In this document: piece after piece, positions 1-64,000 of the stretch
Layout of the letters: every line of letters starts with the position of its first letter
How positions within the stretch are numbered: position 1 is the stretch's first letter
DNA from: Schizochytrium sp. TIO01
Taxonomy: Eukaryota > Protista > Bigyra: Labyrinthulomycetes
DNA length: 64,000 bases
Direction of reading: 5' to 3'
Assembly (NCBI GenBank): GCA_004764695.1
Contig: SMSO01000032.1
Coordinates: 7,906,483-7,970,482 of the forward strand
The notes under the pieces: model-generated
Told to the model about the DNA's origin: nothing
Databases searched by the model: none
The model's input: the letters and a program-made list of their open reading frames with translations, nothing else
Program-made: the position numbers and the translations under genes

Positions 1-1
1 T

Positions 2-916
2 CACCCGGCACTGTATGAAGCATATGGGATGACCATCGTGGAAGCTGGGGCTTTTGGGGCTCCTACACTTATGCATGGTCAGGGCGAAATTGGAGCCCAG
101 GATCTGATGACTGTCCCTCGATGCGCAATTCTATCAGATATGACAAACGTCTCCTTGAGCGCAGCTGTTGTCAAATCTCTTCTTGACCCAAGTCGTTTAG
201 ATATTCTCGAAAGTATCGGTGTTGAAGCATTTCGCACAGCAACATCATGGGATGATAAGGCATTCGCAAAGGGTTTAGCCTCGCATTTGGAATTGGCAGT
301 GAATAACCGGTTTAAGTCTTTCCAATTGGCATCAAAATCTTCATTTCACACTAATGGAAATGGGAACATAAATGAGAGTTTGCCAACAGAGTTGTCCGCA
401 AGCAACATTCGTGAAGAGAATACAAATGGCACTGGTAAGATCCATGTATCAGGGAAACCCATAGCTCTTCTGAGCAACTCCCGAAAACTTTCTTCTGAAG
501 AAATTGAGGTGTGTTCAAGTGTATTGAACTGGGCAGAAGCAGCAGCTTTGTCCACTGGCAGGTCTGTCAATGCAGACCTGACCGAAGTAAGAAGTCTGAT
601 AGAATCCCTCTGTCAACAAAATCCAGGCGAGTTGGCCTCTTCGATTGAGCAGGAGTACTTGCGCCTGTTAGATAAAGAGAGTGATGCACTTCGCCTTACG
701 GAATCAACTACACCCACGTTTTCACAAGCAAAGGCAACCCTTCGCGCGCGCCTAGAGTCTGCAAAGTCCCCTTATTCTGGAGACTGGGCTCGATTTCTTA
801 TTACTTTCGAATCAATTGCTAAGGTACGCTACCAGCTTGTTCCCTCTCGAATTCCAGAAGGAGCATTTTGGGCGATTCTGTTCATTTTTCTGAGAGAATC
901 CGTACTGTCTCTTTAA
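2..916 (+). CDS. GT-B fold glycosyltransferase (GT4/Glycos_transf_1-like), C-terminal part; 5' end lies outside the window
   Basis: Frame is open from nt 2: HPALYEAYGMTIVEAGAFGAPTL carries the E-x7-E nucleotide-sugar binding motif of GT4 enzymes; stop at 916. Confidence 0.8.
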   Translation, partial: HPALYEAYGMTIVEAGAFGAPTLMHGQGEIGAQDLMTVPRCAILSDMTNVSLSAAVVKSLLDPSRLDILESIGVEAFRTATSWDDKAFAKGLASHLELAVNNRFKSFQLASKSSFHTNGNGNINESLPTELSASNIREENTNGTGKIHVSGKPIALLSNSRKLSSEEIEVCSSVLNWAEAAALSTGRSVNADLTEVRSLIESLCQQNPGELASSIEQEYLRLLDKESDALRLTESTTPTFSQAKATLRARLESAKSPYSGDWARFLITFESIAKVRYQLVPSRIPEGAFWAILFIFLRESVLSL

Positions 917-1317
917 ACACGCGAAGGACCTTGATGTGACCCACTGTCTCACATCCCACATATGTGCTACATAAAAATATGCATATGCTTCTACGCATTA
1001 AACTTCATATTATACTTTTTTTTGCGCTAAACCAGACAAATTCTTTGACGCACAGCAAAATTGCCTTTGTTATCTATTTTTTCTTTGTTTCCCAATTGCA
1101 CTTTTTATACGACCTTTGATTGGTACGGGTTTTAACTTGCACTTGGCTTTCCCTCATGTGAAACAAAGCTTATTTTATCGCCTCAATGGTCCGGCTCTTG
1201 AGTTTGATTTATATTTATAAAATTTTACCCCCTCTTCTGTAAACCTCCCTGTGCAGAGGATGCACAGCTCTTGGTACTAGTGCAATATTTTAGGGAAAAA
1301 AAATCCAGTCACTTTAA

Positions 1318-2604
1318 TCAACGAGCGAAAAAGCCGCCAAAACGACGTCGTAGAAAGCATCCCATCAGGGTTGTTGAAATAAGCATACACATACGAGGCG
1401 AAAGAAATCGGCCAAGAAGACCTTTGCGTGATAAGATGATTGTTGCTGCGAGCCACGTTAGAACCACCTGTAATGGATGCAAGTCAGGTTGCATCGGCTT
1501 ACGTTGAGAAACAATGAACGGTTTATCTTTGGCTCTTTCTTCCCCTTGCTTAATGGTCTGCTCGATGGCAGCGTTGACCTCGTCTGCGTATTGTTCGGCC
1601 ACGCCATGGCCTGCATCTCCATAATGAAGCCATCTGCCACATAATGCCTCTGCGAGCAAGCGTGAATTCCGATAGCCCACAAGAACATCTTGCTTGCCAC
1701 TGACGACAAGAATCTCAACCTGATAAGATCGCATACGCTCGAGGCGAGCCCAACTAATATGATGGGTTACAATAGCTGCGATTTGATGAAGAATACCAGA
1801 AAATCGGAACTCGGGTACTAAACCTGCTTCAATATACTTGCGGGAACGACGAATAAATAAGTATGCATAGTGATCTCGATTTGTAGTTAGACTTTGCGAA
1901 GGGGGATAGTCGCCATAATTGCGGTCTGAAGATGCTATTTCCTCCAGATGAATACGCGGAAAGAGTAACTCTAACCCGGCATTGACGATGTCAACTTCGC
2001 GAAAACCTGAACATGTCCGAAAAAACGGAACAACTCCAGTGACTGGTGGTATTGTACCCATTACCCCCCCCGCGTGTGTGGAGATGAGCGCTACAGAGTT
2101 GAAGCGTTTTGGCGCCATCAACAACAGTTCCTGACAAACCATACCTCCTAATGAGAAACCTATCAGGTTAACATCCGATTTCCAGCCTCCATAGGCACGT
2201 TGCAAATGGTCTAGAAGCTGCAAACAGTCACTTGCAATATCCGTTGTCCTCCAGCGACCTGCAGGGGTATCGCTGTATCCTGTACCCCGATTATCCACGA
2301 CACATACAGTATACTCTTCGCCCCGCTCAATCCCGAAATATTTCAACTGAGGTTCAAAATGTGCGTGTGTCTCGGAAAGCCCACGGATTGACAGGAGTTT
2401 CTTCGACCCGTTTCCATGTACTTCGTAAAATAGTCTATGCTTACCTTGGTGACTGTTGTATACCTCGCAATATTGTGCAGAGCTTTCGCCAAAGTGCAAG
2501 TATGCAGGTCGAGCTAGTTCAGTCTTTGCACAGTGAATTGCATTGTCGGAGCCACCGCCTAAACGAGCGTACAAGTGGCGTTCATCTTGAGATAAAGTTG
2601 ACAT
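1318..2604 (-). CDS. Alpha/beta hydrolase fold protein with hydrophobic C-terminus
   Basis: 428 aa; DNRGTGYSD, nucleophile elbow GFSLGG, candidate Asp (GKQDVLV) and His (DAGHGV); hydrophobic C-terminal segments. Confidence 0.9.
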   Translation of the reverse strand: MSTLSQDERHLYARLGGGSDNAIHCAKTELARPAYLHFGESSAQYCEVYNSHQGKHRLFYEVHGNGSKKLLSIRGLSETHAHFEPQLKYFGIERGEEYTVCVVDNRGTGYSDTPAGRWRTTDIASDCLQLLDHLQRAYGGWKSDVNLIGFSLGGMVCQELLLMAPKRFNSVALISTHAGGVMGTIPPVTGVVPFFRTCSGFREVDIVNAGLELLFPRIHLEEIASSDRNYGDYPPSQSLTTNRDHYAYLFIRRSRKYIEAGLVPEFRFSGILHQIAAIVTHHISWARLERMRSYQVEILVVSGKQDVLVGYRNSRLLAEALCGRWLHYGDAGHGVAEQYADEVNAAIEQTIKQGEERAKDKPFIVSQRKPMQPDLHPLQVVLTWLAATIILSRKGLLGRFLSPRMCMLISTTLMGCFLRRRFGGFFAR

Positions 2605-3449
2605 GACCTAATCAGCCTCTTGTTTGGTTTTTGAATAAACCTCAAGGTTAGCCGCACGCTGGGCTCTCTCTGGCCTTTACACTCACAAACCTTGGAACCA
2701 ATTGCGACAATCAACTATGGACAAACTACACGCCAAGGCTGCTTTGCTTAGGACCAAAGTAGGCAATAAATTGCTAGTGATCGAACAGCGAACAAGCAAT
2801 TTAGGTAACGGCCAGCGCTTATGTCTAGTGTGACCTGGCGTGACTTGGCTTTGAAGTCACCACTGCTCAAGCTTTCAAGAAGAATGTACAAGAGAAGTAG
2901 CAGAGAGAAACATTGCAAGCTGTAATTACTAGTAACTAGCTAGTATCTATAGCATGCCTTAATTGCACTTATATGAGGTAAATATCACAGAGCAAATCTT
3001 GTGTTAGCTTCAGCACATGAAATTTAAACTGCAAGTGCCCCAATGGGGTCTCTTACTTGACTCGATTCTGTTTCTGAAATTTGAAGTTTGTTTTTAGAAA
3101 GTATCTCGTAAAAACCTGATTACATTCATTGTTCGACTGTTTTCTGTTGTTCAAGTTTTCATTTTTTACTCTTTTTTTTACTTAGATTAAATTGATTTTA
3201 AAGTATTCTTTTTTAAATTAAAATGATGTTCTCTGTTTTGTTTTTATTTCTCTGCTGACGAAGAGCTTCTTTTAAATTTCGTATTGTTGTTAGGTCTACC
3301 AAAACCTACTCGAGGTGCGTATAAGTCGCAGATAGTTTTGATCCAAAGTGAAGAAACGAAGAACATATTATTACCAGTTTAGATTTCTATCTACACACAC
3401 TCCACAAGTGTTTCTTCATATTTTTCTTGTTTTCTTGTTTTCTGTTTTT

Positions 3450-3712
3450 TTTTGGTGGTTGCCGGAGATTGCCAGAGGCTCCGATTACCTTTTCTTGATC
3501 ATGTAAATTTATAATCTATATCTACTGTTTTTCTGATATCTCAACGACTGACGATCCGACTCGTCCAGATACCTTTTCTGTTATTTTTTTAATGTTTTTG
3601 TTGCATCATGAGGACTGCCCATTTTCCTCAAGCCGCGTTATCTTGGTATATATGATTTTTTTGGTGCCTCGCGATGAGTTTGCCGTATCATCTTGAGGCA
3701 CTTTAACTGGTT
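3450..3712. repeat. Diverged outlier copy of the linker-hairpin modules of the tandem array
   Basis: Contains TCCAGATACCTTTTCTG, GAGGACTGCCCATTTTCCTCAAG and TGGTATATATGATTTTTTTGGTG, shared with the 4.2-7.2 kb array. Confidence 0.8.
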
Positions 3713-3734
3713 AGTTCTTCTACATATTATAATT

Positions 3735-4172
3735 ATAATACGTTGTGGAGTGTCCATGAGCAACGGCACCTTGGCAGTAAACCCAGACCATTAGCTCACT
3801 CTTCGAGTGCTGAAACTTCGTCATAACCTATGGTCATGTCTTCATTTTAAGTTGCAGATCCGCCATGGTATTCAGAGAGGATGCCAAGCTCTCGAAAGTC
3901 CCAGCGCATTGTCTACAACCCTTCCCTTCGCTTCGACACGCAATTTTTAGATCATTGCAATAGTTGATGCTGCAATGACACGCTTGCTTTCATCAAGATT
4001 TAGAAACCTGAGCTGTGCAGGCTCGAAGTGAAGCATTAGACATGTCTCACCAGTTTACGGTATCGTCAGCTGCACCTTTCGCCTCTGCCTTGTCGCTTTC
4101 TACAAAGGCCATAGCTCCATGAATGTTGCTGTCTACTCTAGCATTCTTGTCGTACTCTCGCCTTGGTATGCA
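3735..4172 (-). pseudogene. Decayed coding-like fragment between repeat copies; family unknown
   Basis: Minus-strand segments PRREYDKNARVDSNIHGAMAFVESDKAEAK, TGETCLMLHFEPAQLRFLNLDESKRVIAASTIAMI* and MRWDFRELGILSEYHGG are broken by stops and frameshifts; higher GC than the flanks. Confidence 0.35.
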
Positions 4173-4175
4173 GTG

Positions 4176-7100
4176 TGTTTTTTGTTTTCTGGTATATATG
4201 ATTTTTTTGTTGGTATCCAAATGACTGCTGATGATGCAACTCATCCAGATACCTTTTCTGGTATATATGATGTTTTTGGTGCATCTTGAGGACTGCCCAT
4301 TTTCCTCAAGACACTTTTTCTGGTATATATGATGTTTTTGGTGCATCTTGAGGACTGCCCATTTTCCTCAAGACCCTTTTCCTGGTATATATATGATTTT
4401 TTTGGTGTGTTTCAAGATGAGCTGCTTGCTCATCTCAAAACACTTTTGCTGGTATATTTATCTAAGTATATGTATCGGTGATCTGATCTGATAGTATGTA
4501 CAATCTTGTGCAAGACAAGAGCAGTCTTGAAAGATGCTGTCGATGTGGTTGATGCTATCGATGCCCTCAAAGTCCGCAATGTCCGCAATGTCCGCAGTGT
4601 CCGCAATGTTCTGATTGGCTGAAGCAGCCACGCTGTATCCTCGTCATAGTTTGTGGTGATTTTTTTTTTGATTTTCTGGTATATATGATTTTTTTGTTGA
4701 TATCCAAATGACTGCTGCTGATGATGCAACTCATCCAGATACCTTTTCTGGTATATATGATGTTTTTGGTGCATCTTGAGGACTGCCCATTTTCCTCAAG
4801 ACCCTTTTCCTGGTATATATATGATTTTTTTGGTGTGTTTCAAGATGAGCTGCTTGCTCATCTCAAAACACTTTTGCTGGTATATTTATCTAAGTATATG
4901 TATCGGTGATCTGATCTGATAGTATGTACAATCTTGTGCAAGACAAGAGCAGTCTTGAAAGATGCTGTCGATGTGGTTGATGCTATCGATGCCCTCAAAG
5001 TCCGCAATGTCCGCAATGTCCGCAGTGTCCGCAATGTTCTGATTGGCTGAAGCAGCCACGCTGTATCCTCGTCATAGTTTGTGGTGATTTTTTTTTTGAT
5101 TTTCTGGTATATATGATTTTTTTGTTGATATCCAAATGACTGCTGCTGATGATGCAACTCATCCAGATACTTTTTCTGGTATATATGATGTTTTTGGTGC
5201 ATCTTGAGGACTGCCCATTTTCCTCAAGACCCTTTTCCTGGTATATATATGATTTTTTTGGTGTGTTTCAAGATGAGCTGCTTGCTCATCTCAAAACACT
5301 TTTGCTGGTATATTTATCTAAGTATATGTATCGGTGATCTGATCTGATAGTATGTACAATCTTGTGCAAGACAAGAGCAGTCTTGAAAGATGCTGTCGAT
5401 GTGGTTGATGCTATCGATGCCCTCAAAGTCCGCAATGTCCGCAATGTCCGCAGTGTTCGCAGTGTCCGCAGTGTCCGCAGTGTCCGCAGTGTCCGCAATG
5501 TTCTGATTGGCTGAAGCAGCCACGCTGTATCCTCGTCATAGTTTGTGGTGATTTTTTTTTTGATTTTCTGGTATATATGATTTTTTTGTTGATATCCAAA
5601 TGACTGCTGCTGATGATGCAACTCATCCAGATACCTTTTCTGGTATATATGATGTTTTTGGTGCATCTTGAGGACTGCCCATTTTCCTCAAGACCCTTTT
5701 CCTGGTATATATATGATTTTTTTGGTGTGTTTCAAGATGAGCTGCTTGCTCATCTCAAAACACTTTTGCTGGTATATTTATCTAAGTATATGTATCGGTG
5801 ATCTGATCTGATAGTATGTACAATCTTGTGCAAGACAAGAGCAGTCTTGAAAGATGCTGTCGATGTGGTTGATGCTATCGATGCCCTCAAAGTCCGCAAT
5901 GTCCGCAATGTCCGCAGTGTTCGCAGTGTCCGCAGTGTCCGCAGTGTCCGCAGTGTCCGCAATGTTCTGATTGGCTGAAGCAGCCACGCTGTATCCTCGT
6001 CATAGTTTGTGGTGATTTTTTTTTTGATTTTCTGGTATATATGATTTTTTTGTTGATATCCAAATGACTGCTGCTGATGATGCAACTCATCCAGATACCT
6101 TTTCTGGTATATATGATGTTTTTGGTGCATCTTGAGGACTGCCCATTTTCCTCAAGACCCTTTTCCTGGTATATATATGATTTTTTTGGTGTGTTTCAAG
6201 ATGAGCTGCTTGCTCATCTCAAAACACTTTTGCTGGTATATTTATCTAAGTATATGTATCGGTGATCTGATCTGATAGTATGTACAATCTTGTGCAAGAC
6301 AAGAGCAGTCTTGAAAGATGCTGTCGATGTGGTTGATGCTGTCGATGTCCTCAAAGTCCGCAATGTCCGCGATGTCCGCAGTGTCCGCAGTGTCCGCAGT
6401 GTCCGCAGTGTCCGCAGTGTTCGCAGTGTCCGCAGTGTCCGCAGTGTTCACAGTGTCCGCAGTGTTCGCAATGTTCTGATTGGCTGAAGCAGCCACGCCG
6501 TATCCTCGTCATAGTTTGTGGTGATTTTTTTTTGAGTTTTCTGGTATATATGATTTTTTTGTTGATATCCAAATGACTGCTAGTGATGATGCAACTCATC
6601 CAGATACCTTTTCTGGTATATATGATGTTTTTGGTGCATCTTGAGGACTGCCCATTTTCCTCAAGACACTTTTATCTTGGTATCTATGATGTTTTTGGTG
6701 TGCTTCAAGACAAGCTGCTTGGCTTGCTCATCTCAAAACACTTTTGCTGGTATATTTATCTAAGTATATGTATCGGTGATCTGATATGATAGTATGTACA
6801 ATCTTGTGCAAGACAAGAGCAGTCTTGAAAGATGCTGTCGATGTGGTTGATGCTGTCGATGTCCTCAAAGTCCTCAAAGTCCGCAAATGTCCGCAGTGTT
6901 CGCAGGGTCCGCAGTGTCCGCAGTGTCCGCATTGTCCGCAATGTTCTGATTGGCTGAAGCAGCCACGCCGTATCCTCGTCATAGTCTGTGGTGATTTTTT
7001 TTTGATTTTCTGGTATATATGATTTTTTTGTTGGTATCCAAATGACTGCTGATGATGCAACTCATCCAGATACCTTTTCTGGTATATATGATGTTTTTGG

Positions 7101-7246
7101 TGCATCTTGAGGACTGTCAAGACACTTTTTCTGGTATATATATGATTTTTTTGGTGTGCTTCAAGATGAGCTGCTTGCTCATCTCGAAACATTTTTGCTG
7201 GTATATTTATCTAAGTATATATATTGGTGATCTGATTTGATAGTGT
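4176..7246. repeat. Nested tandem repeat array: 6 full units of 428/428/464/464/514/451 bp plus partial flanking units
   Basis: Anchor CATCTC(A/G)AAAC recurs at 4431, 4859, 5287, 5751, 6215, 6729 and 7180. An internal 9-mer GTCCGCA(A/G)T occurs 4, 4, 8, 8, 13 and ~7 times. Each unit has four CTGGTATAT(A/T)T motifs. Confidence 0.97.
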
Positions 7247-7288
7247 GCGAGGTACCAGACAGGAAGCACGCTTGTATTGGTTTTGTGA

Positions 7289-8383
7289 CTAAATGGTGAC
7301 CTCATTTTGTGCCAACTTAACCGGAGCCAAAAGACACCGTCCAAGTGGCACGTCAGCCTGCGGCGCCGACCCGATAGGCTCCAAATGAAAGTTGTTGAGT
7401 ACGTTGTTTTCGGAGCTTTCAAAGATTGCATCGTCGTCGAGTTTCTCCTCGGTAATGAATTTTTCAACCGCCGTGCGATGAACGTTCTCAGCGAGCTTGA
7501 GCGGCTTAGGGTCGAAGAGTATCTTGGGGTCAAGGTTGGACTCAGGAGCATCGAGGTGTGGTGCGTTCGCCTTGGGCTCCATCGCCGTGACCTTGGTCTC
7601 ATCAACAAAGGTCTCCTCAACCTTGGTATCATCCGTATTGGCCTTGGTCTCCTCAGTCCCGACCTTAGTCTCTTCGGTCGTGACCTTAACCACCTCAGCT
7701 TGGACATCAACGGCTTCAGGCCCAGGGTTGGCCACTGAAGATGCAACGGGAAGGTTGGGAATAGAATCGTCTGCTTCCACGTAAGGAGATGGTACATCAG
7801 CCTTCAGTTCAACCTCAGCTACAGATGCAGCTGTGTCATTGACTACATCCTTGACATGCAAATCAGTTGGCGTCTCTGAGACGTCAGACGATTTGTTAAG
7901 GATGTTGCCAGCCTTGTGGGTAACCGAGCTACGCATCTCTTTCTTGCTCTCTTTCTTGACAGGACGACGGCCATTACTTTTCTGAGATAGTCCTTGTTCG
8001 CGATGCATAGGGCAAGCACTGCGAGTGTTGGCCTGGCGGGACTTGCGAGAAGATGCAGCAGTAGAGCGAGCCCAAATCGGCACGTTGGTGTTGCTGTCGC
8101 GAGCATCGCGGCGCTTCTTAAGTTCATCGGACTGTAGTTCCTGACGTTTGGCCTTGAGCTTTTCCAGGGGGCGACCGTAAAAACTCTTAAGGGAAAAGCC
8201 CTTCTCCGGTACAGAAGGTTTTTCCTTTTTTCGCTTATCCGCGCGAGCCTTGACACGAACACCTCCGTTGCTGAATTCAGGAAGGGCCTCGCGCACGGGC
8301 ATACGCGGATCCACGAACTCATCACTCACCTTGACAGCGGCGATTCGCTGTTCGACAGAACGTTTATTCATGTCACTAATCAT
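7289..8383 (-). CDS. Orphan low-complexity protein (basic N-half, acidic Thr/Glu/Val-rich C-half with TEETK-like repeats)
   Basis: 364-aa ORF with GC3-rich codons like neighbouring genes; short internal repeats TEETKV/TEETKA/TDDTKV/VDETKV; no family recognised. Confidence 0.65.
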   Translation of the reverse strand: MISDMNKRSVEQRIAAVKVSDEFVDPRMPVREALPEFSNGGVRVKARADKRKKEKPSVPEKGFSLKSFYGRPLEKLKAKRQELQSDELKKRRDARDSNTNVPIWARSTAASSRKSRQANTRSACPMHREQGLSQKSNGRRPVKKESKKEMRSSVTHKAGNILNKSSDVSETPTDLHVKDVVNDTAASVAEVELKADVPSPYVEADDSIPNLPVASSVANPGPEAVDVQAEVVKVTTEETKVGTEETKANTDDTKVEETFVDETKVTAMEPKANAPHLDAPESNLDPKILFDPKPLKLAENVHRTAVEKFITEEKLDDDAIFESSENNVLNNFHLEPIGSAPQADVPLGRCLLAPVKLAQNEVTI

Positions 8384-10020
8384 AGTAATCCGAGGAAGGA
8401 CACAGAGAACTTAGGTAGCAAGGTATCGTGCTGGCTAGCACGAGCTCACAGAGAGCTCGCTGTGCCTTTTCGAATGAAGATTGGGCAGTAGCTTGATTCA
8501 AGATCTCGAACGGGCTTCGAAGTCTCCGGAGTTCGGGTTTTGGTTTTGGATTTGGTTTTGGTTTTGGTGAGACTCTGGTCTTCTTCGAATTTTGCAAGCT
8601 AATAGAATTGTAAATTATTAAAAGGGGCTGGGCACAGTCGTCATTTGAAGTAGTGCTAAGTTGTTTAAAAGGGCCAGACGAACGTTTCATTTTGATTTCG
8701 TTTATCGGTTTTTAAAGATAAGAATAAAGAAAGTTTTAAATATGGATCATGTTGTGTTGCCCAACAACTGAGCAAGTAAGCAATTAAGTGTCTCTGGGGA
8801 AGAAAGTGAGCATGGAGGTTCTATTGCCTTTAATTCTGCACCCTTCCTTGCTGCAAGGTTTATGTTCCTGTCTTACAAGGTTTACATTAATGCTCGCCAG
8901 TTTCTCCTCAAAACTCCTAGAGAATATACTTACTCACTGCGAGTGTTTGCAATTTAAGACTTTTAATTATATCGTTTGTCTTATCGCTACTCAAGTCTTC
9001 GCATTGCTAGCTCGTTTCCTTTTAAGAAAGACCCGTCTCTCGCGCTCCCAGATACGTACTGCAACTCTCACAACTCCTACAACTACTAGTATGTATGAAG
9101 ACTAATTAGTCCTATACTCGCCATTTAAAAGAAGACACAGTACGATAGTAGAGGTACCTACCATAAAAAGCGTTTTAATGCTTTATATAACTTTCAATGA
9201 AAATGAACTTAAATAGACAAAGAAACAGAGCAAGCCTTTTCTCGCACACACGGCCTCGGCCTCCCACGCCTCTTGCGACCTCTCTCTCTCTTTCTCTCTC
9301 ACTATGCTCGTTTGATCGGCAACCTTGCCTTCCCTTCTGCCTGAGTCAGAGTGGCGCCTGCAGCCGGCGCCCGACAGGGTGAGGTAGCAGCGTGGTCCGT
9401 GATCTCCGAGTCGTTTCCCGCAATCAGGAATCACTCGTGCTGCAAGTCACGAGTAAATGAGGGTGTCGGTGACACGATCGCGCTCTCTCTGTGCTAGAGG
9501 GGCCTCCCTGCAGAAGTCCCAACTGGGTTTCCGCGCAATAGCGTCACTGCAAGAGAGAGAGAGCCCTTGGAAGTGAGTCAAAACTTCAGAGCGAAACCTT
9601 TTTTATTTTATTTTGTTTCTGCCTTTGTTTTGATTCATTTTTTATTTCCAAATACTACGACCTAACTATTCTATTCTATTTATTACTGTTTCTATTTCTA
9701 TTTCTTCCGTTGCAAACCCGCCGGAAGTCCGAGAGTCAAGCCTCATGATTGGATGGTCCACACAGAGGGGCTATAGCAGCTCGCTGGGATAAGAATGTTG
9801 CTGTACCCTGCATCTTCTTTGGAGCTCTTGGACATGAAGGGCTGGCAACTTGACTCGGAAACGAAAAAAAGTTCTACTCGGATGATTGACAAATTGTCAG
9901 CAAAACCATTATTTTATTTTCTCTGAGCTTTGAAGAAGAAAAGACATCAGTCACAAAATATTTTGTCTCTCCGAGAATAGTACTTTCTATCATGAAGACT
10001 GTTTTGTTTTCTTTTTGTTT

Positions 10021-10023
<3 letters not shown>

Positions 10024-10060
<37 letters not shown>
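10024..10060. repeat. (CT)n microsatellite
   Basis: Uninterrupted CT run of about 18 units. Confidence 0.95.
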
Positions 10061-10062
<2 letters not shown>

Positions 10063-11869
10063 GCTTTAAAACGAGATTTGAGTGGTTCGTAATCCTTTTA
10101 GATTTATATGCTTAAACTCGATCGAGAAAGAAGTTTTTAAGGCAATGTTTTTATTTATTTCATTAGCACTCACCCACACCACACTGAAACTGCATTTGAT
10201 CTTTTTTTATACTTTTTTTTCGGAAGGTTGGAGATGTTGAAAGCAATTTACTACTCTTTACAGATTAAGTCATGGAAATCAGACACACGAACATTTGTAA
10301 GTAATGGTCCAGACAAGACGATGGATACTTGTATTGTTAGGCACGCTCATGGACCGGAGTATTATGGGATTAACTATATATGTGGTTTTTTTTGTTTTGC
10401 TTTTTAAATTAATAAGAAGCAGTTTCTAGTTGTAGAATTCATGAAAATCTCAGCACCTTGGTACATGGATTTTTCATCAAATTTGCACTGTAGACTAAAT
10501 GATAGCCTCTCTCTTATTCTTGCATTTCTTTTCAGATTTTTGAGGCTCTTATTAAACAAACAAAAACGGTTATGCAACAAATCGGATTGATGAACAAGTG
10601 GGGTAGCTAAATATGTCAATGAAATTGCTGAGTATCCTTGAAATTCAGTTCGCCCCAATCGCCAGCTTTTGTCTCAATTAAATTTACACGGACATGCTTA
10701 ATTAAAGAAATTCTTAGTTTTGAATTGAATGTCTTGTTCGTTGCCTCGGAAGTTTTTTCGAGATCTGCCGTTGCTAATATCGTTGTTATTTTATCACTTG
10801 CGTTTTACTCCGCTGACGCCTATGCTTCTTTTGCTGTGTAAAGAGTTTCTTCTAGCCTGCAACTTCCCGCCAATAATTTAAATCTTGATGAGAATGAAGT
10901 ATGTTAAGATAAATCAAAAAGTAAAAGAAAAAAAGCCACAGGTCTATTTTGAGAACAGAAGTCAAGATCTTACAAAGAGAGCAAAAGAAGTAACCATAGC
11001 CCAAGATCATACCCTTGTGCTATTCAACTTGAAGACCAACAGATAAGAGAGAGACAATCATCAAGCCATCGAAATTAGGTGTAGAGGTAGCTTTCAATAT
11101 CAAAATTGTTTTTGAGAGACGCCTTCAACTTGGCGACCGTTTCACATTTTTTAAATTTCTTCTCCAATCTTTTCTCTTTTCAGTCTGCAAGCTCGGCCCT
11201 GCAAAGGCAGCCCTCCTGAATTAAAAATGCTATTAAGAAAACGGGTACATGGGCGGGCGTAAAAGTTAGCGACGCACTCGGTTCTGAAATATCATAATTC
11301 GAGAAAATATGCTGCGTCACTCAGGTTATTGTCTAATTTACGGTGTTTGCTTGAATGATGAAAAGATGTTGTTTGCACCGAAACCATTCCGCGTACTGGG
11401 CGAGTTAGTCCTTGGGTTGACACATCTTGTTGCGAAGGCGAAGATGGGCTTATATATAGAAGGATGGAAATGTAGTTGCAAGAGAAACGTCATACAATTA
11501 ACTATACCACGCGAGTAACGCCTCATCTTATTCCCACTGACTACGAGTCACAGAAGGCTAGGCCGAAATTATGTAATGGGACGGCACGAAAAACCGATTT
11601 TTACCGGTTTGCTAGTCTCTTCTTGGCTCTCTCTACTATTTATTATCCATAGTGAGTAGATAGCAGCTCTAGAGTGCCATCTTAATAGATAAATATAACT
11701 TGAATTTGAAACGTCAGCTAGCTGCTTTATTTGTAACTTTTAGGAGATTGAGGATGTACAACATTTGCATAGTACGGAAAGCCTCAAATGTTTCAGGTGT
11801 CAATATTAAACGACAGAGTATTATAGTAATTTGAAAGTTAGGATCACCAGCTACCCATACTAGTCTTTC

Positions 11870-12800
11870 TACTATACATAAGGCAGTCTTTGTATTCTGT
11901 CTCATATGAAATATCATATAAAGCGCGTTGCAGTCTAAGCTACCAGAAACCTTATGGTATCTAGAGAAGAATCAAAGTATACCACCCTTTATAACGTTTA
12001 CTCACTTACTGTATCAAGGTCGACTCTGTATCTATGTAAAACCTGTTCCGCTCCTAAAGAGATAGCTATAATAAAGCACGGAAGCAGAGATCAACCCAGC
12101 ATTGAAGTCCTCATTGTGCAAGCAGTTCTTTCAATGAACTAAAACCAAGCGAACATTGTTTTTAGTCATGGCAATTTCATAAATAGGGGATGAGAAAGCT
12201 TCTTTCGTCGAATGCTTCTTATCGCGTTCCCAGAGAATTATCTTCAACAATTAAGGCAACTTTGAAACGGCATGCGCCCGGTGCACTACTCACAAAAAAC
12301 TGTCACATGTTTGTTTATCTTTTGCCATACGCATTTTAGTCTAACGTAAATTGATTAGACATTTCCCTTTGGGTTCACGTCATCCTTGCCTGTAGAGAGA
12401 ATAAAATGTAGAGAATTGGAAGCAAAACGAATTTCCTGACACTGGATCTTGAACAATATAAAAGAACGTCAAATTCTCACCAGGACATCAGACCTTCGCT
12501 GGCGAATGACTGTATCTCTGGTTTGGAATTTAAATAAAATGGCATTCCCTATTTGCTGTCTATTTTAGAAATGTTGTGTTCATCCATTCTCTTTGCATTC
12601 GGTACATGCTACACAGGCAAAATGTATTGGCAACCCCCTGAGTTATTTTCTCTTTCTGATTGAGAAAGAAATTTAAGTGGTTATACTACATCCTCTGAGA
12701 ATTCGAGCTAAATGATCAAATTGTGCCAGGGTTCTGCGCGTGCATGGATGCTTGCCACTTAGGTCACTTGTGACCACATGCATGTGAAATGATGCTCAGC
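11870..12800 (-). mobile_element. Degenerate pogo/Tigger-type (DDE_1) transposase relic
   Basis: Minus-strand fragments appear in pogo order: SHACGHK*PK..QNP, GLPIHF, EWMNTTFLK* (~12590), MPF/KVALIVEDN (~12255), NNVRLVLV (~12150), DFNAGLISASVLYY (~12085), SLDTIRFL, DISYETEYKDC. They parallel the Tigger consensus LPV.W..N.KAWMT / PFKVLLILDN / NVKVVFLP / DQGII..FKAYY / LDAI / ETI.NC. Many stops and frameshifts. Confidence 0.55.
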
Positions 12801-14739
12801 TTTTGATATTACTAATGTCCTATTCACTATATATAGCACGCACCATGACATGGAATGAGTTAATGAGTCAAATTATACCCTCTGCGTGCTGAGTAGGCGA
12901 AGTGTCTTTCAGAGTAATTGAAAATTTATATATTTTTTGCTTGAAAATTTCACAATATTAACAAAAATGCGAATATTATGTTCAAATTTAAAGATCAAAG
13001 CTTACTAAGGGCTTTAGAAAATTATACTCTTTGCGTGGAAGTGTTTCCAGTCTTGATTAAATCAACACCAAACAGAACATCTGCGCAAAAATCCAAGCAC
13101 AAATAAAAGAGGGTTTGGTGAAAGATATGAGAAGCTTATTCATTTTAACGTGATATAGCTCTCTACTTATAGCACTTCTACCTTTATGGAAACAGAGAGA
13201 TTACGCAATGCTTAGGTACCGTGTGTTGGACTAGGAAGTATGTGGATTCTAGGAACTTTATTTAAAATGTGAAAGGGAAAATATATTAAATTGCGCTTAC
13301 ACTTAAAGTGTTTTTCAGGTCATTAGTTTTGTGCTCATTTTTTCATAGTCTACGTTTGCTTAGGGCATTCATAAGCAAGCAGACTTATGATTTCATAATT
13401 TGGATTCATTTTAAAACAAGAAATTTTAAAAATCATTATTATAAAATCAAAAAAGAGATACGAATAAACTCCGACCATACATTAACCTCTACTATGAGAA
13501 CAAAATTTTAGCATAACACGAAGTATATTTTTTTAATACTTACATCGAAATACTATGTAAGATCGAGCAGATTATATAAAATAAAGAAACTATGTTTTGA
13601 AATGATTTGTTCGTCATGCTATCGATGACTATGAATTACTAGGTACTACACTTTGCAATTATGCTCTTCTCATCCGATTGTTGTGTCATGGTTGAGCAAT
13701 GAGAACAAATGTTACACGTGAACTACAGCACTAGGATTGTGTCTAGTGACAGTAAAGATGGGCTGAAGTAAGACTTTCTCTTCAAATTACTATGGTACTA
13801 TTCTTTATGATTTCCTTTTGCGTTTGTTCTTATTTGGAGTTTTACAGGTTAAAAGACACTCCTTTTCCAAGCAAGCAGATAGGTAAATGTATAGGCAGCA
13901 GCTGTATACTAGGCAACTGTAGAATGCAGGTTGAATAGGCTAAAGGCTGATTAGACCACCTCATATGCCTCCCAGGCTTAAAAGAGTCAGCCCAGGGGTT
14001 CTCAAAGCTCATACGGACGCTAAGCGCTCAATGTGCCTGTTAGTCTTAGTTAGTTCATAGCGTCCACAGAGGAGACCGGCTGGGCCGGATAATTCGTTTC
14101 AAAGTTGTAGAATAGGGACGAGTGACTCTGCTACTGGGGTCTTAAGTTATTCATATAACATGATAAGTAGGATGAATTGCCTCACCTACGATTAGTGACT
14201 TAGCTCAGAGCACCCTGATGGATTTCCTTCTCGAGTTTGGTGTATGTTCTGTAAATTTCACTGCAAATGAGACACAGATGTGACAGTAGGCTCGGAACAA
14301 AGTATGATTGCGATCGTGTTCAATATCTCATTTTTGTAATGGCAACTAAGATGAGTATTTCATACCTGCTATTTTTAGTTAACAGTGCAAATAGGAGAGT
14401 GTGCAATAGAGATTTGGCTTATATGGAAGAGAATAAGAGGCAATTGATGGCTCAAGCACCAGAGACTTGTGCATCGTTGCTCTTTGTTCTTACGTCTTGT
14501 GAATTTGGTTGAGTGAATGTATAAGTAACGCCGGTACGCTTGATGTAAGTGCTTACGTGTTAGGACGGTGAAGTAGGTGCGTGATTGTACAACGTGCTCA
14601 GAGTAAGAAGCATAACGAAAGTCACTGTCCTCAGAAATTGGAAATACCCGATTCTGTTAATTTCTGTGCTGGAGAACATAAAAACTTTTTCCCCGCGCTC
14701 TCTAAGATGTAAGCCGAAAACTCTGTATTAAAGAAAAAA

Positions 14740-15350
14740 CCCTAATTACATCCTAAGCAATATATCAGAAGAAAGTAGACTGCATAAGCGTGTACTAAAC
14801 ATCAACATGTGTTGCATAGCTCTCCTTAGAAACATTCTTTCTACTGTGTTTGAAACAGCATATAGACCTGTTTTGTTGAGACGTAGACTTGAACGGACAG
14901 CGCAGCGTCTTGTTTGCCTAAGAAATTACGAAATGAACGTCCATTATATAAGTCGAAAGCTAAGTTGGCTCACCCGGAGCTGGCTTCTGGGCTTCGAGTT
15001 GACCGAGAGCAGGGTTTAAGCAGACAGCATTCTTTGAAGAGGGTTTCAGTCTCTTCAAAGTCGGATGGCCAATCGCACTGTTTCCTTGTGCGTATGTATG
15101 CGTTAGTTGGTGATATACTGGAGTCCTATGTTGCTCCTCATTAAACACCTGCGCCTCTCTCAGACCCCTGTGAGATACTTGCTGACATGTTCTGTGAGAT
15201 GGTCTCGCGGCAGAAGTTGCAAGCTTCCTCGAGCAGGGGTCGAACTTGATTGGAGGCAAATAGCACCACCTGCAGTAAGATAGTGCGCAGAGGAGGGATA
15301 GCCGTGTAGCCCCTCCGGATAAAACCGACTCGGGTCCCCTGGTCCACGCC
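14740..15350 (-). mobile_element. Possible hAT transposase C-terminal (dimerisation region) relic
   Basis: Minus strand gives YAVSNTVERMF then, after a 1-nt shift, SK (~14825-14862), resembling the hAT motif TSN.VERLFS. Upstream fragmented ORFs 14960-15353. Confidence 0.3.
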
Positions 15351-16919
15351 CACTCTGAGTCGTTCGTTTATCCACTAGTTTTGATTTGATTTTCCTTCGC
15401 CACATCACTTTTTTTTTTATAGCTTTCATTTTTCTAACTTACCTAATATCATTCTTTCTTTTTAAAATCATCTGAAACTTTTTAAAGGTATTTTTTAAAA
15501 TTAAACATTAACACAAAAACAAAATAAAACAAAATAAAACTTCCGTTATCTCGCCCCAGGAAGTCCTTGCGAGTCAAGCGTTTGATTTTCGATTTTAGAA
15601 TTTTAAAGATACGATTAAGCGAGCATAAGGTACCTACTACCAAAGTATTTTCCTCCTTATCTCTTTTCTCTCTTTCTTTTTTCCTGAGAAAAAGTGAGTG
15701 CGGCGTGCTTACCCTATGCGGACGTTGCCTAAGAAAATCTACTTGAAGAAGTAAGATCACGGAAGGCGCAATACAGGATCCTTGGAGTGTGGAGGTGGCG
15801 TCCAAGTTGGTTCTAGACTGGCTTCGTTATCTTGATAGCTCATTTCTAAGCTGCAAGCTAACAAACTGATTTTCATTTGAGACTTTAAGTCCCTATGTTC
15901 TAAGTCCCCTTCAATTTTTCCATCATCCTGAAACAGGCAAAAAGTAAGTTTTGATGTCGATACACTGCGGGAAAACCTTCTCCTTCGCTGAAAATCAGTT
16001 AGGCATTCATAAATAAAACAATATACTTCCAAAAATGAAGCATAACTCTTTTGAATTCGATTAGGCCTACGCAATTACAAACTACTCAATTAATACCAGT
16101 GAATCGCGTAAGCTTTTAACTATGCATATAATCGATTTTTTTCAAGGAAAGCTTGAGAAAGACTCATCTTTGTTAGACTACAGTGCGCGAATCGCCTGAG
16201 GCTAAAATGTTATTGTTGATGATGCTATTCCTAAAGTTTACTTTTAAGGCTTTCATTCAGTGTCGCGAACACTGATAAGAAATAACCCCCCCCCCCCGTT
16301 CTCATTGATCGTTTAAAATTGCATTGCTCTCAGCGTTTTGCAGTTCATTCGAACCTCCTCATATCATACGGAATGGAAACGAGATCGAAATAAATTTTAC
16401 AAGTCTATCATGATGATCTCGTGAATTCTCTTTTGTTAAAGTCTGGGATTTCTTGGTGTTAGGGATTATTACCATCTATGTGATTGCGAAAGCCAATGAC
16501 AGCATTCAGTCCAGGGTAAACATTGTACCTTATTGTCACTATGCTAAACCCAGCAATTTGAAAAGTAAGCTGCGATTTTGAGCTCATGTCTCGGTGGATT
16601 CTCGATAGCCCACGCAACAACCCCGATCTATGATCACTATAAAGGAAGGGTGAACAGGTCGCGTCACACATGAAGGTATGCTTATTTTCAATTTAAAACA
16701 AAGACTTAAGAAAATTAATATCAATCAAAGCTCGATAAAAAAACAAACAAAGCAGAAAAAATGGAAGACAAAGGAGCTGAAAAAAAAAGTAAAAAAGAAG
16801 AGTGCAAAGGTGATCCATGGCTTCGGATTGTAATTTTCATCGATACCAAGGACATCGAACTAGAAATGTTGGCACGTAGATTCCAGGTTCGCCTTAAGAA
16901 CACATACCAGACAATCTGC

Positions 16920-19121
16920 TCATGAGAGCTGCATGACACAGTCGAGAAGAATCCGCAAGGCACATTTACATGAAAGTTCATTCATGCCATCTACAGCTGC
17001 AGCAAGAACCTCATCTAGAGACTCTAGAATTTCTGAGCGACGGTAACCTTTCCAGGGAGAATTAATAATAGTCAGGTGAAGGAGACGCAAATAATCACTG
17101 CGAAAGTCATCATCAAGGGGTAGGTCCCGAATTTGCATTAGAATGATATCCACCATGACCTTAAGGTCATTAAGGTGAAAAAAATCGTGCGTCGTCTTTG
17201 TAGAAAACAGAGAGCGAAACATGTACAAGAGCTGACCAAGCAAGACGGGGTCATCGTATGGATAACTAGATGTGTTCAGAAGGTGCAGAATGGCTTCACT
17301 AAAAGGCTCCGCCTTAAGCGAGTCCTCGTTTAGAACACGGACAACATGGTTCGGTTCATCATCCAAAGTAATACTCATATCCTCATCACCTGTTTCAGGG
17401 CCCGAAAAGCGATCTGGGTTAGCCGTGTACCCGTAGTGTGAGTTGAGAGCTATAAGTACGTAAGTTGCCATGAGAAAGACATCCTCCGTGGGGGCAAGCA
17501 TGCAATCAATGAGGCGCTCGAGAGTATCATCAGATGGTAGAGCATTCTCAGAGAGGTTAGGAACCTCCGTTAAGAAGCTGTAGCACAAAGCAAGGATTGA
17601 GAACTTGCTTGTATCATCGGCTTCATCGAATTCCTCGATGCCCCGGCTGAGATTAATCATAAATTCTTCAGGATCTAGACCCCAGTCACCATCAACATAA
17701 TGGCGAATCAGTGTACCATCGAGTTTCTCGAAAGTCTCGAGAAGTATAAATGTTAAGGAGCGCACGGGCGAGGGTACCTTGCTAGCATCCCCGAGATGCA
17801 GGTATATATCTCGAACGAATTGATAGTCGCCGTATTGTACTGCAGCCTCCCAGCCCTCAACGCTACCGCAATATTTGATCGCAAGGAAGATTTGACGAAG
17901 ACGATTCTCGACGCGAAACTCCTCATCGATGCCAGTATCAAGCATCCTTTCTCGATCTTCGACAATCTGCGGGGTTTCATTGCCTTGAGGCTTTGCGCCA
18001 AGCTCCTCAAGGATGTCTGGAATGGAAGCTTCCATATCAAATGCAATCTCAGCCATCTCCTCGGAACGCTGGTACTCGTCATCAGAGACGTAACCGTCAG
18101 GTCGATTCCACTGTGACTCGCCGGTTTCTTTATTTACGTAATAAACATCTCCAGCATCTTCTTCATCAGCTGCGATACCAATCGTCGCAGTGATCTTCTT
18201 TTCCCAGACCTGAGGACCGCGCTTAGGACGGCTATCCATACTTGATCGGCCAAGGCTGCGGCGTTGTGAAACGACACGACTCATTCGGGAAGCAGGGAGG
18301 AGTGAAATGAGAAGTGATCGTCTAGTAGCCCTCGTAGCACGAGATCCTGCCACACTTGTAGGGGTCCCTGGTGAAGATGTTTCTTGAGTGGCATCGTCCC
18401 CAGAGTCTTCATCATCCCCGTTAGCATTAGATTCATTCTTATCGACGTTGTTCATGCTACTGACACCATCATCAACAGTATCTTCGTTGTCGTTATCGTC
18501 ATCGTCATCGTCGTCTTCATGGTCATCGGTGACACTGGAGGAAAGGCTGCTTCGAATCGACGGTGCATCAGGAGGCTGTGGATGAAGTCGTCGCTGTAGA
18601 ATGGAACTCTTTTGCAGATGCTTCTGAGGTGTTGCCCCAATACGACTTCCAGCAGCAAGAAGCGAGCCAGCAACATTCGTCTTCGGCAAAGAGGATCTAG
18701 CAGGAGAAACACCACCAATACGCGAGCCAGCAGAAAGAAGAGAGTCTGCAACAGCTTTGCTGGTGGCTTTAGATGGTGTTTGCGTGCCGCGTTTCATCTG
18801 GTTAGCGCGTTTAATTCGGGTGCCGGCATTTCGCAACCGTTGTGCGAATGAGTCACGCTTGTGAGCGAGCACGTCAATGTCGTGTGCATAGGCAGATTCA
18901 TCATCGAGGCTGTTGCTATCTGCAGCGTCACCATCGTCGTTATTGCTAGAAACAGACTTCCCATTTCCATCTTCTTCATCCTGCTCTTCAGCACGCTGGG
19001 CATCAATCACATATCCTTCGGGCTCATCCCATTGTGTGACCATTCGAGCGCGATTGTAAAAGTAAGGTTTGCCATCCTCCGTGTGCATGAGATACCAAAC
19101 ATCTGTGGATTCCGAGGTCAT
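16920..19121 (-). CDS. WW-domain protein with C-terminal SPIN90/Ldb17 (WISH/DIP, DUF2013) domain; probable Arp2/3 activator
   Basis: WW1 WYLMHTEDGKPYFYNRARMVTQWDEP; WW2 WEKK...VYYVNKETGESQWNRP; C-terminal FFHLNDLKVMVDIILMQIRDLP...RSDYLRLL matches the SPIN90/Ldb17 motif FYTNDL.VLVDI. Confidence 0.8.
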   Translation of the reverse strand: MTSESTDVWYLMHTEDGKPYFYNRARMVTQWDEPEGYVIDAQRAEEQDEEDGNGKSVSSNNDDGDAADSNSLDDESAYAHDIDVLAHKRDSFAQRLRNAGTRIKRANQMKRGTQTPSKATSKAVADSLLSAGSRIGGVSPARSSLPKTNVAGSLLAAGSRIGATPQKHLQKSSILQRRLHPQPPDAPSIRSSLSSSVTDDHEDDDDDDDNDNEDTVDDGVSSMNNVDKNESNANGDDEDSGDDATQETSSPGTPTSVAGSRATRATRRSLLISLLPASRMSRVVSQRRSLGRSSMDSRPKRGPQVWEKKITATIGIAADEEDAGDVYYVNKETGESQWNRPDGYVSDDEYQRSEEMAEIAFDMEASIPDILEELGAKPQGNETPQIVEDRERMLDTGIDEEFRVENRLRQIFLAIKYCGSVEGWEAAVQYGDYQFVRDIYLHLGDASKVPSPVRSLTFILLETFEKLDGTLIRHYVDGDWGLDPEEFMINLSRGIEEFDEADDTSKFSILALCYSFLTEVPNLSENALPSDDTLERLIDCMLAPTEDVFLMATYVLIALNSHYGYTANPDRFSGPETGDEDMSITLDDEPNHVVRVLNEDSLKAEPFSEAILHLLNTSSYPYDDPVLLGQLLYMFRSLFSTKTTHDFFHLNDLKVMVDIILMQIRDLPLDDDFRSDYLRLLHLTIINSPWKGYRRSEILESLDEVLAAAVDGMNELSCKCALRILLDCVMQLS

Positions 19122-21118
19122 CTTATGCAGACTTGAATCTCACGGCTCTTGATGCTTGACAGATTGATGTACGCCACGTGAATCAAAAGTCGAACCTTCC
19201 GAGATTGACGATTCTACTTTATTCTTCTCTGAACAAAGCAGTCGATCAGAAGCGATGGTTAATACAGTATCTTTGCAGACTTCTCTGTAAGGAATCTGCT
19301 TCAAGCAGACTCAAAGCTATCTACTTTGTTGCCCACTTTCACAAGTTGCTATTGCCGATCTTGTGCAGCTCTTCTGCTTGCGTTATCTCCTGTCGCACTC
19401 AGGTGTGTCCTCGTCTTCTTTGTCTTTGTCTTTGACTGTAGCGTTCGTTACCACCTAGATTGAGAAGGTTTCCCAGTAGCGCGGGGCCAGTGCAATTCCG
19501 CAGCGAGCTGCACAGACTTTACGTGGTCCCAAAGCTCCGCGGTAGCTTCGGGCCTCGCGTAGGTTGATCACTCCTCAAGGACTGATACCGATTAGTTTCA
19601 TACTACTAGACACTTGAAGAAAGCACCAAAACCAGAACACCTTTGAAGAACGAGAACAACAAAAACCTAACTATTGCCATTACTATATACTTGCACTTCC
19701 TCCTTACTTAGTCGCTGTTACCTAGTGCCTAGCTGCCTACCTTCCAAGTCATATCGCTCGTTTCATCGCCCTTTCATGCGGTGATAATTGAGTGTAAATT
19801 TTGTCCTTCGCGAGCCTGGCGCATCGTCTACTACTTCCTGACCCTATTTTTCACTTGTGCACCGAAGAGTCTCTTTTCATCAGCCAAAAAGTAACATCAC
19901 ATCCATTTATATGCAATGCTGATCTCTTTTCATCAGCGCCTATACTTCTTGCTACCTGCATTTACAATGCACAATACAAACCCACAAGTGAGCTATACGA
20001 AGGGCAAAGTAGGCTCTGCATGTCCGCACAAAAGCCTGGCCCCTTGGGGTGTATATTGCGAGTTTTGATAGATTTATATCTTTCCTCCCCGTATTACTCA
20101 TATTACTCTACACCTATCTACTTAAATGGGTTGTACTATACCCCGCCCACCCTGTAGCGCAAATGCCCAACTTAAGGTGGAAGAAGCTCTTTCAATTTCA
20201 ATTTTCAGGTTTAAAAGAAAAGGTGAAAAGATGAAAAGAGCACGGCTCTCCAAGCTGCGGCTGCGCGAGCTCAGCTGCAGGCTAAAGGCAGGCCAGCCGT
20301 GGCTCAGTGAAGCAAACACTGGCCTGGGGAGGCCGTGCTATTCCGCTCATGTTTCCAGCCTTGGCACCCTTCAAACGCCAGGCTTGGGCACGCAAGACGC
20401 CTCAAAGCGCAGAAGATCGCGATGGATATTCGCTCCATCTTCAGAAGAATATAAGAACAGATTCCAGAACGCCCAATAGTCCTTCCTAGCCAAAAGTAGA
20501 GTGTGTCTAGATCACTAGGCCATACAGCTTAGTGGATGAAACAGGGTAATAGGGCAGAACAGCATGGCGTACACTGAGTAGTGGTTTACTATATAATAAT
20601 GTAGGGGTCTGTACTATTTACCTCTATGTGTGATAAAACCCCCCCCTCTCTTCCTCCTCTGATCTCCACTGTTTTTCGTACCCCGTCTTCCCTCTCAAGC
20701 TTCCCCCTCACATTCCCCTTAGCCTCCACTGGCACTTTCCTTCCCATTTCTGCCTCTTCTTGCTATTTGAAAGTCCTCTTAAACAGCGCCTATCACATCT
20801 CAGTGGATGTGAAAAGTTGTTTTTTTCCTTTGGAGCATCTTATATTATATTTGTGTTTGTTTCCTCTATTACCTTCTCCTTTTGACAATGGCCAGTGCTA
20901 GCAAGGCGTAGATGGCTGCTAGCGGCTAGGTGTCTTTTCTCCCTGCTTGCTTCTCATTAATTGTTCACATCTTTGCCCCATTGTCCTTCTTGGTTGAGAG
21001 AGTAGCTATGAGGTTATGAGCTACAGAATAGAGATAGAATTGAGATTATAAGAGATTACAGAATAGTACTAGTATGTATATCTTGAAATAGACAATGTCA
21101 AACATAGAGTGCAGAATG

Positions 21119-21238
21119 AATATAGAATATAGAATATAGAATATAGAATATAGAGTATAGAATATGAATACAAATAGAAAATACATCGTATAGTAAAGTA
21201 AAATATTGTGTAGGTAGGTAGATAGATAGATAGATAGA
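21119..21238. repeat. Compound microsatellite (TATAGAA)n, (TAGG)n, (AGAT)n upstream of SPT6
   Basis: Read directly from the sequence. Confidence 0.85.
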
Positions 21239-21914
21239 GCCGCGTTTGAATTTTGACTTGTTTGTTTCTCTGTTGTTTCTGTCCTCAAACGGCGGCTTGC
21301 GAAGACGCCGCTCGGAGCCGCTCAGGACAGCGGAGACGGATCTGTGCAGGACGCAGGGCCTGCTGCGAGGCGGAGAGGAGTCGCCTGCGAGGGATACCGT
21401 CCTTCGGCTGCGATCAGGGCTGGTGGGAACGGAGCCACCTCGCTTCGCTGGATTCCCTTCCTTCATCGCGCTCCTTGGAGGCTACTGCCGCTCCTCGTGC
21501 TCGTTGCGGAGGCAAGCTGCACAGCATAAAGGCGAAGTCGCGTAGAATCTGAAACGTCCCTCTCACTGAGTGCCGGTTGCCGTGTATTTGTCTGGCATAC
21601 TAGGTTAGGACGCAACGCTCGATACGCGGAGATATTATATTTGCATTTTTTCACCTTGTGTGGAGAAGATATAAAGGTCAATATATAAAGATCAAGATTG
21701 AAGAATCAAGAGTAAAGACCGAAGTCACTGCTCAATCCAAATAAATTTGAAATCGGCATCTGCACAAAGAGGACGACTGGAGACGGTCGCCTTTGATTCA
21801 CACGTCCAAGTCTCATAAATAATTGAGACAGCGGTATTCACTCTAGTTTTCTGTGTTGCAGATCCATAAGATCGTTCATCAGTTTATTCATCCGCATTTA
21901 CTCATTTATTCACC

Positions 21915-24900
21915 ATGTCGGATGCTGAAGACAATAGCAGCGTAGGAGGCGCTGAGGAGGAGAAGGTCACGGCCCCCGTTGACAAAAGTGGCAACGATTC
22001 TGATTCAGACTCCAAGAGCAGCGGAGGCTCTTCCTCTTCGGGCAGCTCAGGTTCTGGCTCTAGCGATTCTGAAGATGATGACGGAAAGAAAGGAAAAGCT
22101 GGCAAAAAGCTGAGCAAGGGTGGTGCCAAAAAGCCGGCCAAGAAGAAGGACGCTGGCCGCGGCGGTGCCTCGCGGTTCGTTGACGACGAAGCCGAGGAAA
22201 GCGACCAAGACCGCCAAGACGACGACGATGATGACAATGACAAGGCTGAAAACAATCAGTATGAGTATGACGACTTCGTTGTTGCCGAGGATGAGGACGA
22301 CGGAGAAGTCTCTGACAGCGATTCGGATGATGACAGCGAAAGCAACAAGAGGAAGCGAAAGAAGCGTCTGCGTAAAGGTCGTAAGCGGCCAAAGATTTCA
22401 CAAGATGATCTCGATCTCATCCGTGAAAACCAGCGACAGACTGGTGGTGACTTAAGTGCCGAGCAGGAGAATCGCCTTTTCCATGGTGAAGATATCCCAG
22501 AGGATGACTTTGACGGTGAAGATGAGTTTGATGAGGATAACGACTTCATTGTTGAAGACGACTACGAGGAAGGCGCACCACGTCCTAGACAGAAAAAATC
22601 CAAGGTCAAGCGTAGCGCAGAGGAAGAGGAGCGTCAGCGAGCTGATGACCTATTCAACAGCCTCTTTGGCTTTTCCAAGAGCGAATTTGAGGGAGGCGAC
22701 GAGCAAGACCGTGAGGTTGAATATGGCGATGCGGAAGAGGCCCGAGTTAAACAGCTTCGCAAACAGCGGAAAAGGCAGATGGAGGAGATGTTTGATTTTT
22801 CAACACGTGCAGAAAACTACATGCTCGAAGAGGATGACATCATCCGCAAAACGGATCTCCCCGAGCGTATTCAGCTGCTCGAAAACACTGTTGATGTGAA
22901 ACGATCTGCGCGCTATGGCGGAGAGTACTTCATGCGCAGCCCTGAAGAGACTGATGCGGGTGCATCAGAGTCGAAGGAACGCGGCTATGGTGACGATGAA
23001 ATGATGCTTGGCTCCGCTTCACTTGGGGTTTCTGTCAATGTCAGCGGCGGTTCCAGCGAAGCACACCAACGCGATGCACAGGCAGAGTGGGTCTATGCTC
23101 ATCTTGACAAGCAGTATAAGGATCGCTATGGAACCGGCTTGCCCAAACCTTCGTACGAGCTTCGTGAACCTATCCGCAAGGCCCTGGAGCACATGCAAAG
23201 GGAGTCCATGGAGGTTCCTTACGTGTACCTGTACTGCGCACGCGACATTGCGCCTCTAACTCTCGACGATCTTTGGAGTATCTTGGACCTTTCCATTCAA
23301 TACGCACGGACGCTCAGCCGTCGCGACCTGCTGTGTAAGCTCGTTCGCCGTGTGGTACCCTCAAGCGTGGAAGATGACGAGTCAGTGTCTGCAGAAAACC
23401 TCAATGAGCAGGCGGGACATCAGATTAAGTTCTATCGTGATGCCCTCATTGAGCGAATTAAGCGTCTGCGTGGACTAGACCTCACCATCCAGCACCTTTC
23501 GGAAATTCAAAAGTATGTCACCTTTATGTTTGGTGAGGCCCTTTCAGAGGCCCAAGTTCAGGCTGCGCGCAGATTGCGGAAAGAGAAACGAAAGAAGCAA
23601 AAACAGATGTTCAAACAAAAGAGCAAAGCCAAGAACAAGTCAAACGAGGTTAGTGAAATTGATGCTCTTTTCAACGAAGATAATGACGAAGACTATGTTC
23701 CAGAGGGCGAGAAGAAGCCTAGTGAGGTCAATGGAGACAATCTCGAGGCCGCGAATGGTGACCAGGCCGCTGCAGGCGTAGTTACTGAGTCCAAAGAAGG
23801 CGAGGCTGGCGCCGCAGGCGGCGAGCCTGCTGGTCTGAGTGACGATTCCAGTGATGACTCTAGTGATGAATCCAGCGATGAATCCGTTTCTGAAAGTGAG
23901 GCTGGAGGGCCTGGATACGTCTCTGATCAAGAGTCTGATGCCGGAGAGGATACACAGAGGCGCATCCAAGCTCATCGTGAGAAGGCTAAGGCTTTAAAAG
24001 AGAAGCAGAAGAGACGTGCAGACCGAGCAAAACAGAATACAACACTGCTTAAACGCAAAACCGTCAACGAAGGTGGCCAGCGTGGACGCAAGGAAGCACT
24101 TGGACTGATGCGATTCTGTGAAATGGTCGGTTCCGCGGCTCGCTTCGGTGCCTGCGTTGAGGAAAAAAGCCTCCTATGGAAGCCTCGGCAACCACAGGAT
24201 GACACTGACTCTCCAGAAATCATGGCAGCTGTTGCCATTGGGGATGAACTTCGAACGGAGGCAGCTGTCGAGGCAGCTGTGGTACAATATATGGCGTATG
24301 AGATTTCTTCTGAACCTCGTGTATTGACATACTTGCGCGATCTTTATCGCCGACATGGTAAAGTTCGTACGCGCCTTACGGTACGTGGACGTGCACAAAT
24401 TGCATCTAACCCGTTGAGCGACTATTACCAAGTTTGCTCGTTAAACTACAAGCCCTTTGCAAGCTTTTTGAATTACAATGCTCAGATGGAGGATTCCAAC
24501 GCTATGGACGTGGCTGAACCTGATAGTTCTGCTCCTCTCGGACGCCCTGCAAGACCTGATCGTGATCGGAAACCGGATCATGAAACACAGGTTCTGCTTA
24601 TTCTTAACGCCGAGTCTGAAAACCTTTTGACCAAGAGTGTGAACCGTGCTGAGCTTACTAAAATTATTCTAGCTGAACTTGGTAAGTATTTGCTGACCTC
24701 AGAAGGTGTGCAAAGCGTTGTGGATGGTACTCGCCTCAGTGACGTACCCAGAAACCAGGATGAAGACCAAACATTGGAACTTCCTCAGAAGGACGTATTC
24801 AGGCCATGGGATCGCATTCGCTTTGATGTGCTTTTGCGTGCAATTACTCGTCATATGCTCAAATTTATCGAAAAGACTATGTTTCAAGAACTGGCCTCAC

Positions 24901-27887
24901 GCGCCCGCGATTTCATTGTGCGCCAATGTGCTTCGCGTTTGTGGCGTGAAGTCACTGTCGCCCAATTGAGCTTCCCTATGGAGCATCCAACGATTACAAT
25001 CCCCAAGGACCGCTACGTTCGCCCGAACATGCTTAAAATCATGGCTGTTTACCTCACTGACGAAGCAAAGGTCACAAATTATGCTGTGATCGTTGATGCA
25101 GAAGGTAACATGCAGGACTTCGCACGCTTGCCTTCGATTGTGAAGCGCAAGGAAATTGAAGAAGGGATGCGTGAATTGCGTGACAGGCACACTCCTCACT
25201 TCATCCTTTTAAATGCTAGTGCTGGTTTGCGAATGCGCGGCATCGTTATTGGTCTGGAACGCGAAGCCCAAGAAAAGGCACGTAACGCTCGTTCGACTCA
25301 CGACCTTGCAGAGCGCCTGGAAACAGAGCTGCACAACCCTACCGAACGCGATGCCGCAGAAGAGAACCCTGATGGTCTTTTTATTCCTCTTATCATTGAT
25401 GACTCTATTGCATGCTCCGTCGGTGCCTGCACTAAGCGCACCAAGGAACTCCCTGACACAGACTTGCACCAACGTCGTGCGATTGCCATGGCCCGGTTCA
25501 TGTTGAATCCCTTACAAGAGATTTGCTCCCTGTGGACAGATATCTCTCGCGCTGACATTATGCGGTATGAACAAAGTGAATTCTTCGCTTTGCAACTCCA
25601 CCCTCAGCAAGGTAACGTTACCCCGATTGCGCTTTTACGAAGCTTAGAACGTGTTCTGGTTAATGCTGTATCTTTAAGTGGTGTGGATGTTAACCATATT
25701 GTGCGCAATGTACACGCGCGCACGGTGCTTCCATTCGTACCTGGTCTCGGTTTTCGTAAGGCTAAGGCTTTGGTTGAAAGTCTGGAACGCAGCTCAAGGA
25801 TTGTAGCCTCGCGTGACACAATTGCCAGTTGGCTTCGTAAAAACAGTGTCCCCGCAGGACTTGCACTGAAAGATATCTCCGAGGATATGGATGACGATGA
25901 AGATGAAGATGCTGCACGTGCTGCTCTGTATGGCACAATGGAGGGCGCAAGCGCGGCTTCTCGTCGTCTAGTGGTCTTCCTGAACGCCTCAGGCTTTTTA
26001 CGTATCGTCACAGATTCGATGTCCAACGGCGAGGTGAGCCGCAACTACGTTGATGAGGACGAGGGATACAATACTGTCGAAGCGAACCCGTTTGATGGCA
26101 CTCGTATCCACCCGAAAGACCGTAATTTTGAAGCGGCATGTTTGTGGGGTGTACGTAAAGGATTGGACCGTGCTATGCCCGAGATGGACCATGACGGCAA
26201 ACTTGACTTCAGCGTGGTCGAGCTTGCTCGTAAGACCATGTTGAAGTCCAGGAGACGCGTCCTTGCGCAGCTTGGAGAGGACCCAATGTGGTTATCCAAG
26301 TATTCCGACAAGGCGTGGTTCATGTATCCTGATGAGGCCAAGTCAGTCTCGTACAAGTATGACAAGCCACGTTCATTATTTCCTGTAACCATGGAGAATG
26401 AGGAGATCCACAGTCTCAAGCTTGTTCAAGGAGATGATCTTTGCAACGCCAATGTAGAACAGCTTACCGAGGCTCTTTCCCACATGGAGGAAGATCCAGT
26501 GGTTTTGCGTACCAAGATCCGCACAGTTCTGCGCGAACTGCAGCTGCCTTACGTGTCGTGCTTTGCAACACGCCAACTCTTGTCGCCGAGTGATCTTTTT
26601 GACGTGCTCACTGGTGAGAACGACCGTACTCTATTCCGTGAGTGCGATGTGACAGTGCGGATTACTGGAATCAAAGCCCGTTTCATTGACGTTCAATTGT
26701 CGAATGGCCTTCGCGGTGTAATTCACGTCAATGAATTGTCAAACATGCGCCCTCCCTCTGTCGATGCCGGGCTTTTCAACAATTCTGGTCCTGGAGCTGG
26801 TGGCATGGACCCCATGAACCCAGCAGGCCCTAACGCACAGCAGGATCCGCTACGCCCGTTGAAGGAATGGATGGCGAGTACCCTGCAACTTGGTGTGGGT
26901 TCCGAGTTGCTCGCCCGTGTGCTTGAAGTCCAGAAGGATCGTTTTTCACTCAAGTTGACAGCGAAGCCTGAAATCTTAAATCGCCCTCCTTTTATTCGTT
27001 TTGCAGATGAGTATTGGTCGCGTCCTCAGACACTTGAGGACCGTTCAAAGGCAAAGCGTAACCCTAACCGTACTGCCACAGGTGCGCTTAAGCGCCCGAT
27101 TACTCACCCGGCGTTTCAAAACATTACGCGTGCAGAGGCCGAGGAAGACCTTATGTCGAAGCCAATTGGCGAGTACATCATCCGCCCGAGTAGTCATGGT
27201 CTCAAGCACCTGACGGTAACTTGGAAGATCGCAGACAAGCCCAAGCCACTCTTTCAGCACACTGACGTGCAGGAGAGTGCATCTAAGTCTCCAAAGGACC
27301 CAAAGTTGGTCCCACCGCTTACAATTATGCGCAGCGGACAGCAACTCAAGTACGATGATATTGATGAGCTCTTAGCTCGTTACTTCACGCCTATGGCAGA
27401 ATTTATCGAGGACCTGTACAAATTCCGCTACTTCGTCTTTAAAACTAATGAAGAGACTGAAGCCGAACTGCGTGAGGACAAGGCGAAACAGCCCCGTCGA
27501 ATTCCGTATAAAATTAACCCGATGGAGAATCAACCTGGCTACTTTACTTTGCATTTTATCCCTGGGTCGAGCACCGTTAGCAAGCTCAAAATTAGCCTCT
27601 CCCCTGATGGATATAAGTTGCATGACCAGAAGGACTTCAATAACATTGACCAATTGATTGAATACTTCAAGAAGCACTATAAGGATCTTCTTCAAGGCGG
27701 GTCACGCAGTCGTCACCAGGGTGGCCGAGGTCACCGTAGTTCTTATGGTGGTCACAGTGGTGGCGGTAGCTCGCACGGTCACTCATCTCATGGAGGCTCG
27801 TACAGTTATGGCGGCGGCAGCAGCAGCGGCTACGGTGGTGGCTATGGTGGTAGCGGCGGCGGCGGCGGCGGCGGCTACGGTGGCTAA
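21915..27887 (+). CDS. SPT6: Transcription elongation factor / histone chaperone SPT6
   Basis: 1990 aa; acidic N-terminus (FVDDEAEES, DDFVV), IRKTDLPERIQL, EVPYVYLY, YqgF-like region, HhH VPGLGFRKA, FDGTRIHP, S1 (LSNGLRGVIH), tandem SH2 (HPAFQN, YIIRPSSHG..HLTVTWK). Confidence 0.97.
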   Translation: MSDAEDNSSVGGAEEEKVTAPVDKSGNDSDSDSKSSGGSSSSGSSGSGSSDSEDDDGKKGKAGKKLSKGGAKKPAKKKDAGRGGASRFVDDEAEESDQDRQDDDDDDNDKAENNQYEYDDFVVAEDEDDGEVSDSDSDDDSESNKRKRKKRLRKGRKRPKISQDDLDLIRENQRQTGGDLSAEQENRLFHGEDIPEDDFDGEDEFDEDNDFIVEDDYEEGAPRPRQKKSKVKRSAEEEERQRADDLFNSLFGFSKSEFEGGDEQDREVEYGDAEEARVKQLRKQRKRQMEEMFDFSTRAENYMLEEDDIIRKTDLPERIQLLENTVDVKRSARYGGEYFMRSPEETDAGASESKERGYGDDEMMLGSASLGVSVNVSGGSSEAHQRDAQAEWVYAHLDKQYKDRYGTGLPKPSYELREPIRKALEHMQRESMEVPYVYLYCARDIAPLTLDDLWSILDLSIQYARTLSRRDLLCKLVRRVVPSSVEDDESVSAENLNEQAGHQIKFYRDALIERIKRLRGLDLTIQHLSEIQKYVTFMFGEALSEAQVQAARRLRKEKRKKQKQMFKQKSKAKNKSNEVSEIDALFNEDNDEDYVPEGEKKPSEVNGDNLEAANGDQAAAGVVTESKEGEAGAAGGEPAGLSDDSSDDSSDESSDESVSESEAGGPGYVSDQESDAGEDTQRRIQAHREKAKALKEKQKRRADRAKQNTTLLKRKTVNEGGQRGRKEALGLMRFCEMVGSAARFGACVEEKSLLWKPRQPQDDTDSPEIMAAVAIGDELRTEAAVEAAVVQYMAYEISSEPRVLTYLRDLYRRHGKVRTRLTVRGRAQIASNPLSDYYQVCSLNYKPFASFLNYNAQMEDSNAMDVAEPDSSAPLGRPARPDRDRKPDHETQVLLILNAESENLLTKSVNRAELTKIILAELGKYLLTSEGVQSVVDGTRLSDVPRNQDEDQTLELPQKDVFRPWDRIRFDVLLRAITRHMLKFIEKTMFQELASRARDFIVRQCASRLWREVTVAQLSFPMEHPTITIPKDRYVRPNMLKIMAVYLTDEAKVTNYAVIVDAEGNMQDFARLPSIVKRKEIEEGMRELRDRHTPHFILLNASAGLRMRGIVIGLEREAQEKARNARSTHDLAERLETELHNPTERDAAEENPDGLFIPLIIDDSIACSVGACTKRTKELPDTDLHQRRAIAMARFMLNPLQEICSLWTDISRADIMRYEQSEFFALQLHPQQGNVTPIALLRSLERVLVNAVSLSGVDVNHIVRNVHARTVLPFVPGLGFRKAKALVESLERSSRIVASRDTIASWLRKNSVPAGLALKDISEDMDDDEDEDAARAALYGTMEGASAASRRLVVFLNASGFLRIVTDSMSNGEVSRNYVDEDEGYNTVEANPFDGTRIHPKDRNFEAACLWGVRKGLDRAMPEMDHDGKLDFSVVELARKTMLKSRRRVLAQLGEDPMWLSKYSDKAWFMYPDEAKSVSYKYDKPRSLFPVTMENEEIHSLKLVQGDDLCNANVEQLTEALSHMEEDPVVLRTKIRTVLRELQLPYVSCFATRQLLSPSDLFDVLTGENDRTLFRECDVTVRITGIKARFIDVQLSNGLRGVIHVNELSNMRPPSVDAGLFNNSGPGAGGMDPMNPAGPNAQQDPLRPLKEWMASTLQLGVGSELLARVLEVQKDRFSLKLTAKPEILNRPPFIRFADEYWSRPQTLEDRSKAKRNPNRTATGALKRPITHPAFQNITRAEAEEDLMSKPIGEYIIRPSSHGLKHLTVTWKIADKPKPLFQHTDVQESASKSPKDPKLVPPLTIMRSGQQLKYDDIDELLARYFTPMAEFIEDLYKFRYFVFKTNEETEAELREDKAKQPRRIPYKINPMENQPGYFTLHFIPGSSTVSKLKISLSPDGYKLHDQKDFNNIDQLIEYFKKHYKDLLQGGSRSRHQGGRGHRSSYGGHSGGGSSHGHSSHGGSYSYGGGSSSGYGGGYGGSGGGGGGGYGG

Positions 27888-28125
27888 CTACGGTGGTGGC
27901 AGCGGCAGCGGCGGCGGCTACGGTGGTGGCTACAGTGGTGGCAGTGGCAGTGGTGGCTACGGTGGTGGTAGCGGCGGCGGCGGCTACGGTGGTGGCAGCG
28001 GCGGCGGCGGCTACGGTGGTGGCAGCAGTGGCGGTGGCTACGGTGGTGGCAGCAGTGGCGGTGGCTACGGTGGTGGCAGCAGTGGCGGTGGCTACAGTGG
28101 GGGCTATGGTGGTGGCAGCTACGGT
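27810..28125 (+). repeat. Gly/Ser/Tyr-coding minisatellite (about 27-bp GGCGGTGGCTACGGTGGTGGCAGCAGT units) spanning the SPT6 stop
   Basis: GGGYGGGSS-type repeats continue for 86 codons past TAA 27885-27887 in the +1 frame, to the stop at 28146. Confidence 0.9.
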
Positions 28126-28733
28126 AGAAACCACACCTCCCACTAAACTCTCATAGTTGAGTCACTTGCTCATGGATTTTCATCCCATTTCATGTTCTTG
28201 AACCCTCTGGAACCCGATTTGAATGAATTATTGCTTTTGGCATTTTGGGTTATTCTCTGTAAACCTGCCGAGTTCTTTCCATTTTAAAACACAATTTTAA
28301 GAAACAAAAAAACAAACATGATAAAACGTCATAAATTAGAACGTCCAAACTTTCATTTCTTCATCCTTTCTTGTGTGACTTGTGGTCTTTTATGATAGTT
28401 GCTCATGCAATTGCATCGTACCCCGGGTCCTAAGGCGGCTTTCTATTCGAAGTCTTCGGTTCCTTTTCTAAGCCTAATCTTAGCATTGCCTCTAATAAGC
28501 TCTAGGCTACTTGCAAGTAGTATTAGCCTATCTAAGACAGAGGTGGTTAGGTAGAAAGAAGAACTAGGCATAGAACTACTATGTAGTGATAGACATGGAA
28601 AGAATGCCGAGGGAACGACACAGCAAACCTGAATGAAAGTTGAACGCGCACAACTCCGTTACCAAGATCCTGATAGTTGCGTTGAGTAATAGCGATAGAT
28701 AAAGCACTAGTGACGAACTGAAGTGTATTGGCA

Positions 28734-29707
28734 ATGCGGTTCAAAGCAACCCTGGACGACGTCGGGTTGAGCACACTGCTAGGTAAGTGCTGATGGAATG
28801 AGCACTGTTCCGGACAAAAGACAAAATGGTGGAACGCGTGCTTACCAAGAGCTAGGAAGAGGGTGCAAACAGGGGAAGGCTGACTTTATGATAATTCTAT
28901 TTGTTGGTCAAATCGTATTCTGATGGCTCAGCAACCGCACAATGCTATAGTAAGGTTTGCGAAGAGTGTGTTTTGCACCTCACAGAAGAGTCATTTGAAT
29001 TTCGCAAGACGGCAGACAATGAATCTGAGATTAGCCTATTTGCGAAGCTCAGTTTGGACGTCTTTACATCCTATGATATTGCGTCAAAAGCAAACTCTAC
29101 AATCTCGGTTCTTATGAAGATTCAAAATTTACTTCGCGCTTTTAAATCTGCAGAACAATGCGGAAGTGTTATCTTCAAGCTCACTAAGAAACAAGGCATT
29201 CCATGTTTCAGCGTTATTGCGGAGACTCTGAACGGGTTGACCGTTGTACAAGATGCACCAATCGCTATGTTCTTGACGACGGAAGGCTTATTGTCCTATC
29301 GTGAACCGAGTATGGATAGGCCTGACATTGGTCTAGAAATGCCTGACTCAAAGCACGTGCGCGCAGTTCTGGATCGAATGAAAACACTCGACAAATTTGT
29401 TAAGCTCACACTTAGTTGTAAAGGAACCCTTCAACTCGAGGTTGCGACTGAAATTGCCGTCATGAGGACCAAATTTCAAGGACTCGATATTCCAATTGAA
29501 GGCACTGGGATTGGCAAAGCATCTGCGCGTCTCAACGTAACCGAATTTATTCGAGCACTTCACTTTGGTGCAGCGGTATCTAGCTTAGACAAGGTAGTAA
29601 TTTGCATTGTTAGCAGAAGGGCGGTTATCATTTATGTTACCTTTGAGGATGACGTTGGCTCTTTAACATATTATTTGCCATGCCCGTGGGGCGACGAGGA
29701 TGACTGA
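28734..29707 (+). CDS. HUS1: Checkpoint clamp (9-1-1) subunit HUS1; exons 28734-28782 and 28932-29707
   Basis: Exon 1 MRFKATLDDVGLSTLL (typical HUS1 start), donor GTAAGT at 28783, acceptor CAG ending 28931; the phase-1 join restores the frame. NLLRAFKSA, KLTKKQGIPC, VVQDAPI, YREP, LTYYLP. Confidence 0.9.
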
Positions 29708-30637
29708 TTCCAGATTCCTTTTGCTCTCTAGTAGCATGGCCGGTTGTAAAACTGTCAGCCTGAGTAATATTATATTGCACAGAGTCTGCTATGGAAGCAA
29801 CACTGCCACATGCGATGTTTTGTGCTGTGCGCAGGTGTGCGAATATTTTGCCGGTGAATTGCTCGCTTGAGAGAACCGCATTTGGCCTGAGGACTTACCT
29901 CGTTATCCCTTTACCTTGAATGACGCGGCTATGTAAAGTAGTAAGAGGAAGTAAAGAGAAAGAGAAAGTAGAAACATTTTTTTATGCCTATCTGTGCATT
30001 CACTAGTTCTAATTTTTAGTCTGGCGACGGACAATCTGAGTGGAGGGAGGGTGCAAAGGAAGCACAATGGATAATTTGTTCAAACTCACATTCATTCATT
30101 AAATAAAAGCTATGAATTGAGAAAGAGTGTTAGAGTCCCCTATTACATTTGGGACTTAAATCTTCGGTCTAGTTATTTCGTGGAGTGGAACATATGAGCG
30201 AGCAACAGTTGCTAACCAGCAAATACCATGAAGGTGATGGGGAATTTCATGATATGGAAAATTTCTTTTGTGATCACATCACCATATTTGTAGACAAAAC
30301 AAACTAGATGATAATTGAAAGATTCTTGAAGTGGACTAGGTTTAGTCTTTGCTTCACGTTCCCGAGGAGATATGATAAAGGATTTTTTCAGGTGGTCAGA
30401 TTTTTTCTCTACCCCCCCCCCCTTCCTTTTGTCTCTTTGAGTTATGAGTTTTTGAGGAGATTGGTGTGCGGTTACAATAACAAAAGGCCCGGTGGAAAGC
30501 GGATATGCTCTTGGCTAAAAATGCCTATAATAAGAAGTGACTCTTTAATAGTACAATTCCGCTATCTATTGCTTGCTTTTATCTCGAAGTTGCACATTTG
30601 CGGCGTTAGGCTGAAGGTGTTCATTGATTATTCTTGC

Positions 30638-31435
30638 TTATTCTTGCTTAGTCTTATCATCACCCTCACTGCGGGAACGCAAGCTCTTAAGGGCACCCTT
30701 CACCATGCGGTAGAACCATTGGTACTGAAGCGCAAACCCAGCGGCGTAGCAAAACAATACAAGCGTTCCTTTTACCTTGCCAAGTTGGTAAACTTGCTCT
30801 ACAGAGCTAAAAAGGCACACACCAGTCCAAGAGTACATAATAATACGACTGAGAAACCAAAGGAAGACCATAGCGAGGCCGTTGTAAAAGTACATCGTGG
30901 ATGTCTTCATGCCTGCCTCGTAAAGAAACCAGCGCTGATTGACAAACGGGGTGGTGATTTCACAAATCTGGCCTACCGTAGTGAAGAATCCTCCAATGTC
31001 ATAATTCAAAAAGATACCCCACGTGGCAAGAATGCAAAGGTGATGCAAGAGGTTTTCCACCCAGCCTGGCCAGCGAGTGCGATACCAAACACTGAGCAAA
31101 AGGTCGCTTGCAATATAGCCCATAAAGATTTGTGCTGCTTTAGTAGATTCAGGTGTAGTGTAGAAAAAGTCACCCCTGGTCAGGATGCTTGGGTCTTTGA
31201 CAAGGGCTCGGATTGACAGTCCGGTGATAAGTGCAGCATGGACAGTAGAAACCATGCTTGAGCACCAGTAGCCACGCTTATCACGCTCAATCTTGCGGTA
31301 GGTCTCAAACATAGGTGCAAGTCCAGATCGGCACATCCAATACAGACCATGAAAAGCAAAGAGCCATGGTGCCGATCCACGAGCAATGTCGCGTACAATT
31401 TGCACAATATCGCGGTCCTCAATAAGGGCCTGCAT
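30638..31435 (-). CDS. TLC (TRAM/LAG1/CLN8) domain membrane protein, TMEM56/TLCD4-like
   Basis: VSTVHA, GYIASDL, LLHHL, EITTPFVNQRWFL, YFYNGL..WFLSRI, LQYQWFYRMVKG; first ATG at 31435. Confidence 0.9.
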   Translation of the reverse strand: MQALIEDRDIVQIVRDIARGSAPWLFAFHGLYWMCRSGLAPMFETYRKIERDKRGYWCSSMVSTVHAALITGLSIRALVKDPSILTRGDFFYTTPESTKAAQIFMGYIASDLLLSVWYRTRWPGWVENLLHHLCILATWGIFLNYDIGGFFTTVGQICEITTPFVNQRWFLYEAGMKTSTMYFYNGLAMVFLWFLSRIIMYSWTGVCLFSSVEQVYQLGKVKGTLVLFCYAAGFALQYQWFYRMVKGALKSLRSRSEGDDKTKQE

Positions 31436-31850
31436 CTTCACCTTGTACTATTTCTTCGTGCGTGCAGACAGCACAACGCAAACAACAACTGCGCACAGTA
31501 GTTTGGCGACTATTGTCGCTACTACTGCTTGTCCAGGTAGGCCAGGAACAAAAGTCCTTTGAGAAGAAGAAGTTGCCCGATGTGAAATACGAGCTCTCGA
31601 AGCCAGAAGCCGTACCAGGAGCAACAGGTGGGGCTTCGCAAGCAGCTCTATAGCTCTCAATAATCGACAGGTCTTGGGTCACAAGACCTTCTGCGCGGCA
31701 ACAAATCCGCGTCCGTCCGCCAATCGGTCGGCCTTCCGTGCCCGACCGAGGTCTCAATGATGTAGATTTGCGGTGACAGAATCTCTCTAATTAGGCGGAA
31801 TAAAGAAACAAAATATTGATTAAATAATTAAAATGCTTATTGTTACTTTT

Positions 31851-31889
31851 TTTATTGTTTATTGTTTATTGTTTATTGTTTATTGTTTT
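31851..31889. repeat. (TTTATTG)n heptamer microsatellite
   Basis: About five tandem copies. Confidence 0.9.
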
Positions 31890-34239
31890 GCAGCCTTCAA
31901 CTTCAACTTTTGCAAATCAAAGTTAATGATTATTTATGATTCACTTTTTTATAATTTTAATTAATATACAATTATTTGTCTGTTGCAAAGAAAGAGCAAA
32001 TAAAATCTTTAAACAAAAAATGCTCAAATCTGGAACTAGAGTAAGTAATGATCTAATTATCTAAAACCTCTAGCACCACTTTTAAAATCTGGGCTTTCAT
32101 TCCATTTTGTTTTCTTTCTCAATGCGCTTTCATAGGTGAATGGCTCCTTCCTGGTAGGTAGGTGGTAGTGATTATCGTACGTACCTAAGTCTACTCTTTG
32201 TGAGCACGCATTAGGTGTTTCTTGCCAACCTTGTGGTTGTTTTTTGCTCTGCTATCTTGCCTCAAACTAAACTTTCCTAAACCGCGGACGAACAGGTGAG
32301 GTTTTCACAAACCCTCACCTCAAGAAACCTAGTTGATTTCACTGATTAATCAGAACAACATCTCGAAAAGGGAAAAGTGTTTTCGCCGCTAGCAACTTGA
32401 ACACCACGGAATTTACTTTAGAACAGAACGATTCGTCTTAATACTCTATTATACCAATTTAGGACCTCCGAGTCGTAATTTGTTCCACTCTTCATCCTTT
32501 GACTCTTCTTTTCTTTTGACCCGAAGTTTGGTGACGATGGTGATGATGATGCCAAATCAACAGACCTTTGTGGTACGTTAGTATATTTAGTATTAGGTCT
32601 GTCATTATTCATCCAAGCTCAAACTCATGGTATAGGCTGTCCATCGTGCATCCAAGTTCGCTCATATTGACTTATTCATTCATTCATTCATTCATTTTAA
32701 GGTTTTATTAGTCCTCTCAAAGTTTCATTCCGAGTCTTTTTTTAAACTATTGTGAACTAAAAGGATAAGGAAACAAACACATAATATTTACCACCTCTGA
32801 ACAGAGATGTGAAAGCACGCCAAGAGTGCAAATGAGCCAGAAACCTGTGCGAGAAACCTGTGCCGGGGCGGCCGGACGGAGGGCCTGCCAGGCAGAATGA
32901 CACGCCTTGTGGCGTGGAGACAGCATCTGCCAATGTGGCACACCCTTTAGAGCAGCAGCGCCAGGAATCTCGGAGAAGAAAGAGGTTCCGGCCTGAGCGG
33001 AAATCACTGATTTTACAATTTATGAGTTAGTTACCCCCATTTCAAGGGCCCGGAAAGTCCTGGAGATTAGCATAGCAAACCTCTCAACCGTACTTTGCCG
33101 TGCTTCCCGTTCTTTCTTTCAATACAGATTTCTTCCCTTTCACATGAGTGTCGCTCATCCTCGCTAAGAGGTTCAAGCAGAAGCCCCAAGCCCTGTGAAA
33201 ATTAACAAACAGCAAACTCGCACCTATCAAGCCACCTTCACTCTCTTCGAGGCCATTCACAGCATTTCCAGGAGCAGGAACCAAGGGGAGTCCATTCACC
33301 AATGGACAGACAGACAGACAGAATCTCAGTTTGAGGCAGGCTGCTGTTCTGTTCTGTTCTACAATATATCGTTCTGTTCTCTGGAGCAGGGCGGTGCTGT
33401 TTATGGCATCGTCGCTGAGCAGTGATGACGCAAGGGCGCTGAAAAAGCCCGAACGCAGACTTGTGGCAGAGTCCGGTCTGAAGAAGAGCCGAGTTCCGGC
33501 CAAGGTCTCTACAGCTGTTTAGGCTCCTTCTGATTTCGTTGATTAGTGCGCAGCCTGCGAAGGTCCTGCTTTGCGACAATTCTGCTGCCTGAACGCACGT
33601 GGAAAACAAAGTAGGCAAGCTATTGTCCGTCAGGTATAACGATTTAGGGAAGAGGTAACAATGGTGTAGGGTCCTACTAGTACCTAGGTGCTGTTGGTTT
33701 ATGATGCATGCACGCGAGAAAGCGTTTTAACGCTTCGAAGCACACCGAGATTCTCGACAATTTATTCTTGGCCTGTTGCGGTGCATAGGAACTCGAGTTG
33801 CAACGCTGCTAACTCCTCTTGAAGGATTTTTGGAAAAGGATCTAAGAAATTGATGCGATCGCATGGCTAGCTTTGCGAATAGACCTTGTTTGCGTTCGGG
33901 ATGGCCAAACAGCGCCTTGTAAAGCTAGTTCTGCTTACGAAACACTCGGAACATCAATTGCAACTTGTATACCGACTGTCGCTGCCTTGGTAGTCACAAC
34001 ATGGGTATATAATCATATGGGGAGGAACTCCCTCTAGGAGGTCAGCATTTATATAACCGGTTCTGGGGTAATAGTTCCTCACTTTATACAGACACGAGAG
34101 AGACGCTCCTAATGTTTAGAGACAAGCAATTATTTTACTAGACTAAATTTCAAGGCAAGCATATTCACAATCAGGTGGCGTGAATATGCTTGCTTTCTTC
34201 TCTCGTGTAAAATATAATCAATTCTCAATTCCTACTTCT

Positions 34240-35250
34240 CAACTCCCATAAGTCTGATCACCCGTGCCATTTCGGTCAAACTTGATTGGCATCAAAATAA
34301 CCTCTGTGATAATTCCATAGATCCTGTCTAAATAGTCTTGGATTTTGGTGAAGCAAATTCGCGGTGAATTCAATGTAGCTCCCAAAAAATGAAGGGATAA
34401 AAACTGCATTGTTGCACTTTATGTGATCCCAAAGAACATAAAGCCAAATTCATACGAGCTTGTAATCTTCAAAGTTCACCGTAACTTTCAGTCCTTCTTC
34501 TCTCCTTTGTACTAGGTGTTGTTATTTAGTAATGACACAAGCTAAAAGATGTTAACTTGCTACCTCTTGAAGTTTGAGTTTCACATAATGTTGCTAAGTT
34601 TTCTACTCAATGCCAACGATGCACACCTCGCTCTCACTTGCATAGCTAATTTGTGGGTTTTCTTAGCCCAGGTCAAGCCTCTTGTAGTTTTGACTTGCTG
34701 TTACTGATTATTTGCGTGGGAGGAGTAGAACTGAATAATCATGATGGCGGGATCGGGACAACCTTACTCACTTGTAGCCAATGTGCTCGTCACAGCCAAA
34801 GCCTGCAACACTTCAAACCCTGTCGATGAAGCCTAACTGTGGATGTCTCCGTACCTAAGTACACTCATACTCCTTTTTTGCCACTGGTAGGTGGGCACCA
34901 ATAACAATCGAAACGAAGTTTGCCTTATCTCCCCAATACTGCTCGTGTAGACAAGCAAGCACATGATGATCTATCTATCTCTCTTCATCTCCATCTGCAT
35001 CTTCAGCTTTATTTATCCTTTATTCACCCACATACTGCATCGTTGGAACTTGTTGGATCCCATAACCCCCAAAATTGCTCCTGAATTGCCACGGAATTCC
35101 CTTCACAAGATTGCATAGGTGCCTACATAATTGTTGTCGCAGAGAATAAATGGCCACCCAGGTAGTATTGGACAGCCTGGCTGAGTTTGCTTGTCTTGTC
35201 TGCTGTTCTTCGCAGTAGATAGTAGGACAATTAAGGCGAAATCGCATCCT
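34240..35250 (-). pseudogene. Stop-riddled coding relic of unknown family
   Basis: Long protein-like stretches on the minus strand (DHHVLACLHEQYWGDKANFVSIVIGAHLP; NYKRLDLG*ENPQISYASESEVCIVGIE*...KVTVNFEDYKLV*IWLYVLWDHIKCNNAVFIPSFFGSYIEF) interrupted by isolated stops. Confidence 0.4.
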
Positions 35251-36353
35251 CCTTATTGAGCTGGCCAGTACCGATGGTAGATTAGTAGCTATGCAGCATC
35301 TTAACTTGGCTTTTCATATCACACCTCAAGCAAGACTCTGGTTAATAGTTGAGGGACTTCAAATCCAAGAGGCAGATGGCCAAGTCCTCCTCTCACGCTC
35401 TCTGCATTACCTTTCCCACGTGTCAGGTTCAAGCACTTTAGAACCTTGACAATCCGCAGATATCTACTTCTGCTCTTTAACGTTCATTCATTGAGCATTT
35501 CTGCTGAGTTTAGTATTTAGCCAAGCTATAGTGAACCATTCATTATGATTTATTCTATTCGTAATTGTAGAAGCAAGGTGGACCTAGCCTACCATTAGCC
35601 CTATGATTGCTCCAGTCTCTCAACAGAGAACCTATGCAAGGAAGGAGAAAAAGAAAAAGATACTTTAATTAGAACAAGAGACCATATAGGCCTTGTTATT
35701 CACAATAACAGGTGGTAGGTGGTACTATTATTAGCAGTCTACACATAGCAAATTGAGGTAGTAGATACCTACGTACCAATTAGTGTTACACCTTTCAGTC
35801 TTCATTTGATGTAACTATAAATAATTTATAAACTTTTAAAATAAAAACTACAAAGTACAATTTTGACATCATCAATGAATTGCATTAATTTCTTACACAC
35901 AGTCGCACAACCCTCTGCGCGCTAAGGCGGGCATCCTCAGCACCGAGAGGCGCTTTGGAACTAGTGAAAAGCCACGGCCTTGGTTGTTGTGTTAGCACGG
36001 GTTACGCGACAAGAAAGCGTAGGCTAGTGGAGACGTTTTGTTCCTTTTATTTTGTTGTGGCTGTCTGTCACTCCTGGAATAGTTGTATGCGTACGAATAA
36101 GTTAGAGGTTCATCAGCGTCGCAACAGTTGTTCAAGTTTAGCAACTCGCTTCTCACTACCAACAAACCCTTCAATTGCAGTGTCCACGGAGAGAGCCGAA
36201 GAAGTCCTGCTGCTGTCTTCAGTTGCTAGGCCTTTAAAACAGTAGCGTGATATTCGCAACCAGGCAACGAACTTCTGAATTTGCTCGCTTGACGTTGTGG
36301 CATTCTTCTTCTAGTGGTTGCGAGCCTCGAAAATCCTTCAAAACGTTGGTGGT

Positions 36354-37331
36354 ATGAAGAGGAAAATGCAGTCCGAGGACCTCGTTAAGCCGAGCACGGC
36401 TCAAACCATAGTCATGTGTATTATACATATGCTAGTCGGACCAATGCTTATTGTGGTGAATAAGGAGATCCTTGAAGTGTTCCCATATCCTTTTTTCTTG
36501 AGTTCATTAGGACTTATCTTCACCGTCGTGGCATCACATGCTATGTTCCTTGCTGGGCATCTTGATTTGCCAAACCAAGGTATGGTAACCAGGGGCTTTT
36601 ATTTAAGGAATTTGCTTCCGGTTGGAGCGTGCCATGCTGCTACGTTAGCTTTCGGAAATGCCCAGTACATGTATATGGGAGTGGCCGCAGTGCAGTTCTT
36701 CAAGGCCTTTACTCCAGTAGTGGTTACTATATTTTCCTATATCATTCTTCGGCACAACGTGGATGCTCCCGTCTGGGGCGCTCTTTTGCTTTGCTGTGCT
36801 GGAACGAGCCTCACAGCAGTTGGAGCCAATGATGTTAGTTTTATGGGTGTGATGCTTGCCGCAGGCAGCAGTACCTCCGAGGCTGTGCGCCTGGTTCTTA
36901 CCCAATTTGCCTTGCAAGAATGCAACTTTGGCACACTTGAGGGACAATACTTTCTCACTCCCGGTGCTGCGTTCTTTCTTCTTGCCCTTTCAGCGGTTTA
37001 TGAAGCACCCGAAATCCTTGCCACTGGCGATCTCGTACAAATGGCAAATCATCCAACTAAGTTTATTCTTGCTGGAACATTGGGATTTGGTGTTCAGCTT
37101 GTTACAATGAGTGTAATCAAATTGACGAGTTCTATTACCGTCAAGGTTCTTGCACAGCTTCGCAATGCTTTAGTTGTGCTATGGGGAGTTTTTGTTTACT
37201 CTGAGGTCGTTCAAGCACAGCAATTTATTGGCTACATTATTGCTGTCGTTGGAATTCTTCTCTATAGCTACTTTCAGCAAAAGCCTCAAAAGGAGAAGAG
37301 GCCGATGCCAATCCGCTTGCTGTCTGCATAA
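36354..37331 (+). CDS. TPT / nucleotide-sugar transporter family (DMT superfamily, SLC35C/E-like)
   Basis: LIVVNKEIL..FPYP, FGNAQYMYMGVAAVQFFKAFTP, EAVRLVLTQ, VIKLTSSITVKVL; ~9-10 hydrophobic helices; first ATG at 36354. Confidence 0.92.
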   Translation: MKRKMQSEDLVKPSTAQTIVMCIIHMLVGPMLIVVNKEILEVFPYPFFLSSLGLIFTVVASHAMFLAGHLDLPNQGMVTRGFYLRNLLPVGACHAATLAFGNAQYMYMGVAAVQFFKAFTPVVVTIFSYIILRHNVDAPVWGALLLCCAGTSLTAVGANDVSFMGVMLAAGSSTSEAVRLVLTQFALQECNFGTLEGQYFLTPGAAFFLLALSAVYEAPEILATGDLVQMANHPTKFILAGTLGFGVQLVTMSVIKLTSSITVKVLAQLRNALVVLWGVFVYSEVVQAQQFIGYIIAVVGILLYSYFQQKPQKEKRPMPIRLLSA

Positions 37332-40236
37332 TGGAGCGTATACGTCTCCATTTGGGGGGTATTAGAAGAGGTCAAACATTCAAATGCCTTCACTCCTTCT
37401 GGTCTGTCAAATCTAACTAAAAAAAGTGGGAACACTTTGAGAGTGCCATACAACTGGTGAACAAAAGTATTGTTATATTTTCGGTTTGAGTTGAAGAACC
37501 TGTATTCGCAAAAGAACCACTTTTAGCTTTAACTACTAGTTATAAGCGAACCTAATTGTACGTTTGAGCCCACTTATCCAACTTATAACCACGTTAAACC
37601 TAGGATCCTTGAGGTTCATGAGCCGTGGTCTCTTCGTCCATCATATAGCTTGTATAACAGAAAATTGATTGGCCATCTATCAAACGCAACGTGAAACGTC
37701 TACCAAGCAAACAAGAATGTAATCATCCATACGCATTATATGAAAGAAACTATAGAAGGTATATCACTATATTTCGAGGCATGTATCTCTCCGAGCCGTG
37801 AAACGCCACTATGTGCCTTCGCAAACAAAACAGACAAAACAAAACGAAAGATAACGAAATAGAGTGTATCGCGGTTTCCTAGCTGGCGCTGAGCTGGCAA
37901 TACCCCATGTGCCAGAAGTGTGCCTGCATGCATATTTCTAATAAATGTAATTATCTTTGTTCTTATAACTAGACACTTGGCTCTATTTCAAAATAGAGAA
38001 AGAAAAAGGATGTTGCTACTAGCTAACTGAGATCAACAACACATCCAACACTTTAGAGTTTGCTTGACTCTATGAAAACCTGACGATAAACATCCATACA
38101 CATCCTATTTTTGTTTAGCCCCATGTCAAAGCCATACTCCCGGTCAGATGCCAATCTGCATGGAGAAAGTCCTTGCGAGCTTTCAATCCTGGCAATGACC
38201 GTTCCCTTATATTTCCTATTAAGATAAAGTCCGCCAAAGGAAGCTGTTTAAAGCACCACCGGGAAGGCTCAGAACGAATATTCACGTCATTTGCTACTGA
38301 AAGCCGGCCCTTTGCTGTATTTATCGGAAATTACTTCTCTTGGTAGTAAGTTTGGTGGTGACCCAGAGTGCAATTCTTCTTAAGATCTACAAATAGCTTC
38401 CTTTGCTGTGCTTGTGCATTTGTCCACAGAGTGGGTACTGGGTGTAGAGGATATTGGATCGTAATAGAATCTCAAACTATACGAACGACTGTGCGGCGTT
38501 GCTTACAACTCAGCCCTGATACTGGCCCCAGCGGTAAGCCATCGAACTGAGCGACATTACGGGACAACTTCTTTCTCACATCAATATTCCAGCCATGTAA
38601 GTCGTTTTCCACCCATTCATAAGGCTTCTTTCAGCCTTCGTAAGTTTTTTGTTGTTTCTCTCGCTACCAGCCCCCACATCCTGAGGGGTAAGATGTCTGC
38701 CCCAGGCAACATCGTGATTTAAGAAACGCTGGATTTCGGAAAGCTGAGTGCTTGCTACAATGACCAGAAGTGCCGTCGTGACCATGCACTGCCTCTGTAA
38801 TTGATTTAAAACGCCAGAACATAATACACGAGGCTAGGAGGTAACCTACCTACCTACCTATTACCTACCTACCTACTTCGAAGACAAAGAATATTTTACA
38901 TACATGTGATGTGGCACGGAAGGAAACTGAAACTTGCACGGCATGTGCTGTGCAAACAGAGCGACTAAATGGCTGCGGCTATTTGTGTGTTAAAGCTCGT
39001 TCTTTTCGCGAACCACCTCAACACCAGCCAGCTCTGATTATGGTGCTGCTTGCATCAGCATGTGCGAACTGTCTTGAAGGAATAGCTTGAATTACACGCT
39101 TTCTTTCTTCTCCATGAATGACTATGGTCCCAATCTGGGAAAGCAAAATCCATTTCTCAGTCACAATGCTATCTATACCTACTAATTAGCTACCCACGCA
39201 CATTCATTCAAGTTGGATAAATAAAAGAGCGAAGAAGAAGAACTCACTCCTTTTCTTCGTAAGTACTCCGTAGCTGCCCCTAATACGCGCTTAGGTAGGT
39301 ACATAATGTACGTGCCTACTACTGGGTTAGCTCTTCCTTCGCTCTAGCCACGGACGCTGTGGTTCGCTTGCCCAGGTTGATCTGAAGCAGGCGCTAGAGT
39401 GGGGCTGCTTGAGAGCTGCTTGGGCAGAAGGTCAAGCGTCGATGAATGGTGTCCAATGCCCCTGGCGAAGTTCAACATAGTGGCTGGCTACGGGCCCACG
39501 AACTTCTTTGCACAATTGGTAATTTTTTCGATTAGAGTTTAGTTCTAACTTTCTATCATATAAAAAGTATAAAGTTAGCGTTCTGAGTCATTCGTGGATT
39601 CATTCTTGGATCAAAAAGAAGAAGAAGAAGAAGACTTAACAACGAGTGGCATTACGAATACTAAGACTTGTGTAGAAAGGACTATTTGAAAGCACACATT
39701 ATTTTGGAGAGGACAAGAGCACGCGCGATTTGAAAATCTCGCGCCCCGTTTATTTTTTAATGTTTTTGCGCGGCCAATTCAGAAACGGAGCGGGCACATC
39801 GCCGTGGGTCGGCGGCTTGGTTCTGCCGGCAAGGCAGAGCAAGGCACGCGGCAGACCTGTTTGTCTACAGACCGCTACGACTGGCGTGATCTCGCACGAA
39901 AGAGCTCTACGCTAGGGACGTCAGAGGCCCTGAAGAGGGCATCGCTAATTGGGTTCGAATCAAGGCTTCGAACTGCAGTTTTTTTCAAATAAACAAAACC
40001 TTGAGAGCATTTCAGACAACGGGAGGAAAGAAGCGCTCACTGTGAAGTTTATGAGGTAGTAATTCGATTTTTGGACTTTAGACTTAGCACATTACGGCAG
40101 GCCAGAGAGTGTAGAAGTCTTACGAGGGAAAGTAGCTGCAAATCATTTTGTCGCGAACTATTTACAGTGCAAGTAGAAATTTGCTGCAAGTCTTTCAAAT
40201 CAAGTTTCATCGCGAGGATCAACAGCTCGAGATAGA

Positions 40237-43200
40237 ATGGAGAGATACCGGAAACGCCTACGGACCCCCTTGAGGCAGTTCGCGAAATGTGTTGCTTTTC
40301 TGACGGTACTTGTGGTAGCTGTTCTGACAGCATCAACTCGTGCTCAGGATGTTCCAGCAGAGGTTGGTGGTCCAGGGCGCGCTGTATGGTTTCCAAATGC
40401 AGACGCGTGTGTCTCAGGTGCACTAGAAAATCCTGGATTTGGGTATGCGTTGACCGTAGAAATGTGGATCTTGGTTCCCTCAACTGCAATGGTCTCACAA
40501 GAATATGTTTTAGCTGAATTAGGCACAACCTGGAGACTGGCACTTAATACAGAAGGCCTTGTGTGGCAAGTGCAGAATGACGAAATTACAAAAACACATG
40601 CACAAGCGCAACTCCAACTCGATGGTTGGAATCACATTGCTGCGACCTACAATGCTACTGAAATGAAAATCGTTGTAAATGGGGAGACCGTGCAAGGAGA
40701 TCTGGAGCCTGCGTTTACAATACAGTCTCGCGCGGTCAGTGCAGCACCAAGCACGCCTGCAAATGGTACTTCCTGGGCTAGTTCAGGCTGCAAAGCTGTA
40801 GGAGGTGCTTTAGCAGATGGCGAAATTGTGGACTGTGTAATCCCGTTCTACAACAGAGGCAGCAAAACTAACAAATGTCTTCCTTTTAATAGTTCTGATA
40901 GCGAAGATGACCCACTCTATGATGCTTCATCTATTGAGGCCGTTGAAGGACTTACCCTTTGGTGTGCAACAGTGTCGAAATACAGAAAAGGCACATCCGA
41001 TAGTTGGGGATTTTGTGATTGCCCATTTCTCGCAAATTCAAGTTTTGCAGCACGTTCTGGCCTTGTTGGGAACACTTTAACCACACTAGGGTCACTTGGG
41101 CCGTCAGATACCAATGCAGCTGAATATTCTGGTGAATACACCAATACAAACGCAACGAATACAAGCTTCATTGTCATTAACTTAGAGGGAAACTCTCAAG
41201 TCAGCTATGCAGAACAGATACGCCAAAGCCGATCAACAGAAGATTTCGTTGTTCTCATTTCCGCTAATCAAACCTTACCCTCTCGAGATATTGTTGTACA
41301 AATGGCTGATCTAGGTGCCTTTTTTGTGCTTATCGATTGGTTCGGAGACGCTGCTGTTTATCCAGCAATTGTCAATGATGACTTGACTTGCTTTAAGGTT
41401 CAACAGATTCAAGAAGCTTCAGGTAACTCTCTTTCTTCGAAGTATCGTTGTGCAGAAGAAGCGAGTGCGCGTTTTGGGACAGATGTTTTTGCAGGAGATG
41501 CGACCTCTCTCACAGATGAGGAGATTGACTGTTCTGCATACCCTTTTCAAACGTATGATGCTTCAAATGCCTTTGATGCAGATCGAAACTCCTCCTGGAT
41601 CGTCTCTTTTACTGAGGCATCCCTAAGTGAAAACTCTATTGGACTTCTATATACGTTTACATCGGAACAGAGTCTTGCAGATGTTAACAAATACGCCCTA
41701 GTGGCACCCGCTCAAGCATCAGTTAGTGCACCGAAGAGTTGGTATCTTGAACTTCTCATCGCAGATTCTACCGGCATATATGAAGATTGGCTTACCATCG
41801 ACTCGCAGGAAAATGTAAATTGGGAAGATCATGATATCAGATGGTATAATTTAAGTCTGGCACAGTTAGGAATTGAGGTTAGTTCTAGAATTTCCTGTTT
41901 CCGCCTAACTATCACAGATGCGGATGACCAATTTAGTCAAGTTGGCTTGGCAGAATTTGGAATCTTTGCTTCAAACACATCTTCTTCGACCTCGTCAGAT
42001 ACTTTCTATAAGAGCGGATTGATCGATGCGTCCAGTTGGTACGCTCCTCGAGAGATGCTCTCGTCAGACCCTTTAACCATTCCTGTCTGGACAATCTCTG
42101 CCCGGGCATCTCCAGATGCAGACAAACTTCTAACTAAAGTCCGTGAGTCAGTGTCGCCTACTACTCTAGACTACTTGGTGACCATTAACCCAGTGCAGCA
42201 ATCTATATTATCTGCAACTCAAGCGCTGCCTGATCGGGGTACATTGACACTAGGACGTGGTATGATTGGAGTTATGGACAACTTCCGACTATGGAACATA
42301 TCTCGAACTGCATCTGAAATCGAAGAGAGCGCCAATTTAAGTTTCGGCGTAAACGGATACGATCTTGATGGTCTAGTGATGGAATGGACCATGGACAACA
42401 TTGTTACCGGTGCGAGTACTTCTGATGTTTGCGATGTCCCCTTGGCCCTAAACGCTCAGTATATTATTTCGTCTTCGTCCAGTGCTGTCTCTACGGCAGG
42501 AGAGGTCACCAATGGCGCTTTGCTTGTACCATCCACTGCAAATATTACTGGAGGAGACATTGTAGTGTACCTCCCTACAAGTAGCAATACGAAGCTTGAC
42601 ATTGACCTGACTGGCTACATTCCTTCAACCTCTTCGGAATCTTACTCGATTTCCATCGTAGATCAGCCACAATATGGGTCACTTACGCAGATAAATTTGT
42701 TATCTAATATCGCAAAGGGTGGTATTATCACTGTAGGAACCTTAGTGTATATACGAGATACATCACCCAGTGCAACCTATGATGAATTTACCTATCGCAT
42801 CAAAAATAGTGTCTCGAAAGTATATCACGAGGCTCGCGTATATGTATACTTCGAACGTCCTGCTCCGAATTCTAGTACATTGTTTACATCAGAAGGGTCA
42901 TCATTTGCTCCATTGGTACTGGCTTGGCCAGAGCCAGGATTCTCAATCTTTGGATTACCTACCTCATCGACTTATTCGTCATTTCTCTTACCCGACATTT
43001 GGACCAATTCATCAAACCATTTCTTTGTCCTTGACGATATAAATTTGAATAATAACTGCCTCATATCAAACGATGGAAGTGAAGCAGCATTTGCAGGCGT
43101 TTTTCTTATTGACATATCATCTGTAGATCGAGAGGAGAACAACGGATCCGTTGATATTTCTTTGGAAGTTAATGTGACAACCTCAAATGCCGAAGCAACA

Positions 43201-46200
43201 TACTCATGGCAAAGCCTAACTGCGAGTGTAGATGTGAGTATGAATGACATTAGTCCAACTGTAACATCTCCACTTACTGTGCAGATGACATCAACAGGAA
43301 GATTGCAGGGTGTTTTATTACAACTTGAAAGTTCTGCATCTGATGCGATCTTCCGTGTGCAGCAGTGGCCTGCATTTTCTGAAGTCATTCAAGCTGACTC
43401 TGGAAACGTACTTGAAGATACAACGGCAATCTCTGTACGTCAGTATGTTGCAACAGTCCTACGTTTCTCATCACAATATGCAACTTGCGATAGCTGTACA
43501 ATATATGGTAACCCGCTTTGCAATATTGGTAAATCTTGTCAGGCTTCGTCATCTTGGAATTCTGACCAAGTTGTTGGGGAGCCCAATGTTTACCCCGAAA
43601 CAAGCGATAATACACTAGGCTGGAAACCCCGAAGAGAGAACGGAGGGAGTGAGTTCTTGGAGTTAGAACTAGAAGAGGCTGTCTATATATCTAGTGTGGA
43701 CATTTTCGAAGTTTTCAACCCTGGAGCAGTTTCAAGTATTAAAATTGCTAGCACATATAAAGATAGCAACTCTACTTGCTATCGTGATGATTCAACTGGT
43801 CAAAATATTTGTGAGGAACTGACATCATGGACCACTCTCTGGTCACAGGAAGAAAGTGTAGTCGAGACACTAAGTGCTGGTCTTAAGGCTCGCATTTTCG
43901 GGCCAGACATCTGCCCAGGTAAATTCGCCTCACGCTATGTACGAATTGAGCTCAATACAACCTGGATTCCGGGATGGCATGTCCTCGATTCAGTTCGTGT
44001 CACAGGCACCTCGATCTTATCACCAGGTCTCATCACTGCCTCAAATGGTACAGTTCTTATTCGTCCAATTGCAGGTATATTTGCGTCAGATAATTTAGAA
44101 TTCACAGCGTCTGATTGCCAACTCACCTCATCGAGTGGGTTGGTAAAGATCGAACAAGATGTTCCCGTCTCAAGTGTGCCCAGATCCACCTCAGATGTTT
44201 TCTCTCAGCGCCCTCAAATCTTGATTTCTAGAGGTGTGAATCGCACGGCTCTTGTGAACAGCATCCAATTTGATTGGGATTTTCTTTTTTCTGATGTTCT
44301 TTCGCGTCTAAGCGGCACCAGTATAAAAACTCCATCATCATTAGTGCTCACTATGCATACACAAAATTCATCGATTGTGTCGCAAGTCACTCCCTCCAAT
44401 GCATCAAATACAAGTGTTGTCTTAGAGCTTAGTACCGGCCTTGAGCCATCATCCATATCGACCGGGGAAGTATCTACAATACTCATTATGGCCACATTTC
44501 AAGGTTTCACCTATGAAGAGGAAATTAGAAATGTCACATACCGAGTTAAAGCTAATCTCACTCTAGATTGTTATCAATCATATAATGATAGTGGTGACTC
44601 TGAGGGGAGATGTGCTGAAAACCGTGAACTCTTACCCGGCGAATGTGTTAGCTCATATGATTCCAGTAAAGACATCACGACGCGGAAGTGTACTTGCTAT
44701 GATGACGCCTCATTTTCTCGTCTCATCGCTGGTGAAGCATGCGAGTACACCATGTGGGAAACATGTAATGGCCGCGGAGCTCCGTATCTTGATACGTCTA
44801 CTAATGAAGCGCGTTGCCTGTGCTTCAACGAATCAAATTTTGGCGGCCAATATTGCGACAAGCGTGCTGGGCCCGTGGCCTCCCTCGAAGACCTCGTCGC
44901 TGAAGTGGAAGCTATGGGTGAAGAAATCCTAGCTCTAGTGGATCTCGATGATCTTGAGGTTGTAGTGGATGAACCTATGGTCATGCTTGCAATTCCTCAG
45001 AACAATACTAATTCTTCAGAAACAGCCAGACGCCTCATAGCTGAGGTTGATGCAGATAACCATGCTCCATACCGGTATTTGAGTGATAGTTCAAACACAA
45101 CATATGTGGTTCTGGCATCGTTTAATCTGACTGAGCAAATGGATGCTACTGACACCTGCAACAATCACGGAACGCCCACCTCAGCAGGTGATTGTGTTTG
45201 CAGTGGGTTTTATGAACAACCTGACTGCTTCTCGGAAGCTCAGTGTGACCCAGGCCAATATATTGTTCGTGTACAAAATCCGGAATGGACAAATACTTCT
45301 GATGATTCAGTCGCAGAAGAAATTGGAGAATGTGTGGACTGTGAACCAGGATACTACTGTGACAGTAGAGTGCGAACAGAATGCCCTGCTGGTACATTTG
45401 CGCATGAATCTGGGATGTATGAATGCCGTGACCAGTGTGTTAACCAAGGATACTATATGGAGGCAAACGAAAGTGCAATTAATGGTATTCAATGCACTAT
45501 TTGTCCCAGTGGTACCTACTGTGATGGGCAAAATATGACTTTGTGCCCCACAGGACAATTTTCACCGCAAGAGGGGCTTACTCAGTGCATCTCATGCAAC
45601 AAAATTAGCTCAGCCATGTACGCTGATGAAGTTGGATCTATAGCCTGCAAATCATGTCCTGCAAACACCCAGCGCATCAACTCTGATGGTATTAACATTA
45701 CAGAGTGTGTTTGTGAAGCACTGTACTGGAATGGTCTGAAGGACAATCCCACCAAGACGGGAGTTCCGTGTTACACATGCCCAGATAATGCAGTTTGTCT
45801 TGGTAATACAAACAAGGCTGATGATGATGCCTCTCCGCCATACACGAATGTCTCGCCGTACCCTTTGTCAGGATTCTGGGGCGACCCTGATGCCCCTAGT
45901 GAGTTTTTTGCTTGCGATGATGAAGATTCTTGCATCGGAACTTCAGAGTTTCTCTGCTCAAATAGTACAGAAGGAGTGTTTTGCTTCCAATGTAGAGATG
46001 GTTGGTACAGTATTGGACAATGTCATGAATGTCCAGGCGGTGGTGGAACTGCTGTGGACGCAATCTTTGTGATTTTCTGCTGGGGAGGCGTGATTTCAGC
46101 GTGGGTTCTTATCAACATTTTATCCAATGAGGTCCGTGCTCTAGATCTTATTTTGCTATACACGCAGGTTGTCGGCATTGTCCAAGGCTTTGATTTGGAT

Positions 46201-49191
46201 TGGCCAAATCCAGTCGATCTTTTGAACACGCCTTTTGATATTACAGGTTTTGAGGTTGATTTTTTTGCGCCCAATTGCTGGTGGCGAAGCTGGAATTTTG
46301 TCAATCGTTTTGTTTTGCAGTTTCTTCTACCATTCATTTACGCCATTTTTCAAGCATGTATTGTATATCTTGGGTGGCTACATGTCAAATTTGTTCAACA
46401 TCGAAATGGTCGCTCAAAGAGCTCAAAGGAGCCTGCTCCTGGTGATGCCCAATCGCAAGTATCATCACAATCAACTGCACAGACAATTCTTGACGAAGCA
46501 GAAATGGATCAGACTATTCGTAGGCGTTGTGGTATGATTAGTGCAGCCATACGTCGAATCATTTTATTTTTCGATCTCCCGGATACAAAGGAGGACCTTG
46601 AAAAGCTAAAAAACAAATCGATTGGCCTTACCTTCAACTTTTGCCTGATTGTGTATCCGTCACTGGTGGTCATTCTGTTAGAGCCTTTATCATGCATCGA
46701 GCTTGCAAATGGTCAAGTTGTGATGCAAGCTTCACCTGATATTGTATGCTGGGAAGGTAAACACATTTATTCCTTAGTTGTTTGGAGTGCTGTGGGCATT
46801 GTATTATACATCATAGGAATTCCAGTCTTACAATTCTACATTTTGACTATTGCTGAGACCAAGGATCTCAAAGCGGATCCGAAGTTTTTGGAACGATTTG
46901 GCTGGATGTATAACGATTTTCGTCAAGAAGTATATAAATGGGAGTGCCTTATGACATTTCGTCGATTTGCGTTTGCAGTTGTGCTTATTGCTGCAGCTGG
47001 AGAGGGATATATTCAGGCAGTAATTGGTTGTCTTGTTATTGTCTGGTGCTTTGCTTTACATGTCATGTACCAACCATTTCTTTCGCGTCGACTCAATATT
47101 ATGGACCAGGCGAGTTTGTTTGGATCATTTCTTTACATATTTTTCGGGGTAGTCTTTACTGCGTATGGTCAGGAATCAGATGAACTATTGAACGCTCTGG
47201 CATCGTCTGCTTCAAGCAACTCTACAGACTCCACTGCTTCTGCATTTGATGCAGTGACGACATCAGTGTTAGCCTGGTTTCTCATGCTTGTAACATTGGG
47301 TGTCATCATTCTGGGTATTGTGATCTGCTACCTCGACGGTCGCGATTATCTTCGAGTTGTTAAAGCTGAGGCTCATTTGCTTGTGCGAGGACAGACAGAG
47401 ACAGTATCGCTTGTTCGTACTGTACGTCACCAAGCTGCAACTCGTTCTGTTGCGGATATTATGAGTCTTCTCGGTCATCTGAGTCTAGCACAGCTGCATC
47501 GTAATATGTCGCCTATTTCAATGAAATCTCCTAGTTCTGGGAAACTCTCGAAAATTCTAAAACGATCTTCTACCCGAGGTAGTAAGAGCGAAAATGAGAG
47601 CTCTTCCTCTATAAGTGAACGAGTTGTGCGCTTGCAATCTGCGAAGTTATCGAATGCTTCCTCTACAACATCTTTCCCAGCAGGTTCTCAACCTGCATCT
47701 TTGAAGGACGCAGCAGCTAATTCACTCAGTCTGGATCTAGACAGTTTGAGTAACTTCGCAATTGCTGATCGTGGTGGCCTCGATGCTACCATATCTGAGA
47801 AATCTTTGAAAAGTATGCAAGAAATGCCCCAGAGCGGGGTGTCACAAGATAGCATTGATCTTGAGTCACAAGATGGCCTTTTCGTTGCCGTTCCACCACA
47901 GCAACAGGTAGTTGTGCGCCATTCAGTGCGCAACTACTTTGGCGAATCTCCCGCAACACCCCGATCGGAGGCTTCAATCCATGCCTCATTCCGTGATTGG
48001 TGCAACACAAATTGTTGGCCTGTACTTTCTTCACTATGTGCGCCACGATGGAGGTCAAATCATTCCCCAATAATCGCAGACCCAGGACAGAGCAACTTAT
48101 TTGCTGCTATTGATTCTGATGGCTCGGGCACAATTAACCGCGAGGAGCTGCAGAATTTTATTACAAACGAACTGCAGATGGATGGCGAAGCTTACCGTGT
48201 TCAGCTTGATAATCTTTTCGCTGAATATGATGTGGACCAAACTGGGACCTTGGATAAGCATGAATTTGCTCGTCTTATCAATGAAAATGTAGCTGATTTG
48301 CGACGCTCAGAACTGAAAAATGCTATCAAATCCAAGTATCTCATACATTGGGTTTTGTCTGATCAATGTTCACCTTTGCAAACAACCTTGTTTTTCGAGC
48401 TGGATGCCATGTCACGTGATGTGATTAAACCTGATGGCCCTGTATCTGTTTATCGTGGATCTACCATGGCTCGTTTCTATCGCAAGCTGATTCGGGTGTT
48501 TCCATTCTTGCTTGATTGGCTCATGGTTGCAGATCAGGAAGATCTGCAGGTCCTTTGTCGAATGCTCAAGCAATGGCAAGAAACATCTGACTTTGTGTCG
48601 AGGCGTGGTACACTCAGTCGCGTTATTTTACCCCAGTATCAAGCTCCATTCGCATTTTGGATGATTAATCGAGCCACGGAGGATGACCGCCTAATTTTTC
48701 AGGCCGTAATGACGAGTATTATTTCTGCATCGAGCTCACGGCTCCCTGTTTACGAGCGCTTTCGAGGAAATGGTGGGAGACCTGAACAAGCGATTCGAGC
48801 CTCGGTACTCTCTTCCAATAATAATGCTTCGGAGGCAATGCGTGAAAAGAGAAAACGTGAACAAGCACGCGAAGCAGCTGCTGCACGCGGTATTCAGCGC
48901 TTCTATCGCATTTACAAAAAGCGTTGCGCATTGAAGGCTGCAATTGCGGCTGCCACGCAAGATCATGGGGCCCGTGGAAGTCATGTCACATCGGTGACAG
49001 GCATGGTAGATAGTGAGCATGATAGACGAGAAACAATGCTGAGTGACTCAGAGGACAGCGATGCGTCGACTCTCCATGATGACGGTGATAGTGATGACCA
49101 AGGTTTCCATGACGCTTTTCAAAACCTCGGTTCATATGATAGCAGCGGCGATGAGGACGACGACGAAGAGAGCCTTCCCAGCTTACTGTAA
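40237..49191 (+). CDS. Giant single-exon type I/multipass membrane protein: LamG, FN2, PA-like, discoidin-like, EGF, TNFR/GCC Cys-rich repeats, multi-TM, EF-hands, IQ
   Basis: 2984 aa; signal peptide; LTVEMWI..WNHIAATY; CVIPF..WCAT..WGFC; CNGRG..CLC..FGGQYC; CPAGTF/CPSGTY/CPTGQF repeats; TM block with ERFGWMY..YKWE; EF loops DSDGSGTINREE and DVDQTGTLDKHE; IQRFYR. Confidence 0.93.
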   Translation: MERYRKRLRTPLRQFAKCVAFLTVLVVAVLTASTRAQDVPAEVGGPGRAVWFPNADACVSGALENPGFGYALTVEMWILVPSTAMVSQEYVLAELGTTWRLALNTEGLVWQVQNDEITKTHAQAQLQLDGWNHIAATYNATEMKIVVNGETVQGDLEPAFTIQSRAVSAAPSTPANGTSWASSGCKAVGGALADGEIVDCVIPFYNRGSKTNKCLPFNSSDSEDDPLYDASSIEAVEGLTLWCATVSKYRKGTSDSWGFCDCPFLANSSFAARSGLVGNTLTTLGSLGPSDTNAAEYSGEYTNTNATNTSFIVINLEGNSQVSYAEQIRQSRSTEDFVVLISANQTLPSRDIVVQMADLGAFFVLIDWFGDAAVYPAIVNDDLTCFKVQQIQEASGNSLSSKYRCAEEASARFGTDVFAGDATSLTDEEIDCSAYPFQTYDASNAFDADRNSSWIVSFTEASLSENSIGLLYTFTSEQSLADVNKYALVAPAQASVSAPKSWYLELLIADSTGIYEDWLTIDSQENVNWEDHDIRWYNLSLAQLGIEVSSRISCFRLTITDADDQFSQVGLAEFGIFASNTSSSTSSDTFYKSGLIDASSWYAPREMLSSDPLTIPVWTISARASPDADKLLTKVRESVSPTTLDYLVTINPVQQSILSATQALPDRGTLTLGRGMIGVMDNFRLWNISRTASEIEESANLSFGVNGYDLDGLVMEWTMDNIVTGASTSDVCDVPLALNAQYIISSSSSAVSTAGEVTNGALLVPSTANITGGDIVVYLPTSSNTKLDIDLTGYIPSTSSESYSISIVDQPQYGSLTQINLLSNIAKGGIITVGTLVYIRDTSPSATYDEFTYRIKNSVSKVYHEARVYVYFERPAPNSSTLFTSEGSSFAPLVLAWPEPGFSIFGLPTSSTYSSFLLPDIWTNSSNHFFVLDDINLNNNCLISNDGSEAAFAGVFLIDISSVDREENNGSVDISLEVNVTTSNAEATYSWQSLTASVDVSMNDISPTVTSPLTVQMTSTGRLQGVLLQLESSASDAIFRVQQWPAFSEVIQADSGNVLEDTTAISVRQYVATVLRFSSQYATCDSCTIYGNPLCNIGKSCQASSSWNSDQVVGEPNVYPETSDNTLGWKPRRENGGSEFLELELEEAVYISSVDIFEVFNPGAVSSIKIASTYKDSNSTCYRDDSTGQNICEELTSWTTLWSQEESVVETLSAGLKARIFGPDICPGKFASRYVRIELNTTWIPGWHVLDSVRVTGTSILSPGLITASNGTVLIRPIAGIFASDNLEFTASDCQLTSSSGLVKIEQDVPVSSVPRSTSDVFSQRPQILISRGVNRTALVNSIQFDWDFLFSDVLSRLSGTSIKTPSSLVLTMHTQNSSIVSQVTPSNASNTSVVLELSTGLEPSSISTGEVSTILIMATFQGFTYEEEIRNVTYRVKANLTLDCYQSYNDSGDSEGRCAENRELLPGECVSSYDSSKDITTRKCTCYDDASFSRLIAGEACEYTMWETCNGRGAPYLDTSTNEARCLCFNESNFGGQYCDKRAGPVASLEDLVAEVEAMGEEILALVDLDDLEVVVDEPMVMLAIPQNNTNSSETARRLIAEVDADNHAPYRYLSDSSNTTYVVLASFNLTEQMDATDTCNNHGTPTSAGDCVCSGFYEQPDCFSEAQCDPGQYIVRVQNPEWTNTSDDSVAEEIGECVDCEPGYYCDSRVRTECPAGTFAHESGMYECRDQCVNQGYYMEANESAINGIQCTICPSGTYCDGQNMTLCPTGQFSPQEGLTQCISCNKISSAMYADEVGSIACKSCPANTQRINSDGINITECVCEALYWNGLKDNPTKTGVPCYTCPDNAVCLGNTNKADDDASPPYTNVSPYPLSGFWGDPDAPSEFFACDDEDSCIGTSEFLCSNSTEGVFCFQCRDGWYSIGQCHECPGGGGTAVDAIFVIFCWGGVISAWVLINILSNEVRALDLILLYTQVVGIVQGFDLDWPNPVDLLNTPFDITGFEVDFFAPNCWWRSWNFVNRFVLQFLLPFIYAIFQACIVYLGWLHVKFVQHRNGRSKSSKEPAPGDAQSQVSSQSTAQTILDEAEMDQTIRRRCGMISAAIRRIILFFDLPDTKEDLEKLKNKSIGLTFNFCLIVYPSLVVILLEPLSCIELANGQVVMQASPDIVCWEGKHIYSLVVWSAVGIVLYIIGIPVLQFYILTIAETKDLKADPKFLERFGWMYNDFRQEVYKWECLMTFRRFAFAVVLIAAAGEGYIQAVIGCLVIVWCFALHVMYQPFLSRRLNIMDQASLFGSFLYIFFGVVFTAYGQESDELLNALASSASSNSTDSTASAFDAVTTSVLAWFLMLVTLGVIILGIVICYLDGRDYLRVVKAEAHLLVRGQTETVSLVRTVRHQAATRSVADIMSLLGHLSLAQLHRNMSPISMKSPSSGKLSKILKRSSTRGSKSENESSSSISERVVRLQSAKLSNASSTTSFPAGSQPASLKDAAANSLSLDLDSLSNFAIADRGGLDATISEKSLKSMQEMPQSGVSQDSIDLESQDGLFVAVPPQQQVVVRHSVRNYFGESPATPRSEASIHASFRDWCNTNCWPVLSSLCAPRWRSNHSPIIADPGQSNLFAAIDSDGSGTINREELQNFITNELQMDGEAYRVQLDNLFAEYDVDQTGTLDKHEFARLINENVADLRRSELKNAIKSKYLIHWVLSDQCSPLQTTLFFELDAMSRDVIKPDGPVSVYRGSTMARFYRKLIRVFPFLLDWLMVADQEDLQVLCRMLKQWQETSDFVSRRGTLSRVILPQYQAPFAFWMINRATEDDRLIFQAVMTSIISASSSRLPVYERFRGNGGRPEQAIRASVLSSNNNASEAMREKRKREQAREAAAARGIQRFYRIYKKRCALKAAIAAATQDHGARGSHVTSVTGMVDSEHDRRETMLSDSEDSDASTLHDDGDSDDQGFHDAFQNLGSYDSSGDEDDDEESLPSLL

Positions 49192-49278
49192 AAACTAAAA
49201 GCGAAATACAAGTGTAATATATTTAATTTTCGTTTATTGCTTTTTCTTAGTATTCAAGATGATTCTTAAGCTTCAACA

Positions 49279-50259
49279 TCATTTTGCAGCCGTTGCTGCA
49301 GTGGCACTTGCAAGTTTTTCTTTGCGTGCATACTCTTTTTCGGCTTTCTTTCGAAGGGCTTGAATATCTTTGTAACGTTGCTGAGCCTTTTCACGTTCCT
49401 TAACAGCTGCACGACGCTGTTTCGTTGCATCAGCTCGAGAGGACCTCGCTTTTGCGAGACTGCTTGATGCATACTCCATGGCTTGATCTGCCTCTGCACG
49501 TGCATCTACTGCTTCTTGTCGCTCGCGCTTGACATTTTCACGAGCCTCCTCGCAAGCCGCCCTTGCATTTTCTGCTTCGACACGCGCATTTTCATATGGC
49601 TTGTGTGCTTTGTTGGCAGCAAAGCGTGCACCTTTGGCCAATTGGATTAAAGGCGCTTGTTTTCGCAAAAGAGCTTCTTGGGTAATTTTGGCTTTTTGCA
49701 AAGGAAGCGGGTCCTCCTGGTGCAGAGTAGCAATTTGATGTTTTGCCTTTGAAGACTCCACTTGGCCGTACTGTTCTGGATCTTCCGCAATTGATTCGAG
49801 ACGCTCAATTTCATCTAGTTTGGCTTGCTCTTGAGCCTTAATGGTCTCAAGGCCAGCTTTAATTTCGTCATTGAGGGCTTCAAGCTCGGCTTCCTTTTCT
49901 GCGGCATCTGCCTCAGCTTTAGCAAAAGCTTCTTCGTTACGTTTTGCTTCTTCTTCAGCAACTTTCAGTTCTTCTAGTTTCTCCTTTAACTCGGCATCAG
50001 CTTCCTCAGCTTCTCTTTCTTCTTTCTGCGCAATTTTATTTGCTTCGTCCGCCGCCTTGGCAGCCTCTGCGGCTTTCTCTTCAAGGTCCAAAGTTTTAGC
50101 CTCCAGATCTAGCACCGCTTCTTCACGTTCAAGTGCCATCATTTCAGCATCTCGAGCTGCGTTTTCCTCCTCAACTACGCGATCCACGTCGTTCACATCA
50201 AAATCATAATATGGCCGTCCCAGTAGGTTTGACCAGAGCTTGGTGACGAGCCCCGACAT
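49279..50259 (-). CDS. Ala/Glu/Lys coiled-coil protein resembling the protist TolA-like / ABP34 actin-bundling C-terminal family
   Basis: Long heptad region; motif KAKHQIATLHQEDPLPLQKAKITQEA resembles the EDPLPLRKAKITQEA motif of protist TolA-like proteins; first ATG at 50259. Confidence 0.75.
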   Translation of the reverse strand: MSGLVTKLWSNLLGRPYYDFDVNDVDRVVEEENAARDAEMMALEREEAVLDLEAKTLDLEEKAAEAAKAADEANKIAQKEEREAEEADAELKEKLEELKVAEEEAKRNEEAFAKAEADAAEKEAELEALNDEIKAGLETIKAQEQAKLDEIERLESIAEDPEQYGQVESSKAKHQIATLHQEDPLPLQKAKITQEALLRKQAPLIQLAKGARFAANKAHKPYENARVEAENARAACEEARENVKRERQEAVDARAEADQAMEYASSSLAKARSSRADATKQRRAAVKEREKAQQRYKDIQALRKKAEKEYARKEKLASATAATAAK

Positions 50260-51116
50260 CGAGACCCTCCCACGTTTGCTCTTTGCCCCAAGCTCCAAAG
50301 CTCTTCTTCTGCTGAAGTTCAAGAATAGGTAAAGATGTTGCTACTATGTCTGCATCCGCACGCTATGATTGCTTTGCAAAACTGAGCTGCGGAACTGCAA
50401 GGCAGTACTAGGGTCTCAAGTCACGCACTGAATAGATATCTACGTATCAGTACCTACCCTCCCTATTTCTACCTCTCACTAGTATGTATTTACTATTACG
50501 ATTTGCACGCGCGTTGCAATTGGAACTAGAACCTCCTTACTGAAAACCAATAAAGCCCGTACCTACTATGCACCATTTCGAGCAGCCAATCAAGCTCACT
50601 GCTCTCGAGGTGAGCCACCATTTAGATGCCTGCAGAACCAAAGGTGTCGGAGCATCTCTTTGAAAACTGGGTTTGGTGGATTATCTATTGATTGCAAAAC
50701 CAGGATTGGGGATCGTCAGGAAAGGTACGAGCACTTTTTAGTACAAAAAGAACACCTACTAAGATACCGAGGTAGTGTTTTAGGTATGAAACTCTAGCGA
50801 GAGAAACATAAACAGAGCTTTCAACGGCTATTATTATTTTGAGAGCTGATTTATTATTGTAGCAGTCTTTTCATAAAAAGTTGAAGGGACGAAAATGCAC
50901 GGGCAAAATACCCCAACTTTCAATATATGGTCGAGAATAGAAAAACATAGCGTTGCTGTTTGCTTGCTCCTGGCAGGATTGGAGTTTAAGACCGCTGGTA
51001 CAAGGCGGGCACCCTTGAATGCCTAGGCAAGAGGTGGTTCCTAAAGTTTTGCAAAACATTTACGTCAGTTGAGGCTAAGTTGCCTGATTTTTTGGCTGTA
51101 TGCGGAAATCTCTAGA

Positions 51117-53471
51117 ATGAAGGTTGAACTTGTGCCATCAACGCTAGATGTCTCCGCCTTGGCTGGCAACGAAAGCGAGACTCCTGTGCGGGTACTATGC
51201 CAAGCTATTGGCGATCAGCGACTATATCTTGGTCTTGAAGATGGAAGAGTGGCTCATTGTCACTATGACACACGGGACCCCAAAGCAAAGGAAACTTTTG
51301 TAGTACAAAACACGGGTCATGGAGGCGCGATCACATGTATACTCTTTGTACAAGGTTGTGGTGGTACGGACAATTCTACACGAACCCATGACCTAGTCTT
51401 TACAGGGTCTTCAGATCGAACAATCAAAGTCTGGTCCTTCAAGGCTCGTCGCATCGAACTTGAATGTATTCAGACTCTTGTAGGTCATGGAGGAACAATT
51501 ACAGCACTAGATTTCGGAGGTGGTCTCCGCGGTCAGCGCTTGGTAAGCTGTAGCACAGACCGGACGCTACGTGTTTGGTGTACGGTACCACATCGAGAGC
51601 TTCTTCTTCATCCATGGTTTGACGTTTGTCAGATTGTGGAACGTCATGAATGGATGACCTCTGTAGTTCTTGGCACCGTACGAAGTGAGATTGAGTTGCC
51701 TACCATTTACGCAGGTGATAGCAAAGGCGGAATTCTTGTTGTAGAGCCATCAAAGGGCAGAAAAAAGCGAGGAGAATCAGAAGCATCATTGATCTCAGTA
51801 ACTCGCAAGCGTGGAGTGACTGAATCCTACGACGTCGACCGTGCTGAACGGTACCCAACTCACGAGCTAGGTATTTTTTCAATGATGATGCTGCGCCAGC
51901 TCAATCTCGTGGTTACTGTGGGTTTTGACAACTGTGTCCGAGTCTTCGATGTTGTTGGGCGTGCAGCCTTTCTATGCATTTCAAACGAACGCCGTTGCCG
52001 GTATACATGTGTTAGCTGGGATAGCGTAAATCACGAGCTATTTTGCGCAGATCAAGATGGCTTCATTGAGGTGTGGAATATCTACACTGACAAAAGGCTC
52101 ATGTGCCATAATATTTACTCAGGGGAACAGGACACAACTAAGGAACCTGGCCCATGCGAGTCCAAATCAATCGCCATCATTCGTGAGAATGAACGAAAGC
52201 ATAGTGCGATTCTATCATGTACTATGTATTCCGAAGTAACCCCTAGTTACCTTCGAGCAACAATTGGAGGCTCGCTCTACACCTGGACAGTGTTACGGGA
52301 CTTAAATTACAAAGAGCATGTCGGTCACCAAGACGCAATCGTGTCCTTGATTTGTGTTGATGAAGAAATTTCAGACCAAGGAGCAACTACGGATCCAGAG
52401 ACCAATTTAAATCCACGTGCAGCGCGCCAAGGTTTCCAATTGTTTTCTGCAGCTTTAGATAATACTCTTCGATCCTGGGATTGGTATGATATGCGTTGCT
52501 TGTTTAAGCTCCGTGAGCCAAAATCTGAAATGACTGTCCTTGCACGCCTACCAGACTCTGGTATACTTGCAACTGGAAATGAGGATGGCACGATTCGTCT
52601 TTGGTCATGCGACACAGGATCAACTATGGTTTTACGGGGACATGAAAACACTGTATTATGCCTTGATATTGCAGAGCGACGACGCCATGTTTATTTGTTA
52701 AGCGCGGGCTATGACGGAAAAGTGGGAATTTGGGATGTTACGCAGCGAAATATGATCAAACCCAAGCTTGAATGCATGTTTGAAGCCCATAAAGCCCACC
52801 ATTTAGGCAAAGGCATTTCACGAGCAGATGATAATCTAGCTATCCTTCAAAGAAATGAGAACCAGGAAATTTTATGCATTCGTTATAATCCAGCAAGTGC
52901 ATTTCCTGTAACAGCAGATGGAACCTCAACTCAGCAAAGACCTGATACTTTTCTTACAGGAGGAAATGATTGCGTGATTCGCGTATGGCATATGACATCG
53001 TATACTCTCATGTGTGAGCTTCGAGGCCACCAAGAACCTGTCACTTGCCTTGAGGTGGATGCAAATTTTGCAATTTCAGGAGGAGACGACGGAAGGATTT
53101 GTGTTTGGAATTTAGCCCAGCTACGAGGAGGTTTTAAAATTGCAGACTTTAAGGCTCATGATATGTCGGTACGCGACATGACAGTATTAACAACAGGCGG
53201 ACCTGCGAACCTTGTTACCTGCTCCTTTGATCACACAGTGCGAGTTTGGGATTATATTGGGCATTCTGAACCATCGTCACCAAAGTCACCGTCTGAAAAC
53301 CAACCATATGATACAAGTAGTTCAATTCAAGAAAAACCTTCCCACTTACTAAAAGAGTTTCGAAATGTTGAGCTGCAGTTCCGTACGCTTGCTGTGCATG
53401 AGAAACATGACTTGATTATTGCTGGAACTCAGGAGGGACGACTTGTAACATTTTCAATGCAAGACTTCTAA
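51117..53471 (+). CDS. WD40 repeat protein (probably two beta-propellers)
   Basis: Many GH..(x)n..WD/WS/WN repeats (GHGGAIT..DRTIKVWS; GHENTV..DGKVGIWD; GHQEPV..DGRICVWN); first ATG at 51117. Confidence 0.93.
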   Translation: MKVELVPSTLDVSALAGNESETPVRVLCQAIGDQRLYLGLEDGRVAHCHYDTRDPKAKETFVVQNTGHGGAITCILFVQGCGGTDNSTRTHDLVFTGSSDRTIKVWSFKARRIELECIQTLVGHGGTITALDFGGGLRGQRLVSCSTDRTLRVWCTVPHRELLLHPWFDVCQIVERHEWMTSVVLGTVRSEIELPTIYAGDSKGGILVVEPSKGRKKRGESEASLISVTRKRGVTESYDVDRAERYPTHELGIFSMMMLRQLNLVVTVGFDNCVRVFDVVGRAAFLCISNERRCRYTCVSWDSVNHELFCADQDGFIEVWNIYTDKRLMCHNIYSGEQDTTKEPGPCESKSIAIIRENERKHSAILSCTMYSEVTPSYLRATIGGSLYTWTVLRDLNYKEHVGHQDAIVSLICVDEEISDQGATTDPETNLNPRAARQGFQLFSAALDNTLRSWDWYDMRCLFKLREPKSEMTVLARLPDSGILATGNEDGTIRLWSCDTGSTMVLRGHENTVLCLDIAERRRHVYLLSAGYDGKVGIWDVTQRNMIKPKLECMFEAHKAHHLGKGISRADDNLAILQRNENQEILCIRYNPASAFPVTADGTSTQQRPDTFLTGGNDCVIRVWHMTSYTLMCELRGHQEPVTCLEVDANFAISGGDDGRICVWNLAQLRGGFKIADFKAHDMSVRDMTVLTTGGPANLVTCSFDHTVRVWDYIGHSEPSSPKSPSENQPYDTSSSIQEKPSHLLKEFRNVELQFRTLAVHEKHDLIIAGTQEGRLVTFSMQDF

Positions 53472-53713
53472 AGAAGCGTAAGCTTCGCGTTGATTTATAT
53501 TCTTATCAGACAAAATCTTATTCAATCAACCCAACCTAAGACGAGCTTGCCCTGTAAATGAATTTTTCTTTCCAGTATTTTGAACATATCAAAGTGGTTT
53601 ATCATTTTAGAAAAACGACCTGAACTTAGGACTTAGGGAAATGGCGTCATTTTTATTTATTCGAAATAACTGAGATAGCTTATTTTTAATATCAAAAAAC
53701 GTTGGCGCTAACT

Positions 53714-55036
53714 CTACTCCTGCAAAAACTTAGGAAGATCTGAGAATTTGATCACACGGGTTTGAGGTTGCGGCAAGCCATCGTCAGTCTCAGGGCGCAC
53801 CCAACGCCAGCACATAGTGCCCTGCTTGTGGCCAGTGGTTTCAATCCAAAAGTATGACTTGTCGCTGTCACGAGGGTCGAGACCAAGCTTTTCAGACGGG
53901 TCACTTGTAGTCACAACCACGCGGACAGAGCCATCCTTGCGATAGTTAGCAAGATGTTTGTTAACATGGATTTGGTGATAGCGAAAATCAAGAGCCTCCA
54001 TCCAGTAGTTGTTTAGCTGGAAATTCCAAGTAGAGCATTTTGGGGGCGAAGCAGTGATTACAAGGGCTTCATCATGCTCCAGTTTCCAGTAAGAATGGTA
54101 GTAACGGATGGAGGGATCACCGCCCACTTTGTTAGATAACTCTTGGTCAAAAAGTGGAAGCTGATTGGCATGTTTCTGGAAACCTTTTGCCCATCTAGCA
54201 AACATGATTGGAGCTCCGGCAACAAAGAGACCAGACTTCTTCAAGCCATCCTCAAGTTGCTTTGCTGTAAGAGGCGAGGGTTTGTTCAATCCTCCAACGC
54301 ACTCGATCTCTACCTCAGCAACTATCTCGTTGTCATAGTCTTCACGAGTCTGGCGTACCAGAAGAAGAGCTGCTTCGGGGTCGGTCAGGATCTGCATCCA
54401 GTTCTTCACACCTTCAGGGCGAACATTGGAGATATAAATCTCAAAGGTTCCGTCCTCGTTTTGCTCAAACTCTGCAGCTTCTTTGTAATCCACTGTCTTG
54501 AGACCGCCTGGAGCTCCATATGTTCCAGCCTGAGTTCCGAAGCCAAGGTATTTAACAGTGCCTCGCTTCACACGCAGTTTGTACTCTTTGAGACCACTCA
54601 GATTCGCACTTTGATAGACGTTGTCGGGATTATCTGAGCCAATGTGAATTGGAGCATCGCGCCACCCATTGGCTAATGCCACGAGTCGCGGTGCATCTGT
54701 AGACGAACACTCGACAAAATTTTCAAGTGTCACACGTGCCAAGCGAGATAGGTAACGGTAGCCTTCAGCCTGTGTAAATGCATCGGTTGGGCATCCAGGG
54801 CTAAGCAACGTGGCACCAGCTGCTTTCATGGTGTCGCACCACTCCTCCCAAGCCTTGCCAGTCACCACACGTTTCTCGGCAGCAGTTTCAACATTGAGGC
54901 CACGAAGCTTAAGTACGGTAACATTAAATCGTCTGTACACCTCCATGACTGTTGCAAAGACCCTGTTAACGCCAAATACTGCCACAGAACCTACAGCGAC
55001 CAGGCCAAGGCCCAGAGTTATCTCAAGAATCCGCAT
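53714..55036 (-). CDS. DUF1214-type bacterial-like protein with N-terminal membrane anchor
   Basis: AWEEWCDTMKAAG, AEGYRYLSRL, GSDNPDNVY, WNFQLNNYWMEALDFRY, DGSVRVVV, WIETTGH.QGTMCWRW match motifs I recall from bacterial DUF1214 proteins. Confidence 0.8.
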   Translation of the reverse strand: MRILEITLGLGLVAVGSVAVFGVNRVFATVMEVYRRFNVTVLKLRGLNVETAAEKRVVTGKAWEEWCDTMKAAGATLLSPGCPTDAFTQAEGYRYLSRLARVTLENFVECSSTDAPRLVALANGWRDAPIHIGSDNPDNVYQSANLSGLKEYKLRVKRGTVKYLGFGTQAGTYGAPGGLKTVDYKEAAEFEQNEDGTFEIYISNVRPEGVKNWMQILTDPEAALLLVRQTREDYDNEIVAEVEIECVGGLNKPSPLTAKQLEDGLKKSGLFVAGAPIMFARWAKGFQKHANQLPLFDQELSNKVGGDPSIRYYHSYWKLEHDEALVITASPPKCSTWNFQLNNYWMEALDFRYHQIHVNKHLANYRKDGSVRVVVTTSDPSEKLGLDPRDSDKSYFWIETTGHKQGTMCWRWVRPETDDGLPQPQTRVIKFSDLPKFLQE

Positions 55037-55872
55037 TGCGAACTAAGGCTTGAACCTTGAAATCCGAACCACGCAACTATTGCTTTACTTCTCAACACTG
55101 TGACGTGTCAGATCCAAGGACGTCCTCAAGTGGAAATCTCAGCAAGAGGTATAATCTCTATGGATGCACACACAAGCTTTGGTGTTTGGTGCCTCACCCA
55201 CAGAAGAGCTAGCTCCTCTATCTTCTTTCCTGCACTGAGAATCACAAAATGGATGTGCAGTCCTCAACCAAGCGCGTTGAGGTATGGTAGCGGTTGTTTA
55301 TTATAGGCTTGCGCAAAGATCTGGTAAACCCTCGTTGACCAAGTGAAAGTTTATGACGTAAACTCTAGAAGTTCTCACTCGTTTTTAGGTAGGTATCTAC
55401 CATCTCGTGCTTGAAGAATATTCAACAAGTGAGTGCGTTGTTCATGATCGCGCGCACGTAAATGTTCATTCCGGACTATTTCTTTTTCCATATTAGATAG
55501 GTCTTTTATTTTAAAAGGCCTTCCCTATTTTGAGGAAGCAAAGACCCGGAATTCGCTTACTAGAACAATTTTCTTCACCGTCCTGAAGAACTATCCAATC
55601 TTGGCAACATCAAGGGCACTCTTTAGCACTTCACAACTCGTTGCAGGACGCTTTGAAAACCTTCCCAAAGACGGTCTCCTCAGTTTCTTTGACAGAAAGT
55701 ACACAAGGTACTCGATATCGGTTGGGCTTGCAGGAGTTTTCCAGTTGATTCCTTTTCCGCGGACGAACCTGGCCTCTAGCTAGCTGGATCTTGCTCCTCG
55801 CCTAACTTTGACTTTTCTCTTCGTGAACTGAGTTGAAGCTGGACTTAGCTTCGCTGAAAGAATTCAACGCAA

Positions 55873-56199
55873 ATGTCTCTCGTGCAACTGGAGGGTCCGC
55901 GGGTATATTCCTGCTCTAAGTGCAGAACTCATCTTGCGCATTATGAGGATATTGTGAGTAAGTGCTTTCATGGACGCAGCGGTCGAGCCTACCTTGTGAA
56001 TCAAGCCGTTAACGTTAAGCTGGGGCCCAAAGAGGAGCGCGTGCTCTTGACTGGCCTGCACACCGTCTGCGACGCTATTTGCCAGAATTGTGGCATGGTT
56101 GTGGGCTGGAAATACGAAGCAGCTAACAACCCATCTCAGAGGTACAAAGTTGGAAAATTCATTGTAGAAAAAGCTAAACTGCATCAAGAAGCTTGGTAA
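55873..56199 (+). CDS. YPEL: Yippee-like zinc-binding protein
   Basis: YSCSKCRTHLA, IVSKCFHGRSGRAYL, LTGLHTVCD..CQNC...VGWKYE, QRYKVGKFIVE. Confidence 0.97.
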   Translation: MSLVQLEGPRVYSCSKCRTHLAHYEDIVSKCFHGRSGRAYLVNQAVNVKLGPKEERVLLTGLHTVCDAICQNCGMVVGWKYEAANNPSQRYKVGKFIVEKAKLHQEAW

Positions 56200-56552
56200 G
56201 CAAGCGTTAAGAAAAGGTAATAATCTCAGACCTGCTATCGTCTGAAGGCCGAAGTCAGCGTCTCCTTCCCCTTCTTCAAATCCCTCGGCGTATGTGAATC
56301 TATAGACATGAATATAATGTATCTGCACCTTTTGCAATTTGACAAGGTATGTTTTTTTCAATACATATATTGATGTGTTTTCTTGTCTGGGGTGCACCAA
56401 TGGGCAAATTCAAAGCTTTTATTTGCATTTCCTAAATTGTATGCGAATCGCATGGGACAATTGATAAGGTTATTCTTGAATTAGTGAAAAGATACGAGGT
56501 ATGTGTCCTTTTCTCCAAATACGTCGTGTCATTACCTTGCTGCTGACTAAAG

Positions 56553-58096
56553 TTAGAATCTCTTAGTAACACCCCGACCCTTGGGGTTATCATCCTTCCA
56601 ATCGTCCCAGTTCCGATCTTTTTCTGTAGCCTTGTCTAATAGTTCTTCGTTATCCTCCAGGCCCTGCTCGTGGAGTTGCTTGAGATCTAAAATCTCAGGG
56701 TTTTCTTCACGACTGTGTGTTTGATTAAAAATTGCGTAGCGAAAAATAGTTTGCGTGAGTGGCATGATATGCGTAACACTAAAATTCAAGCACTTACTTT
56801 TCTTTTGCGCGTTTTTCGCGTTCGATGGCATCCCGCATCTCAATTTCAGCAAATTCTTCAATGCTCATGGTAGGTTGACGCCAGCTGGGACGGAAAACTT
56901 GAGCTTGGATAGTTTCTCGAGTCGACAGCATATTTTGGTCGATCCGTGTAACCGTCTATGTAGAGATAATATTATTAAATAGGCGGATAAGGTAAACGGT
57001 AAACAATGTTTGGAGCAAGCAGCAATCGCGAAGTGTTAGAATGAAAACTGTTGAGCATCATAATATGTTGAAGTGTAAACAACAGACAGAGATAGTAAAC
57101 AAAACTTACAATGCCTTTACCCGGTTTGGGGGGTGGAATCGGCGCACTGGCTGGAGTAAACTCGAGCTTCATCTTAGCCATGTGCTCTAAAATCTCTTTT
57201 TCCTTCACAGCAGAGTCAAGCTCATCGAGAGCATCCTTAACAGCACAGTCAAGAGCAACCTCAATCTTCTCACGACCAAGGTCTGCCTGAGCGTCTGCAT
57301 TATCACCTGCTTTTTGCAGACGCGAATTAATCTCTTCCAAACGCTGCTTGGCTTGACGAGCGCGGCGAAAGCGATCCATTTTCATTTCCCGACTCATTTG
57401 TGGGGGTAAAATAGAACCCATGCCACCACCGGCTTCTTGTTGGTCCTGCTGGCGTTGAAACACAGCCAGAGCAGCAAGGTCATGGTCGTCCAACGCACCA
57501 GCCTGTTTGGATGTTTCCAGGAAGGCTTCCAGAAGTGTTGTGCCAGCGTTAACAGCCTGAAGACGCGCGCTTCCTGAAGGGTCTTGGCCAACAACCTTGA
57601 ACTCAAGTTTTCCCGCATAATAGTGAGTCAACAGATACGGGATGGCACTGGGGTCCATGTCAGGAAGCTGTTCGTTCTTAGAGAATATTTGCAATCTTCG
57701 CAAGGCCTCTGCGCAAAGATCCATGTACTTTATGCATCGCGAAATGTCATCTTGAAGAGCCGGATCATTGCCTGCCTTGTCAGTTTTATCAATAGCACCA
57801 TAGAGCGCTTGTGCCTCGCGAAAGGCTACGTGGAGGTCCTCCTCACTAAGAATTAAGAATGTGGCATCTTGCAAGGCCTCGCCACCAGGAGTAAGGCTCG
57901 CTGATGACTTTGTATTTCCTTCTTGGGCGTCTTCAGCTGCTTCTTGGCCCGGATTTTTTAGCCTTCCGGCAGCCTTGAGCTGGATCTCTTCGGCCTCTCG
58001 CAGAAGTGCCTCTTCATCATCATCGAATTCGTCCACGTCTGCAGAAACGAATGCTTCCGATTTCATACGGTTATCCTGAGTGATCTCGTCCGACAT
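56553..58096 (-). CDS. TAP42: TAP42/IGBP1 (alpha4) PP2A regulator; exons 58096-57110, 56955-56798, 56712-56553
   Basis: IFSKNEQLPD, REMKMDRFRR; the spliced middle exon gives QVFRPSWRQPTMSIEEF; C-terminal RNWDDWKDDNPKGRG. Donors GTAAGT at 57109 and 56797, acceptors TAG (56956) and CAG (56713); frame is preserved. Confidence 0.92.
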
Positions 58097-58771
58097 TGTT
58101 CAATCCCTGTCTAGCTCGAGCAGAATTAATTTGCAAGCCTAACGTTTCAACAGAGACCTTCGGAGTCTGGGAGTTGAGATTGACTCACTTGCTCAAATCA
58201 GTTGCCTGCCTGATTCGATTCCCCCTGAGTATCTCACGAGCCCACTAGACCAAGCACCTCTTCACGAATGCCGTGGTTAAATGAACCAGGGTTATGAATC
58301 TGAAGACCTTTATACTCTTGTTGAGACTTTTGTGTTTGGTCCACGCTCAATCCCGCTTTGCTGTTGGCGCGTCTCTCTGGAAATAATGATCAATTGATCA
58401 CTCTCTCCATTTGTTTCTATTATCTCAATTTGTTCCATAGTAGCTTCTCATACACTTCACTTTGCTGCTATATTTTCCTTTAAAGTTTGAGTCTGCCTTT
58501 TACTTATTCTCCTCTTTCCGCTTACTTTATTTATAAACTTTTACTGTTTTCACGAATCGCGAAGAAAAAAAGAAGAAGCGACTCGTATGGAAAACAACAA
58601 TCCAAATCAAATTAATCCAAATCTCAGCAAAACGCAAGTCAGACTCGGGCCACTTTTCGTAGAAGAAAGTGACCTTGAGGCAACCGTACCTCTTCTCTCT
58701 TCTTGTCACCAGAGCTTCTTTGAGTCGCCCTTTCGCGGCTCAGAGCCGCTGGCGAGTTGTTCTTCTCCAAG

Positions 58772-59944
58772 ATGAGCGCCGCAACGCAGCACCACCAGCG
58801 CAACCAAGAGGCCACGTGCCACGTGAGCAATCTCGATCCGCAGGTTACCGAGGATCTTGTGTGGGAGATATTCGTGCAGTGCGGCCCCGTGGCATCTGTG
58901 TTTATGCCCAAGGACAAGGTCACGGGATCACACTATGGTTATGGCTTCGTGGAGTTCAAGCAAGCCTCAGACGCTGTGTATGCACACAAGATTATGAATA
59001 TGGTCAAGGTTTTTGACTCTCCAATGCGAGTGAGTCGGAGTTCTGTGGATAGGGTTGTGGACGTCGGTGCAAACCTCTTCGTGGGCAACCTGGATCCCAT
59101 GGTTGACGACAAACTTCTCTACGACACATTTTCCTCCTTTGGCACCGTGCTCAAGGCCTCGGTGAAGGCGGGGGCTGGGCCTGCTGCTAGCAAATCCAAT
59201 TTTGATGCTTCAGGTGGTTCAAGTTGCATTGGGTTCGTGACGTACGATTCTTTCGAGGCCTCAGACCTCGCTGTACAGTGCATGAATGGCCAATTCCTCT
59301 GCAATAGACAAATCCGAGTACAGTACGCCCTCAAGAAGGGCTCTAAGACCGAGCGCCACGGATCTCAGGCCGAGCGTCTTTTGGCTGCTGAAATGCAGGC
59401 CAAACGTGGAAAGTCCACTTTTACAAACGACAAATTCTCGTTGAGAAATCCTAGCGAAGCTGCTTCTGGGCAGCAAATTCCTCCCCAAAGCAACGCAACA
59501 AATGGCTTCCTACCGATGCAATACACTATGCCCCCCCCGCCGATGCCTGCGCCACCTCCACTCCCAGCGTATCAAGCTTGGGGGCAAGCCCAACAGCCAC
59601 ACCATCACCAGCAGCAGCAACAGCCGCAAGGTTACTACGGGGCCCCTCAGTTTCCAATGCCTCCGCCATCTTATTCGCCGCAGGGAATGATGCCTATGGG
59701 TCGTGCCCCGCCTCTAATGCCTGCTCCACCCCCTTTGCCGCAACAATATATGAGTGTTCCTACATATGGGGGCAATGGACAACGTGGTCGTGGTGGTGGC
59801 GGTCGGAGGAGCCCTGCTCACCAAAACAATAACAATAGAAACAATAACCGCGGAGGCCGTGGATATCAACAGGCACCAAGAGCGCCTGCACCCCCGCCCA
59901 TGCCGCGACCGCCTGCTCCACCTCCACCGCCCCCATCTTCTTGA
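58772..59944 (+). CDS. SF3B4: Splicing factor 3B subunit 4 (SAP49/Hsh49)
   Basis: RNQEAT..SNLD, MPKDKVT, YGFVEF, DVGANLFVGNLD..VDDKLLYDTFSSFG, MNGQFLCNR, ERHGSQAERLLA, Pro-rich tail. Confidence 0.96.
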   Translation: MSAATQHHQRNQEATCHVSNLDPQVTEDLVWEIFVQCGPVASVFMPKDKVTGSHYGYGFVEFKQASDAVYAHKIMNMVKVFDSPMRVSRSSVDRVVDVGANLFVGNLDPMVDDKLLYDTFSSFGTVLKASVKAGAGPAASKSNFDASGGSSCIGFVTYDSFEASDLAVQCMNGQFLCNRQIRVQYALKKGSKTERHGSQAERLLAAEMQAKRGKSTFTNDKFSLRNPSEAASGQQIPPQSNATNGFLPMQYTMPPPPMPAPPPLPAYQAWGQAQQPHHHQQQQQPQGYYGAPQFPMPPPSYSPQGMMPMGRAPPLMPAPPPLPQQYMSVPTYGGNGQRGRGGGGRRSPAHQNNNNRNNNRGGRGYQQAPRAPAPPPMPRPPAPPPPPPSS

Positions 59945-60509
59945 TGAATGTTAGTAAACTACCGTTGATAAACTAAAACATGCGCCAAAACTGTAGAACC
60001 TATATTGTTAGAATTGTTACATGAACTAGGGATGTCGTGACTTAATTTTTGCAACTCAAGGAAAATCTTCTACAACCTCTCGTATCCCTTTAAGTCCTTT
60101 ATTTCTTACTATATAAAAATAGATCAAATTTTACATTTTGACACTCTTAAAGTTATACAAAACAGTGCCGATTCGTTTCTGTTTAAAATGAGTGCTACAA
60201 CTTATTTTTCGATTATTTTTGACTAAATCAAAGGAAAACCCCTCTTTTGGATCGTTAAATTCATGTTTCCAAAAGAATTGGTCAGAGTTATCTGCAAGGT
60301 TAATTTAATAAAAGAAATAAAATGAAAAAAAGGGTATGTGAAGGAGTATGTCTCCAAAATTAGAGGCTCAGCTCAATACCTTTGAATATAAGGAAAAGAA
60401 AGGTTCATCATAGAAAGACCGAATTACAGCATTACAACGACACAGACATCGTCACTCTTCAAGTGTTTAAGTTTGGTTTATAGGGAACGAGGATTGGAAT
60501 CACATCTTA

Positions 60510-62732
60510 TCATTCCGAGGTGGATGAGTCAGCGGCCATGGCCGAGGAAAGGAATGCGGGAGTGTCCGCAAAGCCCTTGCGCGCAACGTTGTGCTTGTTG
60601 GCAGGCATGTTCTTATACTTGTCAACCAGGGAGCGAACGAGGCTGCAGCGGTACAGGAGGCGGCTATCGCCTTGAATCTCCTCATGGAAACTAGCACCAC
60701 GAAGGCGGTTCTTCAGCATCTGTGGGGTTGGCTTACTCTGCAAGTTGACACGTGATGCGTCCTCAGTTGAAATGTGAAAGATCTTGTTGCTTCCCATGAG
60801 AGCCTCGTCCTGAATCTCGCCGTTACTCAGTTTATCACAGTAGTGCACCAGGTCACTGGCAATCTTCTCAGAGACAACAGAGTCTCCCTTGTAGTCCGGG
60901 TGCTTCTGAACAAACTCTCGCATCCATGTGGCAGTGGTCGGAAGCTCGCCGCGGGAACGCGCAATGAGGAGATCCATGTATGTGTTGACGAGCTCAACAG
61001 TCTCTGCATCTGCCTCCATAATCTCAAGGTAGGCGGAGATGAGAGGAAAGAGACCCGGGAACTCCTCACCCTTGCCAGTGAGAATCTCGGCAATAGTCAT
61101 CTCGGTATACTCCTCCTCGACAGGGGTGTTGGCAGGGCGTTGGGTGCCAGGGTTCTGCTCATCATCGCACTGCTCGCTGAGGACAAGGAGGTCCTTGCGG
61201 AAGAAGAACTTCTGCTCAAGCACAGCGTTGCGTTCGTGGGCGCGACGCATGTTCTCATCAACCTTGGAAATGGGCACATACAAAGTGAGGTCAAAAAAGA
61301 GAATGACACGGGTGATGAGAACAATGATGGTGATGTAAGCTGCGTCTTCAAAGTCAGTCAATTGTTTCTCCATAGGACGGAATTCAACGCGCCAGCCAGT
61401 CTTCACATCAAGCCCAGGCGGCTTCCAGCGCATGGTGTTCCAGTTGGTACTCTGGATGTTTTCAAAGTGTTCGGTGGACAGCTTGTCGTCAACCTGACTG
61501 ATTCGCTCGCTAAAGACCACGAGAGGGTCGCGAACAAAGAGATGGGCAACGTGGCGGGCCAGGGGCTCATCGATACCGTTCTCCAGCAACGTCTTGAGAG
61601 CCTTATCGTTGAGCTCCATTGCACCATCATTGTACTCTGGGCGAAGGCTAGGCTCAGTAGAGATGAAGCAATCGATCGAGTCATAGCGTGATTTGGAAAT
61701 GCGTTGAGTTCCACGCTGTGGGACCTTGGCTCCGGGAAGAATGCACGGCTCATCAGCAGCACCGAGGTTTACAGGTGTGCGACAGTCAACGCTCTGCGCA
61801 ATAACTTGCCAGCGGACGTCAGTGTCCACGAGCATACCCTTGAAAATTGGAGCAGCGGCACTCAGCGCGAGGAAGATCGGGCAGAGCATGGCCAGTTGAT
61901 CGTAGAGGATGCGGGACTCACGGAGATCACGTGCCTGAAAGGTAACCTGGAGGCAGCAGCATCCCATACCAAAACCCATAGCGTCCATATACACCTGATC
62001 TGGGCGAGTCTGCGTCTCACTCAGGTTATCAAGGGACCTGACGGCGAAAGTCTTGCCCGAAGTAGTGTCCGGGTCAAGGCTTGTGTTCTTGTCCATGAAG
62101 AGCGGCAGGCGGATATCAACCTTCTTTCCACGGCGGAGGCGGATGTTGCGCGTGAGTGTGGCAAAGCGCGGGTGCGGGTTGATGAGCTCGTCAGGCAAGA
62201 AATAAGATTCTGCTACAGATCCATGAGGCTTGAGGCCCTCGGGCACGCAAAAATCACCACAGCCCATGAGTGGCCAGGCCACAAGAGAAGAAAGACCTTC
62301 ACCGGGCTCGAGAGCTGAGACAATTCGGCGACGGCGGTAGCGAAGACTCGTTTCGACGTGCTGAAGATCTTCAGAAAACCCGCCGTAAGGGCCATACGGA
62401 GTAGCTTCAATCATCCACGCGCCATACTCAGGGTGCCAGGTCGCCTGCGGGACAATCTGCTTTTCTTTGAAAAGTTCCTCGTCCTCAGCATTAAGCTTGG
62501 CAAGGAGATCATGTGCGCGAAGGCTCAGCTTAACCTTGCCATCAGGCATTGTCTTGAACACGTGAAACTCAAGCTCATCACCCCACAGAAGGACGTCGTT
62601 CTTGCGGTCCTTCACCTTGTGGTACACCTCAAGAAATTGCACAATACCGTGCTCAATCACATAGTCCAGAATCGCGTGGTACTCAGGAGTGTCCTCCCAT
62701 CGCATGGGGCTGCCGCTCTCCAGGAAGCCCAT
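60510..62732 (-). CDS. GCLC: Glutamate-cysteine ligase catalytic subunit (animal/fungal type)
   Basis: MGFL..G.P..W, LLWGDELE, WHPEYGAWMIEATP, HPRFATLTRNIR.RRG.KV, YMDAMGFGMGCCCLQVTFQ, KSRYDSID, HFENIQSTNW, GWRVEFRPME. Confidence 0.98.
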   Translation of the reverse strand: MGFLESGSPMRWEDTPEYHAILDYVIEHGIVQFLEVYHKVKDRKNDVLLWGDELEFHVFKTMPDGKVKLSLRAHDLLAKLNAEDEELFKEKQIVPQATWHPEYGAWMIEATPYGPYGGFSEDLQHVETSLRYRRRRIVSALEPGEGLSSLVAWPLMGCGDFCVPEGLKPHGSVAESYFLPDELINPHPRFATLTRNIRLRRGKKVDIRLPLFMDKNTSLDPDTTSGKTFAVRSLDNLSETQTRPDQVYMDAMGFGMGCCCLQVTFQARDLRESRILYDQLAMLCPIFLALSAAAPIFKGMLVDTDVRWQVIAQSVDCRTPVNLGAADEPCILPGAKVPQRGTQRISKSRYDSIDCFISTEPSLRPEYNDGAMELNDKALKTLLENGIDEPLARHVAHLFVRDPLVVFSERISQVDDKLSTEHFENIQSTNWNTMRWKPPGLDVKTGWRVEFRPMEKQLTDFEDAAYITIIVLITRVILFFDLTLYVPISKVDENMRRAHERNAVLEQKFFFRKDLLVLSEQCDDEQNPGTQRPANTPVEEEYTEMTIAEILTGKGEEFPGLFPLISAYLEIMEADAETVELVNTYMDLLIARSRGELPTTATWMREFVQKHPDYKGDSVVSEKIASDLVHYCDKLSNGEIQDEALMGSNKIFHISTEDASRVNLQSKPTPQMLKNRLRGASFHEEIQGDSRLLYRCSLVRSLVDKYKNMPANKHNVARKGFADTPAFLSSAMAADSSTSE

Positions 62733-64000
62733 GGTGCCGACACAGGTTTTGGTTTGATTGCTTTTCTGCTCCTCTTCCCAGGCCTTTGTCTTCTTCTTCT
62801 TCGCCTTATATCGCCTTCTGTCGCCTTCAAGGTGCTATACACTGCTACTGCTATTACTCCCTATTTTGCTATTGTTATCCCTATATGATGCTAGTGCCCT
62901 CGAGTGCCCTAGCTTTTGATCACCGCTCTTTCTCTGCTTGAAAGGAAGATCAATGAATCTCCGCTCCGGCACGTTCAACAAGACGATCCAAGTGGTCTTT
63001 ATGAATTTCTTGGGACGTGATTGGGGCTATGCTTCTTTGTTTAGGCCAGTGGGCAAAGAAGGGGAAGTCTTCTTAGTTCACGAGGTTTATGATGAGGAGC
63101 ACAAATTGAGGTCTACGCGGCCGTTTGCGCAGGAAATTCCGAGATTCCGCTCGGCAAATGTGCACGGCAAACGTCACTCACTACTGCTAAGGGTAGCGGC
63201 AAAGCAATCTTTTGCCGAGGTTCCTTCGTCAATCTTGATCTGTGCCGTCGCGTATGTTCACAAGTACAGAATAAACCGCCAGGAGGTCCGGATTTAAGAT
63301 CTTTGAACAGGTTTATTTCGAAGTTGGACTCGAAAACTTTGAACTTAAAACTTAAGCTTGGACTCAAACTCAGCCTCGGCTTCGTCAAGGCTTTTGCTTG
63401 ATCCAGTTTAGGAAGAAGACAAGAGCAATAGCAACAGCAACGAATAAAACCTACAAGACTAAGCACCTCGATGCAAACCAAGGCAGCTTAGATCTTATCT
63501 TCTTTTGTCTCCTCGCCGCTATTTTGCCAGAGCCCGAGCGGGGTCTCTCAAGACGCTCCCGACGACGACGCTTAACCCCTGGAGCAAGCAGACAAGCTTG
63601 CCAGTTGTGAAGCCAGCTACCACGCAGGCAGGCTAGCACCTCGTGCAGCCGCACAAGTTCCTCGCCGGCCAGGCCTCGTGGACCTCGCTGTCTCCAGCCT
63701 CGTTCGCAGTTTGTTTGGCCTTGGTCCCTCTCGCGAGCCTCGAGGCTCCTGCTCTGTGTGTTTCTTTCATCTCCTCTCTTCTCTTCTTTTCTTCTCTCTG
63801 AACGAAACAGAAAGAAATAGCTCAGGTACCTTAGTACCTACCTACTCGTACCTAACCTAGTAGAAACAGCCATCCTGGAAATCAATCCCTCTTTTCTGTC
63901 TATTCTTGAAGTTTCAAGTTAGAGCTCAATTGGACTTTGAGCTCAAAACTCAAATTCAGTTCCAAATTCGGGTTGAAATTTCAAAAACCAACTTCAAACT

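Follow-up and report, generated by a model that had tools for sequence, protein, structure and literature searches.

A locus-specific three-tier tandem repeat of stem-loop modules in the genome of Schizochytrium sp. TIO01

What kind of element is a non-coding stretch of about 3.8 kb that lies between two genes of Schizochytrium sp. TIO01 and repeats itself at three levels? The stretch occupies positions 3435-7246 of the window that we analysed, a 64,000-nucleotide piece of contig SMSO01000032.1 (assembly GCA_004764695.1). The initial annotation had read it as modules of a constant linker and a variable hairpin beneath a period of ~430-510 bp, and had proposed an undescribed structured-RNA or single-stranded DNA cassette system. 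Sequence inspection and repeat tools bear out the layout. The locus is a three-tier tandem repeat, in which a 9-bp minisatellite sits in units of 428-509 bp that are made of monomers of 62-77 bp.

We detected 25 modules in 3435-7246, each 42-77 bp long (62-77 for the full ones) and each consisting of a constant A/T-rich linker and a stem-loop. They are held by seven units of 428-509 bp, the last of them truncated, and by one old diverged unit, and the minisatellite is present in every full unit. TRF reported a period of 464 bp inside 5000-7244 (4.8 copies, score 3260), a 62-bp sub-array at 4247-4407 and arrays of the 9-bp GTCCGCAGT. With the CTGG of the A-linker taken as the start of a unit, the seven units begin at 4189, 4676, 5104, 5568, 6032, 6541 and 7010 and measure 487, 428, 464, 464, 509, 469 and ~235 bp. 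Their order is A-B-C-D, with B doubled in unit 1. Within the array we count 15 copies of the linker core CTGGTATATATGA, and degenerate ones precede C and segment D. Read on the minus strand, a monomer is AAAAG, the stem-loop and then (C)ACCAAAAA-AUCAUAUAUACCAG. The main features are as follows.

4189..7246, minus strand: main array, six full units and a truncated seventh (7010 to ~7240), from TRF, linker positions and alignment
4676..4747, minus strand: module A of unit 2 as an example, linker and 18-bp stem with four G-U pairs
4748..4809, minus strand: module B of unit 2 as an example, linker and 9-10 bp stem with a 10-nt loop, inverted repeats found
4810..4876, minus strand: module C of unit 2 as an example, linker and 16-bp stem with a 5-nt loop and tandem U-G/G-U
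4877..5103, no strand assigned: segment D of unit 2 as an example, degenerate linker, ~120 bp, the 9-bp minisatellite and ~65 bp ending in a T-run
4568..4609, no strand assigned: 9-bp minisatellite GTCCGCAGT/GTCCGCAAT, from TRF
4996-5037, 5428-5501, 5892-5965, 6356-6474 and 6879-6944, no strand assigned: more copies of the minisatellite, from TRF

The units differ in length because the copy number of the minisatellite varies, from 4.7 to 13.2. Units 1-4 are 99.5-100% identical, unit 5 is at 98%, unit 6 at 94% and unit 7 at 92%, and this pattern of homogeneous units with older ones on the right fits unequal crossing-over or replication slippage. Among the recent units the density of variable sites is even over linker, stem and D (~0.10-0.12 per site), with no constraint visible on that time scale. 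Segment D of unit 2 does not fold significantly in either orientation (z +1.1 and +0.3); its minus strand contains a single UGUACAUA and a single AGCCAATCAG in each unit. Head-to-tail copies at a constant period (seven units aligned) and diverged monomers nested in a more homogeneous unit are both marks of the satellite and minisatellite class. The multi-locus or abundant distribution of classical satellites is missing, as there is a single 3.8-kb locus in 64 Mb.

This confinement is what undoes the idea of a cassette system. Searches of the 64-Mb genome with the 28-nt linker (allowing up to three mismatches), with hairpins B and C, with the entire unit and with a covariance model of the module each return this one locus only. 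A link to the subtelomeric LORE-TEARS repeats had also been raised; the unit is unique in the genome and the locus is not one of them because it lies in the interior of a 9.04-Mb contig, 1.07 Mb away from its end. Among the ORFs of the window there is no viral, Helitron (Rep/helicase), integrase or recombinase gene, and the suggested association with such genes finds no support. The neighbours are housekeeping genes (hydrolase, SPT6, Hus1, TAP42, GCS).

The same results bear on whether the array is a mobile or viral remnant, that is, tandem Helitron 3' ends (a hairpin, then CTRR and T after ~10 nt), an origin of the viral hr-like or rolling-circle type, or recombination sites. The resemblance is one of form only for Helitrons, where the plus-strand hairpins are followed after 8-12 nt by CTGG and a T, and the imperfect palindromes in ~70 bp units resemble baculovirus hr repeats. 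However, linker and hairpin copies are absent elsewhere in the 64 Mb, and the GC content of the region is only slightly below the local average. Neither the dispersed copies with a shared terminus nor the Rep/helicase gene of a Helitron was found in the 64-Mb genome or among the window ORFs, and in place of several dispersed repeat regions in a viral genome or provirus there is a single locus with cellular neighbours. We regard this reading as largely refuted and hardly credible.

To the left of the main array lies an old, diverged copy of the block, with four modules and a spacer.

3435..3711, minus strand: old module block, with a fourth type at 3435-3499, A' at ~3501-3580, B' at 3578-3641 and C' at 3643-3711
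3712..4188, no strand assigned: diverged spacer D' of the old unit, from the unit alignment, with ends like segment D and a single-copy, barely alignable interior

A covariance model trained on modules B and C hit 3435-3499 at 25 bits, 3578-3641 at 52 and 3643-3711 at 67; A' was missed by the model and its placement comes from the MAFFT alignment and its own fold. By BLAST the old block is 82-85% identical to the array modules, overall identity between the outlier unit and the array units is ~60%, and spacer D' has no second copy in the genome.

The hairpins described in the initial annotation are present. As inverted repeats we find A at 4212-4253, B at 4284-4311 and C at 4407-4443. The outlier has GTGCCTC/GAGGCAC in C (3664-3701) and ACGA (3544-3547) with TCGT (3561-3564) in A, the fourth hairpin pairs CGGAG (3463-3467) with CTCCG (3479-3483), and the truncated last B retains TCTTGA (7105-7110) and TCAAGA (7117-7122). 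What does not stand is the view of these hairpins as variable spacers, as they are three recurring paralogues. A, B, C and the fourth outlier type are all paralogues of one ancestral stem-loop. In the MAFFT alignment, A, B and C have AAAAG, the ACCAAAAA linker and, on the 3' side of the loop, GCAG(U/C) in common, and the model made from B and C alone recovers the A modules (30-49 bits) as well as the fourth type. Between the paralogues the linkers have diverged by 9-12% and the hairpins by 38-50% (Fisher P = 0.001-0.009), which makes the linker 4-5 times better conserved than the hairpin.

The folds have a strand. Against dinucleotide shuffles, hairpin strength on the minus strand comes out well above the controls, as had been predicted: z is -5.1 for A (-19.2 kcal/mol), -3.2 for B and -7.4 for C (-23.5 kcal/mol), vs 0.0, -0.8 and -4.0 on the plus strand. 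Module C ranks among the best-folding 70-nt windows of the whole 64 kb, and z falls below -3 in 6.4% of the minus-strand windows of the array vs 0.2% of the background (GC-matched 70-nt windows from the whole 64-kb window). When the 428-nt unit is folded as minus-strand RNA (z -3.5), the centroid has A, B and C as separate stem-loops with the linkers unpaired. As DNA, B and C are equally good hairpins on both strands, and A does not reach significance on either strand with DNA energy parameters (z -0.5 and +0.4). By these folding models, minus-strand RNA is the only form in which hairpin A folds convincingly.

The initial annotation had noticed that mismatches of the C-A type on the plus strand would be G-U pairs on the minus strand, and this asymmetry is real. 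The model-guided alignment has 36 G-U cells on the minus strand vs 5 on the plus, although the cells are not independent and the underlying events are estimated at roughly 8-10 vs 3. In unit 6 the stem of the C variant carries three transitions, each of which gives G-U on the minus strand, and every one-sided difference between B and C is likewise a G-U on that strand. In these models a minus-strand RNA fits the hairpin data best. A strand-biased excess of C-to-T and A-to-G changes could imitate the asymmetry.

We then come to whether the pairing has been kept. With B and C in MAFFT register, 88.6% of the cells are paired and the covariation score is 0.43, vs 0.32 for shuffled alignments (reached in 1/500) and at most 0.25 for slid ones. 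For all 17 distinct modules on the minus strand, 93% of the stem cells are paired, 9 of the 11 pairs have changed on both sides and the score is 0.66 (0.30 shuffled, 0/500; at most 0.17 slid), in an alignment that was fitted to the structure of the model and whose covariation is all between paralogues within one array, with few independent events. When the same substitutions are placed at random, the observed fold of outlier C is better (P = 0.0035 on the plus strand and 0.03 on the minus), as is that of outlier A (P = 0.05, minus), and the paralogues A, B and C retain their minus-strand folds with P from 0 to 0.024. The fold of outlier B is not significant in this comparison, and two of the pairs of B' have disappeared uncompensated. 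For outlier C' the plus strand gives the lower folding energy (-20.7 vs -17.7 kcal/mol), yet the minus strand the stronger z-score. Of the earlier statement that structure is under selection, one part stands, in that pairing has been retained beyond what unconstrained change would leave; the step to selection is less certain, as template switching at the DNA level can also create and maintain compensating changes at quasi-palindromes without selection (PMC8794818).

That process is at the centre of an explanation that we consider possible and nearly as likely as the one we favour. The array would be a neutral, locus-specific higher-order repeat with no sequence-specific function, its quasi-palindromes promoting slippage and expansion and being re-perfected by intra-strand template switching. 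The apparently compensatory changes and the fast divergence of the hairpins would then come from single mutational events, and the G-U asymmetry from strand-biased mutation or chance. Much of what is described above agrees with it: the single locus, the freely varying copy number of the inner minisatellite, the even density of variable sites across features, hairpins B and C that are equally good as DNA on either strand, and the identical central units with older ones at the edge, which are the classic signature of unequal crossing-over. Creation and maintenance of stems by template switching is documented (PMC8794818), and short dyad symmetries are common in satellites (PMC5889037). It is harder to accommodate hairpin A, a poor palindrome as DNA that, with four G-U pairs, remains completely paired as minus-strand RNA, and the wobble intermediates at the same position (G-C, G-U, A-U), which are not products of template switching. 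The greater conservation of the linker also speaks against neutrality, as does the fact that across four paralogue types neither the position of the hairpin nor its loop motif has changed.

We tentatively favour a young, locus-specific higher-order repeat whose minus strand is probably transcribed, either into the tail of the upstream gene or into a non-coding RNA. The two genes that flank it are both on that strand.

7289..8383, minus strand: upstream flanking gene of 364 aa, an ORF with no Pfam domain and a codon-usage score of +0.30, like real genes
1318..2604, minus strand: downstream flanking gene, alpha/beta hydrolase (Pfam PF00561, E = 2.5e-16)

We infer minus-strand transcription because both genes are on the minus strand and the array starts ~45 nt past the stop codon of the upstream one, in minus-strand sense. 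The N-terminal 125 aa of the upstream product are 51% identical to a relative's protein, and the start codon of the downstream gene lies 831 nt past the last module. On its plus strand the region is rich in T (AT skew -0.2 to -0.3), just as it is over the adjoining minus-strand gene. The stem-loops would have been kept because the array is transcribed on this strand. An ancient duplication of the monomer gave types A, B and C and the fourth type, which is seen solely in the old copy; the linkers stayed near-constant and the stems diverged, with pairing preserved by way of G-U intermediates and changes on both sides; and the A-B-C-D block was amplified recently, the right-hand units being older. 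The minus-strand transcript would belong to the upstream gene, as a long 3' tail or as read-through RNA, or would be a non-coding RNA; it is predicted to fold like beads on a string, with at least 25 independent stem-loops and unpaired A-rich linkers between them, and would be a likely platform for RNA-binding proteins. The locus is a genuine curiosity with a possible role as RNA, and it is not a mobile, viral or dispersed cassette system.

A stronger form of this idea is that the array is itself the gene, or the extended 3' tail, for an undescribed repeated structured RNA of thraustochytrids, minus-strand, with at least 25 stem-loops and conserved A-rich linkers, which arose by tandem duplication, was kept by compensatory evolution and would work as a multivalent platform or sponge for RNA-binding proteins or be cut at the linkers into hairpin RNAs of ~40 nt. 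We think this rather unlikely as a whole. A Pumilio-type UGUACAUA occurs once in each full unit, on the same strand as the proposed RNA, which is effectively a single independent occurrence; the repeat units of NORAD carry a Pumilio-type motif as well.

Less probable still is a polycistronic cluster of small RNAs, in which each module would give a hairpin RNA of 40-70 nt (snoRNA-like, or a substrate of Dicer or RNase III) cut at the linker. A constant linker with differing structured parts would suit it, as would head-to-tail units of a few hundred bp with several small structured elements each, and there is a weak SNORD25 match on the plus strand at 7160-7241 (22 bits, E = 0.24). That match is under the gathering threshold (39 bits) and in one unit only, and no Rfam family reaches threshold. 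Neither strand has a C box (RUGAUGA) or a D box (CUGA) accompanied by a terminal stem; by eye the linker has AUGAUGU or AUGAUUU as well as CUGG, and these sequences break the k-turn. The stems are continuous (bulges of at most 2 nt) with no pseudouridylation pocket, and the array stems lack the internal pocket and the ACA/AGA box 3 nt from the 3' end of H/ACA snoRNAs. With 9-18 bp they are too short for miRNA-type precursors, and the rest of the genome contains no near-complementary target for the hairpins.

The array could also act in cis as DNA, as iterated protein-binding or promoter-like modules or as a replication or chromatin element, with the hairpins as cruciform or non-B DNA. We hold this to be unlikely, if less so than the small-RNA cluster. 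Each linker has a TATA-like TATATATGA, and every full unit contains a single copy of the NF-Y-type CCAAT box AGCCAATCAG, which is absent from the rest of the window (0.23 expected) and sits ~66 bp upstream, in plus sense, of the TATA motif of the A-linker, a promoter-like spacing. Poly(dA:dT) tracts exclude nucleosomes, and the array borders a 14-kb stretch that is gene-poor and AT-rich. However, the motifs were chosen post hoc from one repeated unit and count as one independent occurrence each, and a strand-asymmetric G-U pairing is meaningless for duplex or cruciform DNA.

It is very improbable that the array consists of repeated exons and introns of a protein gene. The inner repeat preserves the reading frame because it is 9 bp long, its two commonest variants are synonymous in the minus-strand L-R-T frame, and there are minus-strand ORFs of 114-154 aa. 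Yet the codon-usage scores of the array ORFs are -0.45 to +0.11 (-0.26 to -0.28 for the long ones) vs +0.15 to +0.35 for genes, and stops occur in every frame within a unit. Searches for a Pfam-like or homologous protein came back empty, 1.84 billion proteins yielding only low-complexity L-R-T matches with phmmer, and 0/10 array ORFs are in the protein collection.

Among described systems, higher-order-repeat satellites (e.g., alpha-satellite HORs, and dyad-rich satellites, PMC5889037) share the head-to-tail copies, the diverged monomers in a recently homogenised unit, the older edge units, the short inverted repeats in each monomer and an inner microrepeat of variable copy number. They differ from this array, which is one 3.8-kb locus in a gene-dense chromosome arm, has unevenly diverged monomers (linker constant, stem fast) and shows G-U pairing on one strand only. 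The LORE-TEARS of Aurantiochytrium limacinum (bioRxiv 10.1101/2023.06.15.545109) come from the same organism group and likewise have no similarity to known sequences. Their units of 366-529 bp are repeated 1.8-22.6 times (bioRxiv 10.1101/2023.06.15.545109), a range that takes in the 428-509 bp and ~6.5 copies of our array. They are families found at nearly all chromosome ends, between telomere and rDNA, whereas the array is unique and interior and the window has no rRNA gene. The same paper also lists 34 singleton long tandem repeats, and it is with these that the array would belong.

If transcribed, the array would resemble repeat modules of lncRNAs such as the Xist A-repeat (PMC6316617), and likewise the NORAD repeat units, with iterated short stem-loops, single-stranded homopolymer-rich linkers and local tandem duplication. 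In Xist it is the structured core that is conserved and the linker that varies, the opposite of what we see here. Tandem snoRNA clusters of euglenids, trypanosomatids and plants have the same head-to-tail units of a few hundred bp with several small structured elements, although the array is without C/D or H/ACA boxes, a guide pocket or an Rfam match. Baculovirus hr regions, Helitron 3' ends, bacterial BIME/REP and CRISPR share the alternation of imperfect palindromes with another sequence class, and the Helitron terminus in addition the plus-strand hairpin with CTGG and T ~10 nt on. Those systems are multi-copy or tied to dedicated genes (viral, Rep/Hel, cas), whereas the array is one locus in a eukaryotic chromosome whose "variable" parts recur rather than being unique. 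As for relatives, the glutamate-cysteine ligase of the window shares a 90% identity cluster with a transcript of MMETSP0958, a sample that we take to be A. limacinum.

The repeat fills the interval between two minus-strand genes. It has three levels, and TRF reported a 464-bp period, a 62-bp sub-period and 9-bp arrays. We defined the start of a unit as the CTGG of its A-linker, which gives the following layout.

Features of the repeat and its flanks (window positions)
1318-2604, minus strand: alpha/beta hydrolase gene, flanking the repeat
3435-3711: old copy, four modules to the left of the array, far older than the array units
3712-4188: spacer of the old copy, hardly alignable
4189: start of unit 1, 487 bp
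4676: start of unit 2, 428 bp
5104: start of unit 3, 464 bp
5568: start of unit 4, 464 bp
6032: start of unit 5, 509 bp
6541: start of unit 6, 469 bp
7010: start of unit 7, truncated
7289-8383, minus strand: conserved unnamed gene of 364 aa with a single relative, P0002, flanking the repeat

Each unit runs A-B-C-D. The first three are modules of 62-72 bp (a near-constant A/T-rich linker plus a stem-loop), and unit 1 has two B modules. Segment D, about 230-310 bp, holds a GTCCGCAGT minisatellite of 4.7 to 13.2 copies, and all of the differences in unit length arise because this copy number varies. Units 1-4 are 99.5-100% identical, with identity falling to 98% in unit 5, 94% in unit 6, 92% in unit 7 and about 84% in the modules of the old copy. 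This age gradient is the pattern expected from unequal crossing-over or slippage. Within the young units, linker, stem and D all carry variable sites at an even density, which is a caveat to the pairing evidence below.

All of the hairpins and variant positions reported in the initial annotation are present where it placed them. It had described the modules as a constant linker followed by a variable hairpin. The layout holds, but the hairpins are paralogues and not free spacers. Alignment of 13 minus-strand modules with MAFFT gave a shared plan of AAAAG, a 5' arm, a loop ending in GCAG(U/C), a 3' arm and then (C)ACCAAAAA-AUCAUAUAUACCAG. A covariance model built from B and C modules alone recovered every A module at 30-49 bits, and also the fourth module of the old copy (3435-3499) at 25 bits. 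Between types, 9-12% of linker sites differ vs 38-50% of hairpin sites (Fisher P = 0.001-0.009). The variable parts are thus three hairpin types, A, B and C, which recur along the array and all descend from one ancestral stem-loop.

Folded as minus-strand RNA, the hairpins were stronger than dinucleotide-shuffled controls, with z = -5.1 (A), -3.2 (B) and -7.4 (C). The corresponding plus-strand values were 0.0, -0.8 and -4.0. When we scanned the whole 64 kb in GC-corrected 70-nt windows, z fell below -3 in 6.4% of minus-strand array windows vs 0.2% of the background, and hairpin C ranked among the best-folding windows in the entire stretch. When DNA energy parameters were used, the two strands were equally good for B and for C, and A was not significant on either. 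The centroid structure of a 428-nt unit, folded as minus-strand RNA, has a separate stem-loop for each of A, B and C, with the A-rich linkers unpaired.

The suggestion that pairing is kept by compensating changes is supported above shuffled, slid and random-substitution controls, all of the sequences compared being paralogues within one array. B and C share 11 pairs when left in their plain MAFFT register. On the minus strand, 88.6% of the cells in these are standard pairs, and four of the 11 have changes on both sides. The covariation score was 0.43, vs 0.32 in shuffled alignments (as high in 1/500) and at most 0.25 with slid partners. A model-guided alignment of all 17 distinct modules, which leans towards structure, gave 93% pairing cells, changes on both sides in 9/11 pairs, and a score of 0.66 vs 0.30 shuffled (0/500) and at most 0.17 slid. 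We also used a test that depends little on alignment, in which substitutions, matched to the observed ones in number and type, were placed randomly on one paralogue. Under this test, P for reproducing the other paralogue's fold ranged over 0-0.024 for the minus strand and 0.0007-0.25 for the plus strand. Hairpin C of the old copy gave P = 0.0035 (plus) and 0.03 (minus) and its hairpin A gave P = 0.05 (minus); its hairpin B, which has lost two pairs, was not significant. We conclude that the initial observation of linker and hairpin modules holds and is statistically beyond chance.

The kinds of change bear on strand. One stem position is G-C in C, G-U in B and A-U in A, and the unit-6 variant of C carries three stem transitions, all of them to G-U on the minus strand. 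By our estimate, only about 8-10 independent wobble events favour the minus strand vs about 3 that favour the plus strand. Taken with the module z-scores and the poor showing of hairpin A with DNA parameters, this G-U pattern makes minus-strand RNA the best fit, as first suggested. The main rival is a functionless satellite, in which quasi-palindromes would drive slippage and template switching would re-perfect them. Template switching is documented to create compensating changes (PMC8794818). Both the G-U pattern and the weakness of A as a DNA hairpin argue against a functionless satellite, not decisively, and we regard it as plausible but on the doubtful side.

Our inference is that the stem-loops matter as RNA transcribed from the minus strand, which is the sense of both neighbouring genes. 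The array starts about 45 nt past the stop codon of the upstream gene (7289-8383), so a transcript of that gene must either end at once or enter the array. The plus strand is T-rich over the array and likewise over the adjoining minus-strand gene. The transcript might form a long 3' tail or come from read-through, or it might be a non-coding RNA; it would present many linker and stem-loop sites to RNA-binding proteins, like beads on a string. We tentatively favour such a transcribed element, at not quite even confidence, because of the sense of the neighbours, the short spacing, the T-rich plus strand and the centroid fold of the 428-nt unit.

A third option, a cis-element acting at the DNA level, seems improbable to us. 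Consistent with it, every linker has a TATA-like motif, and each unit has one AGCCAATCAG about 66 bp upstream of the next TATA-like motif, that of the next A linker. AGCCAATCAG is a perfect NF-Y-type CCAAT box, found at 4611-4620 (minus strand) and at the same place in units 2-6; each full unit has a single copy and the rest of the window none (0.23 expected).

Each full unit also has one Pumilio-type motif, UGUACAUA, at 4495-4502 (minus strand) and at the same place in units 2-6. These account for six of the eight UGUAHAUA matches in the 64-kb window and are effectively one independent occurrence.

The initial annotation had interpreted the array as a candidate undescribed cassette system. 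Its maintained pairing and its fit to minus-strand RNA stand; the cassette framing was not borne out, as the linker, hairpins B and C, the unit and the covariance model are all confined to a single locus. A 13-mer linker core has 15 matches in the array and two elsewhere in the genome, both due to chance. Genome searches with the 28-nt linker at up to three mismatches, with hairpins B and C, and with the whole unit and left flank gave no match outside the array locus, and the module covariance model matched this locus only (150 of 11,151 candidates scored). A metagenome scan with the linker pattern returned ten contigs with one chance match each and no hairpin or array. The proposed co-occurrence with viral, Helitron or recombinase genes was not seen, as no such genes or their like are encoded near the array. 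A link to LORE-TEARS had also been raised, and the array fits these in unit size and copy number. However, it lacks two of their defining features, because it lies 1.07 Mb from the contig end and the window has no rRNA gene. The LORE-TEARS paper (bioRxiv 10.1101/2023.06.15.545109) also mentions "singleton" long tandem repeats, which the array resembles. We have filed it as a locus-specific higher-order tandem repeat with dyad symmetry, which is a known kind, and consider it unlikely to be a novel repeated structured RNA.

Several other readings were rejected. We trained a codon-usage log-likelihood on 11 window ORFs, for which held-out genes scored +0.15 to +0.35. Array ORFs scored -0.45 to +0.11, and the 114-154-aa minus-strand ORFs -0.26 to -0.28, so we do not regard the array as protein-coding. 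None of ten array ORFs was present in an exact look-up in the protein collection, and phmmer with a 126-aa minus-strand array ORF gave low-complexity L-R-T matches only. The best phmmer match to the minus-strand reading of segment D was P0131, a 91-aa ORF of another assembly in the representative library. The two have in common a short N(F/Y)DEDT..W..P(L/I)RTLR followed by L-R-T repeats, and P0131 might come from a related minisatellite of a relative. Rfam gave nothing at the gathering score on the window and one noise-level match at E up to 1. A snoRNA was rejected, with no Rfam match, no boxes and no pseudouridylation pocket. On the plus strand, CTGG and then T follow each hairpin by 8-12 nt, which is the form of a Helitron 3' end; we rejected a Helitron, as this form comes without dispersed copies and without a Rep/Hel gene. 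A scan for bacterial-type terminators found no sites. We also dropped the idea of a poly(A) signal, formed in the minus-strand linker by UAUAUA and an A-rich element, as 14 window genes showed no common motif in their 3' flanks for comparison. The hr, CRISPR-inverse, miRNA and exon-array readings were likewise rejected.

If the RNA reading is true, labyrinthulomycetes would gain their first described repeated structured non-coding RNA element, and the array would be a clean natural case of local tandem duplication and compensatory change building a multivalent RNA. Aurantiochytrium and Schizochytrium are industrial DHA producers whose 3'-end and regulatory signals are poorly known, and the practical relevance would lie there. 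If the neutral reading is true, the array is a warning that paralogues in a tandem array can mimic strong covariation and strand asymmetry without RNA function, which bears on how "covarying hairpins" are scored in scans.

The glutamate-cysteine ligase encoded in the window matches one protein identically, and the 90% identity cluster of that protein includes a transcript of MMETSP0958, a sample that we take from the MMETSP sample list to be Aurantiochytrium limacinum. The taxid in the MMETSP header, 87120, belongs to a fungus; given this and the pattern of nearest matches, we regard it as 87102 (A. limacinum) with digits transposed. The window covers 7.906-7.970 Mb of a 9.04-Mb contig in a 64-Mb genome of 37 contigs. 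In its size, GC of about 45% and long intron-poor ORFs, the genome is in line with published thraustochytrid assemblies (PMC7179369), and we regard the organism as thraustochytrid-like. Genes near the array include SPT6, Hus1, a TPT transporter, TAP42, an RRM protein and GCS.

The stretch 8400-16900 has 8.5 kb without any ORF of at least 110 aa, has the lowest GC of the window (32-41%) and has no second copy in the genome. With the array added, it makes a gene-poor, AT-rich interval of about 14 kb, with 7289-8383 as its sole ORF, in otherwise compact surroundings. A 27-bp tandem repeat (GGTGGCTACGGTGGTGGCAGC...) at 27828-28125, G/Y/S-coding, begins near the stop codon of the SPT6-like ORF (21915-27887, 1990 aa) and may be a low-complexity C-terminal extension of it via another frame or an intron. 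The convergent genes at 40237-49191 (plus) and 49279-50322 (minus) have stop codons just 87 bp apart, so their 3' UTRs must overlap or be very short. At 30308-31441, two ORFs overlap on opposite strands; by codon usage, 30638-31441 (minus, +0.20) looks like a real gene and 30308-31216 (plus, -0.09) like its shadow.
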